Part shown: in pieces, positions 1 to 64,000 of the stretch
Position numbering within the stretch: position 1 is the first letter of the stretch
How the letters are laid out: each line of letters begins with the position of its first letter
From: a virus
DNA: 64,000 bases
Strand: one strand, 5' to 3'
IMG/VR virus record: IMGVR_UViG_3300048672_000475
Span: 16,857 to 80,856 of that record
Program-made: the position numbers and the translations under genes
The notes under the pieces: generated by a model
Seen by the model: the letters and a program-made list of their open reading frames with translations, nothing else
What the model was told of the DNA's origin: nothing
The model's database searches: none

Positions 1-151
1 CCACAACCTCTACTACTTTTGACTCGATGCCCATGTGTTCGAGCATATCGGAGACAAACTTGGCCGAATTGTAAAGACCCGAGGTAAACCCTATTGGGTA
101 AGAAGGCTCGCCGTAATTACATCTTCGTTTAAGGATAAAAAGTGTTTTCAT
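1..151 (-). CDS. partial CDS running off the left edge; possibly a phage glycosyltransferase-like protein
   Basis: Open frame from ATG at 151 (ATGA overlap with the stop of 148..405): MKTLFILKRR...SGLYNSAKFVSDML...ESKVVEVV; family recalled by resemblance only. Confidence 0.4.
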   Translation of the reverse strand, partial: MKTLFILKRRCNYGEPSYPIGFTSGLYNSAKFVSDMLEHMGIESKVVEVV

Positions 152-405
152 CGTGTAGCCTTTATAAGTGGGGGTTGGCCTTCTTTCAAATTCCAATCGT
201 ACTGCTTGCCGCAGTCCGGACAGACTTTCTTGTTGAACGACCGGTAGTGGATGATGGGCGCTTTGCAGCACGGTGTTACTGATGCTAGTTCTTCTAGCTG
301 CGCCGCGCGAGCTTTAGCTTTTATTTCATCGGCATCGGGCCGGCCTAAATCTTCCCAAACATTTCCGCTACTGGCGTACACGGGTATTTCCTCGGTCATC
401 TCCAT
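148..405 (-). CDS. small protein: XRE/HigA-antitoxin-like N-terminus fused to a Cys-rich zinc ribbon
   Basis: SSGNVWEDLGRPDADEIKAKA followed by CC...CPDC. Confidence 0.55.
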   Translation of the reverse strand: MEMTEEIPVYASSGNVWEDLGRPDADEIKAKARAAQLEELASVTPCCKAPIIHYRSFNKKVCPDCGKQYDWNLKEGQPPLIKATR

Positions 406-677
406 CCTCGGGCCTCTCTTCTGAGTTTCTTACATTTGCCGGTGTAGGGGGTATCGAATACCGGCTTACAAGGTTCTAGTTCTGGCACCGGCACCGGTTC
501 GATAACAAAGGTCGAACTCTCTTCCCAGTATACGAGTTCGCCTTCGCGTAACCCCACACCCTCGTAGTCAGAATCCTTGCCGCCGTACTCTAGTTCTAAA
601 GCTTGCGACGCCTCAAGTAATTCAAAGAATCTATTACTCCCCATAGGGGCCGCTATTAACGTAACTTTTGTAGTCAT
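396..677 (-). CDS. hypothetical protein
   Basis: ORF tightly packed in the minus-strand operon. Confidence 0.6.
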   Translation of the reverse strand: MTTKVTLIAAPMGSNRFFELLEASQALELEYGGKDSDYEGVGLREGELVYWEESSTFVIEPVPVPELEPCKPVFDTPYTGKCKKLRREARGWR

Positions 678-688
678 TTGTCATCCAG

Positions 689-904
689 CTATACGGCCTT
701 GATAGGCACCGATACTTTTATACCGGTTATAACAATGGCTCGCCCTAGTCCTACTGGAGCCCCAAAGCTTTGGCTAAGCATAAATTCCCCGTCTCTATAG
801 AGGGAAAAGGTAAACCCATCTCCCACTTGGTTAGGTGCGATCCTTATCTCATCACCCTCTGCCACAACAGCGGGCATATTTGCGGTATTAAATCTTATGG
901 GCAT
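689..904 (-). CDS. hypothetical protein
   Basis: AACTGGAG RBS at 912-919. Confidence 0.65.
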   Translation of the reverse strand: MPIRFNTANMPAVVAEGDEIRIAPNQVGDGFTFSLYRDGEFMLSQSFGAPVGLGRAIVITGIKVSVPIKAV

Positions 905-1212
905 TATCGTTCTCCAGTTTTCAATAATTTAACTATCGCATCCACGTCAGCTTTGGTATTGGCGACGTAGCACTCGAAGCCTAATTCCAGCAACCGCCTC
1001 GCTGCGCGTTCTTGTTCTTCCCGCAAAGCTTTGCCGGGACGTTTCAACTCCACGAATACGCATCGACCACGGGGGAGTAGGCATATTCTATCGGGTTCCG
1101 AGCGGCGTATTTCGTATTTGTGAATCTGCGCTCCGGGGAACGCAGCTTCCATTTCTTTGACGAAATACTCTTCAATTTTGATTTCTTTTGGCGATCTACT
1201 CATGCCTATCAC
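904..1212 (-). CDS. VRR-NUC domain nuclease
   Basis: E..IE...PDRI...FVELKRPG...Q PD-(D/E)xK pattern; typical neighbour of phage PolA/DUF2815 modules. Confidence 0.85.
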   Translation of the reverse strand: MIGMSRSPKEIKIEEYFVKEMEAAFPGAQIHKYEIRRSEPDRICLLPRGRCVFVELKRPGKALREEQERAARRLLELGFECYVANTKADVDAIVKLLKTGER

Positions 1213-1423
1213 AACGCGGTTTTGTTAATTCTACAGTACCGTCGTAATATTCGACGATTTTTCCAGTAAGTAGCAGGTAGTTAATCCCGCTATTGGCAAT
1301 CGTGCCGCTGTATGGGCGTAAGCGGGTGCGGATTTCGTGCTTGTGCAGCGGGCCTGATTCAGCCAGCATGCGTGTAACGAGCAGCATTACACGGCTTGAG
1401 TCCCTATGTTTGCTGCCAGTCAT
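1196..1423 (-). CDS. hypothetical protein, possible winged helix
   Basis: Overlaps neighbours in the operon. Confidence 0.5.
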   Translation of the reverse strand: MTGSKHRDSSRVMLLVTRMLAESGPLHKHEIRTRLRPYSGTIANSGINYLLLTGKIVEYYDGTVELTKPRCDRHE

Positions 1424-2169
1424 ACCAAATCCCCCATCGCCGCGACAGCAATTCGCTGTTCTGCTATTTTGAAATAGGTTTCATCTTTCTCAATGCCTAT
1501 GAATTTCCGATTTGTATTAACGCAGGCTACTCCCGTAGTTCCGCTACCCATACAGTTATCCAGAACGACCTCACCTTCATTGGTGTAAGTACGAATCAGG
1601 TATTCGCATAATGTCACTGGCTTTTGTGTTGGGTGCAGCCCAACTTCTGTGTTGAATTTTTGTACGCTCCTGGGCGCACGTAAGTTGGGGTCGATAAAGC
1701 CTGTGTCGGTTCCTACTAACCCGTTCATGACCTCTCTTTTTCCAGTGTTCGAAGCGTTTATTTTGTACCCCGCTCTCGACTTGCCGCCTTCAGCACGCTC
1801 CTGCTTTATTGGATTGTATTGCGTGCGCCCCTCACAGAAAACAAGCACGTTCTCATGCTCTTTCATGGGCATGTATTTCGTTGTTGCGAAATTACTGCCG
1901 CGATTCTTCTCCCATATCCATTCGTACTTGAACCACCTTGGGTTACTTAACACCAGTGCAGAGGTGAACGGCTGAGAACCAAACAACACAACAGCGCCAT
2001 TTCGATTAAGGACCCGCTTATACTGCACCCACAACGACTCGAACGGTATTAAGGTATCCCATTTGCAGGCTGTAGTACCATAGGGCAAATCGCACAAAAT
2101 CATATCTACCGAACCATCTGGTATGGATTTCATTGCTTCTAGGCAGTCGCCATGCTGTAAATCAATCAT
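1420..2169 (-). CDS. DNA N6-adenine/N4-cytosine methyltransferase (beta class)
   Basis: GDCLE, DLPYG catalytic motif, HPTQKP, VLDNCMGSGTT SAM-binding motif. Confidence 0.92.
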   Translation of the reverse strand: MIDLQHGDCLEAMKSIPDGSVDMILCDLPYGTTACKWDTLIPFESLWVQYKRVLNRNGAVVLFGSQPFTSALVLSNPRWFKYEWIWEKNRGSNFATTKYMPMKEHENVLVFCEGRTQYNPIKQERAEGGKSRAGYKINASNTGKREVMNGLVGTDTGFIDPNLRAPRSVQKFNTEVGLHPTQKPVTLCEYLIRTYTNEGEVVLDNCMGSGTTGVACVNTNRKFIGIEKDETYFKIAEQRIAVAAMGDLV

Positions 2170-2399
2170 ACCTGGCCCTCAATCAAATGGTCGGCCATGC
2201 TACTAATTTGCCTCGGCGTCGCTTTCTCCATGCGCTCGTACATCTTCCGCATGCTGCCGACTTTACGGTGCTTAGCGCGGCGAAAAACTTCTTTGTAACT
2301 GCCGCCCAACTCCATCGCGACGCAAGCTTCGTACATGGTGTCGGCTAGCTCTTTGACTTGATCAGGCTTCAGCCTGAACACAGCGGCTTGTAAACTCAT
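2166..2399 (-). CDS. hypothetical protein
   Basis: ATGA-coupled to neighbours. Confidence 0.6.
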   Translation of the reverse strand: MSLQAAVFRLKPDQVKELADTMYEACVAMELGGSYKEVFRRAKHRKVGSMRKMYERMEKATPRQISSMADHLIEGQV

Positions 2400-2584
2400 T
2401 CTTTATCCTCCAAAAATCCTAAGCAGGTTTCGGCTTCGGGTAGCTTTAGCGACGACGTGTAGCTTCTTAAAGCGTAATCGTGCTCGTTATCTACGGCCAT
2501 CGTCAGATACCGCTGGCATTTATACTTGTCGCTACACTTCCAGCCCAAGCAGCGAGCTACGTCTAACGTTAAAGGTCGTTGCAT
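2396..2584 (-). CDS. small Cys-rich hypothetical protein
   Basis: DVARC-x4-C-x5-C...C; translationally coupled. Confidence 0.6.
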   Translation of the reverse strand: MQRPLTLDVARCLGWKCSDKYKCQRYLTMAVDNEHDYALRSYTSSLKLPEAETCLGFLEDKE

Positions 2585-3102
2585 ACCCTACTCCAAATTT
2601 CGGCTCTGTGGCCTCCGGCCAGATAATCTATCCGCTCTAAATCCCATTGATTCAATCGCATCGCGTCGCGTGGGAAATAAGCCACCTCGTCTGAATCGCT
2701 GATGCTCAAAGGCGGGTCTTGCAAAACCACGGTACGGTAGATGGTATCCGCCAGGGGGATAGCTTCTCGATACAGCCGTTCCCCGCCGATAACAAAGACT
2801 TCCTCGTATCGGCCTACTAACTGTAGCCAGCGTAAGGCAGTTGGCAATGAATCAGTCCACAATACACCTAGCTCCAGTTCGTACGCGTAGTTCTCCACCC
2901 TAGACGGGCTAATCACGACGTTCAATCGCCCTGGAAGCGGTTTGCTACCAAACGATTCAAAAGTTTTTCGGCCCATGATGATCGGTTTGCCCATCGTAAG
3001 CTGCTTAAAGCGTTTTAGGTCTTCGGGTATATCCCAAGGAATCTTGCCGTTGATGCCGATGATCCCTTGCAGGCTGTGCGCAACGATAATTGAGATTTTC
3101 AT
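2569..3102 (-). CDS. folA: dihydrofolate reductase
   Basis: IGINGKIPW, DLKRFKQLT, IMGRKTFES, PLPGRLNVV, VIGG motifs. Confidence 0.95.
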   Translation of the reverse strand: MKISIIVAHSLQGIIGINGKIPWDIPEDLKRFKQLTMGKPIIMGRKTFESFGSKPLPGRLNVVISPSRVENYAYELELGVLWTDSLPTALRWLQLVGRYEEVFVIGGERLYREAIPLADTIYRTVVLQDPPLSISDSDEVAYFPRDAMRLNQWDLERIDYLAGGHRAEIWSRVCNDL

Positions 3103-3344
3103 TTAATCGCCTCGATATCAAAAGATTTCCAGAAATTAACGAGGTCCGGGTGTTCATCCTGCCACGGGGCCTTTAGCGCGTATACAATTCGCGTTAGGTC
3201 ATCAATTACCATATCCCGATGCGCTAGTTCGGCAGCGATATCCGACTTACTGTGCAGCTTTTCGGCGGTCATGGCCATTAAGTGCCGCATGTAATAATTT
3301 CCTTGGGCTATGATATCGCGTTCGGCGTAATGTTTTCTATTCAT
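3099..3344 (-). CDS. conserved phage hypothetical protein
   Basis: YAERD...AMTAEKLHSKSDIAAELAHRD; coupled to folA. Confidence 0.65.
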   Translation of the reverse strand: MNRKHYAERDIIAQGNYYMRHLMAMTAEKLHSKSDIAAELAHRDMVIDDLTRIVYALKAPWQDEHPDLVNFWKSFDIEAIK

Positions 3345-3507
3345 CCCGACCTCCTAAAAACGCCAGAGCCATCCCGATTCCTAAAAATGCAGCTATGACT
3401 ATCGGCGTGGTATTCGGAAAAGGCTCACAACTTGGGGTTGCCCCTACCTGAGCTATACTTATGACTACCCAAAACGTGTAGTAGCACGCGGCTAAAATTT
3501 TACTCAT
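3337..3507 (-). CDS. small membrane protein (2 hydrophobic segments)
   Basis: ATG at 3507 preceded by AACTGGAG (3514-3521). Confidence 0.55.
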   Translation of the reverse strand: MSKILAACYYTFWVVISIAQVGATPSCEPFPNTTPIVIAAFLGIGMALAFLGGRDE

Positions 3508-3520
3508 GGTGTTCTCCAGT

Positions 3521-4330
3521 TTATACCGCAACCGGCGCTTTGATAGCCGCATGGTGGTGGTAGTTGATAAGTTCGAAATCTTCGACTCGGTAATCGAAAA
3601 TAGAATCCGGCTTACGTTTAATCCGCAACTGCGGTAGCGGGTACGGGGTTCTAGTAAGCTGCAATTCAGCTTGTTCTAGGTGGTTTAGATAAAGATGTAC
3701 ATCAACGCCGGAGTAAACCAACTCGCCTACGCCAAGATCGCATTGCTGAGCAACCATGTGCGTCAACAACGCATAACCCGCCACATTAAAAGGATTGCCT
3801 AAAAACACATCATTCGAGCGCATCGTGAAATGGCAATTCAGTTTGCCGTTGGTTACGGTAAACTGAAACATTACGTGGCACGGCGGTAATGCGGCATCGT
3901 AGATGTCCATCGGGTTCCACGCTGATACCACTAACCGTCTTGAATCCGGGTTTTCTTTTATCTGCGCTATAACATCGGTTATCTGGTCTACCCCATCCGA
4001 ATACGCGCCGAAGGGTTCTCCGCCAAAATTGCGCCACTGATAGCCGTAGATCGGACCTAACTCTCCGTCTTCAGGGTCGGCCCACTCGTTCCAGATAGTC
4101 ACGCCGTTATCGGTAAGATATTTTACGTTCGTCTCTCCGGACAACATCCAGAGCAATTCGTGAACAACGGACTTAAAGTGTATTTTCTTCGTCGTTACCA
4201 GCGGAAAGCCTTTTGCTAAATCGAACCGCATTTGCCGGCCAAATACGCTGAGCGTACCCGTACCGGTGCGGTCGCCTTTCTGAACACCGTTCTGCATAAC
4301 GTCTTCGAGCAAATTGAGGTACTGTTTCAT
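3521..4330 (-). CDS. thyA: thymidylate synthase
   Basis: [28 protein letters not shown] catalytic Cys, RSND, HLYLNH. Confidence 0.97.
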
Positions 4331-4713
4331 TTTTCCTCCTCCAGTAGATGTCCAAAATTGTCGCGTAGCTCTTTAATATAAGCGTCTGGCAATTCATTTT
4401 TGCGTATTCTGGTCCCTAGGCGATTTATAATTTCTACGGCCTCCTGGTGCCATTTACAAGCAAGTACTTCCGCCTCATGTTGCTCAAGTATTTCCGGTGT
4501 GGCTAATATGGCAATCGGGCGAATGCCGAAAGCAATGTCCCCTACCTGCAGTCCTGTATCTTTTCTGAACCTCTTAGTTTTTGTAACTACTTGGGTGCGC
4601 GTTACTTTAGTCACTATATGCAGCTCATAAGTAGGTCTTAGCCCTGTCCAATAGGTCCCCACCACCGGCGTTGCTATTTTGTCGCCCTCTTTTACGTCCG
4701 CTAGCCCCACCAT
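4327..4713 (-). CDS. hypothetical protein
   Basis: Operonic ORF coupled to thyA. Confidence 0.6.
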
Positions 4714-4939
4714 TAGAGTTTCACCTCAAAATATTCGGCACTTCCGACGTCTCGGTGCGTGGTAATCAGGTCATCGATAAGCGCGTCCCAGTAGATATTC
4801 GGCGCCTGTATCAGTAACATCGCATCCGCTTCATCCACAACTACTCGGCATAAATGCCCGTCTCTGACTTGGGATACCAGATAGCGTGAACCTTTGTGGT
4901 ACACGCGGCTTTTGTCTGTTCTGGCTAATATTTCGGGCA

Positions 4940-5293
4940 TTACACACCTCCCAAACGGCTGTATACCTGCACCCACAACATCGCGATTATGCTTAAGATG
5001 GCTACTATCCGCCATGCGTTCAGCTTTTTGGGGAGGTCGGTATTCGTATCGTATTCGGCAAAATACTTATCCTTCCAGCTTTCGGCTTCTGCGTACGCCC
5101 GGTCGCGGCTTCGCGCCGCTTTATTTTCCATTTCGATTGCCGTTTCTACCCGCAGCTCTGCGGCTTCCAAGAACGGTTCTACGTCATCCCACCGAACCCA
5201 CTCCCCGGAGTCGCATTGTTCCATGGGCCCGAATTTTAAGAAGCCCTGGTTGTACAGCTTTACGCCGTATTCTTTCGCATATGTAGTTTTCAT
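4940..5293 (-). CDS. coiled-coil protein with C-terminal transmembrane segment
   Basis: Hydrophobic IVAILSIIAMLWV tail. Confidence 0.55.
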   Translation of the reverse strand: MKTTYAKEYGVKLYNQGFLKFGPMEQCDSGEWVRWDDVEPFLEAAELRVETAIEMENKAARSRDRAYAEAESWKDKYFAEYDTNTDLPKKLNAWRIVAILSIIAMLWVQVYSRLGGV

Positions 5294-5294
5294 T

Positions 5295-5537
5295 TTAGTA
5301 CTCGTCCAATTCTTCCAGTTTTTGATCGTACCCGGCTACCACGTCGCTAAGTTGGTCTAGCGGTAGGGAGAGGTGATTTAGCAAGCGGCCTATGATTTCC
5401 TCTAGCGCTTCGACTTTATATCGTAGGGTTTCTAAGCTACCCTCACCGTAAATCCGGTCCATATGATACGAGAAATACTGCTCTGGACTTTCAAAGGCGG
5501 GGCGACTTAAATACATTTCGCAAGACGTGAATTTCAT
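5295..5537 (-). CDS. hypothetical protein
   Basis: CCGAAGAGG RBS at 5545-5553; own promoter upstream. Confidence 0.65.
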   Translation of the reverse strand: MKFTSCEMYLSRPAFESPEQYFSYHMDRIYGEGSLETLRYKVEALEEIIGRLLNHLSLPLDQLSDVVAGYDQKLEELDEY

Positions 5538-5576
5538 TTTGTTTCCTCTTCGGTGATTGTTGATAGTTCGGAGCTG

Positions 5577-5605
5577 ATACTACAGCCCCGAAGACTATGT
5601 GTCAA
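5577..5605 (-). promoter_or_regulatory. sigma70-type promoter
   Basis: TTGACA-17 bp-TAGTAT on the minus strand. Confidence 0.65.
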
Positions 5606-5608
5606 GTG

Positions 5609-6964
5609 CTATTTATGGTATCTGTAAGATTCTTTTCCTTCCGCTGCGAGGGGCAGACCTTCCGCCCAATCCGGCACTACGGACATCAATTCGCAAAGCC
5701 TTTTTACTGAATAAGTGGGGGCGTCTGGAACTTCTGTTACCAGCTCATCGTGTACCTTCAAAACGATGTCGTAGTTCTCTTTCGAGGCCAGTACTTCACC
5801 GTGCTTGAATACATCCCTAGCGCCCGCCTGGGTGCAATTTTCAGCGATTTTTCCAGCCCCTGTCATAATATCGCCCCATTGTTTACTGAACTGGTTTATG
5901 CCTCTGAACACCAGTTTTCCTGACTGCGTGCTGTCGTCTTCTTCAACGATATCGCCGTTTTCGTCGAAATCACCTTTCTTTTTGGTTTTTCCTATTCGCA
6001 TGCCAGGGTATGGGATTACTCTCCCGCTTGGTAAAACAATTAGAACCCATTTCCCCTTGCGGACCGCTTTGCATTTTCCAAACGGGAACGGCACGTTAGG
6101 CACCTCCACCGCGTATCTCATCGCTTGTTCAGCGTCTTTCCAAAACTTACAGATCGCTGGGTGCTCTTTACGCCATTGTCGTTTCAAGCAGTCTATCGCT
6201 ACGAAAACGTCTTTCGACATCCCAAAAGTTTTCTTTGGCTCGTAGAAATCTTCCCAAGAGCAAAATGAGTCGTCACTTTTTTCTGCTTTGTTTTCCGCCT
6301 CTTTGCGATCCATTCCGTCTAACCACTCGTAAAACTTCTCGGCTTCGCTTATAATCTCTGGATTGGCGTACGGAAGAACCGTATCCGGAAGCGTATTCAG
6401 GTCTATCTTATTTGCGAAAGCAAGAAACGCGCCAACTCCACCTTGGAACCCGAAAGCCAATTCCATCACCTTGCCTATGGACCTCTCCTTATCCCCTATA
6501 GCGTCAATGGACATACGGAAAGCCTTTGCGAAAGCTGCGACGTATAAATCCGGCCCCTCACGTTTCGGTTTCCCTTTACTATCAAATACCCGATTTCCGT
6601 TTTCATCCAGAATGAAAGTGTCGTATTTCTTAAAGGCTTCTAACTTCCATTTTTCGCCGGCCAACCAAGCTAAAAAACGGCCTTCGATGTTGGCTAAATC
6701 AGCCACAACCAATTTCTTCCCCTCTGGTGCGCAGATAGCGTATCGCAGGGCGCTGCTGCACAATTCCATCGTGTCGTACCCCAATAAATCTTGTACGCCA
6801 TTCTTTACAGCGTCAATTCCGGGTATAATGTCGGCTTCTTCAAGGGTTGGTCTTGGAAAATTCTGTGGCTGTACGATTCGCCCACAATTAGATACCACGA
6901 CCCCATTGGCAGTGAATCGGTGCCTAGGCCCCGCGTTTATAATGTCATAGACCTTGGCCCTCAT
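5609..6964 (-). CDS. polA: family A DNA polymerase, C-terminal half, preceded by a 26-aa C-intein
   Basis: ADLANIEGR (motif A), R..GKVMELAFGF (motif B), VHDELV (motif C); begins MRAKVYDIINAGPRHRFTANGVVVSN/C. Confidence 0.92.
   Translation of the reverse strand: MRAKVYDIINAGPRHRFTANGVVVSNCGRIVQPQNFPRPTLEEADIIPGIDAVKNGVQDLLGYDTMELCSSALRYAICAPEGKKLVVADLANIEGRFLAWLAGEKWKLEAFKKYDTFILDENGNRVFDSKGKPKREGPDLYVAAFAKAFRMSIDAIGDKERSIGKVMELAFGFQGGVGAFLAFANKIDLNTLPDTVLPYANPEIISEAEKFYEWLDGMDRKEAENKAEKSDDSFCSWEDFYEPKKTFGMSKDVFVAIDCLKRQWRKEHPAICKFWKDAEQAMRYAVEVPNVPFPFGKCKAVRKGKWVLIVLPSGRVIPYPGMRIGKTKKKGDFDENGDIVEEDDSTQSGKLVFRGINQFSKQWGDIMTGAGKIAENCTQAGARDVFKHGEVLASKENYDIVLKVHDELVTEVPDAPTYSVKRLCELMSVVPDWAEGLPLAAEGKESYRYHK
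6887..6964 (-). other. split intein C-fragment (IntC, 26 aa)
   Basis: Block F VYDI, block G FTANGVVVSN; +1 extein residue Cys at 6884-6886. Confidence 0.88.
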
Positions 6965-7899
6965 TTCTCTCTCCGCTTCATGCCTTTAGCGTCTATCGTC
7001 TTCATAAGAGATTCCTTTCTAGCGTCTATGTGGGCCCGATACCGAATAGGGTCTTTTCTAAGTTCTTCCCAAAACTTTTTCACACCCTTGCTGGCCGCAG
7101 CTTTTTGAACCTCTCTATCTATTTTTTTCCTAGCGTTCGCGATAAGTTCCGCGTTTTTAGCTTTTAGCTCTGGGTCGTTCGCCAACGTATTCTTTAGGGA
7201 CTCGCCTATCTTCTTGCCTATTTCTTTTATTTCCTCTTCGGATCTACCCGCCCAGATTTTAGTAGTGGCTCTAGCATGGGATAAGTGTATGCCTTTGTGC
7301 TTGGCTAGTAATCTTTCCTTCAGAGGTCTAGCTGCCAATTCATCTCGTTTAGCCTGCTTCGCCCCCGTTGTTGTGTTTACCTTCATAGCGCAGCGCAAAG
7401 CACGCATCGCTATTTTGTACGCTTCTCTGGGGTTTTCTTTTTGCCATTTCTGTCCTCTTTTTGGCAAATGGGCATGTGCCTCTGGGCCTCTAGCTTGTTG
7501 AGCATCGCAAAGTCTTTGAATGTACGCAGCTCTAGCTTCAGGGTCTTCATCTAAACTACTCCAAAACAACCTAGCGGCTTCACTTTGAGCTATTTTTCCT
7601 AAACCACCGGATACCACGTTATACAAGTTATCTAGTCCGTGTTGTGCGATATGCTTTCTTTCCGCCTCACTAGCAATGCCCCTATCCGGGCACTCTTCTA
7701 AGATTTCTACTGTGAAAGCGTCTGGGCCAAAATGCAGTATAGCCTTATAAAAAGGCTTATCCGCGTATTTAGGAATTAGCGCCCTTCTCTTGTGATACCC
7801 CCACCTTTCAGCTATCGGCATAGATGTAACGCCTATATACGCGATGTTATCGGGCGCCGTTATTTTATAAATTAAGTGTTTTTTGGTGTAGATTCCCAT
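6961..7899 (-). CDS. free-standing GIY-YIG homing endonuclease
   Basis: LIYKIT...YIGVT...R...H...E...YN N-terminal domain and a basic helical C-terminus; lies between the intein halves. Confidence 0.85.
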   Translation of the reverse strand: MGIYTKKHLIYKITAPDNIAYIGVTSMPIAERWGYHKRRALIPKYADKPFYKAILHFGPDAFTVEILEECPDRGIASEAERKHIAQHGLDNLYNVVSGGLGKIAQSEAARLFWSSLDEDPEARAAYIQRLCDAQQARGPEAHAHLPKRGQKWQKENPREAYKIAMRALRCAMKVNTTTGAKQAKRDELAARPLKERLLAKHKGIHLSHARATTKIWAGRSEEEIKEIGKKIGESLKNTLANDPELKAKNAELIANARKKIDREVQKAAASKGVKKFWEELRKDPIRYRAHIDARKESLMKTIDAKGMKRREK

Positions 7900-9143
7900 A
7901 ACTTTAAACTCCCCAGTTTAGCTTCAAATAGATGGCAAGATTTTCCACCTTCTAAATATACCACATGATCTGGGGTGGCGCAAATCCCGCCGTACTCAAC
8001 GACATCTTGTTCGCCTTTACATACTACGCCTTCGTGCGGCACCCATTCGATGCCGTCCCATACGCTATCCGAGATAAGCACGCTCTCTATCGGCTTCTCG
8101 ATGACCTCCCCCGCTGCCGTTTTTACAGCAATCAATGTTCCTTCTGCGAGGCAGTCCCTAGAGGTTCTGGACGCGCCGGCGTATTGGATAGTCCCCTTTA
8201 CGCGGTCTCCAGCGCAGATCGCTTTTTGAAATCGCTTGTATTTGGCGGTAGATGAAGTGCAAGTGGATAGCCTGACCTCCAGTAGTTCTCTAAGATTCTC
8301 TGGGAGTTCGTCGTCTTTAATCAGCTTTTCTAACGTAGCTTTTTGTAGGTTTGGAAGTTCTATTCCAAAAGCCGAAAACACGTACTTGAGAACGGCATCG
8401 CGCTGGGACGCGGCTTTAACCTCGTTTTCCGTTATTTCCTGGGTACGCGCCGCCAGATGCTTTTTCTCGATTTCTATTTCCCGAACGGAGGCATCAACAA
8501 ACTCCATGTCGACATACAGGCCTCGGTCGTTAATCTCCTGATCCAGAAACCACAACTCCAGCTCGTTCTCGCGCGGGTAGTTCCACTTTGGCAGCTTCTT
8601 GGTAATCTCGCGCATGGCTGCGGTATCGGTAATGGCGTACTCTTTATACCGCTCCCACTCTTCGGGGTGTGTAAAAGGGGTTTTCCATTCGATAGAACCG
8701 TCTTTTTTCTTTTGCGGCTTGCAGAACAGCATCATTAGCCGCTTGCCGTCTTTGATCTTCCGCGCATCTTCACGGATGTTCAAAACTTCGCCACACTTTT
8801 CTAGGCTTCCTGGCAAGGCATGCGAGAGTGCTTGTGCCATCGAGCAGCGAAAACGCCGAATAGGCATATCCAGCTTGAGGCAATGGCGTAGGATTAGCCG
8901 GTCGAACTGAGCATTATGGAACGTCCAAATATACGAAGGGTTGTGAAGGTATTCATGTAAATCCTCCGGCATCGGTTCACCAGAATGCTTATCCCAAAGC
9001 TTCACTTCACCGTCGCCAAGTGCGTAGCTGAACAATTGCAGGTGGGTACTGGGATCTTCTGCGTACCTGTAGCCGCCACACGTTTTGAGGTCAATGAGTG
9101 AGCCGGTTTCGGTATCACCCCAGCACATAGGAAAATCGGTCAT
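7872..9143 (-). CDS. polA: family A DNA polymerase, N-terminal half (3'-5' exonuclease and thumb), ending in an N-intein
   Basis: Exo I DTET, Exo II HNAQFD, Exo III YAITD, DQEINDRG, GASRTSRD then intein. Confidence 0.92.
   Translation of the reverse strand: MTDFPMCWGDTETGSLIDLKTCGGYRYAEDPSTHLQLFSYALGDGEVKLWDKHSGEPMPEDLHEYLHNPSYIWTFHNAQFDRLILRHCLKLDMPIRRFRCSMAQALSHALPGSLEKCGEVLNIREDARKIKDGKRLMMLFCKPQKKKDGSIEWKTPFTHPEEWERYKEYAITDTAAMREITKKLPKWNYPRENELELWFLDQEINDRGLYVDMEFVDASVREIEIEKKHLAARTQEITENEVKAASQRDAVLKYVFSAFGIELPNLQKATLEKLIKDDELPENLRELLEVRLSTCTSSTAKYKRFQKAICAGDRVKGTIQYAGASRTSRDCLAEGTLIAVKTAAGEVIEKPIESVLISDSVWDGIEWVPHEGVVCKGEQDVVEYGGICATPDHVVYLEGGKSCHLFEAKLGSLKLWESTPKNT
7875..8153 (-). 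other. split intein N-fragment (IntN, 93 aa)
   Basis: Block A CLAEGTLI, block B ATPDH. Confidence 0.88.
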
Positions 9144-9370
9144 AATTCGCCGTTCTCCAGTACGCGTACCGAAATTGTTTTTTCGATATCAATCGGCCTA
9201 AGGTTTAGCGTCGAGAAATATTCCGGGAGGACCATTCGGGTCGTAGCCTCTTCTAAATTGGCTACAAAATTGATGTACGCGGGACGGTCCAGCTCATCTA
9301 CCCGGTACTGCAGGTACCGTCCTGTTAGGCTATCTTGCCATACCCGGCTGCGGTATTGGTACGTGCGCAT
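9140..9370 (-). CDS. hypothetical protein
   Basis: Coupled to polA-N. Confidence 0.6.
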   Translation of the reverse strand: MRTYQYRSRVWQDSLTGRYLQYRVDELDRPAYINFVANLEEATTRMVLPEYFSTLNLRPIDIEKTISVRVLENGEL

Positions 9371-9403
9371 TTTAGTTCTCTAGTTCAAAATTAAAAGGCG
9401 CGG

Positions 9404-9604
9404 TTACTCGTCACCGGACTGTAAGAACCACCGTGTGCCCGTTCCGCCGCATAGCGAACACGTTTGCTTTGTTCTATTGCGGCACAGATCGCCGAAACCT
9501 AACTCCGACCAACGCCATCCTCTGCCGGAGCAGGTCTTACATAGCTGCGGCACTCGTGCCGCTTCACCCGGCTCAATTATTTCTTCTACGTTATCTACTC
9601 GCAT
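9404..9604 (-). CDS. DnaJ-like zinc-finger protein
   Basis: Two CxxCxGxG repeats; AACTGGAG RBS. Confidence 0.65.
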   Translation of the reverse strand: MRVDNVEEIIEPGEAARVPQLCKTCSGRGWRWSELGFGDLCRNRTKQTCSLCGGTGTRWFLQSGDE

Positions 9605-9624
9605 TTCATTTCTCCAGTTAGTAT

Positions 9625-9744
9625 TGGTGCGCCTGCTGGGAATCGAACCCAGGTACTCGCCTGAAATAAGGAACCTATCCGCAATTTGCGGCTCCGAGTA
9701 GTTCTCTACTCACGTTTCGCGCTCTACCGTTGAGCTACAGGCGC
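9625..9744 (-). ncRNA. atypical tRNA-like RNA (120 nt) with intact acceptor, D and T arms and CCA; anticodon loop replaced by an insert
   Basis: GCGCCTG/CAGGCGC-A-CCA; TAGCTCAACGGTAGAGC; CTGGG-TTCGATT-CCCAG. Confidence 0.8.
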
Positions 9745-9747
9745 TAT

Positions 9748-9777
9748 AAAATACTCCCGACCCTAAAGCCGGGAGTA
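9748..9777 (-). terminator. hairpin/intrinsic terminator after ssb
   Basis: TACTCCCGGC-TTTAGG-GTCGGGAGTA-TTTT. Confidence 0.6.
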
Positions 9778-9786
9778 GCGTACCTA

Positions 9787-10347
9787 TTACAACAAATCGT
9801 CGTCGTCGAAATCCGATCCAAGATCGTCCAAGCCATCCGCAGTGGCTGGCGCCGCACCGCCGAAAGATTCTCCGTCTTTGACGAACTGGACGGTAACCAG
9901 TGTTGCTCGGATAGCGTTACCGTAGCTATTTGATTGCGCCCAGATTTCAACAATACCGTTAACCCAAGCCCCGGAATAGATTTTTCCATCTTTAGCCGAT
10001 AATGGGTTTCTGTTTCTGTCCACTACCATTGGTCGACCATCATCCTGATTACGTGTAGCCGTCAGCGCCCAATTACCGGCATAGCCGTTGTATGTACGGC
10101 GGTTACCGTCAATGAAGCAGCAGGCTTTTTTGTCGATGAGGATCTCAGGCAGCAATACGTCTGCCTTAGCGCCCCATTTAGCTTTCGCCACCTCTTTAAT
10201 CGCGGCATCGATTTCCGCTTTGCAAGGGTTGTCTGGCGCGATCAGAAACGTTGATCTGTACTGGAACGGGCCTTGGTTTTTGTACTGGGTAGCTTCAAAT
10301 ACGTCTGGAAATGCCAAACGCGCATTTTTGATAATGATTCTTGCCAT
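9787..10347 (-). CDS. ssDNA-binding protein (DUF2815/gp2.5-like)
   Basis: RLAFP, IYSGAWV, VQFVKDGESFG, acidic tail DFDDDDLL. Confidence 0.88.
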   Translation of the reverse strand: MARIIIKNARLAFPDVFEATQYKNQGPFQYRSTFLIAPDNPCKAEIDAAIKEVAKAKWGAKADVLLPEILIDKKACCFIDGNRRTYNGYAGNWALTATRNQDDGRPMVVDRNRNPLSAKDGKIYSGAWVNGIVEIWAQSNSYGNAIRATLVTVQFVKDGESFGGAAPATADGLDDLGSDFDDDDLL

Positions 10348-10359
10348 TTTATTTCTCCG

Positions 10360-11739
10360 TTAAATTAAGTCGTCCAACGTGACGTTGGAATAATCAGGTA
10401 GTTTTGCGATTTGCTCCCCATAGGGATCAAAACTCTCTCGTTTGTCGCCCATCGGAGCGACGACCAGCTTGCCTTCTGGCCGCGTAATCAGTTCTTCTAA
10501 CTGCCTCCACTTCTTAGGACTTTGCGCCCTAATCAGCTTCTCGGCTGTAGGAACCGATATAACGGATTTGTCGTACATCTCATCGACTTTAAACTTCATC
10601 CGTTTTAAAGCGGCCTCAGCGTCTTGCTCGGACGTCCACTTCCGGTTTCCTTGCCGACCGCGCACGATTTTGTAATGCGGCGTTTTGTGCCCATTCAACA
10701 TATCGTGCATCATGCGGTCTTCGATACCTTCCGCCCACATCTTGATCTTCTTCGTTACGCCGTACAGCTTAACCAGCGTTTCAAAGTCCACCTCGGTAAT
10801 GCGTAGCAGCGCGGCATCCATTTCAGCATCCAGATTGGTCAACCCGTCCGCTGTTGCTGGCGCAATCTGCATGTCGGATAAACACTCATTTTGCAACGCG
10901 GGGCAGGCCGCCTTCGCCTTGCACCACGTACAGCCTTTTTCCGATGGTCTTAAATACATACCCGCCCATTCGTCAAAAGTGCCTGGATTATCTGACATCC
11001 AGTCGTGGTCGTTTAGCTTCGCTATCGCTTCCTCGGCCTTGGCGACCGCCGCCTTAGCTTCCTCCGCAAACTCAAACAATCTAGCCGGTGTGGTAATCCA
11101 CGGCGGGTCTTGTGTTGAAGTTCGCGGCTGGAGGATCTGCAAATCAATGTTTTCGAGTTCGCCCAGGTCTATCAGGTAGTCGAACTCGAACAGCGCGCCT
11201 AAGGCGTACAGCATCATTTGCATGTTTTCGACCGGGGATACCGGCTTGAATCCATACTTCAAATCCCGTACTTTGAGCGTTTTACCGTCATTGCTGACGA
11301 TAATCGCGTCGCCTGTACCGAACGCACCGGGGTCGCCGATATAGTCCCCGAAGCGCACCCGCTGTTCAACGAGCAGGGTGCCATCTTTAGCCGCTTCGCT
11401 AACCTGATCGATGTAGGTCTGTACGTAGCGCGCCATATCGCGAGTGACTTCCCACTCGCTCGATAGAACGCTATTTTCAGGTATCGGCGTAAACGAGAAT
11501 GCTTGATACGCTCGGCCTTCATAGGTATAGCAGACGATGGTTTTACCGATATGCTCATCGGCGTCTACTAGGCCAATTAAACACTCCGCCGCTAAAAAAT
11601 GTGCGGCGGAACCCTCGTCAGCATAAGGAGAATACTTTTCCTCCTTACCCTGTTCCATTGCTATTTTGCCGGGGCAGTTAAACCAGCCCTCCGCCCCGGA
11701 AGCCGAATAGCGATGATGCTGTTCGACTAGCTCGCTCAT
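10360..11739 (-). CDS. DUF2800 Cas4-like PD-(D/E)xK exonuclease
   Basis: HHRYSAS...W.NCP, GTGDA, DLKYG, QMMLYA, CTWCKAKAACP. Confidence 0.88.
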   Translation of the reverse strand: MSELVEQHHRYSASGAEGWFNCPGKIAMEQGKEEKYSPYADEGSAAHFLAAECLIGLVDADEHIGKTIVCYTYEGRAYQAFSFTPIPENSVLSSEWEVTRDMARYVQTYIDQVSEAAKDGTLLVEQRVRFGDYIGDPGAFGTGDAIIVSNDGKTLKVRDLKYGFKPVSPVENMQMMLYALGALFEFDYLIDLGELENIDLQILQPRTSTQDPPWITTPARLFEFAEEAKAAVAKAEEAIAKLNDHDWMSDNPGTFDEWAGMYLRPSEKGCTWCKAKAACPALQNECLSDMQIAPATADGLTNLDAEMDAALLRITEVDFETLVKLYGVTKKIKMWAEGIEDRMMHDMLNGHKTPHYKIVRGRQGNRKWTSEQDAEAALKRMKFKVDEMYDKSVISVPTAEKLIRAQSPKKWRQLEELITRPEGKLVVAPMGDKRESFDPYGEQIAKLPDYSNVTLDDLI

Positions 11740-12263
11740 AACTTGCCAGCCGCTTTCAGCAGTTTGCAGCCTTTTTCAAACAGTTCGTCCCATTGATCAG
11801 TCGGGATATCTGAGATTTTGTTACCCGCGCCCAATAACTCGACCACTTGTTCGCGGCCCAGTTTAGACAGCACGGGCAGCAAATTGGCTTTTGCATACGC
11901 CGTATCGCGGGTACCGGCGGGCAACTTAGGCAAATCGTCTGCAGGTTCATCTTCGCCGCCCAGCAAATCATCATCGTCTTCGTCGACAGTCGAAGCCGCA
12001 TCTTCGGCCAGAACTTCGGCCATAAGCTCCTTGTCGGTTTTTTCGGCTACCGGTTTTTCGGCTTTCGGTTCTGGCTTGGTTCGGACTTCCGTTTTCGCCT
12101 TGGCTTCTGGCTTAACTTCGGCTTTTGTTTCAGCTACTGCAGGGACGGCTACCCCAGTAACGGCGGCAGCGGGATTCATCCCTCTTGCTACCAAAACGGC
12201 CAGCGAAGTGGCGATTGTTTGAAGGGCTTTGGTTTGGTCTTGTATCGCTTGTTCTAAAGACAT
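11736..12263 (-). CDS. hypothetical Ala/Glu/Lys-rich protein heading the replication operon
   Basis: MSLEQAI start; AACTGGAG RBS at 12271. Confidence 0.75.
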   Translation of the reverse strand: MSLEQAIQDQTKALQTIATSLAVLVARGMNPAAAVTGVAVPAVAETKAEVKPEAKAKTEVRTKPEPKAEKPVAEKTDKELMAEVLAEDAASTVDEDDDDLLGGEDEPADDLPKLPAGTRDTAYAKANLLPVLSKLGREQVVELLGAGNKISDIPTDQWDELFEKGCKLLKAAGKL

Positions 12264-12325
12264 TTCTGTTCTCCAGTTGGTTGGTGTAAAAATAAAAAAG
12301 TGGGTATTCCCACTCGGCGTGAAGA

Positions 12326-12397
12326 TTTATACACGCTAAAAATCGGTGTGTCAAGTGATAATTTGTATTTGACTAGAGCGCAATATAGTGATAGCTT
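12326..12397. promoter_or_regulatory. back-to-back sigma70 promoters
   Basis: Minus: TTGACA-17-TATAAA (12354-12326); plus: TTGACT-17-TAGCTT (12369-12397). Confidence 0.6.
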
Positions 12398-12430
12398 CTG
12401 CTCCATAATTCCATTCCTGAGGACACGACC

Positions 12431-12724
12431 TTGACAACTAAATACGCGCCTATTACCGCTTTATCCAACTGGCTTGCCGTTGCTACCCCGCAAATGAAAC
12501 AGAAACTAGCCACGCTTGCCGAATCCTCTGAGTGCATGTTTCGCCAATGGGTAGCGGGCCGAAGAGGCATGTCAGCCGAAAAAGCGGGGCTGGTCGCTGC
12601 CGCCACCAATGTTATAGAGGCCGAGTTTGATGCCGCACCTAAAGCCCTGAAGCGCGGCGAGCTGTGTGACGCATGCCGGAGCTGTGATTACTACAACCAG
12701 ATTGAGAATTCCGACTTGCTGTAA
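12431..12724 (+). CDS. Cro/YdaS-like HTH regulator with C-terminal CxxCxxC
   Basis: KLATLAESSECMFRQWVAGRR HTH; divergent position; GAGGA RBS. Confidence 0.65.
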   Translation: MTTKYAPITALSNWLAVATPQMKQKLATLAESSECMFRQWVAGRRGMSAEKAGLVAAATNVIEAEFDAAPKALKRGELCDACRSCDYYNQIENSDLL

Positions 12725-12746
12725 CCGTTAGCTATTGTTGTATGGC

Positions 12747-12769
12747 TCCCGCGCATCGCGGGATTTTTT
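12747..12769 (+). terminator. intrinsic terminator between the cro-like gene and primase
   Basis: TCCCGCG-CAT-CGCGGGA-TTTTTT. Confidence 0.7.
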
Positions 12770-12794
12770 GTCGGCTCAATAATAAAGACATCAC

Positions 12795-15416
12795 ATGGCA
12801 GACTTAATACCTGATTTGGAGCAAGCAAGGCGCTTCCTCGAAATCCTCGACCCCGGCGCAAATACGCGGTCATTACTGGAGGATAGGCCCGATGGCTTTA
12901 CGTTCCAGACATTCGATGACTCCAAGGATCGCAAGGACCGTACTTTAGCGCGAATTCTTACCGGTACGCTGGATGCGCTATCCGATACGCTGGTTCAGTT
13001 TAACGACCGAGGGGCCGGCATCTTCGTTACCGTTAACGAAACCGACGGGCGAGGTCGTAAATTGGCTAACCTGGAGCGCATACGTTGCTGTTGGGTCGAA
13101 GACGACGAGGGGCTGGGCATCGCTACGCCGGTCGAGCCTCATCTGGTTACCGAAACTAGCCCTGGAAAATACCATAAACTGTTTTTAGTTGATGGGCTGA
13201 CCATAGAGCAGCACGCGCAAATTCAGGATGTTCTGGTAGCCGAGTACGGTAGTGACCCCAATGCTAAGGACGCGGTGCGCGTACTACGACCCGCAGGATT
13301 CTACCACCGAAAAGGCGAGCCTTTTATGGTGCGGATTATCCATGAGTCCGGTAAACCACCGTATACGGCGGATGACTTGCTGGAGGCGTTTAAGCCCAAT
13401 CCCAACGCACCTCAGCGGGTATCGCCGGCCAAAAAGAAACGGGATTCTTCCGCTATTACCCGCACTCAACCTTCCGATGATGGGTATATCCCGCTATCGG
13501 AAGCGGACGGCGCGCTGCCTCTACCCGATATTAACGAGGATAACGCAGCCAAATACCTGCCTAAAGCGGGCGAGCAGTCATATTCCCAATGGCGGGATGT
13601 GGGCATGGCGCTGCACCACCAATTTGACGGATCTCTTGACGGGTTGCTGATATTTGACGAATGGTCGCAGAATGTTCGCAGTTACAAAGGGTTTGAGGAC
13701 GTATCGAACGCATGGGATAATTTTGGCAAACGCACCGATGGCCCGCTGGTTACGTTTCGCTCTTTAGTCAAAGAGTACAACATCCGGAACCAAAAAGACC
13801 GATCCGCGCAGGCAAACGCCAACGTAACTAAGGCTGAAAAGCTACTGAATAGCTGCACCGATTACAACATCCTGGTTACCGATATAGCCGCCAAACTGTG
13901 GCAGTTATCCCACGGCAACGTGTCGCTGGAAAAAGATTTTAAGGCTGCTTTGATCACAAAGTACGCAGAATTGCGTCCTGGGCACACGCTGACAGGCGCG
14001 GAGGCTTTGCGCGCTATGAAGTCCCGCAGGGCGGTCGCCGCAGCGCGTAGCGTAGACGAAATCGACGTTAATTATGCGGATGCACCAGAATGGTCAAAAA
14101 ACTGGGTCTGGATTTCGGAAGAAGAGATATTTTTCAACGTAGATACACGGGGCAAGCTGACAAACTCCGGTTTCCGAGCGATGTTTGATTGCCGGCTTCC
14201 TGTTGGTGAGGGCATGCCCACCGATGCTGCGAGGTACGTGCGCAACAACAACTATATCCCGAAAGTCATGCGCTCGATGTACGCGCCGAATTTGAATTCG
14301 CTGTTCGATTACCAAGGCGTATCCCACGTCAACACATACAGCCCCATAGGCCGAGCGGTAATACCCGAGGTCATCCAGCGACCGGATGCAGTAGCAACCT
14401 TCAAAAAGCATATCGAGCTGATATGCGGGGGTTGGAATCGGGAAGCCCAATTACTGTGCAATTACCTGACCGCCGTAACCGCCGAACGACCGTTGAAGGT
14501 ACGGTGGGCGCCCTTGATTATCGGTGAATACGGCGACGGTAAAAGCTTACTTTCGACATTCATCAAAGCGGCGGTCGGCGCGGCGAACGCTAGGACCATC
14601 CATGGGCAGTCCATCATGGCTAGTTCGGCCTCCGGGCAAACAGGCTGGGCCGAGGGTACTGTATTCTGCACCATCGAAGAAGTTAAATTCCATGGGCATA
14701 ACCGGCACGACGCGCTGAATCTTCTGAAGACCTACATCACAAATGACGATGTGGGCGTTAAAAAGATGTACCAGGAGATTCAGTCCATACCGAACACGCA
14801 GAACTATATGCTGTATTCTAACTACAAGGACGCAGCCCCAATCGATAAGGGCGACCGTCGGTATTACATTTTGTTTTCCAAGCTCGACCTGGACAAAATG
14901 AAAGAGGATAAAACCGACAATTCCTATTTCGACCGTTTAACGGATGCCGCTAAAAACGACGCCGGCGACATTATGCTTTGGTTGCGTACAGTACCGGTGC
15001 ATCCGGATTTCCATCCTAACGGCCACGCACCGATGACCGATGATAAACAAACCGTTTTGCGGATCGTAAAAGACGACATGATCGAAGAGGTCCATGAGAT
15101 GCTGGAGGATAGCAAAGAGCCGCTATATGGTTCTCAGGTTGTGTCCTTCACGCCGCTATTTAACGCCCTCATGGTGCGGTCAAATGGCGCGTTGAAACCA
15201 AACGAGAAGCATAAATTAACTCGGGCGCTACTGGAACTTGGGTTTACAAAACTTGACCGTTGCCGGTTGCCCATCAACTACGATGGTGATAACCGGCATG
15301 CCTTATGGGCAAAGGTCAAAGAGGTAGGCGAAAGCCTGGAAAAAGCTCGGGCTATTGTGATCGAGCGGCATAAACGAATCGAACATACCGGGTTAGGTAT
15401 GGAAGATTTACTATAA
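12795..15416 (+). CDS. primase-helicase (RepB-type AEP primase, PriCT-2, SF3/DUF5906 helicase)
   Basis: ETSPGKYH, D..RVLR, W..VGMALH..FDEWS, Walker A GEYGDGKS, DRRY. Confidence 0.88.
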   Translation: MADLIPDLEQARRFLEILDPGANTRSLLEDRPDGFTFQTFDDSKDRKDRTLARILTGTLDALSDTLVQFNDRGAGIFVTVNETDGRGRKLANLERIRCCWVEDDEGLGIATPVEPHLVTETSPGKYHKLFLVDGLTIEQHAQIQDVLVAEYGSDPNAKDAVRVLRPAGFYHRKGEPFMVRIIHESGKPPYTADDLLEAFKPNPNAPQRVSPAKKKRDSSAITRTQPSDDGYIPLSEADGALPLPDINEDNAAKYLPKAGEQSYSQWRDVGMALHHQFDGSLDGLLIFDEWSQNVRSYKGFEDVSNAWDNFGKRTDGPLVTFRSLVKEYNIRNQKDRSAQANANVTKAEKLLNSCTDYNILVTDIAAKLWQLSHGNVSLEKDFKAALITKYAELRPGHTLTGAEALRAMKSRRAVAAARSVDEIDVNYADAPEWSKNWVWISEEEIFFNVDTRGKLTNSGFRAMFDCRLPVGEGMPTDAARYVRNNNYIPKVMRSMYAPNLNSLFDYQGVSHVNTYSPIGRAVIPEVIQRPDAVATFKKHIELICGGWNREAQLLCNYLTAVTAERPLKVRWAPLIIGEYGDGKSLLSTFIKAAVGAANARTIHGQSIMASSASGQTGWAEGTVFCTIEEVKFHGHNRHDALNLLKTYITNDDVGVKKMYQEIQSIPNTQNYMLYSNYKDAAPIDKGDRRYYILFSKLDLDKMKEDKTDNSYFDRLTDAAKNDAGDIMLWLRTVPVHPDFHPNGHAPMTDDKQTVLRIVKDDMIEEVHEMLEDSKEPLYGSQVVSFTPLFNALMVRSNGALKPNEKHKLTRALLELGFTKLDRCRLPINYDGDNRHALWAKVKEVGESLEKARAIVIERHKRIEHTGLGMEDLL

Positions 15417-15439
15417 TTTTTAAACTGGAGATTTCCAAT

Positions 15440-15835
15440 ATGAGTATTTTTAAAGACCAAGCTGATTTTATGACCCTGGCCAACCAATCATTAGGTGTTG
15501 GTCGTACTAATCAAGCGGATATGTATGCCACGCTGATTGGCGAAGAAAGCCTGGAATTCGCTGAAACACAGTACCACGATTACGTAGGCCATCTTACGGA
15601 TGATGTGAAAGAAGCCCTGGATAACATAGTCGTCGCTGCGGGTTTCTTGAACACCGTGCTCGGGCCTGATAAAGCGCAAATGGCTTGGAATCTGGTCCAC
15701 GAAACCAATCTGGCAAAGCTGAAGGGTAGCGTCGAAAAACGCGATGACGGCAAGGTGGTGGTGTCTAGGGAATGGAAAGAGGCGATGAAGAAAAAGCTGA
15801 AAGAAGATTTGCTGGCGCTGGAGAATGCCCCATGA
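15440..15835 (+). CDS. MazG-like nucleotide pyrophosphohydrolase
   Basis: LIGEESLE...EALD...VHETNLAK...RDDGKV. Confidence 0.75.
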   Translation: MSIFKDQADFMTLANQSLGVGRTNQADMYATLIGEESLEFAETQYHDYVGHLTDDVKEALDNIVVAAGFLNTVLGPDKAQMAWNLVHETNLAKLKGSVEKRDDGKVVVSREWKEAMKKKLKEDLLALENAP

Positions 15836-16218
15836 TCGTCGTCACCGACATTCAATATTATGAAGTGATGGGTGACGAACACGCGATATATCGGGCTCCG
15901 GGTGGCCGCCCTTGCAGAACAAGAACCCCCGAGGGGTATTCTTGGAAACTACCTGAAGTAATCCGGGAGGATATTAAAGGGCGCCGCTTTATACGAGGGG
16001 ATAAAGAGATAATCGTAGGCCTATCAGACGAAGTAGCTGATGTGTTCCATATGCAAAAAGCTGCATGGGATTATATGGAGTCAACCATAACTGGCCTTTC
16101 GCAATTGCAGGCTGGTACCGCGCATCGGTTATCCCTGGCAACGGATAAGTTGGAGTCGCTCGGCTCCGCTTCCTGGCGACAGCGGTTAAAGTGGTTGTTT
16201 ACAGGTATTCCTACCTAA
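15832..16218 (+). CDS. hypothetical protein
   Basis: ATGA coupling to the upstream gene. Confidence 0.6.
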   Translation: MIVVTDIQYYEVMGDEHAIYRAPGGRPCRTRTPEGYSWKLPEVIREDIKGRRFIRGDKEIIVGLSDEVADVFHMQKAAWDYMESTITGLSQLQAGTAHRLSLATDKLESLGSASWRQRLKWLFTGIPT

Positions 16219-16219
16219 C

Positions 16220-16250
16220 AAAAAAGAAGCCCTCGAAAGAGGGCTTTTTA
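16220..16250. terminator. bidirectional intrinsic terminator between convergent operons
   Basis: A-run, AAGCCCTC-GAAA-GAGGGCTT, T-run. Confidence 0.85.
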
Positions 16251-16463
16251 TTACGCGTCTGAAAGGACAATATCAATTAGGAGGTCCAGGTACTTGATCT
16301 TTTCCTCCAGGAAATGTACTTCGGCTACATGTCGTTGGTAACTTGGACTCTCCTGGCAATGCTCGCACATCGAAAAAACGTCATGACTCATAAGTTCCGA
16401 TAACTTTATCTCCGCTCTGAACTTGTGACTATACATTTCGGCTATCAATCTTTTATTTACCAT
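16251..16463 (-). CDS. hypothetical protein
   Basis: Last gene before the terminator. Confidence 0.55.
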   Translation of the reverse strand: MVNKRLIAEMYSHKFRAEIKLSELMSHDVFSMCEHCQESPSYQRHVAEVHFLEEKIKYLDLLIDIVLSDA

Positions 16464-16919
16464 CTAAAAATCCTCCTCTGTTAACACGTAGGGCTTGGTA
16501 TCAATCACCTGATAAAAATCTATTTTAAGATACTTAGCGATCCACGCTTCTAGCATGTCTTCGAGTTCTTTTTCGGCGGCAGCGTCGACATTATCCAACA
16601 CAGACTCCGCATACTCACCGCCTAAATCCCAAGCCGCATTTTCAAATTGTTCTATTACCCATTCTACGTTAAACAAGTCCGAGGGTTTGTACTTACGATA
16701 CCTCCCGACGTAAACCGTATCCCCCGCCGACAAATAATCGTTGTTGTTTAGGAGGTCGCTCAATTCAATGCAGTTGTAGTCATCATCGTTAGCAGACCAA
16801 GCCTCCAAAATTTCCGGTTCTTTTTTCCCGAAAATCCGGTCCCAGTTTTCCCTAAACTTCTGCCTGTCTGTAATCGGCCTAGGGTACGACCCCTTACCGC
16901 CTTGCCATTTACCGCTCAT
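16464..16919 (-). CDS. acidic hypothetical protein with a shared N-terminal MSGKWQGGKGS module
   Basis: First 33 aa nearly identical to those of 16909..17394. Confidence 0.7.
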   Translation of the reverse strand: MSGKWQGGKGSYPRPITDRQKFRENWDRIFGKKEPEILEAWSANDDDYNCIELSDLLNNNDYLSAGDTVYVGRYRKYKPSDLFNVEWVIEQFENAAWDLGGEYAESVLDNVDAAAEKELEDMLEAWIAKYLKIDFYQVIDTKPYVLTEEDF

Positions 16920-17410
16920 TTTGCGCCTCCAATTTCGCTAAAAGTATAATTTTCGTTTCGTGATACTCGCCGGAGTACAGGGGATATAGTTTGATGACTT
17001 CTATCTCATCAGGGCGTACCTCACCTCTTCTAGTCGCTAAAAACTCTTCCTCAGTTAAAACGTAATCCAAATACTTCAGTTCGTACAGCTTCCTTAGCTG
17101 CCTAGCCGATATGTAGTGCGTCTGACCATCGTTTTTAGAGCGCACGTAACCGGGGCATAAAACCCACAATAAGATCTTTTTCTTTTCGGGTCTGAAAGAG
17201 TTTTTAACAACTACGTTATGGAACGGCGTATCCTCGCCTTCTTGGACGTGGTTTACTTCTACACTTAGTATGCTATCCAGTATTTTAGGCCCCGGCTTCT
17301 TGCCGAAAATCCGGTCCCAGTTTTCCCCGAACTTCTGCCTGTCTGTAATCGGCCTAGGGTCCGATCCCTTACCGCCTTGCCATTTACCGCTCATTTTGTG
17401 CCTCCAGTTT
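16828..17410. repeat. ~108-bp direct repeat pair (16828-16935 / 17303-17410)
   Basis: Visual alignment, offset 475, few mismatches. Confidence 0.9.
16909..17394 (-). CDS. hypothetical protein with the same MSGKWQGGKGS module
   Basis: ATG at 17394 after AACTGGAGG. Confidence 0.7.
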   Translation of the reverse strand: MSGKWQGGKGSDPRPITDRQKFGENWDRIFGKKPGPKILDSILSVEVNHVQEGEDTPFHNVVVKNSFRPEKKKILLWVLCPGYVRSKNDGQTHYISARQLRKLYELKYLDYVLTEEEFLATRRGEVRPDEIEVIKLYPLYSGEYHETKIILLAKLEAQNER

Positions 17411-17563
17411 TCGTTTTCTCGTTTGTTCGGCCTTGCGTTTTCTCGCGCAGCTATTGTGGTATTCTTTGTTCGGTACGGTAGTATACAGAGGTCGGCCACA
17501 GTACCTGCAAGGGTCTGCGCGGCGCCATGGCCGTAGCGTTAATATGGCCTCCTGCGGTATCAC
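17384..17563 (-). CDS. 59-aa zinc-finger-like ORF (not in ORF track)
   Basis: GTG start coupled to the upstream stop; CRYC...H..C; ends KLEAQNER like 16909..17394. Confidence 0.5.
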   Translation of the reverse strand: MIPQEAILTLRPWRRADPCRYCGRPLYTTVPNKEYHNSCARKRKAEQTRKRKLEAQNER

Positions 17564-17823
17564 TGCCTAGCTCTCAAAAGAGTTATTACGGCGGCTAGCG
17601 CTTCTGCGTAGCCATGCTTGTATCCCTCGTCATACTGCGCAGTGTTTTTGCTAATCGCGGTATCGACGCCCCGTATCCGGTAGTCAAATGCCGGGTTCCA
17701 CGATGGCGTCCCCGCTACCTCCAGCCACGGGTCATCGCCGTATTTAAACTCTAACGGAGGGCGACCACTGCGCTCCCAGTATAACTTCAGGGTGTCATGC
17801 TTGCTTTGCGTTGTGCGACTCAT
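17560..17823 (-). CDS. hypothetical protein
   Basis: GAGG RBS before ATG 17823. Confidence 0.55.
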   Translation of the reverse strand: MSRTTQSKHDTLKLYWERSGRPPLEFKYGDDPWLEVAGTPSWNPAFDYRIRGVDTAISKNTAQYDEGYKHGYAEALAAVITLLRARQ

Positions 17824-17933
17824 GTAGTACCTCTTATCAAATGCGTGCTGCCATGGTTTACTGTTTAAGTTGATTGGCGGGCAATAAATTTTGATTTGAA
17901 CCTCCCCATGCCTGAAGGCAGGGGGATTCCTGA

Positions 17934-18986
17934 CTACGCCAGACATTGGCGTACCTCGTGGGCCGTTCCAGCCCCGGAAATTAGAGTGTTGATCGCTGCA
18001 TTTACGTCGCGATCATGATGCGTTCCACACGCCGAACACTCCCAATCCCTCACCGACAGTCCTGCTAATCCTGTAGGGCCTGTTAGGCTCCCGCAAGTTG
18101 AGCAAATCCTGGTGGAATTTTTGGAAGCAACCTCGACATATTGAGTACCGCCTGCACGGCTCTTGTACTCAAGCATTGACCGAAGTTGTGCGTGACCGCT
18201 TGAGGCCACGCTCTTCCCGAATTTCTTGGCAATCCCTTTGATATTATCTTTGGAAAAATAGATAACGGTATTTTCCTGTACCAAACGTAATGACAACTTA
18301 TGATTTCTGTCCTTGCGTTGGTTCCGAATGCGCTCATGCTGCCTTGCTACTAATTTCCTGTTAATGCCACGTTGCGCCTGAGCCAAGCGTTTTGCGGATT
18401 GATGCAATTCTTTTGGATGGTCAATCTTTTCGCCGTTTGAAGTCGTTAGCAAATCCTTGAAACCGGGATCAATGCCGATAACGCCCTCTGCCTTGCGCGC
18501 TATCGTCTTGCGCTCGGAATCAATAAACAGACACAAATACCAGCCGGATGCGCGCTTAACGATACGACCACATTTGATTTTGCCCACTGGAATATCTTGC
18601 TTATGGAACCGGACAGTTCCTATTCCAGGCAATTTGACATGATTGTTTTCCGGCGTACGGATAGGATCGGGAAACGGGATGCTGTTTAATTTGTTACGCA
18701 TTCCTTTTAACTTAGGTTTGCCGCCAATCTTTTTAAAACAACGCTTCCACGCTATATAGGCAGTTGCCAACATGCCTTGTACGGTATGGCTTGGAATACC
18801 GATTTTCTTGCCATGATCCGCCAACAGGTTTTGAAAACCATTCGGTGTGTAATAGATACCACCTTTTGAGTCATTCTCTATTTTACGGATAGCCCAATTC
18901 CAGACGCCCGTAAGCATAAATAACCATACGTCCAACAATGAAGACTGAACAACGTTGAGCCTAAGTTTTAATTGAGTCTGGATCAT
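17934..18986 (-). CDS. tnpB: TnpB RNA-guided nuclease
   Basis: IGIDPG (RuvC-I), CSTCG..CSACG zinc finger, DRDVNAAIN (RuvC-III). Confidence 0.93.
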   Translation of the reverse strand: MIQTQLKLRLNVVQSSLLDVWLFMLTGVWNWAIRKIENDSKGGIYYTPNGFQNLLADHGKKIGIPSHTVQGMLATAYIAWKRCFKKIGGKPKLKGMRNKLNSIPFPDPIRTPENNHVKLPGIGTVRFHKQDIPVGKIKCGRIVKRASGWYLCLFIDSERKTIARKAEGVIGIDPGFKDLLTTSNGEKIDHPKELHQSAKRLAQAQRGINRKLVARQHERIRNQRKDRNHKLSLRLVQENTVIYFSKDNIKGIAKKFGKSVASSGHAQLRSMLEYKSRAGGTQYVEVASKNSTRICSTCGSLTGPTGLAGLSVRDWECSACGTHHDRDVNAAINTLISGAGTAHEVRQCLA

Positions 18987-18989
18987 CGG

Positions 18990-19397
18990 TTAAACCTGCT
19001 TTTGGTTCTCAATATACTGTTTAATTATTTCCAACGGCGCACCGCCCACGGTGGAAACAAAATAAGAATTAGTCCAAAGCGTCGGCAGCCTGGATTTAAG
19101 CTGTTTAAACTCAAGCCGTAAAACGCGCGATGTCCTACCCTTAATGGTTTTAACCAGGCGATGAATGCCAAACTGTGGATCGACCTCAACCAACAAATGT
19201 ACGTGATCCGGCATAACCTCTAACTCAATCATCTCTGATTTAAACTCGATACATACGTCTTGTATAATTTCTTTAAGTCTGGTTTCTATAGTACCAATTA
19301 AAACTTTTCGTCGGTACTTGGGGCACCATACGACGTGGTACTTACACGAATAAACCACATTGCTGTTTGACTTATATTTTATGCTAAAATTGCTCAT
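18990..19397 (-). CDS. tnpA: Y1 (HUH) transposase TnpA
   Basis: YHVVWCPKYRR, DHVHLL, YIENQ. Confidence 0.95.
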   Translation of the reverse strand: MSNFSIKYKSNSNVVYSCKYHVVWCPKYRRKVLIGTIETRLKEIIQDVCIEFKSEMIELEVMPDHVHLLVEVDPQFGIHRLVKTIKGRTSRVLRLEFKQLKSRLPTLWTNSYFVSTVGGAPLEIIKQYIENQKQV

Positions 19398-19529
19398 GTA
19401 ATCAGTATACAGGTATTAGCTATATAGTCAATCAAAGATCAAAATCGCGCGACTTGACCCCATATCTATAAGTTAGGGGGTTGCGCCGCGCTCTTGTTCA
19501 ATATTCTTTCTAGTAGTTGTCGGCTCATC

Positions 19530-19703
19530 CTAGTTCTCCCGCTTTGCTTCACTATCCAACCCTAAAGCCCGTAGGTAACGTGAATACGCATCGAGCTTTG
19601 CCCTACATAACTGCATTTTCAGTTCTTCTACAATAAGCTGGCTCCTAGCGAGATCCGCGTAGGCGGCTAGCACTTCCGCGTTTATTTTTGCCTGGGCGGT
19701 CAT
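19530..19703 (-). CDS. hypothetical protein
   Basis: AACTGGAG RBS at 19711. Confidence 0.55.
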   Translation of the reverse strand: MTAQAKINAEVLAAYADLARSQLIVEELKMQLCRAKLDAYSRYLRALGLDSEAKREN

Positions 19704-20001
19704 TTGTTTTCTCCAGTTTTTCGTCAAAATACGGGCGCTCACGCTCCGTCGTTATCCTCGCCCTCATAGACGGCTTGGTACGCGGCTATAAATGGCGCCA
19801 GCGTCATTTTTGGTTGGTATTTGGTAGCCGGTGGCAACTTGGCTGCTGCCGGTGAAATCATATCCGCGAACCGTTTTAAGATTTCCCGATATTTTTCTAT
19901 TTCATTCGCCATTGTCATCATCACCCCTACGACAAGCGTATAAAAAAGCGACTAACAGTAAGCCGCCCACTATTTGTAATGTGATAAACATATCCAGCCA
20001 T

Positions 20002-20232
20002 TCAGTTTCTACTAACATTGTATCGCTCCTCGATCACTTGGCAGTCTATACAGCGTACTACGCCGGTTATAGCCGCCCGCTTGTGGGGTATGTCGACACC
20101 GCAATCGATGCAGACTTTTTCGCCCTTATCGTTATACTCAGGGGCATGCTGCTCCCGGTGTACATGCTTGAGAATTGCGCGCGCTATGCTAGCAATCTCT
20201 AGGTCGGAGCTAAAATCTGCGTCGTCGGGCAT
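20002..20232 (-). CDS. TraR/DksA C4 zinc-finger protein
   Basis: N-terminal DDADFS, CIDCG..IP..R...RCIDCQ. Confidence 0.85.
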   Translation of the reverse strand: MPDDADFSSDLEIASIARAILKHVHREQHAPEYNDKGEKVCIDCGVDIPHKRAAITGVVRCIDCQVIEERYNVSRN

Positions 20233-20295
20233 CGGAGGTTTCCTCGGTATAAAAAGTTAAGTATCTAATCGGCATTTTAGGGATTAGTCAAGTAA

Positions 20296-20559
20296 TTACC
20301 ACGGCCTGTTAGCTACAAATACGCGGTATTGCCCAGCGCACCCATTTTGCGAAATTTCTCGTAGCTCACCCAGTTCCACCAGCCTATCTATACACGCTAG
20401 CATGTGCCAGCTATCGCCGGCTACGCCTCTTATAATCTCTTGCGCTCGCGCAGCCCCCGCTTCTGCTATTAAGGTTTTAGCCCTATCCCTAATAGCAAGA
20501 AACATTACTTGGCCCTGCTCGGTAAATACGATTTCTCTTTCGGTTTGGTAATCATACAT
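20296..20559 (-). CDS. conserved hypothetical protein
   Basis: RBS GGAG; GDSW..LACIDRLVELGEL. Confidence 0.65.
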   Translation of the reverse strand: MYDYQTEREIVFTEQGQVMFLAIRDRAKTLIAEAGAARAQEIIRGVAGDSWHMLACIDRLVELGELREISQNGCAGQYRVFVANRPW

Positions 20560-20618
20560 AGCAATTCTCCACTATCAATTAGCCAAGTTGGCTGCCAAAA
20601 TAATCCTGCATCGGCATT

Positions 20619-23600
20619 TTAGGGATTAGTCAACAATATCTTGCGGTGCTTGTACAACGCAATTTTCCAGTCTGCGTTCGGCAGCGAACGTGAAATATTC
20701 TCTGTCCTCCCGTCTTCCGAATCTTCTCTCCAGGCTGCTCTGCCGCATGTCGGCTTCTTCTCGTAGGCATACCACATACCATCCTCATCCTGCGCCACCC
20801 AGTTGGTCCACTCAGGTAAATCGGATGGGTCGAAAGGCGCTGTGTGCGGGAAATACCGGGGGAACCGAGGGCCGTTAGAAGACTCGGTAACGTCCGATAG
20901 CGCTTGCGGGGTGCTCACCTCGTTTAGCCCTTGTAGCAAGAGAGTTATTTCGCCCTGCATGCCTTCTACGATGTCGCGAAGGCCTTGGTTCTCGGCCTGT
21001 ATGCGCTCCAGCTTTTTGGCTTTATATTGGAGATCCGCAATCGCTGTTGTTGCATCCGCCATCCCCCTATCGAATCGCGAACCGTCGAACATAGGGTCCA
21101 GGTCGTCCATATCGTACCCATACTTGAGTATTTGCGTTGCCGCGTAGCCATAGCCGTTGTCGTATTCTTCTTTCGCGGCCTCATCCGCTTTGCTTTCCAG
21201 CCATTTTTCGATTCGTTTAAACATGTTCTATTCTCCAGTTTTAGGTATCGGCTCTTGACAGACAGGGCAATCGATAAACGCTACCCAGTCATCACCGTAC
21301 AGCATAGCTTTCGTTTCATCTATGGAAGCTCCATCATCGACCCAGATATTTTTGGGGAAAATAAGCTTATCCTTATTAAGTACCGTTCCGCAGTTATCAC
21401 AGCTAATTAAATTCATGTCGTTCTCCAGTTTGTTCTTGTCTACCCGCCTATATGAGTCGTGGGTTCACCGTTCGGATTTCTCGGCACGCTTCCAACCCAC
21501 TCCGCACCGTCGTAGCAAACCGGAAAATACACGTAGTTTCGGGTCCACGCGGTAAACGGCCTACCTTCTTCGCTCCCATACCCACAATTAAATTCTTCTT
21601 CCAATTCATCCGCGTTAAGGGTTATGGATTCTACGTCCCCAAAAGTTTCGCCTCGTTCATCCAGTGCTTTGGTAATCGCTTTTGTCCAGTTAGTCATCAT
21701 GATCTATTCTCCAGTTTGTTCTTGGTTATGGGTTACGGCGCGGTGAAACTTAGAACCGCCCGCCTGTGTAGAAGTGCGTCTTCCTTAGTGAGATGGATAA
21801 AGCCCATCGAGAGATATTTGTTGATGTGGTACCCTGGGTCCCACCCCGTACGGGCGAAGAAGCTTATTACGTCCGACTCATTAGGCCCGTTAAAATTGGG
21901 AGCCCAATAGCATTCGCAGCGCGTAGGGTCTACTTGTCGAACCGGTTCAGGCACCTCAAAGTCGTTTATCAGAATTGTTTTTGGCTTTACCTGCAACGCA
22001 TCAAAGGCTGGGACGCCGTTAGATTCAGTCCAGATAGACCCTTCATAGTTACTGTTTCTATATTCAATTCTACCGTCTTTTAGCCTATATTCGTTCATGC
22101 TTCCGTTAGTGGTTGTTAGCGTTTCTCCAGCTAACAAGGCCTCAAACATTTCGGTATAGTCTCTCATTTCTATTCTCCAGTTTGTATTCAGTAGGCACTA
22201 TATCGTGTCATATGCTGTAGTGTCAACCTAAAATAAGCCCGACCTCACAATGGCTTCTATCTGATCTAGCTGTAACGTCGGCATCACCAATCTTCGGCTG
22301 GGCCGACGCCAAAAATATTTGAGTTCCAGGGATCGTAAATCGCTACCGGACATCTTAATAGCGTAATCTTTTACGCCTCTAACGCGAATTACATTTCCGC
22401 TTTTCATGTATATTTCCAGTTTCATAGTCCTACCTATACGTGTTGGCCAGCCATTCTATATTGGCAGGCTTTAATTTTTTGGGTGCCTTATGCGCCAAAG
22501 TTCCTTTCTGCCTCCTACAATCGCACGCTACGCAGCAGGGTTTACCAGAAGGTGGCGTGTTCGGGCTTAGCAATTCGCCGCGCTTGTGCTGATTGCAATA
22601 GTAGCAATAGAAGTAGTGGTCGCTCATAGCGGCAACGACATTAGACTTGCCACGATAATGATGGCCCATACCTGCCAAGTGTCGGGGCCGAACCCCATCT
22701 GCGCCAAGATAGCTCCGATGACTGCAGATGATAAAATGTTGAGCATTAGCTTAAGCCTTTTCATTTTCAATTCTCCAGTTAATGGTTCCGGCTATCCGGA
22801 CCTCGGCGAATAAATCCGAGGGCGTCTATTTGATCTTGGTCTTCGCCGGTACAAAATTCTTCGTACTGATCGCCGAACCAATACCAATACCAACGGCTTA
22901 AACGCTCTTTCAACCGCTTAATCATTTTCAATTCTCCAGTTATATGTTCGCCAGATGGTCGGGTTACTCAGGTTTGAACCGCGCGTTGTAAACGCGGGTT
23001 GCGTTCTCGTATTCCGCGTCAAACTCGCTCTGCGCTTGCTTGGTAACGATATAGTTCTGCAACTGTGCCTCTGTCATGCGCTTGAACTGGTTGGTTTCAA
23101 AGATGTAATCCTCGTATCCGTCCCGGTACTGCGCGGCGAACTCTGGGGGAGATGGCGGGTTATACCGGGCGCCGGCTTTAGAGTCGGAATACCCATCATA
23201 GTAAAAACTGTTTTGTTGGTCCTGGTTCATCATTGTAGTACCTCGGTTGTAGGGTGGTGTGGGGTAGTAGGATGCGGCATATGAAATGCTATGACATCCA
23301 TAATGTCTACCACTATATTTTTTACGACTATCGGATCTAAGTCCAGTGTCTCCAGTACTTTCTCGATGTCGTTTCTTAACTTTACGTTTACGGGCATTTT
23401 CTCTTCTCCAGTTTTAAATTAGCAGTCGCAATCCATGGTCGGGTTAGCCTAGTCCTTCCAGTGGGTCTAGCAAGGCGGATTGAATTTTCAAGGTTTACCC
23501 CCGTATGCCGCATCCACCGCTTGCATTAGCATAGCGACAAACTCATCCACTTCTAATTTGAAATTATTAATTTCTATCACGTACGGCGGCAGATTTTCTT

Positions 23601-23742
23601 GCGGGATGCCTCGATACCGCTCTATATACCCTTTGGTAACCGAGTTCGGCGGAGTTATACCCTTATTCATCTGGTCTATAGTATGTAATCGCATTGCCAC
23701 GATGCGTGTAAACTTCTCTGCTAATAGTCTTCTTGGTGACAT
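20619..23742 (-). CDS. run of small hypothetical early genes (20619-21224, 21228-21416, 21440-21700, 21733-22167, 22228-22425, 22430-22678, 22964-23233, 23488-23742 and shorter ORFs)
   Basis: Most starts preceded by AACTGGAGAA; internal promoter TTGACA-18-TATAGT at ~22197-22226. Confidence 0.65.
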
Positions 23743-23770
23743 GATTTACTCCCCTGTTTCGAGGGTCGGG

Positions 23771-24607
23771 TTAGTCTAGCCCTTCCAGTGGGTCGGCGGT
23801 TTCTTTTTTACCAAACGCCATGGTCGTTTGGAACGTCGACTGCTTGGCCTCTTCCTGGGTCAACTCGCCCTCGTTAATGAAGTACGAGTGGACCAAATTG
23901 GAAATGATCCGGGCGCCGATGGTATTGTTTTCGTAGTTTTCGACGATGTACTTGCCGATTACCGTGGTGCAGTCCTTCTTTTTGACCGCAGGAAATAACT
24001 TCAAGTAGTCATGCAACAGCGCGCTATCGTTCAGGATTTTAAGCAGTTCGTCAATGGTCAGCTTGCGCAAATTGAACACTAACCCTACTCGGCCCAAGAA
24101 TTCCGTCTTAACACCGAAGTCGCGTAACCGGTCCAGGGTGATCGACTGTTCACCGTTGAATGCGCCGGCAAATACGAACAATACATTGTCGACCGAGGCG
24201 TTAACATATTTGCCATAGTCGCCATACACCGAGGCTATGTTCGACTCTAACACTTTCAGAAATTCGTTCTGCACACCGTTGGTTGTTTCATGGGCTAATT
24301 GGCTATTGCTGTTGCCTGATATAAAGAGCTTGTCAAACTCGTCGACAAAGCATACGGTCATCCGGTTACCGCAAGTGATGAGTGGCGTTAACGCTTTGCT
24401 CAAGCTGTTGCCGCTGGTCCCTTCTTTGGTCAACTGCGCGGCGTTAACTTCCAGGTAGTTCAGATTCGCTTGGGCTGTGAGCTGCTGGATAGTGTAGCTC
24501 TTGCCCGCACCGCTGGCGCCAACGACGATAAAATGGGGTCGTATTTTGGCCTTGCTCGTTTTGAAAATGTTGATAACTCGTTGGATCTTTTCGATTTCGG
24601 TTTGCAT
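23771..24607 (-). CDS. ClpX/HslU-like AAA+ ATPase (short form)
   Basis: GASGAGKS, FVDEFDKL, GVQNEFLK, LFVFAGAF, EFLGRV, GAR. Confidence 0.82.
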   Translation of the reverse strand: MQTEIEKIQRVINIFKTSKAKIRPHFIVVGASGAGKSYTIQQLTAQANLNYLEVNAAQLTKEGTSGNSLSKALTPLITCGNRMTVCFVDEFDKLFISGNSNSQLAHETTNGVQNEFLKVLESNIASVYGDYGKYVNASVDNVLFVFAGAFNGEQSITLDRLRDFGVKTEFLGRVGLVFNLRKLTIDELLKILNDSALLHDYLKLFPAVKKKDCTTVIGKYIVENYENNTIGARIISNLVHSYFINEGELTQEEAKQSTFQTTMAFGKKETADPLEGLD

Positions 24608-24884
24608 GTTTTGTTCTCCAGTTTTAAAGGTTCGCCCAGGTGGTCGGGTTAAGCTATCCGCTCAATGCGCAATAGCAATTGCGTTTTGTTAGCCGTTTCT
24701 ACGGCCAGCACTATCCGGCAACTAAACTGCATGCCGGCCATTTTCTTGCCATACCGACAGTGGCAGGTTACGCGGCTGGCGCATCGCTTGGCAACGGATT
24801 CGTTAATCACTTCTTTGTATACCGCCTCGCCGGGTTGTAAGGCCGCTGCGAGGGTTAGAATGTTTTTGGTGTCGGTAATCATGG

Positions 24885-25332
24885 CTACTGTTCCCTGAAT
24901 GTCATCGGAAATACTACAATGCTGCCTTTCTTTACGGCTTGCATTGCAATACGGCCTTCCTGGTTGCGCCACATCGTTTCGCCTTTGTGGGTCAGTTTGA
25001 CGTACAGCCATTGTCCGCCACAGTCTTTTTGTAATTGTTTGATTACGCTCATTTCGGTTTGCATGTTTTGTTCTCCAGTTTTGAGCCTTTTAAAGCATCT
25101 CTGTTTCAATTTCTGTGTACATTTTTGATATTTCCACTTTTATGACGCGGAAGCCTGTAAAACTTCGCCATTCTTCGGCTTCTTTTTTAGCGTATTTAAT
25201 GTCTATATAGGGATTACCGTATCTTACGGAGCCGTCCAGTCCTATAACATCTACTCTGTACAGAGTAGTTTCGTCGACCGCAAAAACACCGGCTTTTACC
25301 TTGTACTTAATGAGTTTGATTACACCGCTCAT
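24885..25332 (-). CDS. two small hypothetical genes (24885-25064, 25090-25332)
   Basis: AACTGGAG RBS before each. Confidence 0.6.
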
Positions 25333-25335
25333 GAT

Positions 25336-25837
25336 CTATTCTCCAGTTTTGTTTATTGTTTCGGTGGTCGGGTTAGGTGGTAGCGGTATCCAGCCTTTTA
25401 TGCTGTCGGTTACGGTCCAGTTTTCTGCGCAGTCTGTGTGCCAAGCCATTTTGCCCGTCTCGATATCTTTTGTCGCATACGCCACAAACCATTGGTCGTC
25501 ATCCCACGCTAGTACGGGGGTGGAAGCCTCAGCGTCTAAATAATAGTCCTGGTCTTCACTGAGCGGCGGCATTACGTCGGGTTTATTTAGGGTAGTCATA
25601 TCGTGCCTCAATGGCTGGGTTAGGTGGTAGCGGTATCCAGCCTTTTATGCTGTCGGTTACTATCCACTTCTCCGAGCAGTTGGTATACCAATTCATTTTG
25701 ACGGTTCCACAATCCCGCATGCAAAAAGCGACGTACCATTCCCCTCCCCAGGCTAATACCGGTACTGAGACTTCAGTACCAAACGCGTCTTGGTATTCGA
25801 TAGGCGGCATTACATCGGGTTTATTTAGGGTAGTCAT
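25336..25837 (-). CDS. tandem paralogous pair, DUF551-like (25336-25599, 25583-25837)
   Basis: Both MTTLNKPDVMPP...PVLAW...VTDSIKGWIPLPPNP. Confidence 0.7.
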
Positions 25838-28800
25838 AGGGTGCTCCAATGGTCGGGTTGATAGCTTGGTACAAGGTCGAAAAATTATTCTTTTTTACTT
25901 CCGATACCACCGAGGATATCCGTTCTTCGGATATCCCTTTATCCCGGAGCAAAATAAAGATCGCGTGTTCTAGCCTCGCGCGGTCGTTTATAAATCTTTG
26001 AGCGTCCTTTATGCTCTTCTGATACATCCCTTCGTTGTTGTGGTATCCCATTAGTTAAAAGCCTTGTACCTACGCCACTCGGACCAAAATTGCTTTCCGG
26101 TTAATGGCTTTTCTATGTCGTGGTCTTTCCAACCCTGGCCGGATTTACCGTTGTAAAAGTAAAGAAAATAGGTTCCTCCAATTAAGTCGTTTACCTTGGC
26201 TGCGCCTACGCCTTTTACATAAACGCAGTCGCCTATTTTGTATCTCAATTTGCTGGGCATGGTCTGCTCCTGTGGTCGGGTTAGCAAATTTGGTCAACAT
26301 GACCAGTCCGGCGCATAGCAAAGCAAATACAGTCCCATATCTGCTCGAACGGTACGCTGATCGCGCTATAGCCATGGCTGTTGTATTGTTCGAGCCGATA
26401 GCCCGTGCCTTGCCAGTCGGACCCATAAAATATTCTGTTTTTGAGCGGTGGCATTTTGATTACCTCTTCGGTTTTGTTTGAAAGTTTCGGTCAGTCTATC
26501 TTGATTTTCGGCTATGTGTCAAGTGCTAAATGGTCGGGTTAGGTGTTCCCGTTAATGCTGTACCGGGATCTCAAAATTTTAATCGCCTGGGCGTCTTGCG
26601 CGGGCGTCAGGTATAAGTGGTCGTATTCCACCTCTCGCCACGCAATTTCTGTTTTAGCCGATACCAGGAACCAATCTTTTGTCCTGCGTTCCAGCTTTAC
26701 ACGGGTTACTATCCGGCTGTTTCTGTACCTGTTGGGTAGCTTGGCCCCTGATCGGCTATCCAGGGTCGCACCGGACTTGTACTTATCGTATGCCAGCAAA
26801 GTGGTTAGCTCTTTCTCGGCTCTGTGGGCAAGCCCTCGCATTTCGCTATACCTTATGTACGTGTGGGCCTCGGCAGACCCGTTAGCGGCCCTTAAAGCCG
26901 CTTCGATTCCACTGGCGTTGTTGTCTGTAATTTTAATCGGTTTCATGGTCTAATCCTCTTCGGTTTGGGTGATCGGCTTTTAAGATTTCTATCTGCCCGT
27001 ATGAAAATTCTACTTCCACTTCATACACCGCGAAAAACTCCGCGAGTATTGGATCGCTTTGCCGGTCGGCTTCCGCGTCTTCACGCGTAAAGTACAATTT
27101 TTCGGTTGATTTCTCCAACTCGACAAAAAGTCGGGCGTGTTTTGGCTTACGCTGGATGATATAAGCTACATAAGACATGCGGCATGCTCCTCTGCTTGCC
27201 TCGGTGTGTAGAGTAAGCCCCATGCCGCGCCCGGACTTTTGCGCGCCATCACTGAGCCGTCAGCTTTGAATTTCAGGGTATAGGGCGCCCAGTGTAAGCG
27301 GATTGCTTGTTTTTGTTTTGCGGTTAGTGGTTTCACGGTCTGATCCTCTTCGGTTTTGATGGTCGGCTTTCCCGGTCGGGTTAGTCAAGTATCATGGTAT
27401 CTTCAAAAGGTAATTCTTGCCCTTTCCAGCTAACAAGCCACTCCCGTTTTCGGGCATAGACTTGGAATCCAAGATTGTCCTGGCTGCTGGCTTGGTTCAT
27501 TGCTAGTTTGGTCGTGTTGGTACGATAGCCGGCGCTATTCAACATGATTTTACCGTCCTGGAACACGCCGACAACGGGCGTTGAGTGGTAAAAATAGTTA
27601 CGGGTGCCGGTGTGTGGGTTGGTTTCGATTCTGCGGGCGGTGCCACGGAATATTTGAGATTGTGCCATGTTCTGGCCCTCTTCGGTTTGATGGTCGGTGT
27701 CTGGGTTATAGGCTGTTATAGCGTTTCATGCTGTCTTGGTACCGCTTTCCAGGGCACAGGGCTCGAAATAAGTTGTATTGCGCCGCAAATAGCATGTCCA
27801 TACCGCAGCCCGATATCCGACGGTTTTTATCGCACCCTGCCAGCTTATAGATAAAGCCGGGGGCGCCGTGTAGTTCGTTGTTTTTGATGATTGCAATGGC
27901 AATCGTGCGGCTCATACCGGACCGGCTAACGCTTTCGACGGCTGTATAATATCGGCCTTTTACCAGGGCTTCGGCAAAATTGGTCAGGTGTTTGATGGTC
28001 CAGTTTAGGTCCGCGTAGGGGTCGGCTTTGCAGATTTCAGCGGCTAATTTTTCGATGTGTTTGGTCGGTTTCATGGTCGGGCCTCTTCGGTTTTGGTGGT
28101 CGGTGTCTGGGTTTTGCCATCCCTGGCTTGGGTAATCGGGTTAGCTAATATATTGGCCTACAACAACGGATTCGCCTGTGTCGTCTAGGCGGATCAATAA
28201 CCCGCTAAAAAACGAGTCGCCTTTATACCCGTGCCAATCACCGGGAAATGGGCTATTTTTATCCAGCCGCATAAAATCGCCTAATGTGTACACGTTGCCC
28301 TTGTACCGGAAAAACTCAATAGGGGCTGAGGTTTCCGTAAAATCCGAGTACCAATCGAATTCGGCTTTTTCTTTCTCGGTCAAATCGAACCATGAAAGCA
28401 ATTCGCGGGGTTGGTTGTTGGTGCGGATTTCTGGGGCGTTTTCGGTTGTCATGGTCGGGCCTCTTCGGTCTGTTGTTACTAAATTTTCGGTCAGCTTATC
28501 GCGGTTTTCTTACTGTGTCAAGTGCTTTTGGCCTTTATTTATCGGCTTCGGTTGTCGGGTTAGTTCGCCCAGGGAAGGGCTAAACAGAGGATATGACCGC
28601 GCGTAAGTAGTCTACGTTTGCTTTGTTGGTGTAGCAAATATTCGGTTAGCTTGTCGCGGTCTGCTGTAAAGGAAATCTGGTTGACTTCGCGTAATAGCTC
28701 TTCGAAGTTTATGATTAATCCGCTACTCGCGGCGGCATAGGTGGCGGACCTTTGGCCACCGTGCCAGTCGTATAACATCGCTCTTGCTGTTTTTTGCTTA

Positions 28801-30115
28801 ATCATGGCTCGTTCCTCTTCGGTGGTTAGTTAATAATTTTTGCGCGTTCGGTCGTTGTTAGCGCGGGTAAAATTTCCGTTATGGCCTGTACTTTGTCGGG
28901 TTCTATTCTCCAATGTTCGGCGGGTTCTAGCACTACTAAGCGGCGATTTAGGGTTTTTATTATGTAAAACAATCCCGGCGGTTCGTTTTCCTCGGGGAGA
29001 TAAACTTTATCTCCTGGTTCGTATCGAATTCGCATTTTGTGTGGCTCCGGTGGCTGGGTTATAAAATGATTTTTAATACTATCTGTTCGGCTTTGGCTGC
29101 GGTTCTCAGCTCCGGCAAGGTGAACATATATAGATTTTCGTCTCCGTCGATGCCATACGCGGCGCCGATGTCGGGATTGTGGCCTAGATAGTGCGCGGTA
29201 ACTTTTCTATTTTGTTGCGCGGCTCTTAACGTTTCGCGGGCTATGCGGGCCATCATTTCTGCGTGTTCGCGCAGTTCTTCGGGTGTGTAGTCGTCCATAT
29301 GCTTCCTCTTCGGTTTTGGTTAGGTGTTTTTCATAGGCTCCCTGCTTGCGCTGGAAGCCTAAAAAATAGCCTAAATCGGACCGAGTATTTTAGCCACGGC
29401 GTACCAGCCGGCGGCAAGCGTTATCAGTACCGCCACGGCGGCGGAAAGCCGCAGGTCGAATTTTAAGCGGTTTATCGTTTCGCCTTGCTGTTCCTGCGTC
29501 ATCATGTAGCGGTTTATCGCCTCGGATCGTGTCGCGGCTTCCTGGGCGCGGATAGCTTGCCGTGCGTTTTCGATTTGTTGCTGTGTTTTGGTTTTCATTG
29601 TTTCGACTCCTGGTTAGGTAACATTACCTCGTAAAATTCAAACCCTCGCCAGCCGCCAGCTACGCGGGCTTCCTGTCTTTGTTCGTCTATCTTTTCAACT
29701 CTGCCAATCCACAGGGCTTGTGTGGTGGGGTTTTTCAAAAATTTATTCTCTACGAGTTGTGAGGGGGCGTATACGCACTCTCTTTTATAGTTGCGGCGTA
29801 GGTCGCCACGTATCGCCACTAAATCACCTATTTTTAACTTAGCCATTGTTCTGTGTCCTGTTTGGTTACTTTTGCGCATTTTGACAATATTTTTATTTTG
29901 CCCTTTTCGCGTTCTGCTATGCCGGCGGCGTTGTATGTTTGTCGCTTCGCGCCGGTGCGTGACGTATAGCCGTCGGGTGATTCGCCGTCTATCGCTACGA
30001 CTTCGACAACCTGGGCGCGCTTTACGCTTATCTGCTCGGCTTGTGCGGTTATCATGACGGACCGCCAGCCAGCCGGCACCATCACCGCCGTTTTGTATTT
30101 TATTTGCACGTTCAT
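25821..30115 (-). CDS. run of small hypothetical early genes (e.g. 25821-26051, 26281-26454, 26539-26946, 27381-27668, 27706-28074, 28141-28452, 28560-28805, 28826-29035, 29059-29298, 29371-29598)
   Basis: Many starts preceded by CCGAAGAGG and many stops followed by CCCGACC; promoters TTGACA-18-TAGACT (~26493-26522) and TTGACA-17-TAAGCT (~28493-28521). Confidence 0.65.
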
Positions 30116-30129
30116 TGTTTGGGTCCTGG

Positions 30130-30594
30130 TTAGTCGTTTAGGTATTCCAGATAATCGCAATAGCTCCGGGCTACTTCCTCGCCCGCGTACCATGCAAGCG
30201 CGTTGTGTATCTGGGTATAGTCTGCGCTTCCGTCGTCGTCTTTGGGTTCTCGGCCTAGTGCTAGGGTAGCGATTCTGCCGGGGCTGAGGTCCAAACCTTT
30301 TAGACAATTAAAACCGGCGATCATTGCAAAAGCGTCCGCTTCGCCATAGTCGCGGGCCTGTTGTTCGGCAAGTTCTAAAATGTGTTTTTTGTGCTTTTTG
30401 GAAAAAGGCACTGTATCAGGATAATAATAGATAAATCCGCCTATTCCGCCAGCCATGCCATAACTGGTTATGTCGGGCGCTTTCTCTTGGAAGCTTTCCC
30501 AACCGCCAAGCTGCTTGATTACCGCGCGGATTAGCGGCGCGGGGATTGACGATTGTTTAATAAAATCGGTTTGTGTTGGTGTTTTTGCGGTCAT
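30130..30594 (-). CDS. conserved early phage protein
   Basis: DI..YG..GG..GFIYY.DT...NALAWYA.EE pattern; CCGAAGAGG RBS. Confidence 0.65.
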   Translation of the reverse strand: MTAKTPTQTDFIKQSSIPAPLIRAVIKQLGGWESFQEKAPDITSYGMAGGIGGFIYYYPDTVPFSKKHKKHILELAEQQARDYGEADAFAMIAGFNCLKGLDLSPGRIATLALGREPKDDDGSADYTQIHNALAWYAGEEVARSYCDYLEYLND

Positions 30595-30653
30595 GGTGTC
30601 GCCTCTTCGGTTTGTGTTTGTGTTTGGGTTTTATTGGGTTTGGCTTTGGGTGT

Positions 30654-30983
30654 TTAAAAGTTAGCGTAAACCATTCCGCTCGATGTATGGCCGATAATGG
30701 CTGTTCTGTCTTCCATGTACTCAATAACGGCTCGCTCCTTTTCGTCGTCGTCTTCGCAATCGCTCAAGTCGATGCTGTAATCACTGGCTATTGTTTCGGC
30801 GTCGCTCTCTGTGTACTCACAGCAAATGGCGATTACATCCAGCTCTATTTCTTCGCCTGTGTCCTCTTCCAACTCTTCAAAGTAGTTGAATAACAAGCTT
30901 AATGCCTCGTAACTGAATTGTTCGCCGCGTCCGCATCGGTGGAAAGCTGCGGTAAATTCTGAATGATTGATTGTTTGTTTCAT
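30654..30983 (-). CDS. highly acidic early protein
   Basis: About 28 D/E versus 6 K/R in 109 aa; FSYEAL..LF...ELDVIAICCEY. Confidence 0.7.
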   Translation of the reverse strand: MKQTINHSEFTAAFHRCGRGEQFSYEALSLLFNYFEELEEDTGEEIELDVIAICCEYTESDAETIASDYSIDLSDCEDDDEKERAVIEYMEDRTAIIGHTSSGMVYANF

Positions 30984-30987
30984 GGTT

Positions 30988-31677
30988 CTATGCTCCAGTT
31001 TTTATAGTTTGCAGTAGTTCGGCGCGGTCCGCCAAGTATGCGCGGATTGTCTGCCGCACGGCGGCGCAAATTGCGGGGCTGAGCGGTTGCGCGGCTTTTG
31101 TTTCGCGGATTAGCTCCAGCGTGGTTTTGTTGGTGCGGTGTAGCTCTTCGCGGGCTTCGATGATGCGTTGCTCTTGCTGATATATCGCGTCGGCTTCGCG
31201 TTGCTCTTCCGCGTCGATCCTGGCGCACTCGTCCGCGTATCGCGCGGCGTCTTCTGCGGTGTCGTGTACGCTATCTGTGTATACGGTTACACCATCCCAA
31301 TCGCTGTGCCGCGTTGCTGCGAGATAAAACAGGTGCGCGCCGGCGTCGTTTAGCTTGTGCGGGTTTCTGAAGGCTAAAACAAAGCCATGCAGGGTTTCGC
31401 CGGTCCAACCGTCGTCGGATGTATACCAGCCCTGCGGCAAGTGTCGGCAAATGTCGTGTGCCTCGCCGACTTGGATCAACGGCAAGTCGTTGAAACAATC
31501 CGCGTAAATCGTGCTTTCGTCAACTTTGCTGCGCGTATGCTGACCACGTTTTAAAATCGCGGGTTTTGGGTAGCGGTTGTTGCGCCAGTTTGAATAATGC
31601 GCTGATTCTGGGTAGCGTTCGGCCATTTTCGCGGTGTTTGCTTTATACGCGGCTAGGCGTCTTTGTAATGCGCTCAT
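30988..31677 (-). CDS. hypothetical early protein
   Basis: 229-aa ORF with AGGAG RBS. Confidence 0.7.
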   Translation of the reverse strand: MSALQRRLAAYKANTAKMAERYPESAHYSNWRNNRYPKPAILKRGQHTRSKVDESTIYADCFNDLPLIQVGEAHDICRHLPQGWYTSDDGWTGETLHGFVLAFRNPHKLNDAGAHLFYLAATRHSDWDGVTVYTDSVHDTAEDAARYADECARIDAEEQREADAIYQQEQRIIEAREELHRTNKTTLELIRETKAAQPLSPAICAAVRQTIRAYLADRAELLQTIKTGA

Positions 31678-31894
31678 GGCTTAGGCTCCTTTTATTGCTT
31701 GGTAGATTGCTTCGGCTTGCGTCCAGTCGAGCGCCAGCATGGCGGCAAGCTGCATAATTGCGGCAACTGCGGCAAGGTGTGGCCAATCGCGTAAAAATGC
31801 GCGGGCTTGGTTTATGGTTTGCGTGTTTGGTGCTTTCATGGCTGCGGCTCCTCTTCGGTTAGCGGGTTTGTTTGCCGTCCGTGGCTTTGTGGGT

Positions 31895-32191
31895 TTAGTT
31901 TACGATTTCGCCGTGCCTATCCTGGCTGTACTCTTCAGGATCAAGCCAGTAGATAAAGGCGCAAACGTTCTCATCTTTAATATCGATGCGTGCCATGTCG
32001 CCGTAATCGCTTAGGGTGTGGCGGGGGATTGGGGCCCAGTAGCGGTGTTTTTTGGCCGCCGTGATGGCTTTTTTGGTATCGGCCGCGCGGACTGTAAGGC
32101 GCTCGATCCAGCAATAATTTGCCTCTCCGCCAAAGGTATCTGTAAATTCTACGGCGTAAAGGTTCGGGGTTTGGTCGTTTTTGGCGGTCAT
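31895..32191 (-). CDS. conserved early hypothetical protein
   Basis: EFTDTFGGEANYCW motif; repeated leader. Confidence 0.65.
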   Translation of the reverse strand: MTAKNDQTPNLYAVEFTDTFGGEANYCWIERLTVRAADTKKAITAAKKHRYWAPIPRHTLSDYGDMARIDIKDENVCAFIYWLDPEEYSQDRHGEIVN

Positions 32192-32417
32192 GGCTGCGGC
32201 TCCTCTTCGGTTACTTCGGCAGGCGTGCTTTGGATGGTAGCACGCGAAAAAATCCGTTAAATTTAGCGGGTGACGCTTTCCAGCGCCGGCCAGCTACAAA
32301 AATTGAAGATATTCCGTTTCTCCAAATGTGGTTTTCAAGTTTCATGGCTGCGGCTCCTCTTCAGATTGTCGCGGGTCCGGTGCGGGATTGCGCCGGCGTT
32401 TCCTTCAAGTTCGGTTC

Positions 32418-32447
32418 ATTGTATCGTGGTTTTTTGTTGTGGGTCAA
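32418..32447 (-). promoter_or_regulatory. main leftward early promoter
   Basis: TTGACC-18-TACAAT. Confidence 0.6.
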
Positions 32448-32509
32448 GTGCTTTCGTATCATCTGACGCGGTAATCCTCTAATAATGTGATGCTCATCAC
32501 GTTTTTATG

Positions 32510-32945
32510 GCTGCTGTCCGGGTGTAAGGTCGCGCGTCCGGTGTCCCGTCCGGCCGTGGACGTGTCCGGGACACAGGCAAGCTATTGATTTCTAACGGTT
32601 TTATTTTTTCTGGCCGGTTTGTCCGGTATGGCCGCCCGACCTGGGCAAAATCCCCTCAAAATTTCGTGGTGTCGTCCGGTGGCCGCGTGTCCGTGTCGCG
32701 TGGTAAATCCTAGCGTTCCTATTCTTCTCTTCTTCTTCTTCTTCTTCTTCTTCTATAAAGGGTATAGGACAGCAGGACAGACAGAGTAAAACGCCCGATA
32801 TTGCTGGGTTGGCGGGTGTCCAGCTAGCAGGTGCTGCTCCCTGGTCATCTGGGACAGCAGACCGGACAGCAGAGGGACAGCGGGTTTATGGCTGCGGTTG
32901 ACGGGGTGCGGATTTTTCCCGGTATCGGCAGGACAGCGGACAATT
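32510..32945. repeat. origin-like region: inverted TGTCC/GGACAG iterons around a (TTC)n tract
   Basis: About 8 (T/C)GTCC left of and about 7 GGACA right of the pyrimidine tract at 32722-32754. Confidence 0.65.
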
Positions 32946-33044
32946 AAACAGTGTTAGGATAAAAACAAAATAGTTTGCTGCTTGTAGCTATATTGCAAAC
33001 TTTGGGTTTATAGTAGGGCGGACTATAAACTTTAGGTTTACGAT

Positions 33045-33503
33045 ATGCGAGTGATTTCGACCGGGGACGCAAGGAAAGTGGCGCTAATAGCGGCCACTAT
33101 TGACGAGCTGCGTAAGCTCAAATGGTTAGAACTGACTAAAGATTTTAACGATTCGATAAGTACAGAACCGCAAAAAAGCGATAAGTTTCAATGCTTTATG
33201 ATGGTTTATACTTTCGAGACGACAGCACGCGCGAAAGTCTTCCGGCTCGCGTATGCCATGGCCCGGAAAAACGGCAAGTTGAAGGCTGTTTGGAGGGTCA
33301 AATCACGCCCGCCGAGTTACTATAAGCGATTGAAAAATCGATATAAAGAGACCATAAAACGACGTACAAAACGAAAAGCCTGCAAACGGGAGCGCAAGCG
33401 GTACTATAAACTCGTTCCGCTGGTTCGAGCCGGGAATATAGCTACACTGGAAGCAAAAGCGCGGGCAATTGCACGCGAGGCACTAATCGCTGATCTTCTT
33501 TAG
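33045..33503 (+). CDS. basic hypothetical protein, possibly DNA-binding
   Basis: K/R-rich 152-aa ORF ending ADLL. Confidence 0.6.
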   Translation: MRVISTGDARKVALIAATIDELRKLKWLELTKDFNDSISTEPQKSDKFQCFMMVYTFETTARAKVFRLAYAMARKNGKLKAVWRVKSRPPSYYKRLKNRYKETIKRRTKRKACKRERKRYYKLVPLVRAGNIATLEAKARAIAREALIADLL

Positions 33504-33896
33504 AATCAAGCGGTTATCTGGGCAGGTAGCGGCTAGCAAACCGGATTTCGGGACCTGAAAAGCGGTTAATTAAACGCTGTTAGATAGCCGCGATCCGCGA
33601 ATCGCTCACCTTCCGGTTCGCTCCTGTAAGGTAGTTATTAGATATTGATTCGCGAGCTCATCGGAAAGGCAGAAAATGAGCAATTCGCCGCCCGGCAAAT
33701 TGCAACTAACTGATTTTATTCGCTATTCGCTCATACGAAAAAGGAGTGCTAAAGCACGACCGATTAGATATGAGGGTATCGGGAGTCCCTACCTACACCC
33801 CTCTTTCACCCGGTGTCGAGCAGCTTCATACCCCACGCAATCCGCAGAAATATTTTAGAAACTTTTTCCCAGAAAGTAGCAATTGACACACCACCA

Positions 33897-34004
33897 GCCC
33901 CGATTAGCTCCCAATAACGCCCGATAACGCCCGATTAGCGCCCGATAACCCCCGATTAGCACCCAATAGCCCCCGATTAGCCCCCGATTAGCTCCCAATT
34001 AGCA
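33897..34004. repeat. tandem array of ~10 degenerate 10-11-bp units (CCCGAT(T)AGC-like)
   Basis: Directly visible. Confidence 0.85.
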
Positions 34005-34410
34005 CCTCCAGGCCAGTAAATCCGCCAAAAACACCCAAATCCGCGCCGACCAGCACCGTTGAAGGAGCATTTGGTACAAAAATTATAGAATAAAAAGTAG
34101 CATGTGGTAATTTCAGCCAGAAAGTCACGATCACGCTTTTGTAGCAGATGGTAAACCCCAAAAAATTTTGAAAAATTTTCCAGAAAAAGGTGTGTCATAT
34201 GGTAAAAACAGAAATCAATCGGCGCATCCTTGCGCCGATTGGCAGAAATGTAGCAGATGCTTTCGCTCAGCTTTTGAGCGAAACTAATATTCTAATATAC
34301 TAATATTACCAGTTGACACGCATAAATATCCCGTGTCATGTGGTAAAAGTGGATTCTCTCGCGCTCAACTTTTGAGCACGAGAGCGTATGCTACAAATTA
34401 ACTTTATCAG

Positions 34411-34491
34411 TTGACACGAGGAAAACCCTTCCGTATAATCATCGTGTCTGTTGAAGATTTCACTTGACGCGCGATACCGCAGGCGTATAAT
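34411..34491 (+). promoter_or_regulatory. two strong tandem sigma70 promoters
   Basis: TTGACA-17-TATAAT (34411-34439, perfect consensus) and TTGACG-16-TATAAT (34464-34491). Confidence 0.85.
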
Positions 34492-34625
34492 TCACTCATC
34501 GGTCTGAAGCCGTCTAAGTAAACAGAAATTTTTATTTAAAAAAGGTCGATCTGACCGCGTTGGGCCTGTTTACGCCCTCTTCAGAACGCGTGTCACCTCG
34601 GCCTTTTTTAATTGGAGAAATCCTC

Positions 34626-35222
34626 ATGCACCATCTAACTGTACCCGCACAATTCAAAGACCTGATCTTCGTATCTGGAGAACAGGCGCAAACCACTTCC
34701 CTTCTAGTCGCCGAAAGATTTGGCAAGAACCACAAAGATGTTCTACGAGCGATAGCTAATCTGGAATGCTCAGCAAAATTTAGGGCCTCTAATATTGAAG
34801 AGTCTTCGTACATCGACGATAAAGGTCGTGAGCAGAAAATGTACGTTCTTAACAAGGACGGGTTCTACAAGCTGGCAATGGGTTTTACCGGCGAAGCAGC
34901 GACGGCATGGCAGGAACTGTTCCTTGACGCGTTCAACTGGATGCAGGACGAACTCAAACGCTTACTCACGGAAGAGGCGAACCGTAAGTACAACCTTGGT
35001 TTGGTGGAAGGCGCGAGTAGAGGGATAACGGATACGCGAAGGGAAGCTGCGCTGATAGTAGAAGCCGGCGCGCAGGAAGCGAGTCGTGTTGAAGCTAAGA
35101 GTTACCACCGATGGGAACAGGAACGTGGCCGTAAAGAAGCTGCGCAAGCCGAGAATAGGGAACTCCGGAAAGAGAATCAAAGATTGCAAAAGGCGATTGA
35201 TAAGTTGAAGCAGCGGAAGTAG
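34626..35222 (+). CDS. rha: Rha-family phage regulatory protein
   Basis: TTSLLVAERFGKNHKDVLRAI, LNKDGF..LAMGFTG..A. Confidence 0.9.
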   Translation: MHHLTVPAQFKDLIFVSGEQAQTTSLLVAERFGKNHKDVLRAIANLECSAKFRASNIEESSYIDDKGREQKMYVLNKDGFYKLAMGFTGEAATAWQELFLDAFNWMQDELKRLLTEEANRKYNLGLVEGASRGITDTRREAALIVEAGAQEASRVEAKSYHRWEQERGRKEAAQAENRELRKENQRLQKAIDKLKQRK

Positions 35223-35239
35223 AAACCCTCATATAGCAG

Positions 35240-35268
35240 TTGACACACAACCCGCAAGACGCTATACT
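35240..35268 (+). promoter_or_regulatory. sigma70 promoter
   Basis: TTGACA-17-TATACT. Confidence 0.75.
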
Positions 35269-35299
35269 TTACCCCGCAACACAAAACTGGAGAACACTT

Positions 35300-36784
35300 A
35301 TGACCCACCCATACACCGACCAAACGCCCGATCAAGTTCCTTTTTCAAAGGTAGCCGATACGATTATTGAAGAGATAGCCAGCGACAATCCGAATGGTAC
35401 CGTGCTGCGTGTGTACGCGAGACAGTACTCAGATATGCGTTACGGGTGCGTGATAGGGCAAGAAGGTTTGCCGGCCAACGCGACTTTGATTTTCGACACA
35501 GTAGGGGATTAGGGATGAGCACATCACATTTTGAAGAGATGCTGGAAATACGTGATACAGGGGAGCGTCGCTCTGTCCGGGTCAAGTCCAGTTTAATAAG
35601 GGGAGAACCTGCGGATCATATTGAGGCACCCTCTTTTGACGTATCGCGCTTGTATAGACACGGTATTACGCTTACGAATAACTTTTCCGCGAAAGACGCG
35701 GAACTGCCTCAGGCTATGGCGATTTCTAAGCGAGTGCTGGCCAACTACCTATACAGTGATGTTATTAGGGAGTTGGATATTATCCTGCAAGCCGCATACG
35801 GGGATGATTTTCAAGGGGTAGTGGAAACTGCGGCAAAACTTCGCTCCAGTCTTATTAAGTCGTTTGATGAGGCATAGCAGTGACGCATTACGTCATTGGG
35901 GTGCATCACGAACCTACGGACCAACGATACGTTAAGTTAAAACTAGCTACGGATCGTGTAGTCTGTGATACCGTCGAGTTACTAAAATATTGTGGGTACT
36001 GGAAAATGGGACTTGCTTGGAGATACGTTACCGAAGCCGAACTTGAACCGTTGAAGGCAGGCAAAAAGATTCCGGCGTGGCAACCATGAGAGCTAAAGAC
36101 GGGACACCCATGATGTCCGTATGGCAGTATCTGCATTACAACGGGGTGTTCGTAGTCGCCTATACGAGGGTCGAAGCAGCCAAATTATTGGCCTGTGATC
36201 CGGAAGATATATCGCGGGTTAAGGGTGTGTACGCAACCGGAGTTCCGAGGGAGCTAAAGTAATGGCTAAATGCGATTTGTGTGGTGCGCACTGTACGCCC
36301 CTGGACATGAGACAATTGCTCCGGTCGTACCAGATACCCGGCGTTGTAGATTTGTGCCCAAGCTGCGCTAATTGGGTCGATAAAACCAAACTGGAACTGA
36401 TGAGTAAAGTTGCCGATGGTTTGAAGACCGCAATTATTAAAAAGAAAGCCTTACCGCCAAAAAGAACGATCCTTCAGAGGATGTTTAAACGCGACAAAAC
36501 CAGGAGAGTAGAACATGTTAGCTAGATTCGGATATGTCAAGAAGCGAGATATGGACGCCGCGATACGAAGAGTGACCCAGGATAAGGAGGTGCAGATTGA
36601 GGAACTTAAAACCCAGTTGACCACTTCGTACCGGAATGCGGCCTATCTGGACAAGCGGGTGCAGTCTTTGGTATGCGCAGTGGACGTACTGACCTCGAAA
36701 GTGATGGCGCTAAAAATGCTTTGCTGGGTGTCGGTTCCGCTATCGGTAGCGGCGATTGCGCAACTTGTTTGGCGTTTTTTGTAA
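35300..36784 (+). CDS. six small hypothetical genes (35300-35512, 35515-35877, 35880-36089, 36086-36262, 36262-36525, 36515-36784)
   Basis: Tightly coupled plus-strand ORFs; one CxxC..CxxC protein and one with a C-terminal TM segment. Confidence 0.6.
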
Positions 36785-36790
36785 TTACAG

Positions 36791-36820
36791 TTGACACACC
36801 CAACAACATCAAACTACACT
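36791..36820 (+). promoter_or_regulatory. sigma70 promoter upstream of the candidate sRNA and lysis genes
   Basis: TTGACA-18-TACACT. Confidence 0.6.
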
Positions 36821-36826
36821 ATAGAT

Positions 36827-36975
36827 ACCCGCTAGCGTCTGGTCATGGACATAGTGGATAGCTCCGGCTAGGTTTCCTCCAGTTACCTACGCCGTGAGCG
36901 CCTTTATTACCCTCCGTAAGTCCCCAAGTCCACTCATCCGCACCTCCACCACCCAAGTCCACTCATTCCAGCCGC
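36827..36975 (+). ncRNA. candidate anti-RBS small RNA / structured leader
   Basis: 13-bp hairpin 36861-36899 with loop TTCCTCCAGTT; further CCTCC motifs; no credible ORF. Confidence 0.5.
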
Positions 36976-37139
36976 ATACTATTATAGGGGCGCCGATTTG
37001 CGCGCCTGATTATTATCACGCTTCCCATCCAAAATCTTTTGTGGTATACAGGACGCATATACCAAGTAGGTTACTCGTATATCAATTTTTGGCATCAAGA
37101 CGCGCCCGCTTGTGGAGTTAAATCAATTTAGGAGCAGGT

Positions 37140-37388
37140 ATGGAGCGTATTGACATTAGGGCACCGGATGACTATATGGAGTTCGGTCGGGAAACCAGCG
37201 AGAGCACGAAAATGATCAACCGATTGGTGCTTGAGAAAGACCGCCTGATCCTGGAGATCCGTGTTGCGGGCATATTGAACCGCAGATTGCGGGACAAGAT
37301 GGCCTTGTACCGGTCGTATAGCATGATAAGTTCTACGCTGTTGTTCTGTATGGCAGCGTTATTTTGGCTGCAGTACACGCATAGGTGA
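37140..37388 (+). CDS. hypothetical protein with C-terminal TM segment
   Basis: AGGAG RBS. Confidence 0.6.
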   Translation: MERIDIRAPDDYMEFGRETSESTKMINRLVLEKDRLILEIRVAGILNRRLRDKMALYRSYSMISSTLLFCMAALFWLQYTHR

Positions 37389-37392
37389 TGAT

Positions 37393-37554
37393 ATGAAGAT
37401 CAACTGGCAGGAAGAAAGCACAAAACGTGGGGCAGTTATCCTGCTCTTAGTGATACCCGGCCTGATCGGGTGGTTCATGGGTAAGGACGTGACCGGTTTG
37501 ATCACGCTAGCGATGGCGATATCCGGGTACATGAAGTTGACGAGGCCCGACTAA
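37393..37554 (+). CDS. putative holin (53 aa, 2 TM; not in ORF track)
   Basis: MKINWQEESTKRGAVILLLVIPGLIGWFMGKDVTGLITLAMAISGYMKLTRPD; lies in the lysis cluster. Confidence 0.55.
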   Translation: MKINWQEESTKRGAVILLLVIPGLIGWFMGKDVTGLITLAMAISGYMKLTRPD

Positions 37555-37624
37555 TGGAGTTTGCCTGGGGTGAGTTTATCGTCGGTATCAGCGTCGGCAT
37601 CCTGGGGATGTCCCTGGTCGGCGC

Positions 37625-38113
37625 ATGGCTGTTGTTCCCGTGATTTACGCCTTCATTGCCGCGTTCGTACTGGGCCTTGGCGTAGGTGCCGGCGGCATGC
37701 GCCACTGGGATAGCGTAGAGATACGCGATCTGGAGGCTGCGCTTACGGCAGTTAACGTCACGAGTGCGGCCACCCTGGCCAGCAAAACAGCAGAGGTAGC
37801 GCGAGCTACGGAAAAGGCCAAGCAGGCCAATGATCAGTTGGAGCAGAGTTATGACCAGAGTATTGCTACTGTCAACGCTTATTTTGACAGGGTGCGGGCC
37901 AGTGGTAAAACCCGTAGTCCTAACCCCGTGCCAAGCTGTGCAGGTGCCACAACATCTGAAGCAGCGACCGCCGAAACTTCCCCCGCTACCGACGATGCCT
38001 TTACCCCCCACACCCCAGACTTCGAGCGCAAAGCCTACGTCATAGACGAGTGGGCCAGTTCGTGCTGGAAATTTGTAAACGATAACTGCAGGATGCCACA
38101 GGATGGTCGTTGA
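37625..38113 (+). CDS. i-spanin (Rz-like)
   Basis: N-terminal TM segment, Ala-rich coiled coil; contains an embedded lipoprotein gene. Confidence 0.75.
   Translation: MAVVPVIYAFIAAFVLGLGVGAGGMRHWDSVEIRDLEAALTAVNVTSAATLASKTAEVARATEKAKQANDQLEQSYDQSIATVNAYFDRVRASGKTRSPNPVPSCAGATTSEAATAETSPATDDAFTPHTPDFERKAYVIDEWASSCWKFVNDNCRMPQDGR
37851..38045 (+). CDS. o-spanin (Rz1-like lipoprotein) embedded in the +1 frame
   Basis: MTRVLLLSTLILTG/C lipobox, Pro-rich mature part, GGAG RBS. Confidence 0.7.
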   Translation: MTRVLLLSTLILTGCGPVVKPVVLTPCQAVQVPQHLKQRPPKLPPLPTMPLPPTPQTSSAKPTS

Positions 38114-38507
38114 TGTTGATATTAACTTACTCGGAACAGCGACTATCGCGCTTATTGGCTGTGTCGCAACATTGTATACCAAAGCAATTAAGGCTGAGAA
38201 CAACCAGTTGAAGGAAACGCTTATGCAAAAAAGTGAATCCCATGACGCGACGATTGAGCGGATAGAAAGTAACCAGCACGATATCTGGGCAGAGATACGG
38301 CTGCAGCGCGACGCGCTACAGGTTGCCAGAGAAGCTTCCATCCAGCTCTCGGCGAACATATCCCGGTTGAATGAACTGCTCCCGCGCCTGGAGGTAGGTA
38401 TGGACGCGAGAGTTACACACGAACAATGTAGTTTTCGCAGACGGTCGACGGACACCTGCGTAGTGGATTTAAGGAAGAGCCGAAATGACGATCCGGGTGA
38501 CGCTTGA
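38103..38507 (+). CDS. membrane-anchored coiled-coil protein, possibly holin/antiholin-related
   Basis: Single N-terminal TM segment; lysis cluster. Confidence 0.5.
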   Translation: MVVDVDINLLGTATIALIGCVATLYTKAIKAENNQLKETLMQKSESHDATIERIESNQHDIWAEIRLQRDALQVAREASIQLSANISRLNELLPRLEVGMDARVTHEQCSFRRRSTDTCVVDLRKSRNDDPGDA

Positions 38508-38778
38508 GAATTTAACACCGTGGGTGCCGGCATGGCTCCCGCTGCCGAAAACAGTGTTGGTCAGGATGTACTCCTGCGAGACTGAGCCGGTTGAACCACA
38601 CCAATATAAGTTTGCCGTAGTCGCGCTGATCTGGTGCGGCGTAGCGGAGATAAAGGGACTCTGTAAAGACGTAGACCTGAAGCATATGAAAGCCGGGTCC
38701 GCAGCACTGGGTGAACTCGGCGCACGTAAACTGGTGTGGACTCATAAAGGCCATTCCCGGTCATTAACAATAAGGTAG
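38485..38778 (+). CDS. hypothetical protein
   Basis: Operonic ORF. Confidence 0.55.
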   Translation: MTIRVTLENLTPWVPAWLPLPKTVLVRMYSCETEPVEPHQYKFAVVALIWCGVAEIKGLCKDVDLKHMKAGSAALGELGARKLVWTHKGHSRSLTIR

Positions 38779-38785
38779 GTACTAG

Positions 38786-39223
38786 ATGGTCGCCATTGAT
38801 ATTATGATTGACCTGATAAAACGCTTCGAGGGCTGCAGGCTTGAGGCCTACAAGTGCCCCGCTGGCGTATGGACGATAGGGTACGGCTACACCCATGGGG
38901 TGAAAGAAGGGGACAAATGGACCCAGCAGCAGGCTGAATCGATGCTGTGGAAAGAAGCCGTCACCGTTATGGACCAGACGCTACAGACTAGCCCGAAACT
39001 GCGCAGCGCTACCCAAGGGCAGCAGGCTGCTATCGCGGATTTCGTCTACAACTGCGGGCTGGGGAACTACAAGACCTCGACCTTGCGACGTAACGTGGAT
39101 GCCGGCGACTTTAATGAGGCTAGATATAGCATCATGATGTGGGTGAAAGCGACGGTGGACGGAAAGAGGGTAAAACTGCCAGGGTTGGTGAAACGCAGGC
39201 AGGCTGAAGCCGATCTATTGTAA
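38786..39223 (+). CDS. endolysin, GH24 lysozyme
   Basis: FEGCRLEAYKCPAGVWTIGYG (E-x8-C-x5-T triad), FVYNCG, LPGLVKRR..E. Confidence 0.93.
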   Translation: MVAIDIMIDLIKRFEGCRLEAYKCPAGVWTIGYGYTHGVKEGDKWTQQQAESMLWKEAVTVMDQTLQTSPKLRSATQGQQAAIADFVYNCGLGNYKTSTLRRNVDAGDFNEARYSIMMWVKATVDGKRVKLPGLVKRRQAEADLL

Positions 39224-39246
39224 TTAACTAATTTAAAGGTAATACC

Positions 39247-39666
39247 ATGGCAACATATCAAAAGTTTGAACTCGGAATCGAGAAAATGATGGAGGCGGGC
39301 AACGCGCAGACCGACACTTGGGCAGTGATCCTGTCTAACACCGCGCCCAACTTGGCCACCGCGACTGATGCGACATCCGTTACTGAGTTGTCAACGGGCG
39401 GCGGGTATACCGCAGGCGGAAACGCTTGTTCGGTAACATCAGCAGCGGCTACCGGTGGAACTTATAAGCTTGTTCTAGGAAGCCCAGCTACCTGGACTGC
39501 ATCAGGTGCAGGCTTTACGTTCCGGTACGCTATTCTGTACAACGCGACACTGACGCAGTGTATCGGCATGTGGGACTACGGCTCGTCCGTCGTGATGAAC
39601 GGCACGAACGGTGATACGTTCACAGCTACCCTCGACGGCACAAACGGCGTATTCACTGTAGCGTAA
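39247..39666 (+). CDS. virion structural protein (Thr/Ala/Gly-rich)
   Basis: EL.T.GGYTAGG, WTASG, DYGSS; composition. Confidence 0.7.
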   Translation: MATYQKFELGIEKMMEAGNAQTDTWAVILSNTAPNLATATDATSVTELSTGGGYTAGGNACSVTSAAATGGTYKLVLGSPATWTASGAGFTFRYAILYNATLTQCIGMWDYGSSVVMNGTNGDTFTATLDGTNGVFTVA

Positions 39667-39686
39667 TCGATATCGTTGGAGGGATT

Positions 39687-40121
39687 ATGTCCTTGATTGA
39701 AGAGATAACCGCTGGCCCCTTGGCTGCTGAGATAACGCCGTATATTGCTAGTGGTGACGACGCAGCTATCGCGGATACCCTGAACCGCAGGGATATACCG
39801 GCGAAGAAGTCCGTGTCAGCGCACGACATACGCAAGTATATGATGCTGAATGACCTGCTACTACAGATCGAGCTGTCTACCGAGTTCCCGTGCATCGCTA
39901 CCAAGCGGGCACTGGAGGTATTCGAGACGTTCGACCTGTCGGACGCCTTGGTGCTGAGCAAGTTCACAGGCATGCTGGACGCCCTCATGACCACAAGTAC
40001 CGGGTTCGCTACTACGCACAAGGCTGCGCTGCTTGAACTGGGGGATACCCTAGTCAGTAGGGCTGACCTGCTGGGGTTGACTGTAACCCCTACCGACGTA
40101 GCCCAAGCCCTTAGACCCTAG
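39687..40121 (+). CDS. hypothetical protein, possibly virion-associated
   Basis: GGAGG RBS; weak resemblance to the next gene. Confidence 0.6.
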   Translation: MSLIEEITAGPLAAEITPYIASGDDAAIADTLNRRDIPAKKSVSAHDIRKYMMLNDLLLQIELSTEFPCIATKRALEVFETFDLSDALVLSKFTGMLDALMTTSTGFATTHKAALLELGDTLVSRADLLGLTVTPTDVAQALRP

Positions 40122-40132
40122 GAGATAGTGAT

Positions 40133-40663
40133 ATGAAAAAGTTGTTATTGATATTGGCGTTATTACCCTCAGCGGCGTATGCGCAACTCGACCAGACACA
40201 GATTTCAGCGCTGCATACCGCAGCACTGGCCGATCCTACTGCCGTTGCGTGCATGAACGTAGGCGACGACGGGTGCCTGAATAACTACCTGAACAGCCCG
40301 ACGACTTTCGTAGTGTGGAGAACTTCGGTGCCGCAAGAGGAAATTACAGGCGTTGCGAGTTTTGACTGGACGCGGGTTGATAACCTGTCGGTCGGCAAGG
40401 CCCGTATTTGGGACTGGATGTTTAGAAACGGCCCGATTAACGCGGCTAATTCAAATGTTCGTGCGGGTATTGACGCTACCTGGACAGGCACTGCGGCTGA
40501 TCTGGCTGTTCGAGCGAGCGTGTATACTAAATGCAAACGGTTTGCGACGGTAGCCGAGAAGGTATTGGCGACGGGCACTGGCACGGATGCGGTTCCAGGC
40601 GTCACTACATTCGATGGGTCTGTACCGTTTCAAGATACAGTTAAGATCAGGTTGGGCCAATAA
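40133..40663 (+). CDS. hypothetical protein with predicted Sec signal peptide
   Basis: MKKLLLILALLPSAAYA/Q. Confidence 0.65.
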   Translation: MKKLLLILALLPSAAYAQLDQTQISALHTAALADPTAVACMNVGDDGCLNNYLNSPTTFVVWRTSVPQEEITGVASFDWTRVDNLSVGKARIWDWMFRNGPINAANSNVRAGIDATWTGTAADLAVRASVYTKCKRFATVAEKVLATGTGTDAVPGVTTFDGSVPFQDTVKIRLGQ

Positions 40664-40664
40664 C

Positions 40665-41114
40665 ATGGCTACGATCACTCAGGTACAAGCAACGAAAGCC
40701 TCGTTGACTGTTACGGGGTTAAGCACATTAGCCAACGCCACGTACGTAGCATCCTCTGCTTATGACGCCACCACCAACAAGCCGATGGACGTGGTGGTGG
40801 AGGTAGAGGTTGCTACGACGAATACGCCTTCGGGTAACAAGCAGGTTGTTGTGTTTGCGCAGGCGTCTTTGGACGGTACGAACTACCAGTCCGGTCCGAC
40901 GTCTGGCACCACGACCACCGACGAGCCAGACCTGACGTTATTGGGGACTGTGCCGGTAAACACGTCTACAACGACACATCGCAAAGCGTTCAGTCTGGCC
41001 GCTGCTTACGGGTTTCGCCCGCAGAAGTTTCAGATCGTACTTAAGAACGACCTCGGTGTAGCGTTGACATCCGGGGCTGTGTACACAGCAGAAATTAGTT
41101 ATGTGAGTGCGTAA
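40665..41114 (+). CDS. beta-rich virion structural protein
   Basis: Thr-rich; SLDGTNY, FSLAAAYG..P. Confidence 0.65.
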   Translation: MATITQVQATKASLTVTGLSTLANATYVASSAYDATTNKPMDVVVEVEVATTNTPSGNKQVVVFAQASLDGTNYQSGPTSGTTTTDEPDLTLLGTVPVNTSTTTHRKAFSLAAAYGFRPQKFQIVLKNDLGVALTSGAVYTAEISYVSA

Positions 41115-41116
41115 GC

Positions 41117-42820
41117 ATGCCCGTACTGCTCAGGCCTAGCCTACTTACCAGCCAGCCGCAAGGTACGGTTGCGCTAAACCGGGCTAACCCGCTGACGGTT
41201 GGCCTTGGTAATTTGTGGGTTGCTACGTCTTTAGCGGACGTAGCGACGGGTCTTCTACCGCTCTCAATAGGAAGCAGCACTACTTTTGATATACGCGGCG
41301 ACAAGACCGGCGGGGCCATGCGCGCCTTGGTATCTACCGCTTCCACATCATCGACTTTCGGGCTACAGTATCCGCTAGGGATACCGCTGACGGGCAACTT
41401 TACGCTATTTGCGTACTCGAAGCTAGACTTCAATACCTTTTTAACATCATGCGCTATAGCTAACGACTACACGGGATCGGTAGGCACTACGGCGATTATT
41501 AAGAGCAGTGGCACCTATCATCCGAGGGGCTACGTAACTAACAGTGCCGGTACGGTAGTTCAGGCAAACTCGGCTACTACATTACCTACCGCGTTAATAC
41601 TACAGACTCTGGTGTATAACGGGTCGAACATCCTTTTCTATGAGAACGGGGTACAAGTAGCTAGCGCGTCAGTTACGTCAATCAAGCAGTATGCCAGCCA
41701 GAAATTTTTAGTGGGTCATGGCGCCTCCGCGACTATCGCGGGCTATATGGGTATGTGCGGCGCGTTCTCCCGTGCGCTGGCTCCCGCAGAGATTGCATCA
41801 CTGGCAGCTAACCCATGGCAGCTTCTCAAGTCAACAAACCCGGTTATATCGGCCCTCACCACTGCGGCGGGTGCTACAAACTACAGCCTTACCTGCTCAG
41901 CAGGTGCGTACGCCTACACCGGCGTAGCTGCTGGGCTGAAAGTAGCGCATACGCTAACCTGCTCAGCGGGTGCGTACGCCTACATCGGCGTAGCCGCTGG
42001 GCTGAAAGTAGCGCATATGCTAACCTGTTCAGCGGGTGCGTACGCCTACACCGGCGTAGCTGCTGGGCTGAAAGTAGCGCATGTGCTAACCTGTTCAGCG
42101 GGCTCGTACGCCTATACTGGAGTGGCGGCTACTCTAAATTACGGGGCCGGCTCGGTTAGCTACAGCCTGACCTGCTCGGCGGGCGCGTACTCCCTTACTG
42201 GCGTAGCCTCAACGCTACACCGCGCGGTGATGCTCCCAGCAAGTGCGGGTAGCTACGTGGTTACCGGCGTAAGCGGTGGCCTACAAGTATCTCGGTCGAT
42301 GCCGTGCGCCTCCGGCGCGTACACACTTACTGGAACTGCTGGCGCCCTAGGGGTCTCGCACACGCTTACATGTGCTACGGGTACGTATACGCATACCGGT
42401 GTTGCAGCGACGTTGATCTACTCCGGAGGCGCGGCGAGCTACGCGCTTACCTGCAGCCCTGGTAGTTACACGTACTCTGGTATAGCGTCTCTGCAACCGA
42501 TAACCCGTGTAATGCCATGCAGTGCCGGCGGATATACGGTTACCGGCGGGACGGTTAGCTTTATCCGTGGGATCAACCTGTTGTGCGAAGCCGGCGCGTA
42601 CTCACTTACCGGCGGTGCGGCGACACTTACGGCCTTCCAAGGCGCGGCTGTGTACGCATTGACCTGTAGTCCTGGCAGCTACGTGCTAACGGGCGGGGCC
42701 GGTATTCTGCAGTACCTAGCATCCGGAAAGATCATCGCTGACCAACTCCATTGCGTGAAGCGGCTAGATACCGACGTGATGATTAGAACGGCGAGGCACT
42801 ACCAGTTAATCCAGAGCTAG
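41117..42820 (+). CDS. fibre/receptor-binding-like protein: LamG/ConA-like domain and Cys-containing repeats
   Basis: VYNGS..LFYENG, FSRALAPAEI..L..NPWQ; repeats LTCSAGAY.YTG. Confidence 0.7.
   Translation: MPVLLRPSLLTSQPQGTVALNRANPLTVGLGNLWVATSLADVATGLLPLSIGSSTTFDIRGDKTGGAMRALVSTASTSSTFGLQYPLGIPLTGNFTLFAYSKLDFNTFLTSCAIANDYTGSVGTTAIIKSSGTYHPRGYVTNSAGTVVQANSATTLPTALILQTLVYNGSNILFYENGVQVASASVTSIKQYASQKFLVGHGASATIAGYMGMCGAFSRALAPAEIASLAANPWQLLKSTNPVISALTTAAGATNYSLTCSAGAYAYTGVAAGLKVAHTLTCSAGAYAYIGVAAGLKVAHMLTCSAGAYAYTGVAAGLKVAHVLTCSAGSYAYTGVAATLNYGAGSVSYSLTCSAGAYSLTGVASTLHRAVMLPASAGSYVVTGVSGGLQVSRSMPCASGAYTLTGTAGALGVSHTLTCATGTYTHTGVAATLIYSGGAASYALTCSPGSYTYSGIASLQPITRVMPCSAGGYTVTGGTVSFIRGINLLCEAGAYSLTGGAATLTAFQGAAVYALTCSPGSYVLTGGAGILQYLASGKIIADQLHCVKRLDTDVMIRTARHYQLIQS
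41888..42130 (+). repeat. 66-bp tandem coding repeat (~3.7 copies)
   Basis: Units start at 41888, 41954, 42020, 42086. Confidence 0.9.
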
Positions 42821-43063
42821 CCACACTCCATACTGATAAATTGAAGGCGACCACATGAAAGGTATCCACTTACTCCTGAATAACGGGGGAACTCCGCTAG
42901 CCATGGCCGGGGATACGGGTATTTTGTACCGCTATCAGGTTAAAAACAAAACTTGGTATCGGGTGCAATAATGGCGATTACTCGCGCGTCGAGACGTTTT
43001 AGTATAATGGTAAAAGCAGCCGTAATACCCAACAACCCTATACCAACCATCAGTGGTTTCACC

Positions 43064-43552
43064 ATGAATACATACTCCGCAACACAGAAGGGCCCATTGA
43101 AAATACCAGGGTATATCGACAAAGATGAGGTTACCATCATCAACGTGTACTGGGGCGCTCCGCCGTTCACCGCCAATGCAGTCTACCGCGAGGGTGACAT
43201 CTGCACCCCCTCCGTGGATAACGGCTATTACTATCAGTGCACTACCAACGGTGTGGCCGCTGCAACTGAGCCGACTGCATGGGGGCAAGTAACGCAGACC
43301 AGCGGTACGGCTAAATTCACTGCGATACCGTATGACTTGTTCGTGCTCCCCAGCGAGACTATCAGTACGTCTACCTGGGCGGCAACGACCGGGGTGACGC
43401 TTACAGGTTCCGCGCATACCGGTTTCGTAACGTCGGTCGAGGTTTCGATTACAGACGCTACGCTCACGACTTTCGAGCTTACCAATTCGATAACGAAGAG
43501 CAACGGCGAGAAGCGCGACCGGACGTTCATGTACAAGATAAATACGCAGTAG
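43064..43552 (+). CDS. structural protein with a carbohydrate-binding-module-like insert
   Basis: FTANAVYREGD...NGYYYQCTTNG...EPTAW. Confidence 0.6.
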   Translation: MNTYSATQKGPLKIPGYIDKDEVTIINVYWGAPPFTANAVYREGDICTPSVDNGYYYQCTTNGVAAATEPTAWGQVTQTSGTAKFTAIPYDLFVLPSETISTSTWAATTGVTLTGSAHTGFVTSVEVSITDATLTTFELTNSITKSNGEKRDRTFMYKINTQ

Positions 43553-43575
43553 CGCGGCGAGAAATACCGAATACC

Positions 43576-43603
43576 GAATGCCGGAAACATATCCGGCATT
43601 TTT
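43576..43603 (+). terminator. intrinsic terminator
   Basis: AATGCCGGA-AACATA-TCCGGCATT-TTT. Confidence 0.7.
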
Positions 43604-43940
43604 GTGTTGTATCGTTTGACACTCCGTAGTAAACTTTAGGCATGTAATTTAAGGAGGGGAAATGGACGCTACTGAAGCGAAAAGAGGCGATTTTAAATGC
43701 CGAAAAACGGCGGATGTATCGGGGTATCTTATTTTTATAACCACTGTTGCGGTACTTATGGCATGCCTTCACTTTATATTTTGCTGATAGCGATGAGCAT
43801 ACTCGCCGCTGTAGTGGTATACACCCTATTGGCGGTATCGGAAGTTAGATACCGAGCGTCGCAAGATAGGGCATATGTTGACGGGGAGCTACGGAGGCTT
43901 AGGGCTAACCTAAACCACCATATAACGGCTGAAATAGACG

Positions 43941-44657
43941 ATGGAAAGTAACATACCCGAGCAACTAAAACGGTACAAAAAAGACCCTCTCGATATCCTG
44001 GATGGGCGCGTATTGCCGCCCGCATACCCTAGAGACGTGAAGCTGAAAAAACTATCCCATATCGCAGGTACTATCAATAAAGGTCGACCGGCTAAGTATC
44101 CGTGCGCGGAGGCGCTTCAGTATGCGGTCGAGCTGTACATGGAGCGGTTCGATCAGACCATACCGAGGGACGAGGAGTGGCGTAAGCGGTATCCATCAAT
44201 CTACCCCACTATACCGGGGTTGGTGTACGCATTAGGCTTTGCGAGCAAAGACGAATTTAAGCGGCAAGCGCAACGTGACGAGGGGTTCAAATTCGTCGTC
44301 GAACAAGCGTTTACTCGTATCGAAGAATTCAAAAATGATTTGCTACTAAAAGGCGGTAACTCAACTACTGGCGCTATGCACGATCTTGTCAACCACCATG
44401 GGTGGACGACTAAAGTGGAGCAGAATACCACGCTAAACGCCGGCAGCGATTTAGCAGCCCTCGTCCAAGCATTACAGGGTAAAGTACTGCGCCCCGTACT
44501 ACCTATACAAGACAATGAAGAAATTGAAGACGCGGAATACGCGGAAACCGAGGCCAACGCTGAAGAGGTGGATGAGGTCTCTACTCAGGCTTTTCCGAAT
44601 TCGGAAGAGTATGCCGAAGACGGCGAAATAGAAGATAGTATGGAGGATTTATTATGA
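43941..44657 (+). CDS. terminase small subunit (gp3-like)
   Basis: GRPAKY, PTIPGL..ALGF, L.NHHGW; upstream of terL. Confidence 0.7.
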   Translation: MESNIPEQLKRYKKDPLDILDGRVLPPAYPRDVKLKKLSHIAGTINKGRPAKYPCAEALQYAVELYMERFDQTIPRDEEWRKRYPSIYPTIPGLVYALGFASKDEFKRQAQRDEGFKFVVEQAFTRIEEFKNDLLLKGGNSTTGAMHDLVNHHGWTTKVEQNTTLNAGSDLAALVQALQGKVLRPVLPIQDNEEIEDAEYAETEANAEEVDEVSTQAFPNSEEYAEDGEIEDSMEDLL

Positions 44658-44899
44658 CCGAACTGCATGACTTTGGGTGGGCTGTAGCACAATTAAAAGT
44701 AGGGCATAAGGTATGCCGAGCAGGGTGGAATGGTAAGGGTATGTGGCTTGAACTTATCAGCGCAGGGGACTACGAGGTAACCGCTATGGGGTTTAGTCTT
44801 CTTCCGTGGATTGGTATGAAAACAGCGGATGATAAATTTGTACCCTGGCTCGCGTCTCATACGGATGTACTAACCGAAGATTGGGCGTATAAGGCGTGA
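44654..44899 (+). CDS. DUF2829 / Tad2-like anti-defence signal sponge
   Basis: DFGWA...LK.G.KV.R.GWNGKGMW...PWLAS.TD.L.EDW. Confidence 0.75.
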   Translation: MTELHDFGWAVAQLKVGHKVCRAGWNGKGMWLELISAGDYEVTAMGFSLLPWIGMKTADDKFVPWLASHTDVLTEDWAYKA

Positions 44900-44991
44900 A
44901 TAAATCCGGAGGACGCGCGACAAGGGCTTAGTACGGATGCGGGACCGAACTTCCCGAAAGCTAAAAACGAAACACAAAACTGGAGAACAAA

Positions 44992-46833
44992 ATGATAAAC
45001 GTAAAAGAGTACAGTACTCCGGTACTGATAACGACCCTTCGCGCCTATAACGAGGCATACCGTAGCGGGACGCCTTTGGTACCCGATCACGCCTACGATG
45101 CCTTGGTGGAAGAACTTCGATTCCGCATGCCGAGTCACCCATTCCTGCAAGAACCCGAGCCCGAACCGGAAAACGTATTCGGCAAGACGGCACCCCTCCC
45201 AGAGCGTATGCTATCCACCCAAAAAGCGTATACAACCGAAGAGGTGCAAAAATGGTGTGCGGAAGTAGACCGCGTTTCTAAAATGATAGGCGTAGCGCCG
45301 CTCGTCAAAGTGATGCCTAAGTTAGATGGGTATGCAGCGTACTACGACGGCGAAAAGATGTATACGCGGGGCGACGGGCGGAACGGTACTGACATATCGC
45401 ACGTATTAGAGTGCATGACCTTTGATATGACCGTCAAAGGTAAAGGCGAAATCGTCGTAGATTCAGATTTCTTTAAAGAGTACCTAGCAGACGAATTTGA
45501 GAATACACGCAATGTTATCGCGGCGGCGTTGAAAGAAGGCGAAAAATCCGACGCTGTATTGGCGGGGCTACAATCAGGCCATATTCGATTTGAAGCGTTC
45601 AGCAATTTGAGTGTTTCGCCTACTATTAAAGCAACGGACGCGCCGGCTATAATCGACACGCTGTGGACAGACATAATTACTAACTGCCCGTACGACACGG
45701 ACGGCCTAGTATTTGAGGCGCTGGATGATGCTGTCAAAGACGAGATGGGCGCTACCAATCATCATCACCGTTGGCAGATGGCGTACAAACGCAATACCGA
45801 GTTCTATGATGTTCGGGTAACGGGATTAACATGGCAAACAGCCAAGTCGGGCCGTATTACGCCAGTTGTCGAGCTGGAACCTACGCGCATCTCCGGCGTA
45901 ACGGTGAGTCGCGCTACGGGACACCATGCGGGTAATGTGATTAACCAAGGTATCGACGACGGTGCTATCGTCCGGGTATGCCGAAGCGGTCAGGTTATCC
46001 CCTATATCTCAGAAGTGGTAGCCGAGGCACCTTTCGGATTGGTAGCGCACCCCGGAGAATGCCCATCGTGCGGAGCCCCAACGCATTTGGACGGCGATAA
46101 CTTGATGTGTACCAACGTCGCGGATTGCCCCGCACAGGTAGCGGGTAAAATTGAGCATTTTTTCAAAACGATTGGTAATTGTGACGGCTTCGGACCGGTT
46201 GTGTGTGAACAACTGGTTAAGTACGGAATAACTAGGGTATCTGAAGTGTACGGAATGTCTTCTCGGGAGTTTGGTACCGCCGGGTTCGGAGAGAAAACAG
46301 CGTTTAATTTATACAATGAGCTGCTTAATAGCACGCAACGGGAGATAGAGGACTGGCGATTCTTAGCCGCATTCGGGATTCCTAACTTTGGGCCCGCGAG
46401 TTGTGAAAAATTACTTCAAAAATACCCGATAGCTCTGCTGGATGAGCTGGAGCCAGACGACTTAACTACCGTAGAAGGCATAGGGGAGCTAACGGCTAAT
46501 TCTTTTTACCAGCAGTTCCAGAATTTAGATTATGACGGCGAATTTTGGGAGTTGCTAGATATGTTTAGGCTAAAACATACGCCAGTTTGCGGCCACAGGA
46601 CAGGAAGCCTAGCTGGAAAAACGATTTGCTTTACCGGCACGATGACTCAAGGTAGCCGCAAGGATATGGAAGCGTCGGCAAAAGCAAACGGCGCGACGGT
46701 GACTTCTAGCGTGAGTAGCAAGACGGATTATCTAGTCTGCGGCGAAAATGTAGGTGCGAACAAAACGGCTGCGGCGGCTAAGAATGGCGTTACGGTGTTG
46801 ACGGAGGACGAGTATTTGGGGATGATCGGGTAA
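44992..46833 (+). CDS. ligA: NAD+-dependent DNA ligase
   Basis: YNEAY..G, KLDG, TRGDG, DGLV, OB fold, C4 zinc finger, HhH, C-terminal BRCT. Confidence 0.93.
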   Translation: MINVKEYSTPVLITTLRAYNEAYRSGTPLVPDHAYDALVEELRFRMPSHPFLQEPEPEPENVFGKTAPLPERMLSTQKAYTTEEVQKWCAEVDRVSKMIGVAPLVKVMPKLDGYAAYYDGEKMYTRGDGRNGTDISHVLECMTFDMTVKGKGEIVVDSDFFKEYLADEFENTRNVIAAALKEGEKSDAVLAGLQSGHIRFEAFSNLSVSPTIKATDAPAIIDTLWTDIITNCPYDTDGLVFEALDDAVKDEMGATNHHHRWQMAYKRNTEFYDVRVTGLTWQTAKSGRITPVVELEPTRISGVTVSRATGHHAGNVINQGIDDGAIVRVCRSGQVIPYISEVVAEAPFGLVAHPGECPSCGAPTHLDGDNLMCTNVADCPAQVAGKIEHFFKTIGNCDGFGPVVCEQLVKYGITRVSEVYGMSSREFGTAGFGEKTAFNLYNELLNSTQREIEDWRFLAAFGIPNFGPASCEKLLQKYPIALLDELEPDDLTTVEGIGELTANSFYQQFQNLDYDGEFWELLDMFRLKHTPVCGHRTGSLAGKTICFTGTMTQGSRKDMEASAKANGATVTSSVSSKTDYLVCGENVGANKTAAAAKNGVTVLTEDEYLGMIG

Positions 46834-46834
46834 C

Positions 46835-46863
46835 TTGACAACAGATCTGCCTCCAATTATCAT
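46835..46863 (+). promoter_or_regulatory. sigma70 promoter for the endonuclease gene
   Basis: TTGACA-17-TATCAT. Confidence 0.65.
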
Positions 46864-46892
46864 ATATCGGAAATCTGATAACTGGAGGCAGT

Positions 46893-48431
46893 ATGAAAAG
46901 AGCGGTAACCGAAAAAACGGAGGCCCTTAAAGAAAAGTTACGTGGCGAGGGGAGAGTGATTTTCCTTAACCGAATGCAAGAGATGTACGGCGACAAGCTA
47001 GATCTTAGCTTGGTTCAATACGTGAATTCGCAGACCAAAGTAAAGGTACGATGTGTAGAGCACGACCATGTTTTTGAGGGTAAACCAAACAATTTAGGCA
47101 TGGGTAAGACAGGATGCCCTACTTGCACCACGGCTAAAAAGAAAGCGGCTAATCCGAATACGCTGTCTCAAGAAACTTTTCTTGCTAAGTGCAGAGAAGT
47201 ACACGGCGACAAATATGATTACTCAAAAACCGTATACGAATCCGCGCACAAAGAAGTCACAATAATCTGCCCGGAGCATGGCGAATTCACGCAGCTAGCT
47301 AGATCACACCACAAAGGGCAGGGGTGTAGGCGGTGCGCTCGCATAGCTATTACGAATAAGCAGTTGGGTAATTTAGAAGACTTTATCGCAATAGCAACAG
47401 AAGTTCATAAAGGCAAATACGACTATAGGCTAGCGGAGTACGCGGGAAATTTAACCGCTGTAAAAATACTCTGCAAGGACCACGGTATATTTGAGCAGAA
47501 TCCAAAAGACCATAAGCAAGGGAACGGATGTCCAAAATGCGGAGTTACAGGACCGTCTAAAGCTGAGGCCGAAATAGCGGAATATGTGAAGTCTTTAGTA
47601 GAAGGTGTACGGACCAGCGATAGGTCGGCCATAGCCCCGAATGAACTGGATATTTATGTACCGGATAAAAATTTGGCTATCGAATTCAATGGTGTTTACT
47701 ACCACTCCGAAAAATTCATATCCAAAGATTATCACCTAGAAAAACTAAAGAAATGCAATTCAGCAGGCATAGACCTGATACAAATATTTGAGGATGAGTG
47801 GGAGGATTTAGGAAAACGCGAAATCGTAAAATCCATGATTTCATCCAGATTAGGAGCTAACGGTACTCGTATTTATGCGAGAAATACCGCTTTAGAGGTA
47901 GTCCAGACTAAAGAAGCGCGGACGTTTCTTGACGCTAACCATATACAAGGATTTGCGGCCACAGGAACCTACTATGGCCTACGAACAAAAGACGGCGAAT
48001 TGGTATCCGTAATGGCGTTTTCTCCCCCAAGGCGGTCTATAACGCGGGCGAAAACGGAGTACGAGTTAGAGTTGGTTCGGTACGCACCCAAACTATTTAC
48101 CACTGTTGTAGGAGGGTTCTCCAAGTTACTTAGCCCGGTAAAAGGTAAGCGGATAGTGACGTATTGCGATAGGCGGCTATTTAACGGAAACGGATACAAA
48201 GCGGTAGGTTTCAGAGTGGTTAGGGAAAATCCACCTGAGTATTACTACCTACACCGAAAAACTCGAAATTTCAGGCATTCACGATTAGGGTTCCAACGAA
48301 AACACCTAGAGAAAAAACTTGAGAATTTTGATCCGGCCAAAACTGAACATCAAAACATGCTAGATCACGGATACCGCAGGATTTACGGATGCGGTACTAT
48401 AACGCTCGTACTGGACAAAGGTAATACATGA
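46893..48431 (+). CDS. Hef-like homing endonuclease with three zinc-ribbon repeats
   Basis: C..H..F......G.GC..C x3; ELDIY...AIEFNG.YYHS; IYARN...NHIQG...GGFSKL. Confidence 0.75.
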   Translation: MKRAVTEKTEALKEKLRGEGRVIFLNRMQEMYGDKLDLSLVQYVNSQTKVKVRCVEHDHVFEGKPNNLGMGKTGCPTCTTAKKKAANPNTLSQETFLAKCREVHGDKYDYSKTVYESAHKEVTIICPEHGEFTQLARSHHKGQGCRRCARIAITNKQLGNLEDFIAIATEVHKGKYDYRLAEYAGNLTAVKILCKDHGIFEQNPKDHKQGNGCPKCGVTGPSKAEAEIAEYVKSLVEGVRTSDRSAIAPNELDIYVPDKNLAIEFNGVYYHSEKFISKDYHLEKLKKCNSAGIDLIQIFEDEWEDLGKREIVKSMISSRLGANGTRIYARNTALEVVQTKEARTFLDANHIQGFAATGTYYGLRTKDGELVSVMAFSPPRRSITRAKTEYELELVRYAPKLFTTVVGGFSKLLSPVKGKRIVTYCDRRLFNGNGYKAVGFRVVRENPPEYYYLHRKTRNFRHSRLGFQRKHLEKKLENFDPAKTEHQNMLDHGYRRIYGCGTITLVLDKGNT

Positions 48432-50050
48432 CACAACAAAAAATCCACGCTAAAAAACCAAAATTAGCGTTCCCTCCGAAGAAAACTGATTTGGTAACGT
48501 TTGAGTTTACGGAAGAAGAACTTATCGCGGGGTTAGCCGACCCGCGATGGAGGCTATCGAATCTGTACACGATCTATAATAAAAAGAACCGGCCAATTAT
48601 ATTCAGGCCGAACGCAATCCAGAATACCATTCTCACAGATATGTGGTTTCGGAACGCCATTCTCAAAGCGAGGCAGGGCGGGGTGTCTACGTTTGTGCAG
48701 ATTTTTATGCTGGATACTTGCCTATTTTCAGAACAGCAGCGGGGTAAGGTAATCTGCTCTGATCTTAATCTAGCTGAAGGTATTTTACGTGACGTATTTA
48801 AACGCGCGTACGATAACTTACCAGCACCGTTCAAAATTGCGTTACCTACGTCTGGCGAACCCTCAAAGAGTAAAATTGAATTTACCAACGGCTCTATCGT
48901 AGAAGTAACTACCAGCGCCAGGGGGCAGACGCCTTCAATCGTACACATCAGCGAATATGGTAAGATCGCGGCCAAAGACCCTCAAAAGGCAAGAGAAATT
49001 CAAACGGGTACGCTAACTGCGGCGGCGGCGGACGCTCTAGTATTCGTGGAATCTACTGCAGAGGGAAATTCAGGCGCTTTTTACGATTTGGTGCAGACTG
49101 CGGTTAAGTTACAAGAATCAGGAAAACCCTTATGGAAGTTAGACTTTAAGTTGTTTTTCTTTCCTTGGTACATAGACCCCTCCTACGTAGCTCCGGCGGA
49201 TTGTGTAACTATATCACCAAAAGACCATGAGTATTTCGACACCGTAGAGCAACGATGTAAAACCAAAATATCGCCAGAGCAACGCGCATGGTACGTCAAA
49301 CTCAGAGAGATGAACTACGCAGGCGATAGGGAAATGATGGCCCAGGAGATGCCGAGTTTCTGGCAAGAGCCTTTCCAACAATCTTTGGAAGGTGCGTACT
49401 TCACCGAGCAGTTCACGCGAATCCGAAAAGAAAACAGAATAACGGAAGTGCCCTACGACCCGCATTATCCGGTTAACCTTTTCTTCGACCTCGGTGCGAA
49501 TGACGAAACCTCCATTTGGTTTATCCAGGCCAAGAGAGGACAGTTCGCGGTTATCGACTTCTTTGAAGACAACGGCGAACCTTTATCCTATTTCGTAAAC
49601 GAAATCGATTCCCGAGGGTATACATTAGGCTTCGTCTACCTACCGCACGACGCCAACCACCGAAAGCAGGGCCAAGACAGAAACTTAACACCCGAAGAAA
49701 TGCTACAAGAATTGTGCCCTCATTGGCGATTTCAATTAGTGCCCAGAACGCCGGATAAATTGACCGCGATCATGCAGGCTAGAAACTTCTTACCACTTTG
49801 CGTGTTTGATGAGGCTAAGTGCAAAGAAGGTCTGGCCCATCTGCAAAGCTACCGCAAAATGTGGGACCCAAGAAGAGGTATGTGGAAATCTACGCCTAAC
49901 CACGATATACACTCGAACGCGGCGGACGCCTTCCTACAAGCGGGACAGGCGAAAGCGATGAACATGTTCGGCTACGGGAATGCGGGCACTGCTATGCAGA
50001 ACACCTCGTTTGACGCCAGTTTCGTACCTGAACCCGATCTAGGATATTAA
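48428..50050 (+). CDS. terminase large subunit
   Basis: ILKARQGGVST, HISE, ESTAEG, FDLG..D, HD, SNAADAF. Confidence 0.92.
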   Translation: MTQQKIHAKKPKLAFPPKKTDLVTFEFTEEELIAGLADPRWRLSNLYTIYNKKNRPIIFRPNAIQNTILTDMWFRNAILKARQGGVSTFVQIFMLDTCLFSEQQRGKVICSDLNLAEGILRDVFKRAYDNLPAPFKIALPTSGEPSKSKIEFTNGSIVEVTTSARGQTPSIVHISEYGKIAAKDPQKAREIQTGTLTAAAADALVFVESTAEGNSGAFYDLVQTAVKLQESGKPLWKLDFKLFFFPWYIDPSYVAPADCVTISPKDHEYFDTVEQRCKTKISPEQRAWYVKLREMNYAGDREMMAQEMPSFWQEPFQQSLEGAYFTEQFTRIRKENRITEVPYDPHYPVNLFFDLGANDETSIWFIQAKRGQFAVIDFFEDNGEPLSYFVNEIDSRGYTLGFVYLPHDANHRKQGQDRNLTPEEMLQELCPHWRFQLVPRTPDKLTAIMQARNFLPLCVFDEAKCKEGLAHLQSYRKMWDPRRGMWKSTPNHDIHSNAADAFLQAGQAKAMNMFGYGNAGTAMQNTSFDASFVPEPDLGY

Positions 50051-50063
50051 CTGGAGAACTAAA

Positions 50064-50939
50064 ATGAAAGAACGAATTGGCGTTGCTATAACATTTACCA
50101 ACGAATGCTCAATCTGGGACGGAATAGCGGTAGCGATTCACGACCCGGTTTATGAAGACACTACGTACGAATTCTATAACGGGATTGGTACGGTAGACGT
50201 AGTTAAAAAATACCTAAAAGACGGACTTGAGATACGGAGCATATCGCTGTTCGTGCCAAAATTTATGACGGGTATGGAGGTAGATTATCTTACCGATGCG
50301 CTATCGGACGAGGGTATTACCGGGATACCGGTATTCTACTCTTATCCAGGTAGGCAACCATTCGCCAACGCGATCATACCTCCGAACCACTAGACGAATA
50401 CCACCAATCCATGCTATACAGCTATGGCGTGGCGCTATACAGAAACATCATAACTGGAGATGAAAAATGAAGATATCGATTCAATTAGAAGATACCGATA
50501 AAATAGAAGCCGGAGTATCCTGGGTATCCAGAGACGGCTTTACGACTAAATGGATGTCGACGGATGACGTCGGCGAAAAACTGCAAACCTTGCTACGTGG
50601 CAATAATGTGGTCCTTAGCCTTATACCAACGGAGACCAAACGCCACTGGTGGCGTAGGGTATTTAACAGGTAGCTTACTTTTAGGTGCATAGAATGGCAC
50701 GATTAGAAATAGATCCCGATGTGGTAGTGACCGGAGTAGAGGTAGACTACATGGAGCTGTATCAGCGCGCGGGCGGAAACCCGGACGAACCTTATGTCGT
50801 CTACGAGTTTGCAAATGGGCGTAAGCAGTTCTGGTCGAACTTCCAAAGCGACGGCATATACGACAAGCCTTTCAGCATAGTAGGCGGCGAAATAGTCCAC
50901 TTACCGGACCCCGATGTAAGCAATAATACTAACCCATAA
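50064..50939 (+). CDS. three small hypothetical genes (50064-50393, 50467-50673, ~50694-50939)
   Basis: AACTGGAG RBS before the first two. Confidence 0.6.
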
Positions 50940-51055
50940 CTGGAGCAGAATTTGATAGACTAGGATCACCTAGCGGATAGGGATTGCAACCCGAAAACTC
51001 CTTCAGTAAGAGTTCCGCTAGTATTTATACTGAGAATCATACTGGGGATTGCACG

Positions 51056-51640
51056 ATGAATAAAGTACTAATGACGGTAAAAGAGCTACCAACACAGCGG
51101 TATTTGGTAGAGTGTTTTGATTACGAAGCAGATACAGGGAGACTGTATTGGCGCGATAGACCGATACACCATTTTAAAAAAGAATACGCAGCTAGAGCCA
51201 TGAACAAAAAGTATGCAGGGAAAGAGATAGCTCTGTTTATAAATAAAGGCCATGCGTACGTCGGCGTGGGCAATAAAACTTACGCGGTTCACAGGATAAT
51301 TTGGAAACTGGTCTACGGTACGGACCCCGGAGAATACATAGACCACGTAAACGGAGATAGGTCCGATAATAGGATCGCCAATTTGAGGGAAGCCACTAAC
51401 GCACAGAATCAGATGAATCAAAGGGGTCGGACTCAAGTTAGCAATACCGGAGTAGTAGGAGTTAACTACCATAAGAGGGATAGGTCGTATAGGGCGTACA
51501 TGAGAATAAATAACAAAAGCAAGCACCTAGGTAACTATAAAAATATAGAAGACGCCATTCGTGCTAGGTTAGAAGCCGAAAAATCTTACCAAGGTGAATA
51601 CTCACCAAAAATACATAGGGGCGAATATGCGCAAAGCTAA
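51056..51640 (+). CDS. HNH homing endonuclease with AP2-like domain
   Basis: HRIIW, IDHVNGDRSDNRIANLR, GVVGV...HLG.Y...EDA..AR. Confidence 0.9.
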   Translation: MNKVLMTVKELPTQRYLVECFDYEADTGRLYWRDRPIHHFKKEYAARAMNKKYAGKEIALFINKGHAYVGVGNKTYAVHRIIWKLVYGTDPGEYIDHVNGDRSDNRIANLREATNAQNQMNQRGRTQVSNTGVVGVNYHKRDRSYRAYMRINNKSKHLGNYKNIEDAIRARLEAEKSYQGEYSPKIHRGEYAQS

Positions 51641-52070
51641 TACCATGATAGACCCGGTAACGGAAGATAATATGCCGGTAGAGTGGGGTCCGGAAAAATG
51701 CGTAATCGCTAAAGATGCGATGAAAACGCTACAAAAACACTACCCAAAATGGCTCTGGGGTATAGAATTCAATGACGACCCCGCAACCGGTGGTTTGGAT
51801 TCAATGGTTATCCGAATCCTCGACGTACCGACGGAAACGGCGTACTACATTCGCGCCCAAGATATTGACCGCGACCGCATGCACTGCGTCCTGATAGGAG
51901 GCGGCATGCTGTTGGAGGCACTCGGATTATCCCGTACACGCAACCGGCAGGACGAGGTGCATGGACTTAGACGAACGCCCGCAGGTCTTATAGTACCTGA
52001 CCCTAACGCTGTCATCGAAACCAATCCGGGGTACAGCAAAATCAAAACCCAAGCAGCACTGTTGAGATAA
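51627..52070 (+). CDS. conserved hypothetical protein upstream of portal
   Basis: L.KHYP.WLW, GG.LLE..GLSR. Confidence 0.65.
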   Translation: MRKANTMIDPVTEDNMPVEWGPEKCVIAKDAMKTLQKHYPKWLWGIEFNDDPATGGLDSMVIRILDVPTETAYYIRAQDIDRDRMHCVLIGGGMLLEALGLSRTRNRQDEVHGLRRTPAGLIVPDPNAVIETNPGYSKIKTQAALLR

Positions 52071-52074
52071 TAGT

Positions 52075-54450
52075 ATGGCATTGACATCACCGATGGACCC
52101 ACAACCATCCCTTGAGGCTGGTAACTACAAACCGTCTAGCGCGGTAGCAGCGCCGATTGTAAATGCGGTAGATTCCGTCGGTATGTCAGAGCCAGCCGCT
52201 AAGAAGCCATCAGCCACTGGAATTGGTGGACGATACGTAGATTGGCTGCAGATGGCACGAAACGCCTACGAATCCAGCGAGTCATGGCTTCAGGTCAATC
52301 AACGGGCTATATGGGCACGCAATTTTGCGCATTACCGATCTGAACACGCGCCAGACTCCCCGGTACTGTCCGACGCGAACAAACATAGGCCAAAATATTT
52401 TTGGCCAAAAACGCGAACCTTGGTGCGGGATATCCAAGCATCATCGGCGGCTGCGTATTTCGCCAGTTCGGATGTCGTAGCCATTGAAGCGGAAGATTCG
52501 GATGACAAGGAGCAGGTAGAAGCTGCGACCCTGATGAAAGAGTTGGTAAATTACCGACTTGACCAAACGATCCCATGGTACCAATTAGTATTGGGTGGCA
52601 TCCAAGAAACTTCTGTACTCGGTTCCGTCGTATCCCATCAAGGGTGGGAATACGTAGAACGCGGTGGAAAAACCGTTATGGACGCGCCCAAAGTACGCGT
52701 CGTACCGATGGAGAATGTCCGTATTTCGCCCGCTGCCGATTGGATCGATCCCGCAAACTCGTCTCCCTATTTCATTGAGCTTATGCCGATGTACTTGGGC
52801 GACGTGCTAACCCGTATCGAAGAAGGCGAGAACCCTAGAAGCGGGGAGCCCGCTTGGCGTAATCTAGGTGAGGGCCAGCTACTGTCAGCGGGTAACCGCG
52901 ACAATCTGGATACTACTCGCAGAGCAAGGGCCGGGTCGCGCCGACTGGACCCTAAATCAAACATGATGGAGTCCGAAAACGCTTTTCGGATTATCTGGGT
53001 ACACCGCAATATCATTCGGCATGACGGGGAAGATTGGTTGTACTACACAGCAGGCGCTAACGTAATGCTTTCAGAACCGGTACGGTTGGCGAGTGTAATC
53101 CCCTGGGCGGATAACAAACGCGATTACGTTATCGGCAAAATGGAAATTGAAACCGATAGGCCTTACCCCAGCGGCCCGGTAGAACTGACCTCGGGCATGC
53201 AGCGCGCGTATAACGAGTTAAAGAACCAAAAATATGAAAATGTAAGGCAGGTATTAAACCGCAGATACCTATACCGAGCCGGGAGCCAAGTTGACGTTCG
53301 AGCACTGAGCCGCAACGTACCGGGCGGGTTGATCGGTATTAGCGCACCCGGCCCGTTGAGTAACCATGTAGAACCTCTGAATACGCCTGACGTAACCTCG
53401 TCTTCGTACCAAGAGGAAGACAGGCTTTCGCTGGCCATGGACGATCTGTCGGGGTCGACAACGGGCGCTACGGTTAACTCCAACCGCAAACTGAACGAAA
53501 CGGCTACGGGCATGAACCTGATGTCCGAGGCGGCAAATAAAATTCGGGAGATGGAGCTGCGCACGTTTACAGAAACGTGGATAGAACCGGTACTTCGCCA
53601 AATAGTCCAGCTCGAAGCGATGTACGAGACTGACGAAACAGCTCTACTTGTCGCGGCTAAGAAAGCCAAGCTACGCAAAGTTCTGCTGAGCTATTTTGAC
53701 CATAAGTTTTCGGTATCGGTCAATGTTGGTATGGGCGCAGTCAGCCCAACGCAACGTATGCAGAAAGTCCAAACCGCAATATCCACAGTCGTACAGTTGA
53801 TACCACGCGCAGCCGCCGCCGTGGACGAAGAAGAAGTCACTAAGGAAATCTTCGGCGCTGCGGGCTTCGACAACGGCGCGAGATTCTTCAATTTCGAGAA
53901 AGCGCGCCAAGAAGAGCAAGCGGCGAAAGAACAAGGCGACCCGATGCAGCAAGTCCAAATGCAGCAGTTGCAGTTGAAGAGCCAAATCGCACAGCAAGAT
54001 TTCCAAATCGCGCAAGGTAAACTTCAGCTCGAAAACCAAAAACTCGCCATGGAAGCCGAAAAGCAAGCAGCAATGCTGCAAGAGCTATCGGCAAAAATCG
54101 ACTATTTGGTGTCCAGAACTGCGCACGAAAAAACCAAATTAGCTACGCAAAACGTAACCTCGATATTCCAGGCTACGCAAGCTGCGGGTACTATTGCGCA
54201 GAACCCAGGCATCGCGCCGGCTACCGATACGATTCTTAAATCAGCAGGCTTTATCGATTACAATGAGGCGCCTATCGTGGAAGAGGTAAGCCCTCCCCTG
54301 GAGCAGCCTATGGTAGAACCCGCAGTAGAAAATACACACCCTCAATTTCCGGCCAATCCCCCCTCACCGGGTACAGGGAAAGCAGGTATTTTGAAGGGTA
54401 TCGAGACACCTGAAATTGATATCAGAATGGAACGGGATAGAAGCCAATGA
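52075..54450 (+). CDS. portal protein (podovirus-type)
   Basis: 791 aa between terL and scaffold; PKTR, LNETATGM, Gln-rich C-terminal barrel. Confidence 0.85.
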   Translation: MALTSPMDPQPSLEAGNYKPSSAVAAPIVNAVDSVGMSEPAAKKPSATGIGGRYVDWLQMARNAYESSESWLQVNQRAIWARNFAHYRSEHAPDSPVLSDANKHRPKYFWPKTRTLVRDIQASSAAAYFASSDVVAIEAEDSDDKEQVEAATLMKELVNYRLDQTIPWYQLVLGGIQETSVLGSVVSHQGWEYVERGGKTVMDAPKVRVVPMENVRISPAADWIDPANSSPYFIELMPMYLGDVLTRIEEGENPRSGEPAWRNLGEGQLLSAGNRDNLDTTRRARAGSRRLDPKSNMMESENAFRIIWVHRNIIRHDGEDWLYYTAGANVMLSEPVRLASVIPWADNKRDYVIGKMEIETDRPYPSGPVELTSGMQRAYNELKNQKYENVRQVLNRRYLYRAGSQVDVRALSRNVPGGLIGISAPGPLSNHVEPLNTPDVTSSSYQEEDRLSLAMDDLSGSTTGATVNSNRKLNETATGMNLMSEAANKIREMELRTFTETWIEPVLRQIVQLEAMYETDETALLVAAKKAKLRKVLLSYFDHKFSVSVNVGMGAVSPTQRMQKVQTAISTVVQLIPRAAAAVDEEEVTKEIFGAAGFDNGARFFNFEKARQEEQAAKEQGDPMQQVQMQQLQLKSQIAQQDFQIAQGKLQLENQKLAMEAEKQAAMLQELSAKIDYLVSRTAHEKTKLATQNVTSIFQATQAAGTIAQNPGIAPATDTILKSAGFIDYNEAPIVEEVSPPLEQPMVEPAVENTHPQFPANPPSPGTGKAGILKGIETPEIDIRMERDRSQ

Positions 54451-54478
54451 TGGGCCCAATAACTAAACTGGAGACAAA

Positions 54479-54796
54479 ATGACCGATATAGCTGGAATTT
54501 ATGCCAACGACCCGCTGATGCGGGCTGTTTCACTCAGTGTGGAGGTTACACACTTCATCACGCAGGATAAGGTGGGACGCTATTTAATGGACCGCGCCCT
54601 GGAGTGTCGGGTTCAAGCGCTGGAAGAGTTGGCGATGACCGATCCTACTAACGCGGAAAATATTCGTGAACTACAATGGAAAGCGCGCGTTCCCGATTTA
54701 TTCACTGAGTGGTTGCAAGAAGCAATGGCGGCGGGCACCAGTGCCGAGGAAACCATACAACTTGAAGAGCAGGCTGGCTATGGCAATATGGTTTAA
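54479..54796 (+). CDS. small head-assembly-region protein
   Basis: Position after portal; AACTGGAG RBS. Confidence 0.6.
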   Translation: MTDIAGIYANDPLMRAVSLSVEVTHFITQDKVGRYLMDRALECRVQALEELAMTDPTNAENIRELQWKARVPDLFTEWLQEAMAAGTSAEETIQLEEQAGYGNMV

Positions 54797-55271
54797 CTAT
54801 AAAGAGTTAGAGCCACATGAACCTAACCCACCATCGCGCCTAAAGCCAAAGGTAAAGATAAAGGGCCGGCCTAAAAAACCGGAGCAGCCGCATATAAAAG
54901 CGGACGCAGAGAAAAAACCGTATTTCAGCCGAACTGATTTGATTCGGAGAGTCGCGCAGATTACCGGCATCCGTATGCCGACATGTCGATTATTCGTCAA
55001 CGCTGCGCTAGCCGCCATTCTATCCGAAGTCGAACTAGGCCATGATGTCGATATTCCCGGAGTAGGTCGCTTCATGTTTGAAGACGTAGAGCCTATTCGG
55101 TATAAACACAAAGGGCTTTGGTATATTAGGCCCCTCCACAAGCGGTTAGTATTCTCCGTATACCCAGGCATGGAGATAGCACTGAAAAGGAATACTCGAA
55201 TAGTGGATTGGTCCGACTCATGCGATCCCAGGCTGAATAAGATATTCACATACTGGGATGCAAAATCATAA
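54780..55271 (+). CDS. HU/IHF-like DNA-binding protein
   Basis: SRTDLIRRVAQ.TG...I...V..G..V.IPG.GRF...RLVF. Confidence 0.65.
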   Translation: MAIWFNYKELEPHEPNPPSRLKPKVKIKGRPKKPEQPHIKADAEKKPYFSRTDLIRRVAQITGIRMPTCRLFVNAALAAILSEVELGHDVDIPGVGRFMFEDVEPIRYKHKGLWYIRPLHKRLVFSVYPGMEIALKRNTRIVDWSDSCDPRLNKIFTYWDAKS

Positions 55272-55363
55272 TACTACAGAATTATTTGACACCGCCGCGC
55301 CAATGTTGTATTGATGAGGCATCTTAACGTCGTGAGACGTAAACCCTCCCTTGAGGATTACTT

Positions 55364-56371
55364 ATGAATGAAGACGAGTTGAAAAACGGTGAAGGTGCGG
55401 CAGGGGATAAACCTCTGCCGAAACCCGATTACGACGCCGACCCGAACGTGAAAGCCCGCCGCAGAGCAGGTAAGCGCAGCGCCAATCAGAAAATGGGAAA
55501 AGACCTTGAAGAAGGTATTTCTAGTGCGCCAGCAGCTCCCGCCGAAGTTCCTACTGAGGAAGCACAAACCGAAGCCCCTGAAGGCGAAGGTATCGTAGGC
55601 GAGGCTAAGCACGAGGAAGAAGTGGTTATGGAATCTGCGGAAGAAAAAGCCGAAGAAACTAACCCAGAATCCCCGGAAGCTGAAGCCGCAGAAGGTGAAG
55701 TACCTGCGGAAGAATCCCCTTCAGAAAGCGAATCGCCAGCGGAAGAGCCGATGGTTGATTCGGGCGAATACCAAGCCCCTGAAGGCCCAGCGCATGACGA
55801 ACTGATAGACCAATACCACGATGCACTAGCCTTCGGGGATATGGAAACTGCCAAAGCTTTATACAAGCAATTGCAGGATCATCGCTTTCGTGAAAATACG
55901 CACCGCGCTAAAACGGAAGCTCAAGCCGAACAAGAAGTCAAAGCCTATGTTGCCGCTGCTACCGAGTTAGCCGCTAAACATCCTGAGTTAGCCGAAGACG
56001 GCTTGCCAGCATCGAAGGTGATGGCTTTATCCGATGTGTACCGCCAAGAAGGAATGAGCGCAGCCGACGCATTGCGTAAAGCTGTTGCTGACCTGTACCC
56101 TGAATCACCTGCCGAAGCGCCAGCACCGGAAGTGGCTCCTGAACCAGTAGCGGAAGAAATTCCGGCTGAACCAGAAGCACCTGCCGAAGAACCGGCTGCT
56201 CCTGCGGAAGAAGAAAGCGTACTTCCTGATATGGAGGAACGCAAAGCTGCAAAACGTAGTATTCCGGCAATGCCAAGTGCATCCGCCAGAAATGAACCGG
56301 CTCCGCCACCTAGACAGCCTACTCGCTCAGATGCTATCCAGCAAATGAAAGAGAAACGCGGTCAGGCGTAA
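55364..56371 (+). CDS. capsid scaffolding protein
   Basis: E/A/P-rich; basic tail MKEKRGQA; directly before the capsid gene. Confidence 0.75.
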   Translation: MNEDELKNGEGAAGDKPLPKPDYDADPNVKARRRAGKRSANQKMGKDLEEGISSAPAAPAEVPTEEAQTEAPEGEGIVGEAKHEEEVVMESAEEKAEETNPESPEAEAAEGEVPAEESPSESESPAEEPMVDSGEYQAPEGPAHDELIDQYHDALAFGDMETAKALYKQLQDHRFRENTHRAKTEAQAEQEVKAYVAAATELAAKHPELAEDGLPASKVMALSDVYRQEGMSAADALRKAVADLYPESPAEAPAPEVAPEPVAEEIPAEPEAPAEEPAAPAEEESVLPDMEERKAAKRSIPAMPSASARNEPAPPPRQPTRSDAIQQMKEKRGQA

Positions 56372-56432
56372 CGAAAAGCAGTAACAAACCATCGTTGAGA
56401 AACGATATTAACCCATTAGAAGGTGAAATTAT

Positions 56433-57446
56433 ATGAGTGGTCAAATCTGGTCTGTCGCTGATGAAGGCGGCTATTTGTGGGCACCTAACTTGTCCGAATA
56501 CCTGCGTATACAAAATCTGCCGGTTGTTAAATTCAGACAGTTATGTGATGTGAAAGAAAACGACGCCGATGGTAAACCATTGGTAGGCAAAGGTCGTGGC
56601 GACAAGTGGTACTGGAACGTATTCACCAAGTTGTCAACCAAAGGCCGCGCTATCGACGAGACCGAAAGAATGCCTTCTGGCTCTTTCAAAGTTACCCAAT
56701 ATTCTGGCACCATGACCGAGTTCGGTAACTCCGTTGACTACACCGGCAAATTGGACGACTTGTCCGAACAACCGATCAAAGAAATTATTCGCAAAGTCCT
56801 GAAACTCGACGTTGCCGAAGCATTCGACGTTGCTGCATGGCAGCAGTTTGACCAAACCCTGCTGGGTGTAACTCCGGTTTCCGGAACTAGCACAACTGCG
56901 GTTAACACTTTCACAACCGATGGTACAGCTAACGCTGTCACCAACAACGTTGCTTTGGGTAAAGGTCATATCGAGCCGATCAGCACCCAAATGAAAGAAC
57001 GCAATATCCCGGCATACGAAGGCGGCGACTATATGTGTATCGCTCGCCCCTCTACCTACATCACTTTGAAATCTGATTTGGAAGCCATCCAAACCTATAC
57101 CGAAACCGGTATCGTTCAGATCAAAAACGGTGAAATCGGTAGATATCGTGGGGTACGCTTTATCGAGCAAACCCATATCCCTGCCGGTGGCGCGGATGAC
57201 ACCACCACCTATAACCCACAAACCGGCACCGCCGATGCGTGGAACAACGGCAAATCTGACTGGGCCTACTTTATGGGCGCGGACACTGTTGCTGAAGGTG
57301 TGGCGGTTCCTGAAGAAATTCGCGGTAAAATTCCAGACGATTACGGTCGCGGTCGTGGTATCGCTTGGTACGCCTTGGAAGGTTTCGGTTTGAGCCATCC
57401 CGATGCTACGAATGGTCGCATAGTCAAATGGACTTCGGCAGCGTAA
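56433..57446 (+). CDS. major capsid protein
   Basis: 337 aa; EFGNSV.YTGKL, GEIGRYRGVRFIE, DYGR..GIAWY; strong codon bias. Confidence 0.9.
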   Translation: MSGQIWSVADEGGYLWAPNLSEYLRIQNLPVVKFRQLCDVKENDADGKPLVGKGRGDKWYWNVFTKLSTKGRAIDETERMPSGSFKVTQYSGTMTEFGNSVDYTGKLDDLSEQPIKEIIRKVLKLDVAEAFDVAAWQQFDQTLLGVTPVSGTSTTAVNTFTTDGTANAVTNNVALGKGHIEPISTQMKERNIPAYEGGDYMCIARPSTYITLKSDLEAIQTYTETGIVQIKNGEIGRYRGVRFIEQTHIPAGGADDTTTYNPQTGTADAWNNGKSDWAYFMGADTVAEGVAVPEEIRGKIPDDYGRGRGIAWYALEGFGLSHPDATNGRIVKWTSAA

Positions 57447-57511
57447 AGGCTTTAATACCCACGTAGCGATACGTGGGTTTGACCAAACATCTAATTATTG
57501 AGGAAAGTACA

Positions 57512-57946
57512 ATGGCGTACACCAACCCAAAAACCGTTACTTATACTCGCTCCACTGCGGTAACGACTGCCACATGGGCGATTCAACCACCTCCAGGCTG
57601 CACTCAAGTTCGGGTAAAAGACATTAACGCGTCTGTTACCACGACCTATAATGCAACAACCACCTCTGCTAAAGTTGGCGTCGGCGTAGCCGGTAACGTG
57701 AACGTAGCGGGCGTATTGGATTTGGGTACCACTGCGGCTGGTGCTGCAGTAGGCTACGCATCCCAATTCGTAAAAGGTACTAACCCTACCTACGGTTCTC
57801 TGGACTTGACCGGCACCTCGAATACTATTTCGGGCACTCCGGTAACACCAGAAGTACTGGGCCCCGTATTGATCACTTTCACTGCGAATACAGGCGGTAC
57901 TCCGGCTGGCGCAGCGGTAGTTGACGTTACACTGGACTGGTTCTAA
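57512..57946 (+). CDS. minor capsid/decoration protein
   Basis: T/G/A-rich; follows the capsid gene. Confidence 0.65.
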   Translation: MAYTNPKTVTYTRSTAVTTATWAIQPPPGCTQVRVKDINASVTTTYNATTTSAKVGVGVAGNVNVAGVLDLGTTAAGAAVGYASQFVKGTNPTYGSLDLTGTSNTISGTPVTPEVLGPVLITFTANTGGTPAGAAVVDVTLDWF

Positions 57947-57999
57947 CCTAATGCGAAGCCGGGTAACGCCGGCTTTACCTAATATTCTAGGAGATTAAA

Positions 58000-58736
58000 A
58001 TGTCCGACTTTAACAAAGATTCAAGCAATTCAGCCCAAGATACCCGCGCTTTCGGCGGTGGATCAGGTTTGACTGCAGGTGTGGAATCCGGTTTGTCTTC
58101 CGTTGAAAAATTGTCACGCGGCTCTGTAGAAGCTGAGCAAAAAACACATGGCGACAATTTCATGCGTATCGAAACCGAAGAATCCGCCGGCAGCAAAGGT
58201 GGCAAAAACTTTACCTTTCGCGGTTAACCAATGAGTATCCTGGCTATTTTTACAACGGATAGCTGCGACATGGACGCCGCCCAGGAGCCTTCTGTAAACC
58301 CGTTGGAAAGCGGGTTTATTGATGAGGGTAGCGCCTGCGACACTGGAAAAATGATGTGGAATGATACGTCGTATGGCGAATCTTACGGCTGCGGCAATCG
58401 GTACGCCCATGAAGAAACACCTTTCATGACGAAAGTTCCCTCACGACACAAATAAGGAATCACATGTCCGAATTAGATAGAAGTAGAGCGTTTGACAGAG
58501 TATGGGGCATCGTTGGCGAAGGCGAACCTTATTTCTTTCAAGACGGTAAAGCGTTCAACTCAGACGGACTCGAAATTGTGTCTGACGAAACCATTGCCGA
58601 GGTAGAAACTGACGCTACCGAGCCGAAGAAAAAAGGGCGTAAAAAAGCAGCACCCGATGAAGCGTCTGAGGTAGCTACCGATGTAACTGCCGATGTAACT
58701 GCCGATTTGACTGGTGAAAATCACGATCTGCTGTAA
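58000..58736 (+). CDS. three small hypothetical genes (58000-58227, 58231-58455, 58464-58736)
   Basis: RBS and packing. Confidence 0.6.
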
Positions 58737-58800
58737 AATGCTCGTTTTAACGCCGGCCTTGCGTCGGGCCGAATAAAATAAGACTCACAGAGGGCGTCAA

Positions 58801-59496
58801 GTGTTAACTTTAGCCGATATCCGACGTAGGGCAAGGTCACGATTAGATGACCTTATGCCCACCTATCTGTGGTCAGACCAAGAACTCAACGACTACATCA
58901 ACGACGCGCTACGGGACGCCTGTATTCGGGCTAACCTAACCGTGGCTGATGACGTAGCGATACCCTTTACCCAAAAAGCAGATTTATCCTGGAACGCAAA
59001 ATATGCGTTACCCAGCGGGTACCTGGATGTGCAGTCCGTATATCTGGCCTCCCGGCCTACGACTACGTTGACCCGCACCAGTATTCGTCGTAGGGAGCAG
59101 TACTACGGAGGGCGGTCAAACTATACCAGCCGTCCTTATGCGTACGCGCTGGATAAAACGAAACCGGGTACCGGCGATGACGAAGGTATACAGGTTCGTA
59201 CGATTACTTTTATCGGCACGCCAAAAGCGGCTGATACAGCCTATCTTGATGTGGTTAGGCTACCCGTATTACTAGAATCAGATTCTGATGTTCCTGAAAT
59301 CGACGAGATATGGCACCCGGATTTAGTATTCGGAGTCACCGGATTAGCTTTTCTAAAACGTGACGCCGATACGTTCGACCCTAAAAAATCCGAGCGTGAT
59401 ATGGCGATATTCGAGGAAAAATTCGGACCCAGATTGCCCGCAGTTGTATTGAGGGAGCGGCAAACAGAAGTGCCTTACGAAATGTATGTGGGGTAG
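58801..59496 (+). CDS. head-tail adaptor / tail tubular A-like protein
   Basis: LWSDQELNDYINDA, PEI...H..L, D.DTFDP...FE..FG. Confidence 0.65.
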   Translation: MLTLADIRRRARSRLDDLMPTYLWSDQELNDYINDALRDACIRANLTVADDVAIPFTQKADLSWNAKYALPSGYLDVQSVYLASRPTTTLTRTSIRRREQYYGGRSNYTSRPYAYALDKTKPGTGDDEGIQVRTITFIGTPKAADTAYLDVVRLPVLLESDSDVPEIDEIWHPDLVFGVTGLAFLKRDADTFDPKKSERDMAIFEEKFGPRLPAVVLRERQTEVPYEMYVG

Positions 59497-59668
59497 GTAT
59501 GGCGGATATATTTGAACAGTGTTCAACAAGCTTCTGTAGGCAGGCGCACAGTTGCGCAAAAAAGGCCGAACCTGACTCTTTAAATATACGGGTGCAAAAA
59601 TGGTATCCGGAAACTATTCGAGGCCGTTTTCATTGCGTCGGATACGAAAAGATTTATGGGCACCGCAG

Positions 59669-60766
59669 ATGATAATTTCTAAGTTTAAAGGTATCCAGAA
59701 TACCTCATCAAACAGAGATATCGACGACGAGGCGCTACAAGATGCTGTTAACGTGGATATCACGAACGATGGCGGTATCGTTGCGCGTGAAGACACTGCG
59801 CTAATACTTAGTCTGCCAGTAACAACGGCCTACAGTACGTTCGGCGATACCTGTTACATCGTGTCAGGGGGGCGACTCCTTAGGGTTGACCCCGGATTAT
59901 CTACCGCTGACTTGGCCGCTTCAACGGCTACGGCGTTCGCCGACTACCAAGAGGTTCTGTTCACGAACGACGGACTTAAGGTACATGGCGGGCAGGTTGT
60001 CGATCTGAAGGTTCCAGTACCGTCACAGCCCGAAATCGTCATTACAGGCGGATCGTGGCCAGCCGGGCAGTACAGCATCATCACTACGTACACCAGCGTC
60101 GATGGTCTTGAGGGCGGAACGTCTCCCGTTGTTGTCGTCCGACTCGATGCCCCCGGCGCGATATTGATTACCCCTGCACCGCTCGACGGCTTCACGGCGA
60201 ACGTCTACATCACAGACCCTGACGGCGACGTGTTCTTCAACATGGCGACAGGGTACCGATTGGTGCCGGCGCAGTTGAACGCGAATCCGTTTCCAGAGCG
60301 GGCTAACAAGATTGAATACCACGAGTCCCGTTTGTACGTGACCGAGGACCATCCCGACCATACCGTTGTGTACTACAGCGATCCGTTACTGTTCCACCTG
60401 TATGGCGTCGACGACGCTTACTTCGTGATACCCGGACGCATCCTGGATATGCGCAGTACCCCGCAGGGGCTAGTGATTGGGACTTTGACTGGCATCTACG
60501 TGTACGAGTCCGAGGGCTTAGCGCTAGTCGCTGAGTACGGGGTTATCCCTGGACGGTCGATGGTACGGTTGCCGGATAGGTCACTTCTGATTCACACGGT
60601 TCGCGGGGTAGCGAAAGCACTTCCGTTCCAGGAGCTCACCGGCAGTCAGGTTTCCCTGCCAATGGGCGAGAACTGCAACACCCAGATCGTTTACTCGAAT
60701 GGGGTTATGAAATACGTGGCTACCCATGACGGGCTAGGCACAGCCTACAACAAGTTCACTAACTAA
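59669..60766 (+). CDS. tail nozzle/stabilisation-like protein
   Basis: FKGIQN...LQDAVNVDI...G; beta-propeller-like composition. Confidence 0.6.
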   Translation: MIISKFKGIQNTSSNRDIDDEALQDAVNVDITNDGGIVAREDTALILSLPVTTAYSTFGDTCYIVSGGRLLRVDPGLSTADLAASTATAFADYQEVLFTNDGLKVHGGQVVDLKVPVPSQPEIVITGGSWPAGQYSIITTYTSVDGLEGGTSPVVVVRLDAPGAILITPAPLDGFTANVYITDPDGDVFFNMATGYRLVPAQLNANPFPERANKIEYHESRLYVTEDHPDHTVVYYSDPLLFHLYGVDDAYFVIPGRILDMRSTPQGLVIGTLTGIYVYESEGLALVAEYGVIPGRSMVRLPDRSLLIHTVRGVAKALPFQELTGSQVSLPMGENCNTQIVYSNGVMKYVATHDGLGTAYNKFTN

Positions 60767-60776
60767 GGAGGCCGAG

Positions 60777-62584
60777 ATGGCTTACAGATTTTCAACCGGG
60801 CAATTCAACAGCCTTCTGGCCACCATGAAGACGGATCTGGCAAACGGGGTCATCAAGTTTTATACAGGGTCGCAACCAGCGTCACCTGACGACGCGCCGA
60901 CTGGAACCTACATGGGCATGGTTACGCTATCGGCGGGCGCCTGGACGGCAGGCACCGTGACCAATGGTCTGGAGTTTGATGCTCCTGTGCTGGCGTCTAT
61001 GAACAAGGCCGCTGCCGAGGAATGGAAATTCAAGACTGTCGCCATTGGGACTATTGGATGGGGCCGATTTGTCAGTAACTCTGCATCAGACACTGGGCAG
61101 TCGTCAACCTCACTGGTTCGTCATGACTTCAGTGTTGGCGTAACATCCGGCGATTGTAAGTTGGAGAAAGTTACTTTTACCGCTATCGATCAAACTGCGG
61201 TGATCTCTGACTACACCATTCCGCTAGCCAATATTTCTTAAGGAGTAGCGCATGCCTGTCGGTAGAGTTACAAAATACAACCAGTTGGAGTCCGTGATAT
61301 TCGGCACCGCTGGAAGGCAGTGGGACGATTCTGCGACGGGTAGCTGCATGTTCGTGCTCGCGAAGAGCACCTACACTCCGTCGACAGCGCACACAACCTT
61401 GGCGAATGTTGGGTCGGCGGGTGTGGACTACATTACTACCGGGGACGGCTCGCCTATCGCCCTGGCGACGCCCACTATCGATAAGACCACGACGTTAGGC
61501 ACTACGTACTTCAGGAGTGCCGACGCTGATTTTGGATCAGCCGTCACTATCGCGGCTAAGTACCTGCTGTGCGTGCAGCCCGTGGACGCGAACATTATAG
61601 CCACTACGGCCAAATTGATATTTTACGTCGACCTCAACACTATCGATACCGGGAGTTCAGCGAGCTCTAGTGCGGATGTGTTCAAGGTCAATACCCCATC
61701 ACTAGGATGGTTCCGTACGGGGCCTGGAGCATAACATGGCTATTACTTCTTTAGATGGCGCGATTGCCGGGGCGCAATGGCCCCGATTCATTACCAAAGC
61801 GACCGCATCGGTGATCCTTACCGCCGGTAAACCGTTCTCGCTATGGACTGCGGCGGGTAGTCCTGGAGCCGGGGCGGTCGATACCGCGACATCGGGCGGT
61901 GTTGCGCTATCTAGTACATCAGCGGAGGTCAACGGACAAATACCGTTTACCGATCCCGTCAGTGGCAATTCTTATCTGTCACGATTCCAGGGTTTAGCGC
62001 CACAAAGCGGCGTGTTAGTGCTGGCTGACAGACTATGGCAATGCGGTTATCAGACCTCTACCAACGGCGTCATCTCTGCTACTGTAACGACGGCACAGGT
62101 TATCAACTCAACTGCGTTTCCGGCGCGGGATAATAACGCATCGGTTAATGGCGAAGGCGTTCTGATTGGTGTAGAGATTAACGTAGCCACAACGACTAAC
62201 GCCCCTACGCTAACCATGTCATACACCAACTCAGCAGCTACTGCCGGCAGAACAGCGACTAATGCGGTTAGCACTATCGCGGCTAACCCAATCGGGAGTT
62301 TCTACCCTATGGGACTGCAGGCCGGTGATAAAGGGGTCAAGTCGGTTGAGTCCATAACAGTCGGCACAACCTGGGCGGCGGGGTCGCTCAATTTGGTTGC
62401 GTACCGCCCGATAGTAGCACTGGAACTTGTAGGCGCTTACGTCCCCACCGCAGTTGATGCCATTACTAGCGGATTCCCTCGCTTATTTAACGGCACGGTG
62501 CCATTCCTGATTTTCTACCCATCCACTACTACTGCGGCGGGCGTGTCAAACTTTGCTGGCCAAGTAGTCTGGACTCAGGGGTAA
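60777..62584 (+). CDS. three virion structural genes (60777-61241, 61252-61734, 61736-62584)
   Basis: T/S/A/G-rich; I.FYTGSQPA..D motif in the first. Confidence 0.65.
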
Positions 62585-62587
62585 GCG

Positions 62588-63808
62588 ATGGCGATTAACG
62601 GACAGTTACGCTATTTTAATGCACTGCTTTCACGGCAGACGATTAAGCATGGCCTACTGCCGTTAGTACAGTCCACGTTCTCAGGGGACGTAAACCCCGC
62701 CGAATCGGATATGTTCAACAAAGCGTTTTGGGGCAATTACACGCCCCTTCCGCTGGACATGGCATTCTACGGCGGCGATCCGATCTTCCGTCAAAAATTT
62801 GACAAGGCCGCTACGCTACTGGATCTGCAGCTCATCGGCGGCGATCCTGTATTGGAGAGCACGCCCTACGGTACGGTTACCGCTGGTAGTTTTGCGGTAG
62901 CAGACCCTATCATACTAGGCGCTCCGGTAAATACCGGCGTGGTTACAGCGGGGTCGTTCAGGGTTGATGCGTCTATTTTCGGCGGCGGTATCGTCACCGG
63001 AGGTATGTTCGCTGCCGATGTAGTGATCACAGGTACTGCGGCGTTTTATGGCAGCGTAACTGCGCGGGGATTCAGGGCAGAGCCGAATATCGTCTCAACC
63101 GGGTCGTATACCGGCGTGGTCTTGGGACGCGGCTTCAAAGTAGACGCCAGTATTCTAGGCGGCGGGTCGGTCACTGCCCGTTCGTTCAAAGTTACGCCGG
63201 TAATAATCGGGACGGCACCCCCATTAGGGGTAATACAAGGTAGCGGCTTCGCTACTGCGGTACGTATATCCGCTACAGTTCCGGTGTTCGGCACGGTCAC
63301 AGGCGGGTCGTTCCTTGCAGGACTAGCCTACGGTCGAATCACTGCCCGTGGTTTCGCTGTTGAGCCGAGGATATCCTCCACGTTTAACGCTGCGTACGCT
63401 GAAGCCTACGTGATGAATGTACTGACTAACGAGGTCAGCCGGTACGATACGTTCCCGTTCATGCACGTCGCCCGTATCGGTGGAGTGAACTATTGCATCG
63501 GGGCCGACGGGTTCTATAGCCTGTCAGGGCAGGTTACTACTGGGTCGATCACTACCAAAGAAACCGACTTCGGCGACTTCCACAGTAAGAATGTACCGTT
63601 CATTTATACGGATACGGACGAAGTTTTCGATATAACTACCATCGTTGATGGGGCTGAAGCCCACACTTACACCGCGCAATTCGGCGGTCGCAAGCAGAAG
63701 CTGGGCCGTGGAAATAAAGGCCGTTACTGGGCATTTCGTCTGGACGGGATTACGAAACTACAAGGGCTTGAATACCTGCCCGAAGTCATCACCCGGAGGG
63801 TTAAATAA
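62588..63808 (+). CDS. virion/tail protein with Gly-rich ~20-aa repeats
   Basis: G.VT.(R/G)(G/S)F...(P/A).I repeats; C-terminal VMN.....SRY..FPF domain. Confidence 0.65.
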   Translation: MAINGQLRYFNALLSRQTIKHGLLPLVQSTFSGDVNPAESDMFNKAFWGNYTPLPLDMAFYGGDPIFRQKFDKAATLLDLQLIGGDPVLESTPYGTVTAGSFAVADPIILGAPVNTGVVTAGSFRVDASIFGGGIVTGGMFAADVVITGTAAFYGSVTARGFRAEPNIVSTGSYTGVVLGRGFKVDASILGGGSVTARSFKVTPVIIGTAPPLGVIQGSGFATAVRISATVPVFGTVTGGSFLAGLAYGRITARGFAVEPRISSTFNAAYAEAYVMNVLTNEVSRYDTFPFMHVARIGGVNYCIGADGFYSLSGQVTTGSITTKETDFGDFHSKNVPFIYTDTDEVFDITTIVDGAEAHTYTAQFGGRKQKLGRGNKGRYWAFRLDGITKLQGLEYLPEVITRRVK

Positions 63809-64000
63809 TGGCCGTTGCAGAAGCCGTCATCAATGCCGCAGTCGATAGGGCCGCGTATTTCTCAGGGCAGGCGGGCACTGCCACTGCGGCTATCGCCCGT
63901 GCGACCCGTAGTATCTTCATCTCCCCGACCTACCTGGAGATACCGCAGACCAACCTGAACGCTGTACTGGAGCGCCCCGACAAGGACAACACGCCTATGC
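63808..64000 (+). CDS. partial CDS running off the right edge
   Basis: TAATG coupling, GGAGG RBS, open frame MAVAEAVINAA... Confidence 0.6.
   Translation, partial: MAVAEAVINAAVDRAAYFSGQAGTATAAIARATRSIFISPTYLEIPQTNLNAVLERPDKDNTPM

What the first reader, a model, noticed from the sequence alone, without database searches (positions are those of the whole stretch)
9625..9744. 120-nt tRNA-like RNA with the anticodon loop replaced by a two-hairpin insert
Seen (minus strand): a perfect 7-bp acceptor stem GCGCCTG/CAGGCGC with A73 and encoded CCA, canonical T8A9, D arm GCTC-AACGGTA-GAGC and T arm CTGGG-TTCGATT-CCCAG. Between the D and T arms are ~68 nt instead of ~23. The base of the anticodon stem (CG/CG, AAA/TTT) closes hairpins GAGTAG-AGAA-CTACTC and CCGCA-AAT-TGCGG. 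No 7-nt anticodon loop, BHB motif, group I intron core or tmRNA G3-U70 pair is visible. Intact outer arms with a structured insert argue against simple decay. Inference: a tRNA mimic (decoy for anticodon nucleases, synthetases, EF-Tu or RelA), a tRNA scaffold stabilising a functional insert, or an unknown spliced tRNA.
Basis: partly seen in the sequence, partly recalled or inferred. Interest (0 to 1): 0.75.

Follow-up and report, generated by a model that had tools for sequence, protein, structure and literature searches.

The report
Orphan tRNA-shaped gene with handle insert
A freshwater phage carries a 120-base gene with a perfect tRNA frame and a 46-base two-hairpin insert inside the anticodon stem; the same insert design occurs in large phages that always also encode a Ro60-like RNA-binding protein, but this phage has no such gene, so it is probably a stray, non-decoding tRNA look-alike.

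Summary
Window 9625-9744 (-) matches the Rfam tRNA model over its full length (48.4 bits), with perfect acceptor, D and T arms, A73 and an encoded CCA. It has 68 nt where a tRNA has about 23.

The insert does not replace the anticodon loop. Removing 46 nt (9717-9672) leaves a 74-nt cloverleaf with a perfect 5-bp anticodon stem but a 6-nt loop (UAUUUC). I therefore do not expect it to decode.

The insert's layout is a 7-bp hairpin, then 5 nt, then GCAA. This matches a recurrent family of phage tRNA bodies; the layout arises in 0.4% of shuffles. All 13 records holding family members encode a DUF2828/DUF7788 protein that looks Ro60-like. None of 11 records with unrelated inserts does. This phage record (88% complete) has no such gene.

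The closest accessible relatives (SSB about 70% identical) lack the whole element. It is therefore an accessory insertion behind the SSB terminator.

- **Best reading (0.5):** a stray, somewhat degenerate, non-decoding tRNA mimic of the Y-RNA kind.
- **Main rival (0.3):** an inert relic.
- **Little support:** a spliced tRNA-Arg(CCU), the ARAGORN call.

Expression is untested. This scan has already noted the DUF2828 and "handle" RNA pairing on other DNA.

The parts
9625..9744 (-). Whole 120-nt tRNA-shaped gene, including A73 (9628) and the encoded CCA (9627-9625)
   Evidence: Rfam tRNA at 48.4 bits, full length. Own model R1 scores 154.9 bits on itself. Family model R3 scores 63.3 bits.
9738..9744 (-). 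Acceptor stem, 5' strand (GCGCCUG). It pairs 7/7 with 9629-9635.
9721..9735 (-). D arm (GCUC-AACGGUA-GAGC)
9672..9717 (-). 46-nt insert (RNA positions 28-73) within the 5' strand of the anticodon stem
   Evidence: Deleting it gives a perfect 5-bp stem and, by minimum free energy, a 74-nt cloverleaf. Family members carry 41-54-nt inserts at the same place.
9695..9712 (-). Hairpin A of the insert (7 bp including one U-G pair, loop AGAA)
   Evidence: It aligns with the covarying hairpin of the family.
9686..9689 (-). GCAA motif, 5 nt after hairpin A (context GCCGCAA). It lies in the 5' strand of hairpin B (9679-9691).
   Evidence: Hairpin plus GCAA at these spacings occurs in 0.38% of shuffles.
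9658..9671 (-). Rest of the anticodon-like arm: CCU, the 6-nt loop UAUUUC, then AGGCG
   Evidence: The loop is not canonical: it has no U33/R37 register.
9636..9652 (-). T arm (CUGGG-UUCGAUU-CCCAG)
9752..9777 (-). Terminator-like hairpin after the SSB gene, ending 7 nt before G1 of the element. It is conserved in relatives L120 and L121.
9612..9623 (-). Conserved ribosome-binding box UACUAACUGGAG of the next gene, directly after the CCA
   Evidence: 20 matches in the window against 3.4 expected.
9787..10347 (-). Upstream neighbour: Gp2.5-like ssDNA-binding protein (DUF2815)
9404..9604 (-). Downstream neighbour: 66-aa protein with two CxxCxGxG zinc knuckles. It is absent from L120 and L121, and no homologue was found.

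Best explanation
The element is a tRNA-derived gene that does not decode. It is an accessory insertion between the SSB gene's terminator hairpin and the next gene's ribosome-binding site, in a roughly 90-kb tailed bacteriophage.

Its acceptor, D and T arms and its CCA are intact. If transcribed, by read-through from the SSB gene, it should be cut by RNase P and trimmed like a tRNA. This step is inferred.

A 46-nt module interrupts the 5' strand of the anticodon stem after nucleotide 28. The module is a hairpin, then about 5 nt, then GCAA within a second hairpin. What remains of the arm has a 6-nt loop.

The module has the layout of the 'handle' found in a family of phage tRNA bodies. In every record tested, that family co-occurs with a Ro60-like DUF2828/DUF7788 protein. 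By analogy with Y RNAs, which mimic tRNA and bind Ro60, the handle would be that protein's binding site. This is also inferred.

This phage has no such gene in the 88% of its genome on record. I therefore read the element as a stray, probably horizontally acquired and somewhat degenerate member of the family. At most it acts as a free tRNA mimic, or needs a partner supplied in trans.
For: **Shell**
- Rfam tRNA at 48.4 bits, the same score as T4 tRNA-Arg (48.8 bits).
- All 16 stem pairs are perfect, and U8, A14, G18 G19, U54 U55 C56 and A58 are present.

**Not a decoder**
- No canonical arm appears in any 17-nt stretch of the region or after any single deletion.

**Family layout**
- 12 other phage elements share the order: D arm, 0-5 nt of stem, A/U spacer, hairpin of 6-9 bp with compensatory changes, 4-6 nt, GCAA.
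- Ours has a 7-bp stem, 4-nt loop and 5-nt spacer, identical to L014 and L112.
- This signature occurs in 0.38% of shuffles.
- The family model, built without ours, aligns our hairpin and GCAA without indels at high posterior probability.
- One deletion of 46 nt gives the stem CGCCU/AGGCG and a cloverleaf at minimum free energy.
- Seven relatives regain canonical loops: Gln, Lys, Phe, Leu, Asn, Ile and Tyr.

**Partner protein in relatives**
- DUF2828 is present in 13 of 13 records holding family members and in 0 of 11 records holding unrelated inserts.
- The gene directly abuts arrays of the elements in L014, L030 and L045.
- Its nearest named ESM-Atlas clusters are TROVE plus vWA_Ro60, in 27 of 30 hits.

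**Accessory status**
- L120 and L121 keep the exonuclease, SSB, hairpin, orf76 and PolA order but lack the element.
- The eight relatives' records that could be searched (two more are not held) contain no such element.
Against: - No DUF2828 or TROVE gene in the 80.8-kb record (tblastn; the positive control worked). Ours would be the only family member without the partner.
- The family model gives ours 63.3 bits. Shells with unrelated inserts get 46-60 bits and a plain tRNA-Lys gets 56 bits, so the gain from the insert is small.
- No sequence homologue of the insert was found anywhere.
- Its handle is richer in G+C, its 5' spacer is 4 nt shorter, and it reads GCCGCAA rather than ACAGCAA or ACCGCAA.
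- The 5-bp stem with a 6-nt loop arises in about 5% of shuffles.
- I noticed the GCAA motif with ours in view, so the 0.4% figure is partly post hoc.
- A terminator-like hairpin lies 7 nt upstream and no promoter-like site lies between. Expression is unknown.
Confidence: 0.5

Rival explanations
1. An inert relic. Either a tRNA gene or a handle-bearing tRNA body was acquired from another phage and is no longer used, or a tRNA gene was hit by one recent insertion or replacement.
For: - No partner gene in the record.
- The 6-nt loop could be a one-base loss.
- The element is an orphan with no homologue.
- It is absent from relatives.
- The insert's fold energy is not exceptional.
- A single event would leave the shell intact.
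Against: - The shell shows no defect in 16 stem pairs or in the conserved loop bases.
- Both insert hairpins are perfect.
- Phage genomes usually lose unused DNA (general knowledge).
- The hairpin-plus-GCAA layout is unlikely by chance. This argues against a random insertion, though not against a dead family member.
Confidence: 0.3
2. A working tRNA whose insert is removed or tolerated. One version is the ARAGORN call, tRNA-Arg(CCU) with a 41-nt intron at position 31/32. The other is the 74-nt product with a 6-nt loop.
For: - ARAGORN in intron mode calls Arg(CCU).
- AGG makes up 15.5% of Arg codons and AUA 32% of Ile codons, and the phage has no other tRNA.
- 20 of 57 comparable shells regain a canonical arm after one deletion, against 0.9 expected by chance. 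Some such genes may therefore be real tRNAs.
Against: - The ARAGORN product has a 4-bp stem, U at position 37 and a 9-nt variable region.
- ARAGORN forces an intron call, with arbitrary anticodons, in 69 of 86 comparable sequences.
- Bacterial tRNAs with the same 5' half are Lys(UUU) in 66 cases and Ile(UAU) in 28, and never Arg.
- There is no group I core.
- BHB-like arrangements occur at chance level, and none sits at the insert boundaries in 10 relatives.
- The record has no RtcB, RNA ligase or tRNA-intron endonuclease.
- A 6-nt loop lacks the U33 turn register.
Confidence: 0.08
3. A free-standing tRNA mimic or RNA-processing signal unrelated to the handle family. For example, it could be an RNase P punctuation site that sets the 3' end of the SSB message, with the resemblance to the handle being chance.
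For: - A second, unrelated tRNA-like element lies directly after a Gp2.5-like SSB gene in L164 and L145. There it takes the place of the terminator hairpin that L161, L165 and L168 carry.
- L164-type phages have neither TROVE nor DUF2828.
Against: - Only two such cases were found among 160 SSB loci.
- A normal tRNA would serve equally well as a processing site.
- The model of the L164 insert does not hit our element.
Confidence: 0.12

Closest known systems
Bacterial and phage Y RNAs of the YrlA type with Ro60/Rsr (Chen et al. 2014, PMC4201824; Thermus phage phiLo Ro60 with Yrl1/Yrl2, PMC12135203)
   Same: - Small non-coding RNAs with D-arm and T-arm mimicry that are handled by tRNA enzymes.
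- They are encoded beside a Ro60-type protein, also in phages.
- D. radiodurans Yrn1 is described with a 5-bp 'anticodon' stem and a 6-nt loop (PMC4201824), as ours has.
- Family relatives of ours lie in arrays beside a protein that looks Ro60-like.
   Different: - In YrlA the 5' and 3' ends form the Ro-binding stem and the 'acceptor' is a closed hairpin. Here the ends form a true acceptor stem with CCA, and the protein-binding candidate is an insert in the anticodon stem.
- No Rfam family other than tRNA matches ours at E <= 1, or L014, L030 and L045 at E <= 0.01.
- The partner in relatives is DUF2828/DUF7788, not a Pfam TROVE protein, and it shows no sequence match to solved Ro60 structures.
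- Our phage has neither protein.
Phage tRNA bodies with a hairpin-plus-GCAA 'handle', co-occurring with DUF2828. They are seen here in L002, L006, L014, L030, L045, L059, L062, L079, L095, L098, L099, L103 and L112. Earlier AI reports of this scan noted the pairing. I found no paper describing it.
   Same: - The insert sits at the same place, in the 5' strand of the anticodon stem.
- It is the same size (41-54 nt; ours 46 nt).
- It has the same order and spacing of hairpin and GCAA.
   Different: - Ours stands alone rather than in an array or a tRNA cluster.
- It lies in a roughly 90-kb phage with no other tRNA and no DUF2828 gene.
- Its handle is richer in G+C and its loop has 6 nt.
Phage T4 stable RNAs, species 1 (rnaC) and species 2 (rnaD)
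   Same: They are phage-encoded stable RNAs of 119-139 nt next to tRNA genes. rnaC ends in a T arm plus an acceptor-like helix. Their roles are unknown (PMC3014915).
   Different: rnaC scores only 17.5 bits against a tRNA-type model and has no D arm of the tRNA kind. There is no sequence or insert similarity to ours.
Archaeal tRNA introns at non-canonical positions (PMC4090602, PMC3241643)
   Same: Short inserts inside tRNA stems, including the anticodon stem.
   Different: - Those introns need a bulge-helix-bulge motif and the archaeal splicing endonuclease.
- Here BHB-like arrangements are at chance level and absent from the boundaries of 10 relatives.
- No endonuclease gene is present.
- The phage has bacterial hallmarks: an NAD-dependent ligase and GGAG ribosome-binding sites.

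Membership tests
Canonical decoding tRNA | 7-bp acceptor stem, D arm, T arm with the UUCRA loop, and a discriminator base | tested here: met
   (48.4 bits; gathering score 29).
Canonical decoding tRNA | 5-bp anticodon stem with a 7-nt loop carrying U33 and a purine at 37 | tested here: not met
   No 17-nt stretch of the region and no single deletion gives this arm. The best parse has a 6-nt loop, UAUUUC.
tRNA with group I intron | A group I catalytic core within the insert, usually 200 nt or more | tested here: not met
   The insert is 46 nt. Rfam at E <= 1 finds only tRNA.
tRNA with archaeal or eukaryal-type intron | Bulge-helix-bulge motif at the splice sites, and a splicing endonuclease available | tested here: not met
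   11 relaxed BHB arrangements against 13.2 +/- 5 in shuffles. None at the boundaries in 10 relatives. No PF01974 gene.
tmRNA | tRNA-Ala-like domain with G3-U70, no D stem, and a tag reading frame | tested here: not met
   ARAGORN tmRNA mode finds none. The third acceptor pair is G3-C70.
Y RNA / YrlA | Match to a curated Y-RNA model | tested here: not met
   No Rfam 15 family other than tRNA matches at E <= 1.
Y RNA / YrlA | Encoded next to a Ro60 (TROVE) gene | tested here: not met
   No TROVE match in the record. The neighbours are an SSB and a zinc-knuckle ORF.
Y RNA / YrlA | 5' and 3' ends form the Ro-binding stem, with the motif GNCGAAN0-1G near the 5' end (PMC4201824) | tested here: not met
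   The ends form a tRNA acceptor stem. GCGAAACG after the D arm resembles the motif but does not fit it.
Handle-tagged tRNA bodies (hairpin plus GCAA; DUF2828-associated) | Insert of 41-54 nt within or at the 5' strand of the anticodon stem of a tRNA shell | tested here: met
   46 nt after stem nucleotide 2. Relatives carry it after nucleotides 0-5.
Handle-tagged tRNA bodies (hairpin plus GCAA; DUF2828-associated) | Hairpin of 6-9 bp, then 4-6 nt, then GCAA, at a fixed distance from the D arm | tested here: met
   7 bp, loop 4, spacer 5. Frequency in shuffles 0.38%. Model R3 aligns it without indels.
Handle-tagged tRNA bodies (hairpin plus GCAA; DUF2828-associated) | Family covariance model scores it clearly above shells with unrelated inserts | tested here: inconclusive
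   63.3 bits, against 46-60 for unrelated inserts, 56 for a plain tRNA-Lys, and 68-94 for untrained family members.
Handle-tagged tRNA bodies (hairpin plus GCAA; DUF2828-associated) | Same record encodes a DUF2828/DUF7788 (PHROG 850) protein | tested here: not met
   0 hits in 80.8 kb at 88% completeness. Present in 13 of 13 family records and 0 of 11 controls.

The most novel reading that the evidence does not exclude
The hairpin-plus-GCAA module is the binding handle of an undescribed branch of Ro60/Y-RNA particles, in which whole tRNA bodies are displayed on a DUF2828 ring. Under this reading, the solitary copy in a small phage that lacks the protein is kept because it works in trans. It would either use a host or co-infecting phage's ring protein or titrate it, as an RNA decoy in phage-phage or phage-host conflict over tRNAs.
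Probability: 0.15. Interest if true: 0.75.

Novelty: new variant of a known kind. Interest (0 to 1): 0.5.

Why it matters
**If the family reading holds**
- The element would show that the tRNA-body-plus-handle design spreads beyond the jumbo phages that encode the Ro60-like protein.
- It would be a natural test of whether the RNA can act without a protein encoded beside it.

- Many phage 'long tRNAs' are tRNA frames with a conserved module in the 5' strand of the anticodon stem.
- Of 57 comparable shells, 20 regain a canonical arm after one deletion.
- All 13 handle-bearing records encode DUF2828.
- This bears on how phage tRNA genes are annotated, since default ARAGORN misses them and intron mode mislabels them. 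It also bears on the biology of Ro60-type particles.

**If it is a relic,** it is of minor interest.

Tried and rejected
**Searches for relatives of the element**
The contigs of the closest SSB relatives (P0001 at 93%, P0002-P0005 at 81-86%) could not be read.
- Exact and degenerate pattern scans for the insert in viral contigs gave 0 hits.
- blastn of the element against cultured phages gave only generic tRNA-arm hits.
- blastn of the SSB region against cultured phages gave no match.
- The single-sequence model R1 found only shell-level hits of 51 bits or less.
- The zinc-knuckle neighbour has no homologue.
- The exonuclease query found no close relatives in viral contigs.

**Identity and origin of the insert**
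- Homology of our insert to the L164-type core was rejected. The local alignment has p = 0.04, and model R2 does not hit the element at E <= 10.
- An Arg identity for the shell was rejected. Of 113 bacterial tRNAs with the same 5' half, none is Arg.
- The hexamer CUACUC, shared between hairpin A and the upstream terminator, occurs at the expected frequency.
- The insert has no other copy in the genome.

**Genes in the phage record**
- No reverse transcriptase, CCA-adding enzyme, RtcB, RNA ligase or tRNA-intron endonuclease.

**Sequencing runs**
- No RNA holder was listed. Only two DNA runs were listed, one of them the probable source.
- Laying their contigs showed no contig across the element and no joints. 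This says nothing about expression.

**Other**
- The DUF2828 protein has no sequence match to solved Ro60 structures.
- I did not run a fold prediction of it.

Full report
**1. What is there**

On the minus strand, window 9744-9625 reads as a tRNA frame.
- It has a 7-bp acceptor stem, U8 A9, a 4-bp D stem with loop AACGGUA, and a 5-bp T stem with loop UUCGAUU.
- It has A73 and an encoded CCA.
- The Rfam tRNA model matches it end to end at 48.4 bits (E 2.8e-7 for the window). The model places 58 nt where it has 13 positions.
- T4 tRNA-Arg scores 48.8 bits in the same kind of scan.
- It is the only tRNA-model hit in the whole 80,856-base IMG/VR record, which is rated 88% complete.
- Default ARAGORN finds no tRNA or tmRNA.
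- No other Rfam family matches at E <= 1, apart from a spurious opposite-strand hit.

**2. Context**

The record is a tailed bacteriophage. It encodes a large terminase, a portal, an NAD-dependent DNA ligase, thymidylate synthase and a DNA methylase.

The element lies in the replication module, on the minus strand, in this order:
1. PD-(D/E)XK exonuclease
2. Gp2.5-like SSB
3. Terminator-like hairpin at 9777-9752, followed by UUUUAU
4. The element
5. A conserved ribosome-binding box
6. A 66-aa zinc-knuckle ORF
7. orf76
8. A split family-A DNA polymerase

No sigma-70-like promoter lies between the terminator and the element.

**3. Relatives of the phage**

The SSB has a graded series of homologues, up to 93% identical.

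With an SSB alignment I fetched 160 loci.
- The 20 closest have no tRNA-model hit within 3 kb.
- L120 and L121 (SSB 71% and 69% identical) keep the same gene order and the same terminator hairpin. They have other small ORFs and no tRNA-like gene. In L121 a 28-nt stretch sits where ours has the 120-nt element.
- Ten relatives' whole records were asked for; two are not held, so eight were searched. One has two ordinary tRNAs (Gly, Pro), and none has a long tRNA-like gene.

The element, and probably the zinc-knuckle ORF beside it, is therefore an accessory insertion.

**4. Is there an anticodon arm?**

- No 17-nt stretch of the 67-nt region, and no single contiguous deletion, gives a 5-bp stem with a 7-nt loop carrying U33 and R37.
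- ARAGORN in intron mode calls tRNA-Arg(CCU) with a 41-nt intron. The product has a 4-bp stem, U37 and a 9-nt variable region.
- The same program calls an 'intron tRNA' in 69 of 86 comparable phage sequences, with arbitrary anticodons. The call therefore carries little weight.
- Bacterial tRNAs with the same 5' half are Lys(UUU) in 66 cases, Ile(UAU) in 28 and Gly(UCC) in 8, and never Arg. The best overall match is a Vicinamibacteria tRNA-Lys(UUU).
- Allowing a 6-nt loop, deletion of RNA positions 28-73 (46 nt) gives the stem CGCCU/AGGCG with loop UAUUUC. The 74-nt product folds by minimum free energy into a cloverleaf. Such a stem arises in about 5% of shuffles.
- BHB-like arrangements are at chance level.

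**5. A wider class**

A pattern for this D arm and T loop, with 50-80 nt between them, hit at least 118 viral contigs. This yielded 57 distinct shells with perfect acceptor stems.
- They are heterogeneous. Some are plain tRNAs with a 37/38 intron, for example L034 and a giant-virus tRNA-Tyr.
- 20 of the 57 regain a canonical arm after one deletion of 24-54 nt, against 0.9 expected by chance. The deletion most often lies within the 5' strand of the anticodon stem.
- ARAGORN's insert positions cluster at 30-33.

**6. The family that ours resembles**

Twelve elements share one layout. They are L002, L006, L014, L030, L045, L062, L079, L095, L098, L099, L103 and L112. Further copies lie in arrays in L014, L030 and L059. 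The layout runs:
1. D arm
2. 0-5 nt of the anticodon stem
3. An A/U-rich spacer
4. A hairpin of 6-9 bp whose sequence differs in every member, with compensatory changes
5. 4-6 nt
6. GCAA
7. A U-rich stretch or second hairpin
8. The rest of the anticodon arm

How ours compares:
- Ours has a 7-bp stem, 4-nt loop, 5-nt spacer and GCAA. These are the same values as L014 and L112, with a 5' spacer 4 nt shorter.
- The signature occurs in 0.38% of shuffles of our region.
- A covariance model built from the 12, without ours, aligns our hairpin and GCAA without indels.
- The score gain is small, however: 63.3 bits, against 46-60 for unrelated-insert shells.
- Seven members regain canonical loops (Gln, Lys, Phe, Leu, Asn, Ile, Tyr). 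Three others and ours do not.
- None of 10 members has a BHB at the boundaries.

**7. A protein partner in the family, missing here**

- In L014, L030 and L045 the arrays directly abut a protein of about 500 aa with DUF2828 and DUF7788 domains. It falls in PHROG 850, 'RNA-binding protein'.
- With those two families left out, 27 of its 30 nearest named ESM-Atlas clusters are TROVE plus vWA_Ro60. This is a lead, not proof.
- phmmer finds no solved Ro60 structure.
- DUF2828 is present in all 13 records that hold family members: 12 above the curated cut-off and one truncated at a contig end.
- It is present in none of 11 records that hold unrelated inserts.
- By my arithmetic the exact probability is 1/C(24,13), about 4e-7.
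- Our record has no DUF2828 or TROVE match.
- The arrangement recalls Ro60 with adjacent Y RNAs that mimic tRNA (PMC4201824, PMC12135203). The topology differs, and no curated Y-RNA model matches.
- Earlier AI reports of this scan describe the same DUF2828 and 'handle' RNA pairing on other DNA. I reached the link and tested part of it here.

**8. Reading**

*Shown*
- It is a real tRNA-derived gene.
- It is an accessory insertion.
- It has no canonical anticodon arm.
- Its insert has the layout of the handle family.
- The family's partner gene is absent from the record.

*Inferred*
- It is processed like a tRNA.
- The handle binds the DUF2828 protein.
- This copy is a stray, non-decoding mimic (0.5) or a relic (0.3).

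*Not tested*
- Expression. No RNA run was listed.

**9. Limits**

- The closest relatives could not be read.
- I noticed the GCAA motif with ours in view.
- The family sample comes from a single D-arm pattern, capped at 118 loci.

Noticed in passing
window 5609-9143 (-): The family-A DNA polymerase is split into two ORFs with a GIY-YIG endonuclease gene (6961-7899) between them. The first ORF (7872-9143) ends in an N-intein-like stretch beginning CLAEGT. The second (5609-6964) begins with a stretch ending VVSNC. Relative L121 has one intact 755-aa polymerase reading RDSGKIVQPQNF across the junction. This looks like a split-intein 'fractured' gene.
   Followed up: partly
L164:3638-3738, L407, L405:1998-2094, L406:6185-6281, L145 (partial): A second family. 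An invariant core of about 30 nt (AAGUCCGAGACGCGAAAGCGGRGUAGGCA) sits in tRNA shells with unrelated acceptor stems in three unrelated phages, and the closing stems covary. L164 and L145 carry it directly after a Gp2.5-like SSB gene, in place of the terminator found in L161, L165 and L168. GUCCGA equals 6 of the 7 bases of the Ro60-contacted GGUCCGA quoted in PMC4201824. The two complete genomes have no TROVE or DUF2828 hit.
   Followed up: partly
L008:11620-11741, L050, L063, L072, L094: A third family of tRNA shells of about 122 nt, with three hairpins in place of the anticodon arm. Compensatory changes occur in the first hairpin (L063) and in the acceptor stem (L050).
   Followed up: partly
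57 shells from loci L002-L119: 20 of 57 phage 'long tRNAs' regain a canonical anticodon arm after one deletion of 24-54 nt, against 0.9 expected by chance. The deletion usually lies inside the 5' strand of the anticodon stem, and no BHB is present. How such tRNAs are matured or tolerated is open.
   Followed up: partly
window 44654-44899 (+): An 81-aa Tad2-like ORF (Thoeris anti-defence 2; Pfam PF11195, E 5e-22). L002 has a Tad2-like ORF directly after its handle-bearing tRNA body.
   Followed up: no
window 17934-18986 (-): A 350-aa ORF matching PHROG 506 'transposase' (E 9e-69) inside the phage genome. No guide RNA was looked for.
   Followed up: no
window 9752-9777 (-); L120:2628-2660 and 3010-3040; L121:2068-2095: The hairpin CUACUCCCGG...CGGGAGUA, followed by UAUUU and the box AACUGGAG, is kept almost unchanged between phages whose SSB genes are only about 70% identical. 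It occurs twice in L120. It may be a regulatory or processing cassette between genes.
   Followed up: partly
L280:59-163 (-): A 169-kb phage has a 105-nt tRNA with anticodon loop CUCUAAA (anticodon CUA, an amber suppressor) and a variable region of about 30 nt. Its acceptor stem is the same as ours.
   Followed up: no
window 46893-48431 (+): A 512-aa HNH homing-endonuclease-like ORF lies directly upstream of, and overlaps the start of, the large terminase gene (48428-50050).
   Followed up: no

What the first reader, a model, noticed from the sequence alone, without database searches (positions are those of the whole stretch)
36827..36975. Candidate phage sRNA whose loop is antisense to a genome-wide shared RBS (AACTGGAG): a possible global translational switch
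Seen: just downstream of a TTGACA-18-TACACT promoter, in a gap with no credible ORF, lies the hairpin GCTC-CGGC-TAGGT[TTCCTCCAGTT]ACCTA-c-GCCG-t-GAGC (36861-36899). The 11-nt loop is the reverse complement of AACTGGAGGAA. The exact 8-mer AACTGGAG precedes the start codons of about 24 genes (912, 3514, 9612, 12271, 15423, 17402, 19711, 21233, 21423, 21709, 22175, 22773, 22934, 23406, 24616, 25073, 25341, 30993, 35285, 44978, 46880, 50049, 50452, 54466). These are mostly early, replication and accessory genes, while capsid, tail, fibre and lysis genes use ordinary AGGAG/GAGG sites. The same RNA has a second mini-hairpin TTAC[CCTCC]GTAA (36907-36919) and CACCTCC (36941-36947). On the minus strand the motif has no start codon at RBS distance, so it is not itself an RBS. 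Known: C-rich anti-SD loops are how bacterial sRNAs such as RNAIII, RsaE and cuckoo RNAs block initiation. Inference: a phage RNA made at the head of the lysis/late transcript silences one regulon addressed by an extended RBS barcode. I do not know of a described system like this.
Basis: partly seen in the sequence, partly recalled or inferred. Interest (0 to 1): 0.85.

Follow-up and report, generated by a model that had tools for sequence, protein, structure and literature searches.

The report
Conserved phage RNA with anti-RBS loop
An uncultured freshwater phage and four relatives carry a small, promoter-driven two-hairpin RNA whose never-changing loop is the exact mirror of the unusual ribosome-binding tag used by about 29 of the phage's genes, so it probably pairs with those messages, though no transcript or effect has been observed.

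Summary
AACTGGAG is the commonest 8-mer of this 80.9-kb IMG/VR phage: 33 copies in the genome and 27 in the window, against 1.1 expected. Twenty-nine copies lie 5-9 nt before an ATG.

The hairpin at 36861-36899 is stable (-20.9 kcal/mol, z -3.5). It belongs to a 78-80-nt two-hairpin element that starts about 7 nt after a sigma-70-type promoter. I found the element in four other uncultured-phage contigs. The promoter, the lower stem with a bulged U, and the loop 8-mer CUCCAGUU are invariant. The upper stem differs in all five copies yet still pairs. It matches no Rfam family and does not resemble HK022 put RNA.

Composition-preserving shuffles of the loop match the start regions as well in only 1 of 3000 trials, or 11 of 3000 with the CUCC core fixed.

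The "late global switch" reading is only partly supported:
- The promoter is of the same class as the early-gene promoters.
- Two complete distant relatives use AACTGGAG sites without a detectable hairpin.
- A second stereotyped ribosome-binding site (RBS) family has no antisense partner.
- No RNA data exist.

A cis-acting leader, acting like put or nut antitermination elements, is a serious rival. The scan has noted similar anti-RBS hairpins in other phage genomes.

The parts
36791..36820 (+). Promoter P1: TTGACA, 18-nt spacer, TACACT (sigma-70 type, TTGACAC class)
   Evidence: 10 of 12 matches to consensus. The -35 box, the 18-nt spacing and the 6-nt distance to ACCCGC are kept in G003, G004 and L052. 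It is the same -35 class as at least 8 other promoters of the genome.
36827..36906 (+). Conserved two-hairpin RNA element (model R1, 78 positions); the inferred transcript start is at or near 36827
   Evidence: Alignment A1 of 5 copies. RNAalifold structure with 19 pairs, 6 of them showing changes on both sides. 96.6% of cells are paired and 0 of 500 shuffles reach that. Single copy in the genome.
36829..36857 (+). Hairpin 1 (CCGCTA / TAGTGG stem, variable loop)
   Evidence: The stem has 6 pairs. Two pairs are changed on both sides compared with CCGCAG/CTGCGG in the relatives, and one is a G-U pair.
36861..36899 (+). Hairpin 2: invariant lower stem GCTC-CGGC / GCCG-T-GAGC with bulged T36895, and a hypervariable upper stem TAGGT/ACCTA
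   Evidence: Folds at -20.9 kcal/mol, z = -3.5. The upper stem reads TAGGT/ACCTA, GCAG/TTGC, AATAA/TTATT and ACGG/CCGT in four copies and is different again in G003.
36874..36884 (+). Loop TTCCTCCAGTT; positions 36877-36884 (CTCCAGTT) are the reverse complement of AACTGGAG
   Evidence: The 8-mer is invariant in all 5 copies. The only loop change is C to A at 36876 in L051. Unpaired probability is >=0.99 at 7 of 8 positions. The 8-bp duplex is -10.5 kcal/mol.
36900..36985 (+). C-rich, G-poor tract (a possible Rho-loading site) that includes the mini-hairpin 36907-36919 and CACCTCC 36941-36947
   Evidence: 48% C and 9% G over the 75 nt after hairpin 2. This is not seen in the relatives (24-29% C).
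36988..37017 (+). Weak intrinsic-terminator-like hairpin GGGCGCC..GCGCGCCT followed by GATTATTATC
   Evidence: -13.5 kcal/mol. At a comparable position, directly after hairpin 2, G003 has a canonical terminator AAGCCCTCT-tattc-AGAGGGCTTTTT.
37039..37052 (+). Conserved box TTGTGGTATACAGG (extended -10 like, candidate promoter P2 for the downstream genes)
   Evidence: Present in G003 and L051 at the same relative place. Unique in the window.
37140..37388 (+). First gene downstream (82 aa, C-terminal membrane helix). Spanins at 37625-38113 and 37851-38045 and the endolysin at 38786-39223 follow.
   Evidence: PF00959, 1.7e-37. Synteny with G003 and G004.
35285..35292 (+). AACTGGAG RBS of the 70-aa gene 35300-35512, displayed in a hairpin loop. 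This is the nearest candidate target on the same strand.
   Evidence: The same loop display is seen in G003 (47876) and G004 (27338).
19711..25348 (-). Densest cluster of AACTGGAG ribosome-binding sites (19711, 21233, 21423, 21709, 22175, 22773, 22934, 23406, 24616, 25073, 25341). Further sites lie at 912, 3514, 9612, 12271, 15423(+), 17402 and 30993.
44978..54473 (+). AACTGGAG ribosome-binding sites inside the packaging/late region: 44978 (NAD-ligase), 46880 (512-aa DUF723 protein), 50049, 50452 and 54466

Best explanation
The stretch encodes a small non-coding RNA of a new family. It is about 80 nt at its core, perhaps 110-190 nt with its 3' end. Host sigma-70 RNA polymerase transcribes it from P1.

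Its 5' hairpin probably stabilises the RNA (inferred). Its second hairpin holds out an 11-nt loop. The core of that loop, CUCCAGUU, base-pairs with AACUGGAG, the Shine-Dalgarno-containing tag of about 29 phage messages. Pairing over the Shine-Dalgarno sequence would hinder 30S binding, so the RNA most likely damps translation of the tagged genes in trans.

What is shown: the element, its promoter, its fold, the invariance of the loop, and the exact complementarity. What is inferred: that the RNA is made, that it pairs, that the effect is repression, and how many of the tagged genes respond.

A brake or buffer made alongside its targets fits better than a late switch.
For: - AACTGGAG is the top 8-mer of the genome, and 29 of its 33 copies are ribosome-binding sites.
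- The loop 8-mer is invariant in five copies whose upper stem has changed at nearly every position while staying paired.
- The one loop substitution (L051) falls just outside the 8 complementary nucleotides. It breaks the generic CCUCC but not CUCCAGUU.
- The real loop has a perfect 8-nt complement in 32 of 128 candidate start regions. Shuffled loops give a mean of 0.42, and only 1 of 3000 reaches 32. With CTCC kept fixed, 11 of 3000 do.
- The loop is predicted single-stranded, and the 8-bp duplex is -10.5 kcal/mol.
- The promoter is conserved with fixed spacing to the first hairpin. G-U pairs fit only the plus strand.
- In G003 a canonical terminator follows the element directly, giving a discrete RNA of about 110 nt. 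In three copies a separate conserved promoter-like box then follows.
- Genomes with the element carry 3-6 times more AACTGGAG per kb than relatives without it.
- The 5' AACU of the tag cannot pair with the U-rich 16S tails listed in the part of PMC10783764 that I read (groups 1-3).
Against: - No RNA data exist for this phage.
- Loop and tag are unchanged in all copies, so covariation between them could not be tested.
- The complete distant relatives G006 and G010 use AACTGGAG sites with no detectable element.
- A second stereotyped RBS family has no antisense partner.
- The loop carries C or A, never U, opposite the consensus A after GGAG, so it is not optimised beyond 8 bp.
- One RNA would have to titrate about 29 messages made from promoters of the same class.
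- In G004 and L052 the element is a 5' UTR with no terminator.
- The invariant lower stem, the junction and the bulged U suggest recognition by a protein or by RNA polymerase. Pairing alone does not explain this.
Confidence: 0.38

Rival explanations
1. The element is a cis-acting leader RNA that controls transcription elongation. It would work like HK022 put RNA, which binds RNA polymerase directly, or like a nut/boxB site, which is bound by a phage antiterminator. On this reading it decides whether P1 transcripts pass the terminator or Rho site that follows and reach the lysis genes. The invariant loop and lower stem would be the binding surface, and the match to the RBS tag would be coincidence.
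For: - Like putL, the element is about 75 nt, has two stem-loops, begins immediately after its promoter, and has an unpaired U low on the 3' side of stem II (put features from PMC9378689; element).
- It is followed by a canonical terminator in G003, and in the window by a weak terminator plus a 48% C / 9% G tract.
- A strong terminator lies further down the operon at 43576-43601.
- Its position upstream of the spanin/endolysin block is syntenic in three genomes.
- The junction and lower stem are invariant in sequence, as expected for a protein or polymerase contact.
- In G004 and L052 it is plainly a leader.
Against: - There is no sequence or model similarity to putL (2.6 bits) or to any Rfam family.
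- No Q- or N-like protein was recognised among the neighbours.
- A constitutive early-class promoter plus a constitutive antiterminator in front of lysis genes would be odd.
- A conserved second promoter-like box after the terminator suggests the downstream genes do not depend on P1.
- It must write off the loop-RBS match as a chance of 0.03-0.4%.
Confidence: 0.27
2. The element is a c4-like local antisense RNA. Whole or processed from the leader, it would pair with one or a few particular ribosome-binding sites near it. Candidates are the outer-membrane spanin gene inside the same operon, or the 70-aa gene 35300-35512 upstream. It would time their translation and hence lysis. The other tagged genes would be bystanders.
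For: - The o-spanin RBS is an exact AACTGGAG in G003 (40648) and G004 (21788).
- In the window it reads AGTTGGAG, which could keep 8 contiguous pairs through two G-U wobbles (sequence; pairing is my reading, whereas RNAduplex gave -7.5 kcal/mol with an interrupted helix).
- The element is always upstream of the lysis block.
- The RBS of the 70-aa gene sits in a hairpin loop in all three genomes, which would allow loop-loop kissing.
- This lineage does use local anti-RBS pairing, as shown by the hairpin 46847-46891 and its G003 counterpart.
Against: - The o-spanin RBS lies inside the i-spanin reading frame, where it encodes Leu-Glu. Its conservation may therefore be a protein-level constraint (codons are my reading).
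- The targets are 1-3 kb away.
- There is no match to the Rfam C4 family.
- Nothing singles these targets out from the other 28.
Confidence: 0.12
3. The hairpins have a structural or housekeeping role only, such as a 5' stabiliser, a processing site or a pause signal. On this reading nothing reads the loop sequence as an antisense, and the complementarity is chance or a relic of an inverted RBS cassette.
For: - By count alone the antisense copy is not surprising. About 4 of the 33 copies are not ribosome-binding sites, close to the 1-2 expected by chance.
- 5' hairpins commonly stabilise bacterial RNAs (general knowledge).
Against: - A purely structural role does not explain an 8-10-nt invariant loop next to a freely changing stem.
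- It does not explain the shuffle result either.
Confidence: 0.1

Closest known systems
c4 antisense RNA of phages P1/P7 (Rfam C4, RF01695) and the CI RNA of satellite P4
   Same: These are small (about 70-80 nt) phage RNAs lying in the leader of an operon. Their exposed loops are complementary to ribosome-binding regions or other sites in phage messages, and they act by base pairing. The mechanism is from my own knowledge; PMC8198154 and PMC8201110 appeared in a title search for c4 but I did not read them.
   Different: There is no match to the C4 model. c4 has one local target in its own transcript, whereas this loop matches a tag shared by about 29 genes on both strands. Processing is unknown here.
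HK022 putL/putR antiterminator RNA
   Same: It is about 70-75 nt, has two stem-loops, lies directly after an early promoter (putL), has an unpaired U low in stem II, and is followed by terminators (PMC9378689).
   Different: There is no sequence or covariance-model similarity. put has no anti-Shine-Dalgarno loop. Here the most conserved single-stranded part is the loop.
C-rich-loop anti-Shine-Dalgarno sRNAs of bacteria (S. aureus RNAIII hairpins, RsaE; cuckoo/CcsR RNAs)
   Same: They display a C-rich motif (here CCUCC) in a hairpin loop that can pair with Shine-Dalgarno sequences of many messages (my own knowledge).
   Different: They are not homologous (no Rfam match). This one is encoded by a phage. 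It matches a private extension (AACU) of the site rather than the generic Shine-Dalgarno sequence. Only one of its C-rich motifs is conserved.
T4 RegB endoribonuclease with ribosomal protein S1 (and the RegA repressor)
   Same: This is a phage system that addresses a class of mostly early messages through their ribosome-binding site. The RegB/S1 site GGAGAAUAAAA (PMC1702504) resembles the 3' half of the tag here, GGAGAAyArAA.
   Different: That system is protein-based. It needs no 5' context, whereas here AACU is invariant. No RegB homologue is present in this genome (PF10715).
Lambda PR'-6S RNA-tR' late leader
   Same: A constitutive promoter gives a short terminated RNA just upstream of the lysis genes (my own knowledge).
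   Different: No Q-like gene was recognised. There is a second promoter-like box downstream, and the conserved features are RNA hairpins rather than a DNA qut site.

Membership tests
Rfam C4 antisense RNA (RF01695) | Match to the family covariance model | tested here: not met
   cmscan of the whole window at gathering scores returned only a tRNA hit. A permissive scan of 36780-37140 at E<=10 returned only a chance H19_3 hit.
Rfam C4 antisense RNA (RF01695) | Loop complementary to the RBS of a gene downstream in the same operon | tested here: inconclusive
   The o-spanin RBS is exactly complementary in G003 and G004. In the window it could pair through two G-U wobbles (my reading). That site is also constrained by the overlapping i-spanin frame.
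Rfam C4 antisense RNA (RF01695) | Processed from the leader transcript (RNase P) | not testable with these tools
   No RNA data. No RNA run holds the sequence.
HK022 put RNA | Sequence and structure similarity to putL/putR | tested here: not met
   Model R1 run against HK022 27600-30000 with filters off scored 2.6 bits at putL and at best 6.7 bits elsewhere. The putL sequence was read.
HK022 put RNA | About 70 nt, two stem-loops, immediately downstream of the promoter | tested here: met
   78 model positions and two helices. The element starts 6-7 nt after the -10 box in all four copies that include the promoter.
HK022 put RNA | Unpaired U in the lower 3' part of stem II | tested here: met
   GCCG-U-GAGC carries an invariant bulged U in all 5 copies. 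This is an analogy of form only.
HK022 put RNA | Binds the RNA polymerase beta' zinc-binding domain and suppresses downstream terminators | not testable with these tools
   This needs transcription assays.
C-rich-loop anti-SD sRNAs (RsaE, RNAIII, CcsR) | C-rich motif exposed in a hairpin loop | tested here: met
   The loop UUCCUCCAGUU is unpaired in the ensemble.
C-rich-loop anti-SD sRNAs (RsaE, RNAIII, CcsR) | Several conserved copies of the motif in one RNA | tested here: not met
   The second and third motifs (36911-36915, 36941-36947) are not conserved. Only L051 has a counterpart of the mini-hairpin.
C-rich-loop anti-SD sRNAs (RsaE, RNAIII, CcsR) | Homology to a described family | tested here: not met
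   No Rfam match.
T4 RegB/S1-targeted ribosome-binding sites | GGAG followed by a 7-nt A-rich stretch | tested here: met
   The consensus GGAG-A-A-(C/T)-A-(G/A)-A-A from 29 sites compares with GGAGAAUAAAA (PMC1702504). C at position 7 is commoner here than in T4.
T4 RegB/S1-targeted ribosome-binding sites | A RegB nuclease gene in the phage | tested here: not met
   PF10715 gave no match in the 80.9-kb record, which is 88% complete.
Lambda-type Q/6S late leader | Q-family antiterminator gene upstream of the promoter | tested here: not met
   PHROGs and Pfam gave no hit for the six small genes at 35880-37554. The Atlas search for the 87-aa zinc-ribbon protein was uninformative.

The most novel reading that the evidence does not exclude
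A lytic-type phage marks about 29 of its own genes with a private extension of the Shine-Dalgarno sequence (AACU-GGAG). It encodes one small RNA whose loop reads that tag, so a single RNA sets the translation of a whole gene class. This would be an RNA-addressed regulon inside a virus, not described in the literature I could search.
Probability: 0.3. Interest if true: 0.85.

Novelty: new variant of a known kind. Interest (0 to 1): 0.66.

Why it matters
If the pairing is real, phages can wire many of their own genes to one small RNA through a private ribosome-binding tag. That would be an RNA counterpart of T4's RegB and RegA proteins. It would also explain why some phage genomes carry oddly long, invariant ribosome-binding sites.

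Whatever its function, the element is a new structured RNA family. It has clear covariation, a defined promoter and an invariant loop, so it is easy to test with reporters and compensatory mutations.

The scan's earlier notes report similar anti-RBS hairpins in several unrelated uncultured phages. Those notes are unchecked AI notes. If they hold, this would be a widespread and overlooked layer of phage gene control.

Tried and rejected
- **GenBank phages.** There was no DNA match for 36400-37500. The ORF 41117-42820 gave only 31% matches. It turned out to be a LamG-domain protein, not a terminase.
- **Exact 17-mer of the loop region in IMG/VR.** Four hits, all chance.
- **RBS-cassette 19-mer in IMG/VR.** One unrelated phage with only 3 motif copies.
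- **Lower-stem pattern.**
  - It found only G003 and G004 in IMG/VR.
  - It found L051 and L052 plus three chance hits in metagenomes.
  - It found two chance hits in bacterial genomes.
- **Looser loop-plus-3'-stem pattern and hairpin-1 pattern.** Neither gave new members.
- **Protein baits.**
  - The 89-aa and i-spanin proteins had no word-based homologues.
  - A profile search found 136 i-spanin relatives.
  - The search for related loci with the alignment found nothing.
- **Search for the element in other relatives.** The model search was negative in G002 and G005-G010 and in the portal-flanking loci L017 (G011), L019 and L021. A weak hit in G005 lies in coding sequence.
- **Sequencing runs.** No RNA holder is listed; there is only the DNA run of the probable source sample, a freshwater metagenome.
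- **T7-like promoter idea (CACTATAG).** Rejected. There is no repeat of the motif and no single-subunit polymerase; the 873-aa ORF is a primase.
- **Other negative searches.** There is no tRNA or tmRNA at the site and no RegB homologue. The Atlas search of the zinc-ribbon neighbour was uninformative.
- **Host.** It was not identified, so the host 16S tail could not be read.

Full report
**What the window is**

The window is bases 16857-80856 of an 80,856-bp IMG/VR viral record rated 88% complete. The only sequencing run that holds it is a freshwater metagenome, probably its source.

It has no close relative among GenBank phages. Its gene content is as follows.
- The portal is of the SU10 type.
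- Recognisable genes include a primase, a DUF2800 nuclease, an NAD-ligase, TerS, TerL, a major head protein and a lysozyme.
- Genes left of about 32 kb run mostly leftward. These are replication genes and many small genes.
- From about 34.4 kb onward all genes run rightward.

**The observation**

AACTGGAG occurs 27 times in the window against 1.1 expected. It occurs 33 times in the genome, where it is the commonest 8-mer. Twenty-nine copies sit 5-9 nt before an ATG that opens an ORF of at least 45 codons. The consensus is (A/T)AACTGGAG-AA-Y-A-R-AA.

The copy at 36877 is on the opposite strand to the local genes and has no start codon behind it. It fills the loop of a hairpin that folds at -20.9 kcal/mol (z = -3.5).

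The loop pairs with 8 nt of the consensus site. It pairs with 9 nt of two sites, not with 11.

**What it is**

A portal search found 12 related IMG/VR loci. Two relatives, G003 and G004, have portals 80% identical to this one, and both hold the homologous stretch. In both, the hairpin region is the part of the intergenic DNA that BLAST still aligns.

A pattern built on the invariant lower stem recovered two more copies from metagenomes, L051 and L052. The five copies align over 78-80 nt. The anatomy is as follows.
- The promoter is TTGACA, an 18-nt spacer and TAnAnT. Six nucleotides later comes ACCCGC, the likely start of the RNA.
- Hairpin 1 has stem CCGCAG/CUGCGG in the relatives and CCGCUA/UAGUGG in the window. 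Two pairs are changed on both sides and one is a G-U pair.
- A three-nucleotide linker AUA follows.
- Hairpin 2 has an invariant lower stem, GCUC-CGGC / GCCG-U-GAGC, with a bulged U.
- Its upper stem differs in all five copies. It reads UAGGU/ACCUA, GCAG/UUGC, AAUAA/UUAUU and ACGG/CCGU in four of them, and G003 differs again.
- Its loop is UU(C/A)CUCCAGUU.

RNAalifold predicts exactly this fold, with 6 of 19 pairs showing changes on both sides. On the named structure 96.6% of cells are paired. No shuffle out of 500 reaches that value, and every slid register falls to 26-54%.

G-U pairs in both helices would be A-C mismatches on the other strand, so the plus strand is the RNA. The two small ORFs in the gap are not conserved beyond the hairpin.

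The element is single-copy in the genome. It matches no Rfam family.

**What follows the element**

The downstream sequence differs between copies.
- **G003:** a canonical terminator, AAGCCCUCU-uauuc-AGAGGGCUUUUU, starts 12 nt after hairpin 2. This would give an RNA of about 110 nt.
- **The window:** a 75-nt tract with 48% C and 9% G, then a weak terminator-like hairpin at 36988-37007.
- **The window, G003 and L051:** a conserved box TTGTGnTATAyAGG then follows. It looks like an extended -10 promoter and is unique in the window.
- **G004 and L052:** a conserved small ORF starts about 45 nt after hairpin 2, so the element is a 5' UTR there.

In all three long contigs the spanin genes lie downstream, at distances of 0.8 to 3 kb.

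**Is the loop-RBS match more than chance?**

By count alone it is not. About 4 of the 33 copies are not ribosome-binding sites, close to the chance expectation.

What is improbable is the location. The copy fills the one invariant loop of a conserved, promoter-proximal RNA. I tested this in three ways.
- I collected 128 candidate start regions: an ATG with an SD-like core upstream and an ORF of at least 45 codons. I then counted those holding a perfect complement of any loop 8-mer.
- The real loop hits 32. Shuffles of the loop that keep its composition hit 0.42 on average, and only 1 of 3000 reaches 32.
- With the anti-Shine-Dalgarno core CTCC held fixed, 11 of 3000 reach 32.

The single natural substitution in the loop (L051, C to A) lies just outside the 8 complementary nucleotides. 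It destroys the generic CCUCC but not CUCCAGUU.

The 5' AACU of the tag cannot pair with the 16S tail. In the part of a survey of about 6,400 genomes that I read (groups 1-3), the bases 3' of CCUCC are U-rich (PMC10783764).

I therefore think a functional link between loop and tag is more likely than not.

- P1 carries the same TTGACAC -35 box as at least eight other promoters, including those of leftward early genes. The RNA is therefore probably an early product, not a late signal.
- G006 and G010 are complete genomes with portals 65-66% identical to this one. They use AACTGGAG as an RBS at 3 and 6 genes. They have no detectable element even with filters off. The tag is therefore older or wider than the hairpin.
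- The genomes with the element have 0.22-0.41 copies of the tag per kb, against about 0.07 in G006 and G010. This is only one phylogenetic contrast.
- A second stereotyped RBS, CCGAAGAGG, has 15 copies against 0.39 expected. It has no antisense hairpin partner.
- The loop is not optimised beyond 8 bp.
- The invariant junction, lower stem and bulged U look like a contact surface for a protein or for RNA polymerase.

**Rival: a cis-acting leader**

HK022 putL is about 70 nt and has two stem-loops. It lies just downstream of its promoter and has an unpaired U low in stem II. It makes RNA polymerase resistant to intrinsic and Rho-dependent terminators (PMC9378689).

The element here shares that form and is followed by terminators. 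However, the covariance model scores putL at only 2.6 bits. It is therefore at most an analogue.

No Q- or N-like protein was recognised nearby. A constitutive antiterminator on an early-class promoter in front of lysis genes would be odd. The conserved promoter-like box after the terminator suggests the downstream genes have their own start.

**Rival: a c4-like local antisense RNA**

The o-spanin RBS is AACTGGAG in G003 and G004. In the window it is AGTTGGAG, which could keep 8 pairs through two G-U wobbles by my reading. That site also encodes Leu-Glu of the overlapping i-spanin.

The RBS of the 70-aa gene 35300-35512 is displayed in a hairpin loop in all three genomes. This would allow loop-loop kissing.

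The lineage does use local anti-RBS pairing. At 46847-46891 an upstream CTGCCTCCA arm sequesters the AACTGGAGGCAG site of the next gene, and G003 has the same design with an exact CTCCAGTT arm.

**A further lead**

The 3' half of the tag, GGAGAAyArAA, resembles the T4 RegB/S1 target GGAGAAUAAAA (PMC1702504). No RegB homologue is present. The A-rich tail may simply favour S1 binding and translation.

**Verdict**

The element is a real, new, conserved RNA. I put the probabilities as follows.
- About 0.38 that it acts as a multi-target anti-RBS RNA.
- About 0.12 that it is a local c4-like antisense RNA.
- About 0.27 that it is a cis-acting elongation-control leader whose loop match is chance.
- About 0.10 that it has a merely structural role.
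- The rest is unknown.

Antisense and anti-Shine-Dalgarno RNAs are known, so I class this as a new variant of a known kind. The literature searches I ran turned up no multi-target phage RNA that reads a private RBS tag.

Earlier notes of this scan report similar hairpins in other uncultured phages, some with claimed loop-tag covariation. I did not check those, and they are not evidence here.

**Limits**

- No RNA data exist for this phage.
- The host is unknown.
- There are only five copies of the element.

Noticed in passing
window 46847-46891 (+); G003:C1:33880-33915: A local hairpin in which an upstream CTGCCTCCA arm pairs with the AACTGGAGGCAG RBS of the 512-aa gene 46893-48431. The 5' arm lies inside the spacer of promoter 46835-46863, so only read-through transcripts would carry the sequestering arm. 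G003 has the same design with an exact CTCCAGTT arm.
   Followed up: partly
window 35279-35302 (+); G003 near 47876; G004 near 27338: The AACTGGAG RBS of the 70-aa gene 35300-35512 sits in a hairpin loop whose stem contains the start codon. This holds in all three genomes although the stem sequences differ.
   Followed up: partly
window 5545-32210, mostly minus strand: A second stereotyped RBS, CCGAAGAGG, has 15 copies against 0.39 expected. Thirteen are on the minus strand, before small genes of the 26-32 kb array. It has no antisense hairpin partner.
   Followed up: partly
window 37039-37052 (+): The box TTGTGGTATACAGG (extended -10 like) is conserved at the same relative place in G003 and L051 and is unique in the window. 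It is a candidate promoter of the lysis-gene block.
   Followed up: partly
window 34411, 35240, 36791, 46835 (+); 28521, 26522, 22226, 5605 (-): A promoter class with an extended -35 box TTGACAC and a TAnnnT -10. Several members sit about 20 nt before an AACTGGAG or CCGAAGAGG RBS.
   Followed up: no
window 9628-9744 (-): An Rfam tRNA hit (48.4 bits, 117 nt, full model length) that ARAGORN does not call. An AACTGGAG RBS follows it directly at 9612-9619.
   Followed up: no
window 41117-42820 (+): A 567-aa ORF with a LamG/concanavalin-like domain (PF13385). Its homologues share only partial coverage, so it is probably a fibre or receptor-binding protein and not a terminase.
   Followed up: no
window 43941-50050 (+): TerS (43941-44657) and TerL (48428-50050) are separated by an NAD-dependent ligase and a 512-aa DUF723/zinc-finger protein. 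Both of these carry the AACTGGAG tag.
   Followed up: no
window 43576-43601 (+): A strong intrinsic terminator (GAATGCCGGAAACATATCCGGCATTTTTGTG). It would end a transcription unit that starts at P1 or at the box at 37039.
   Followed up: no
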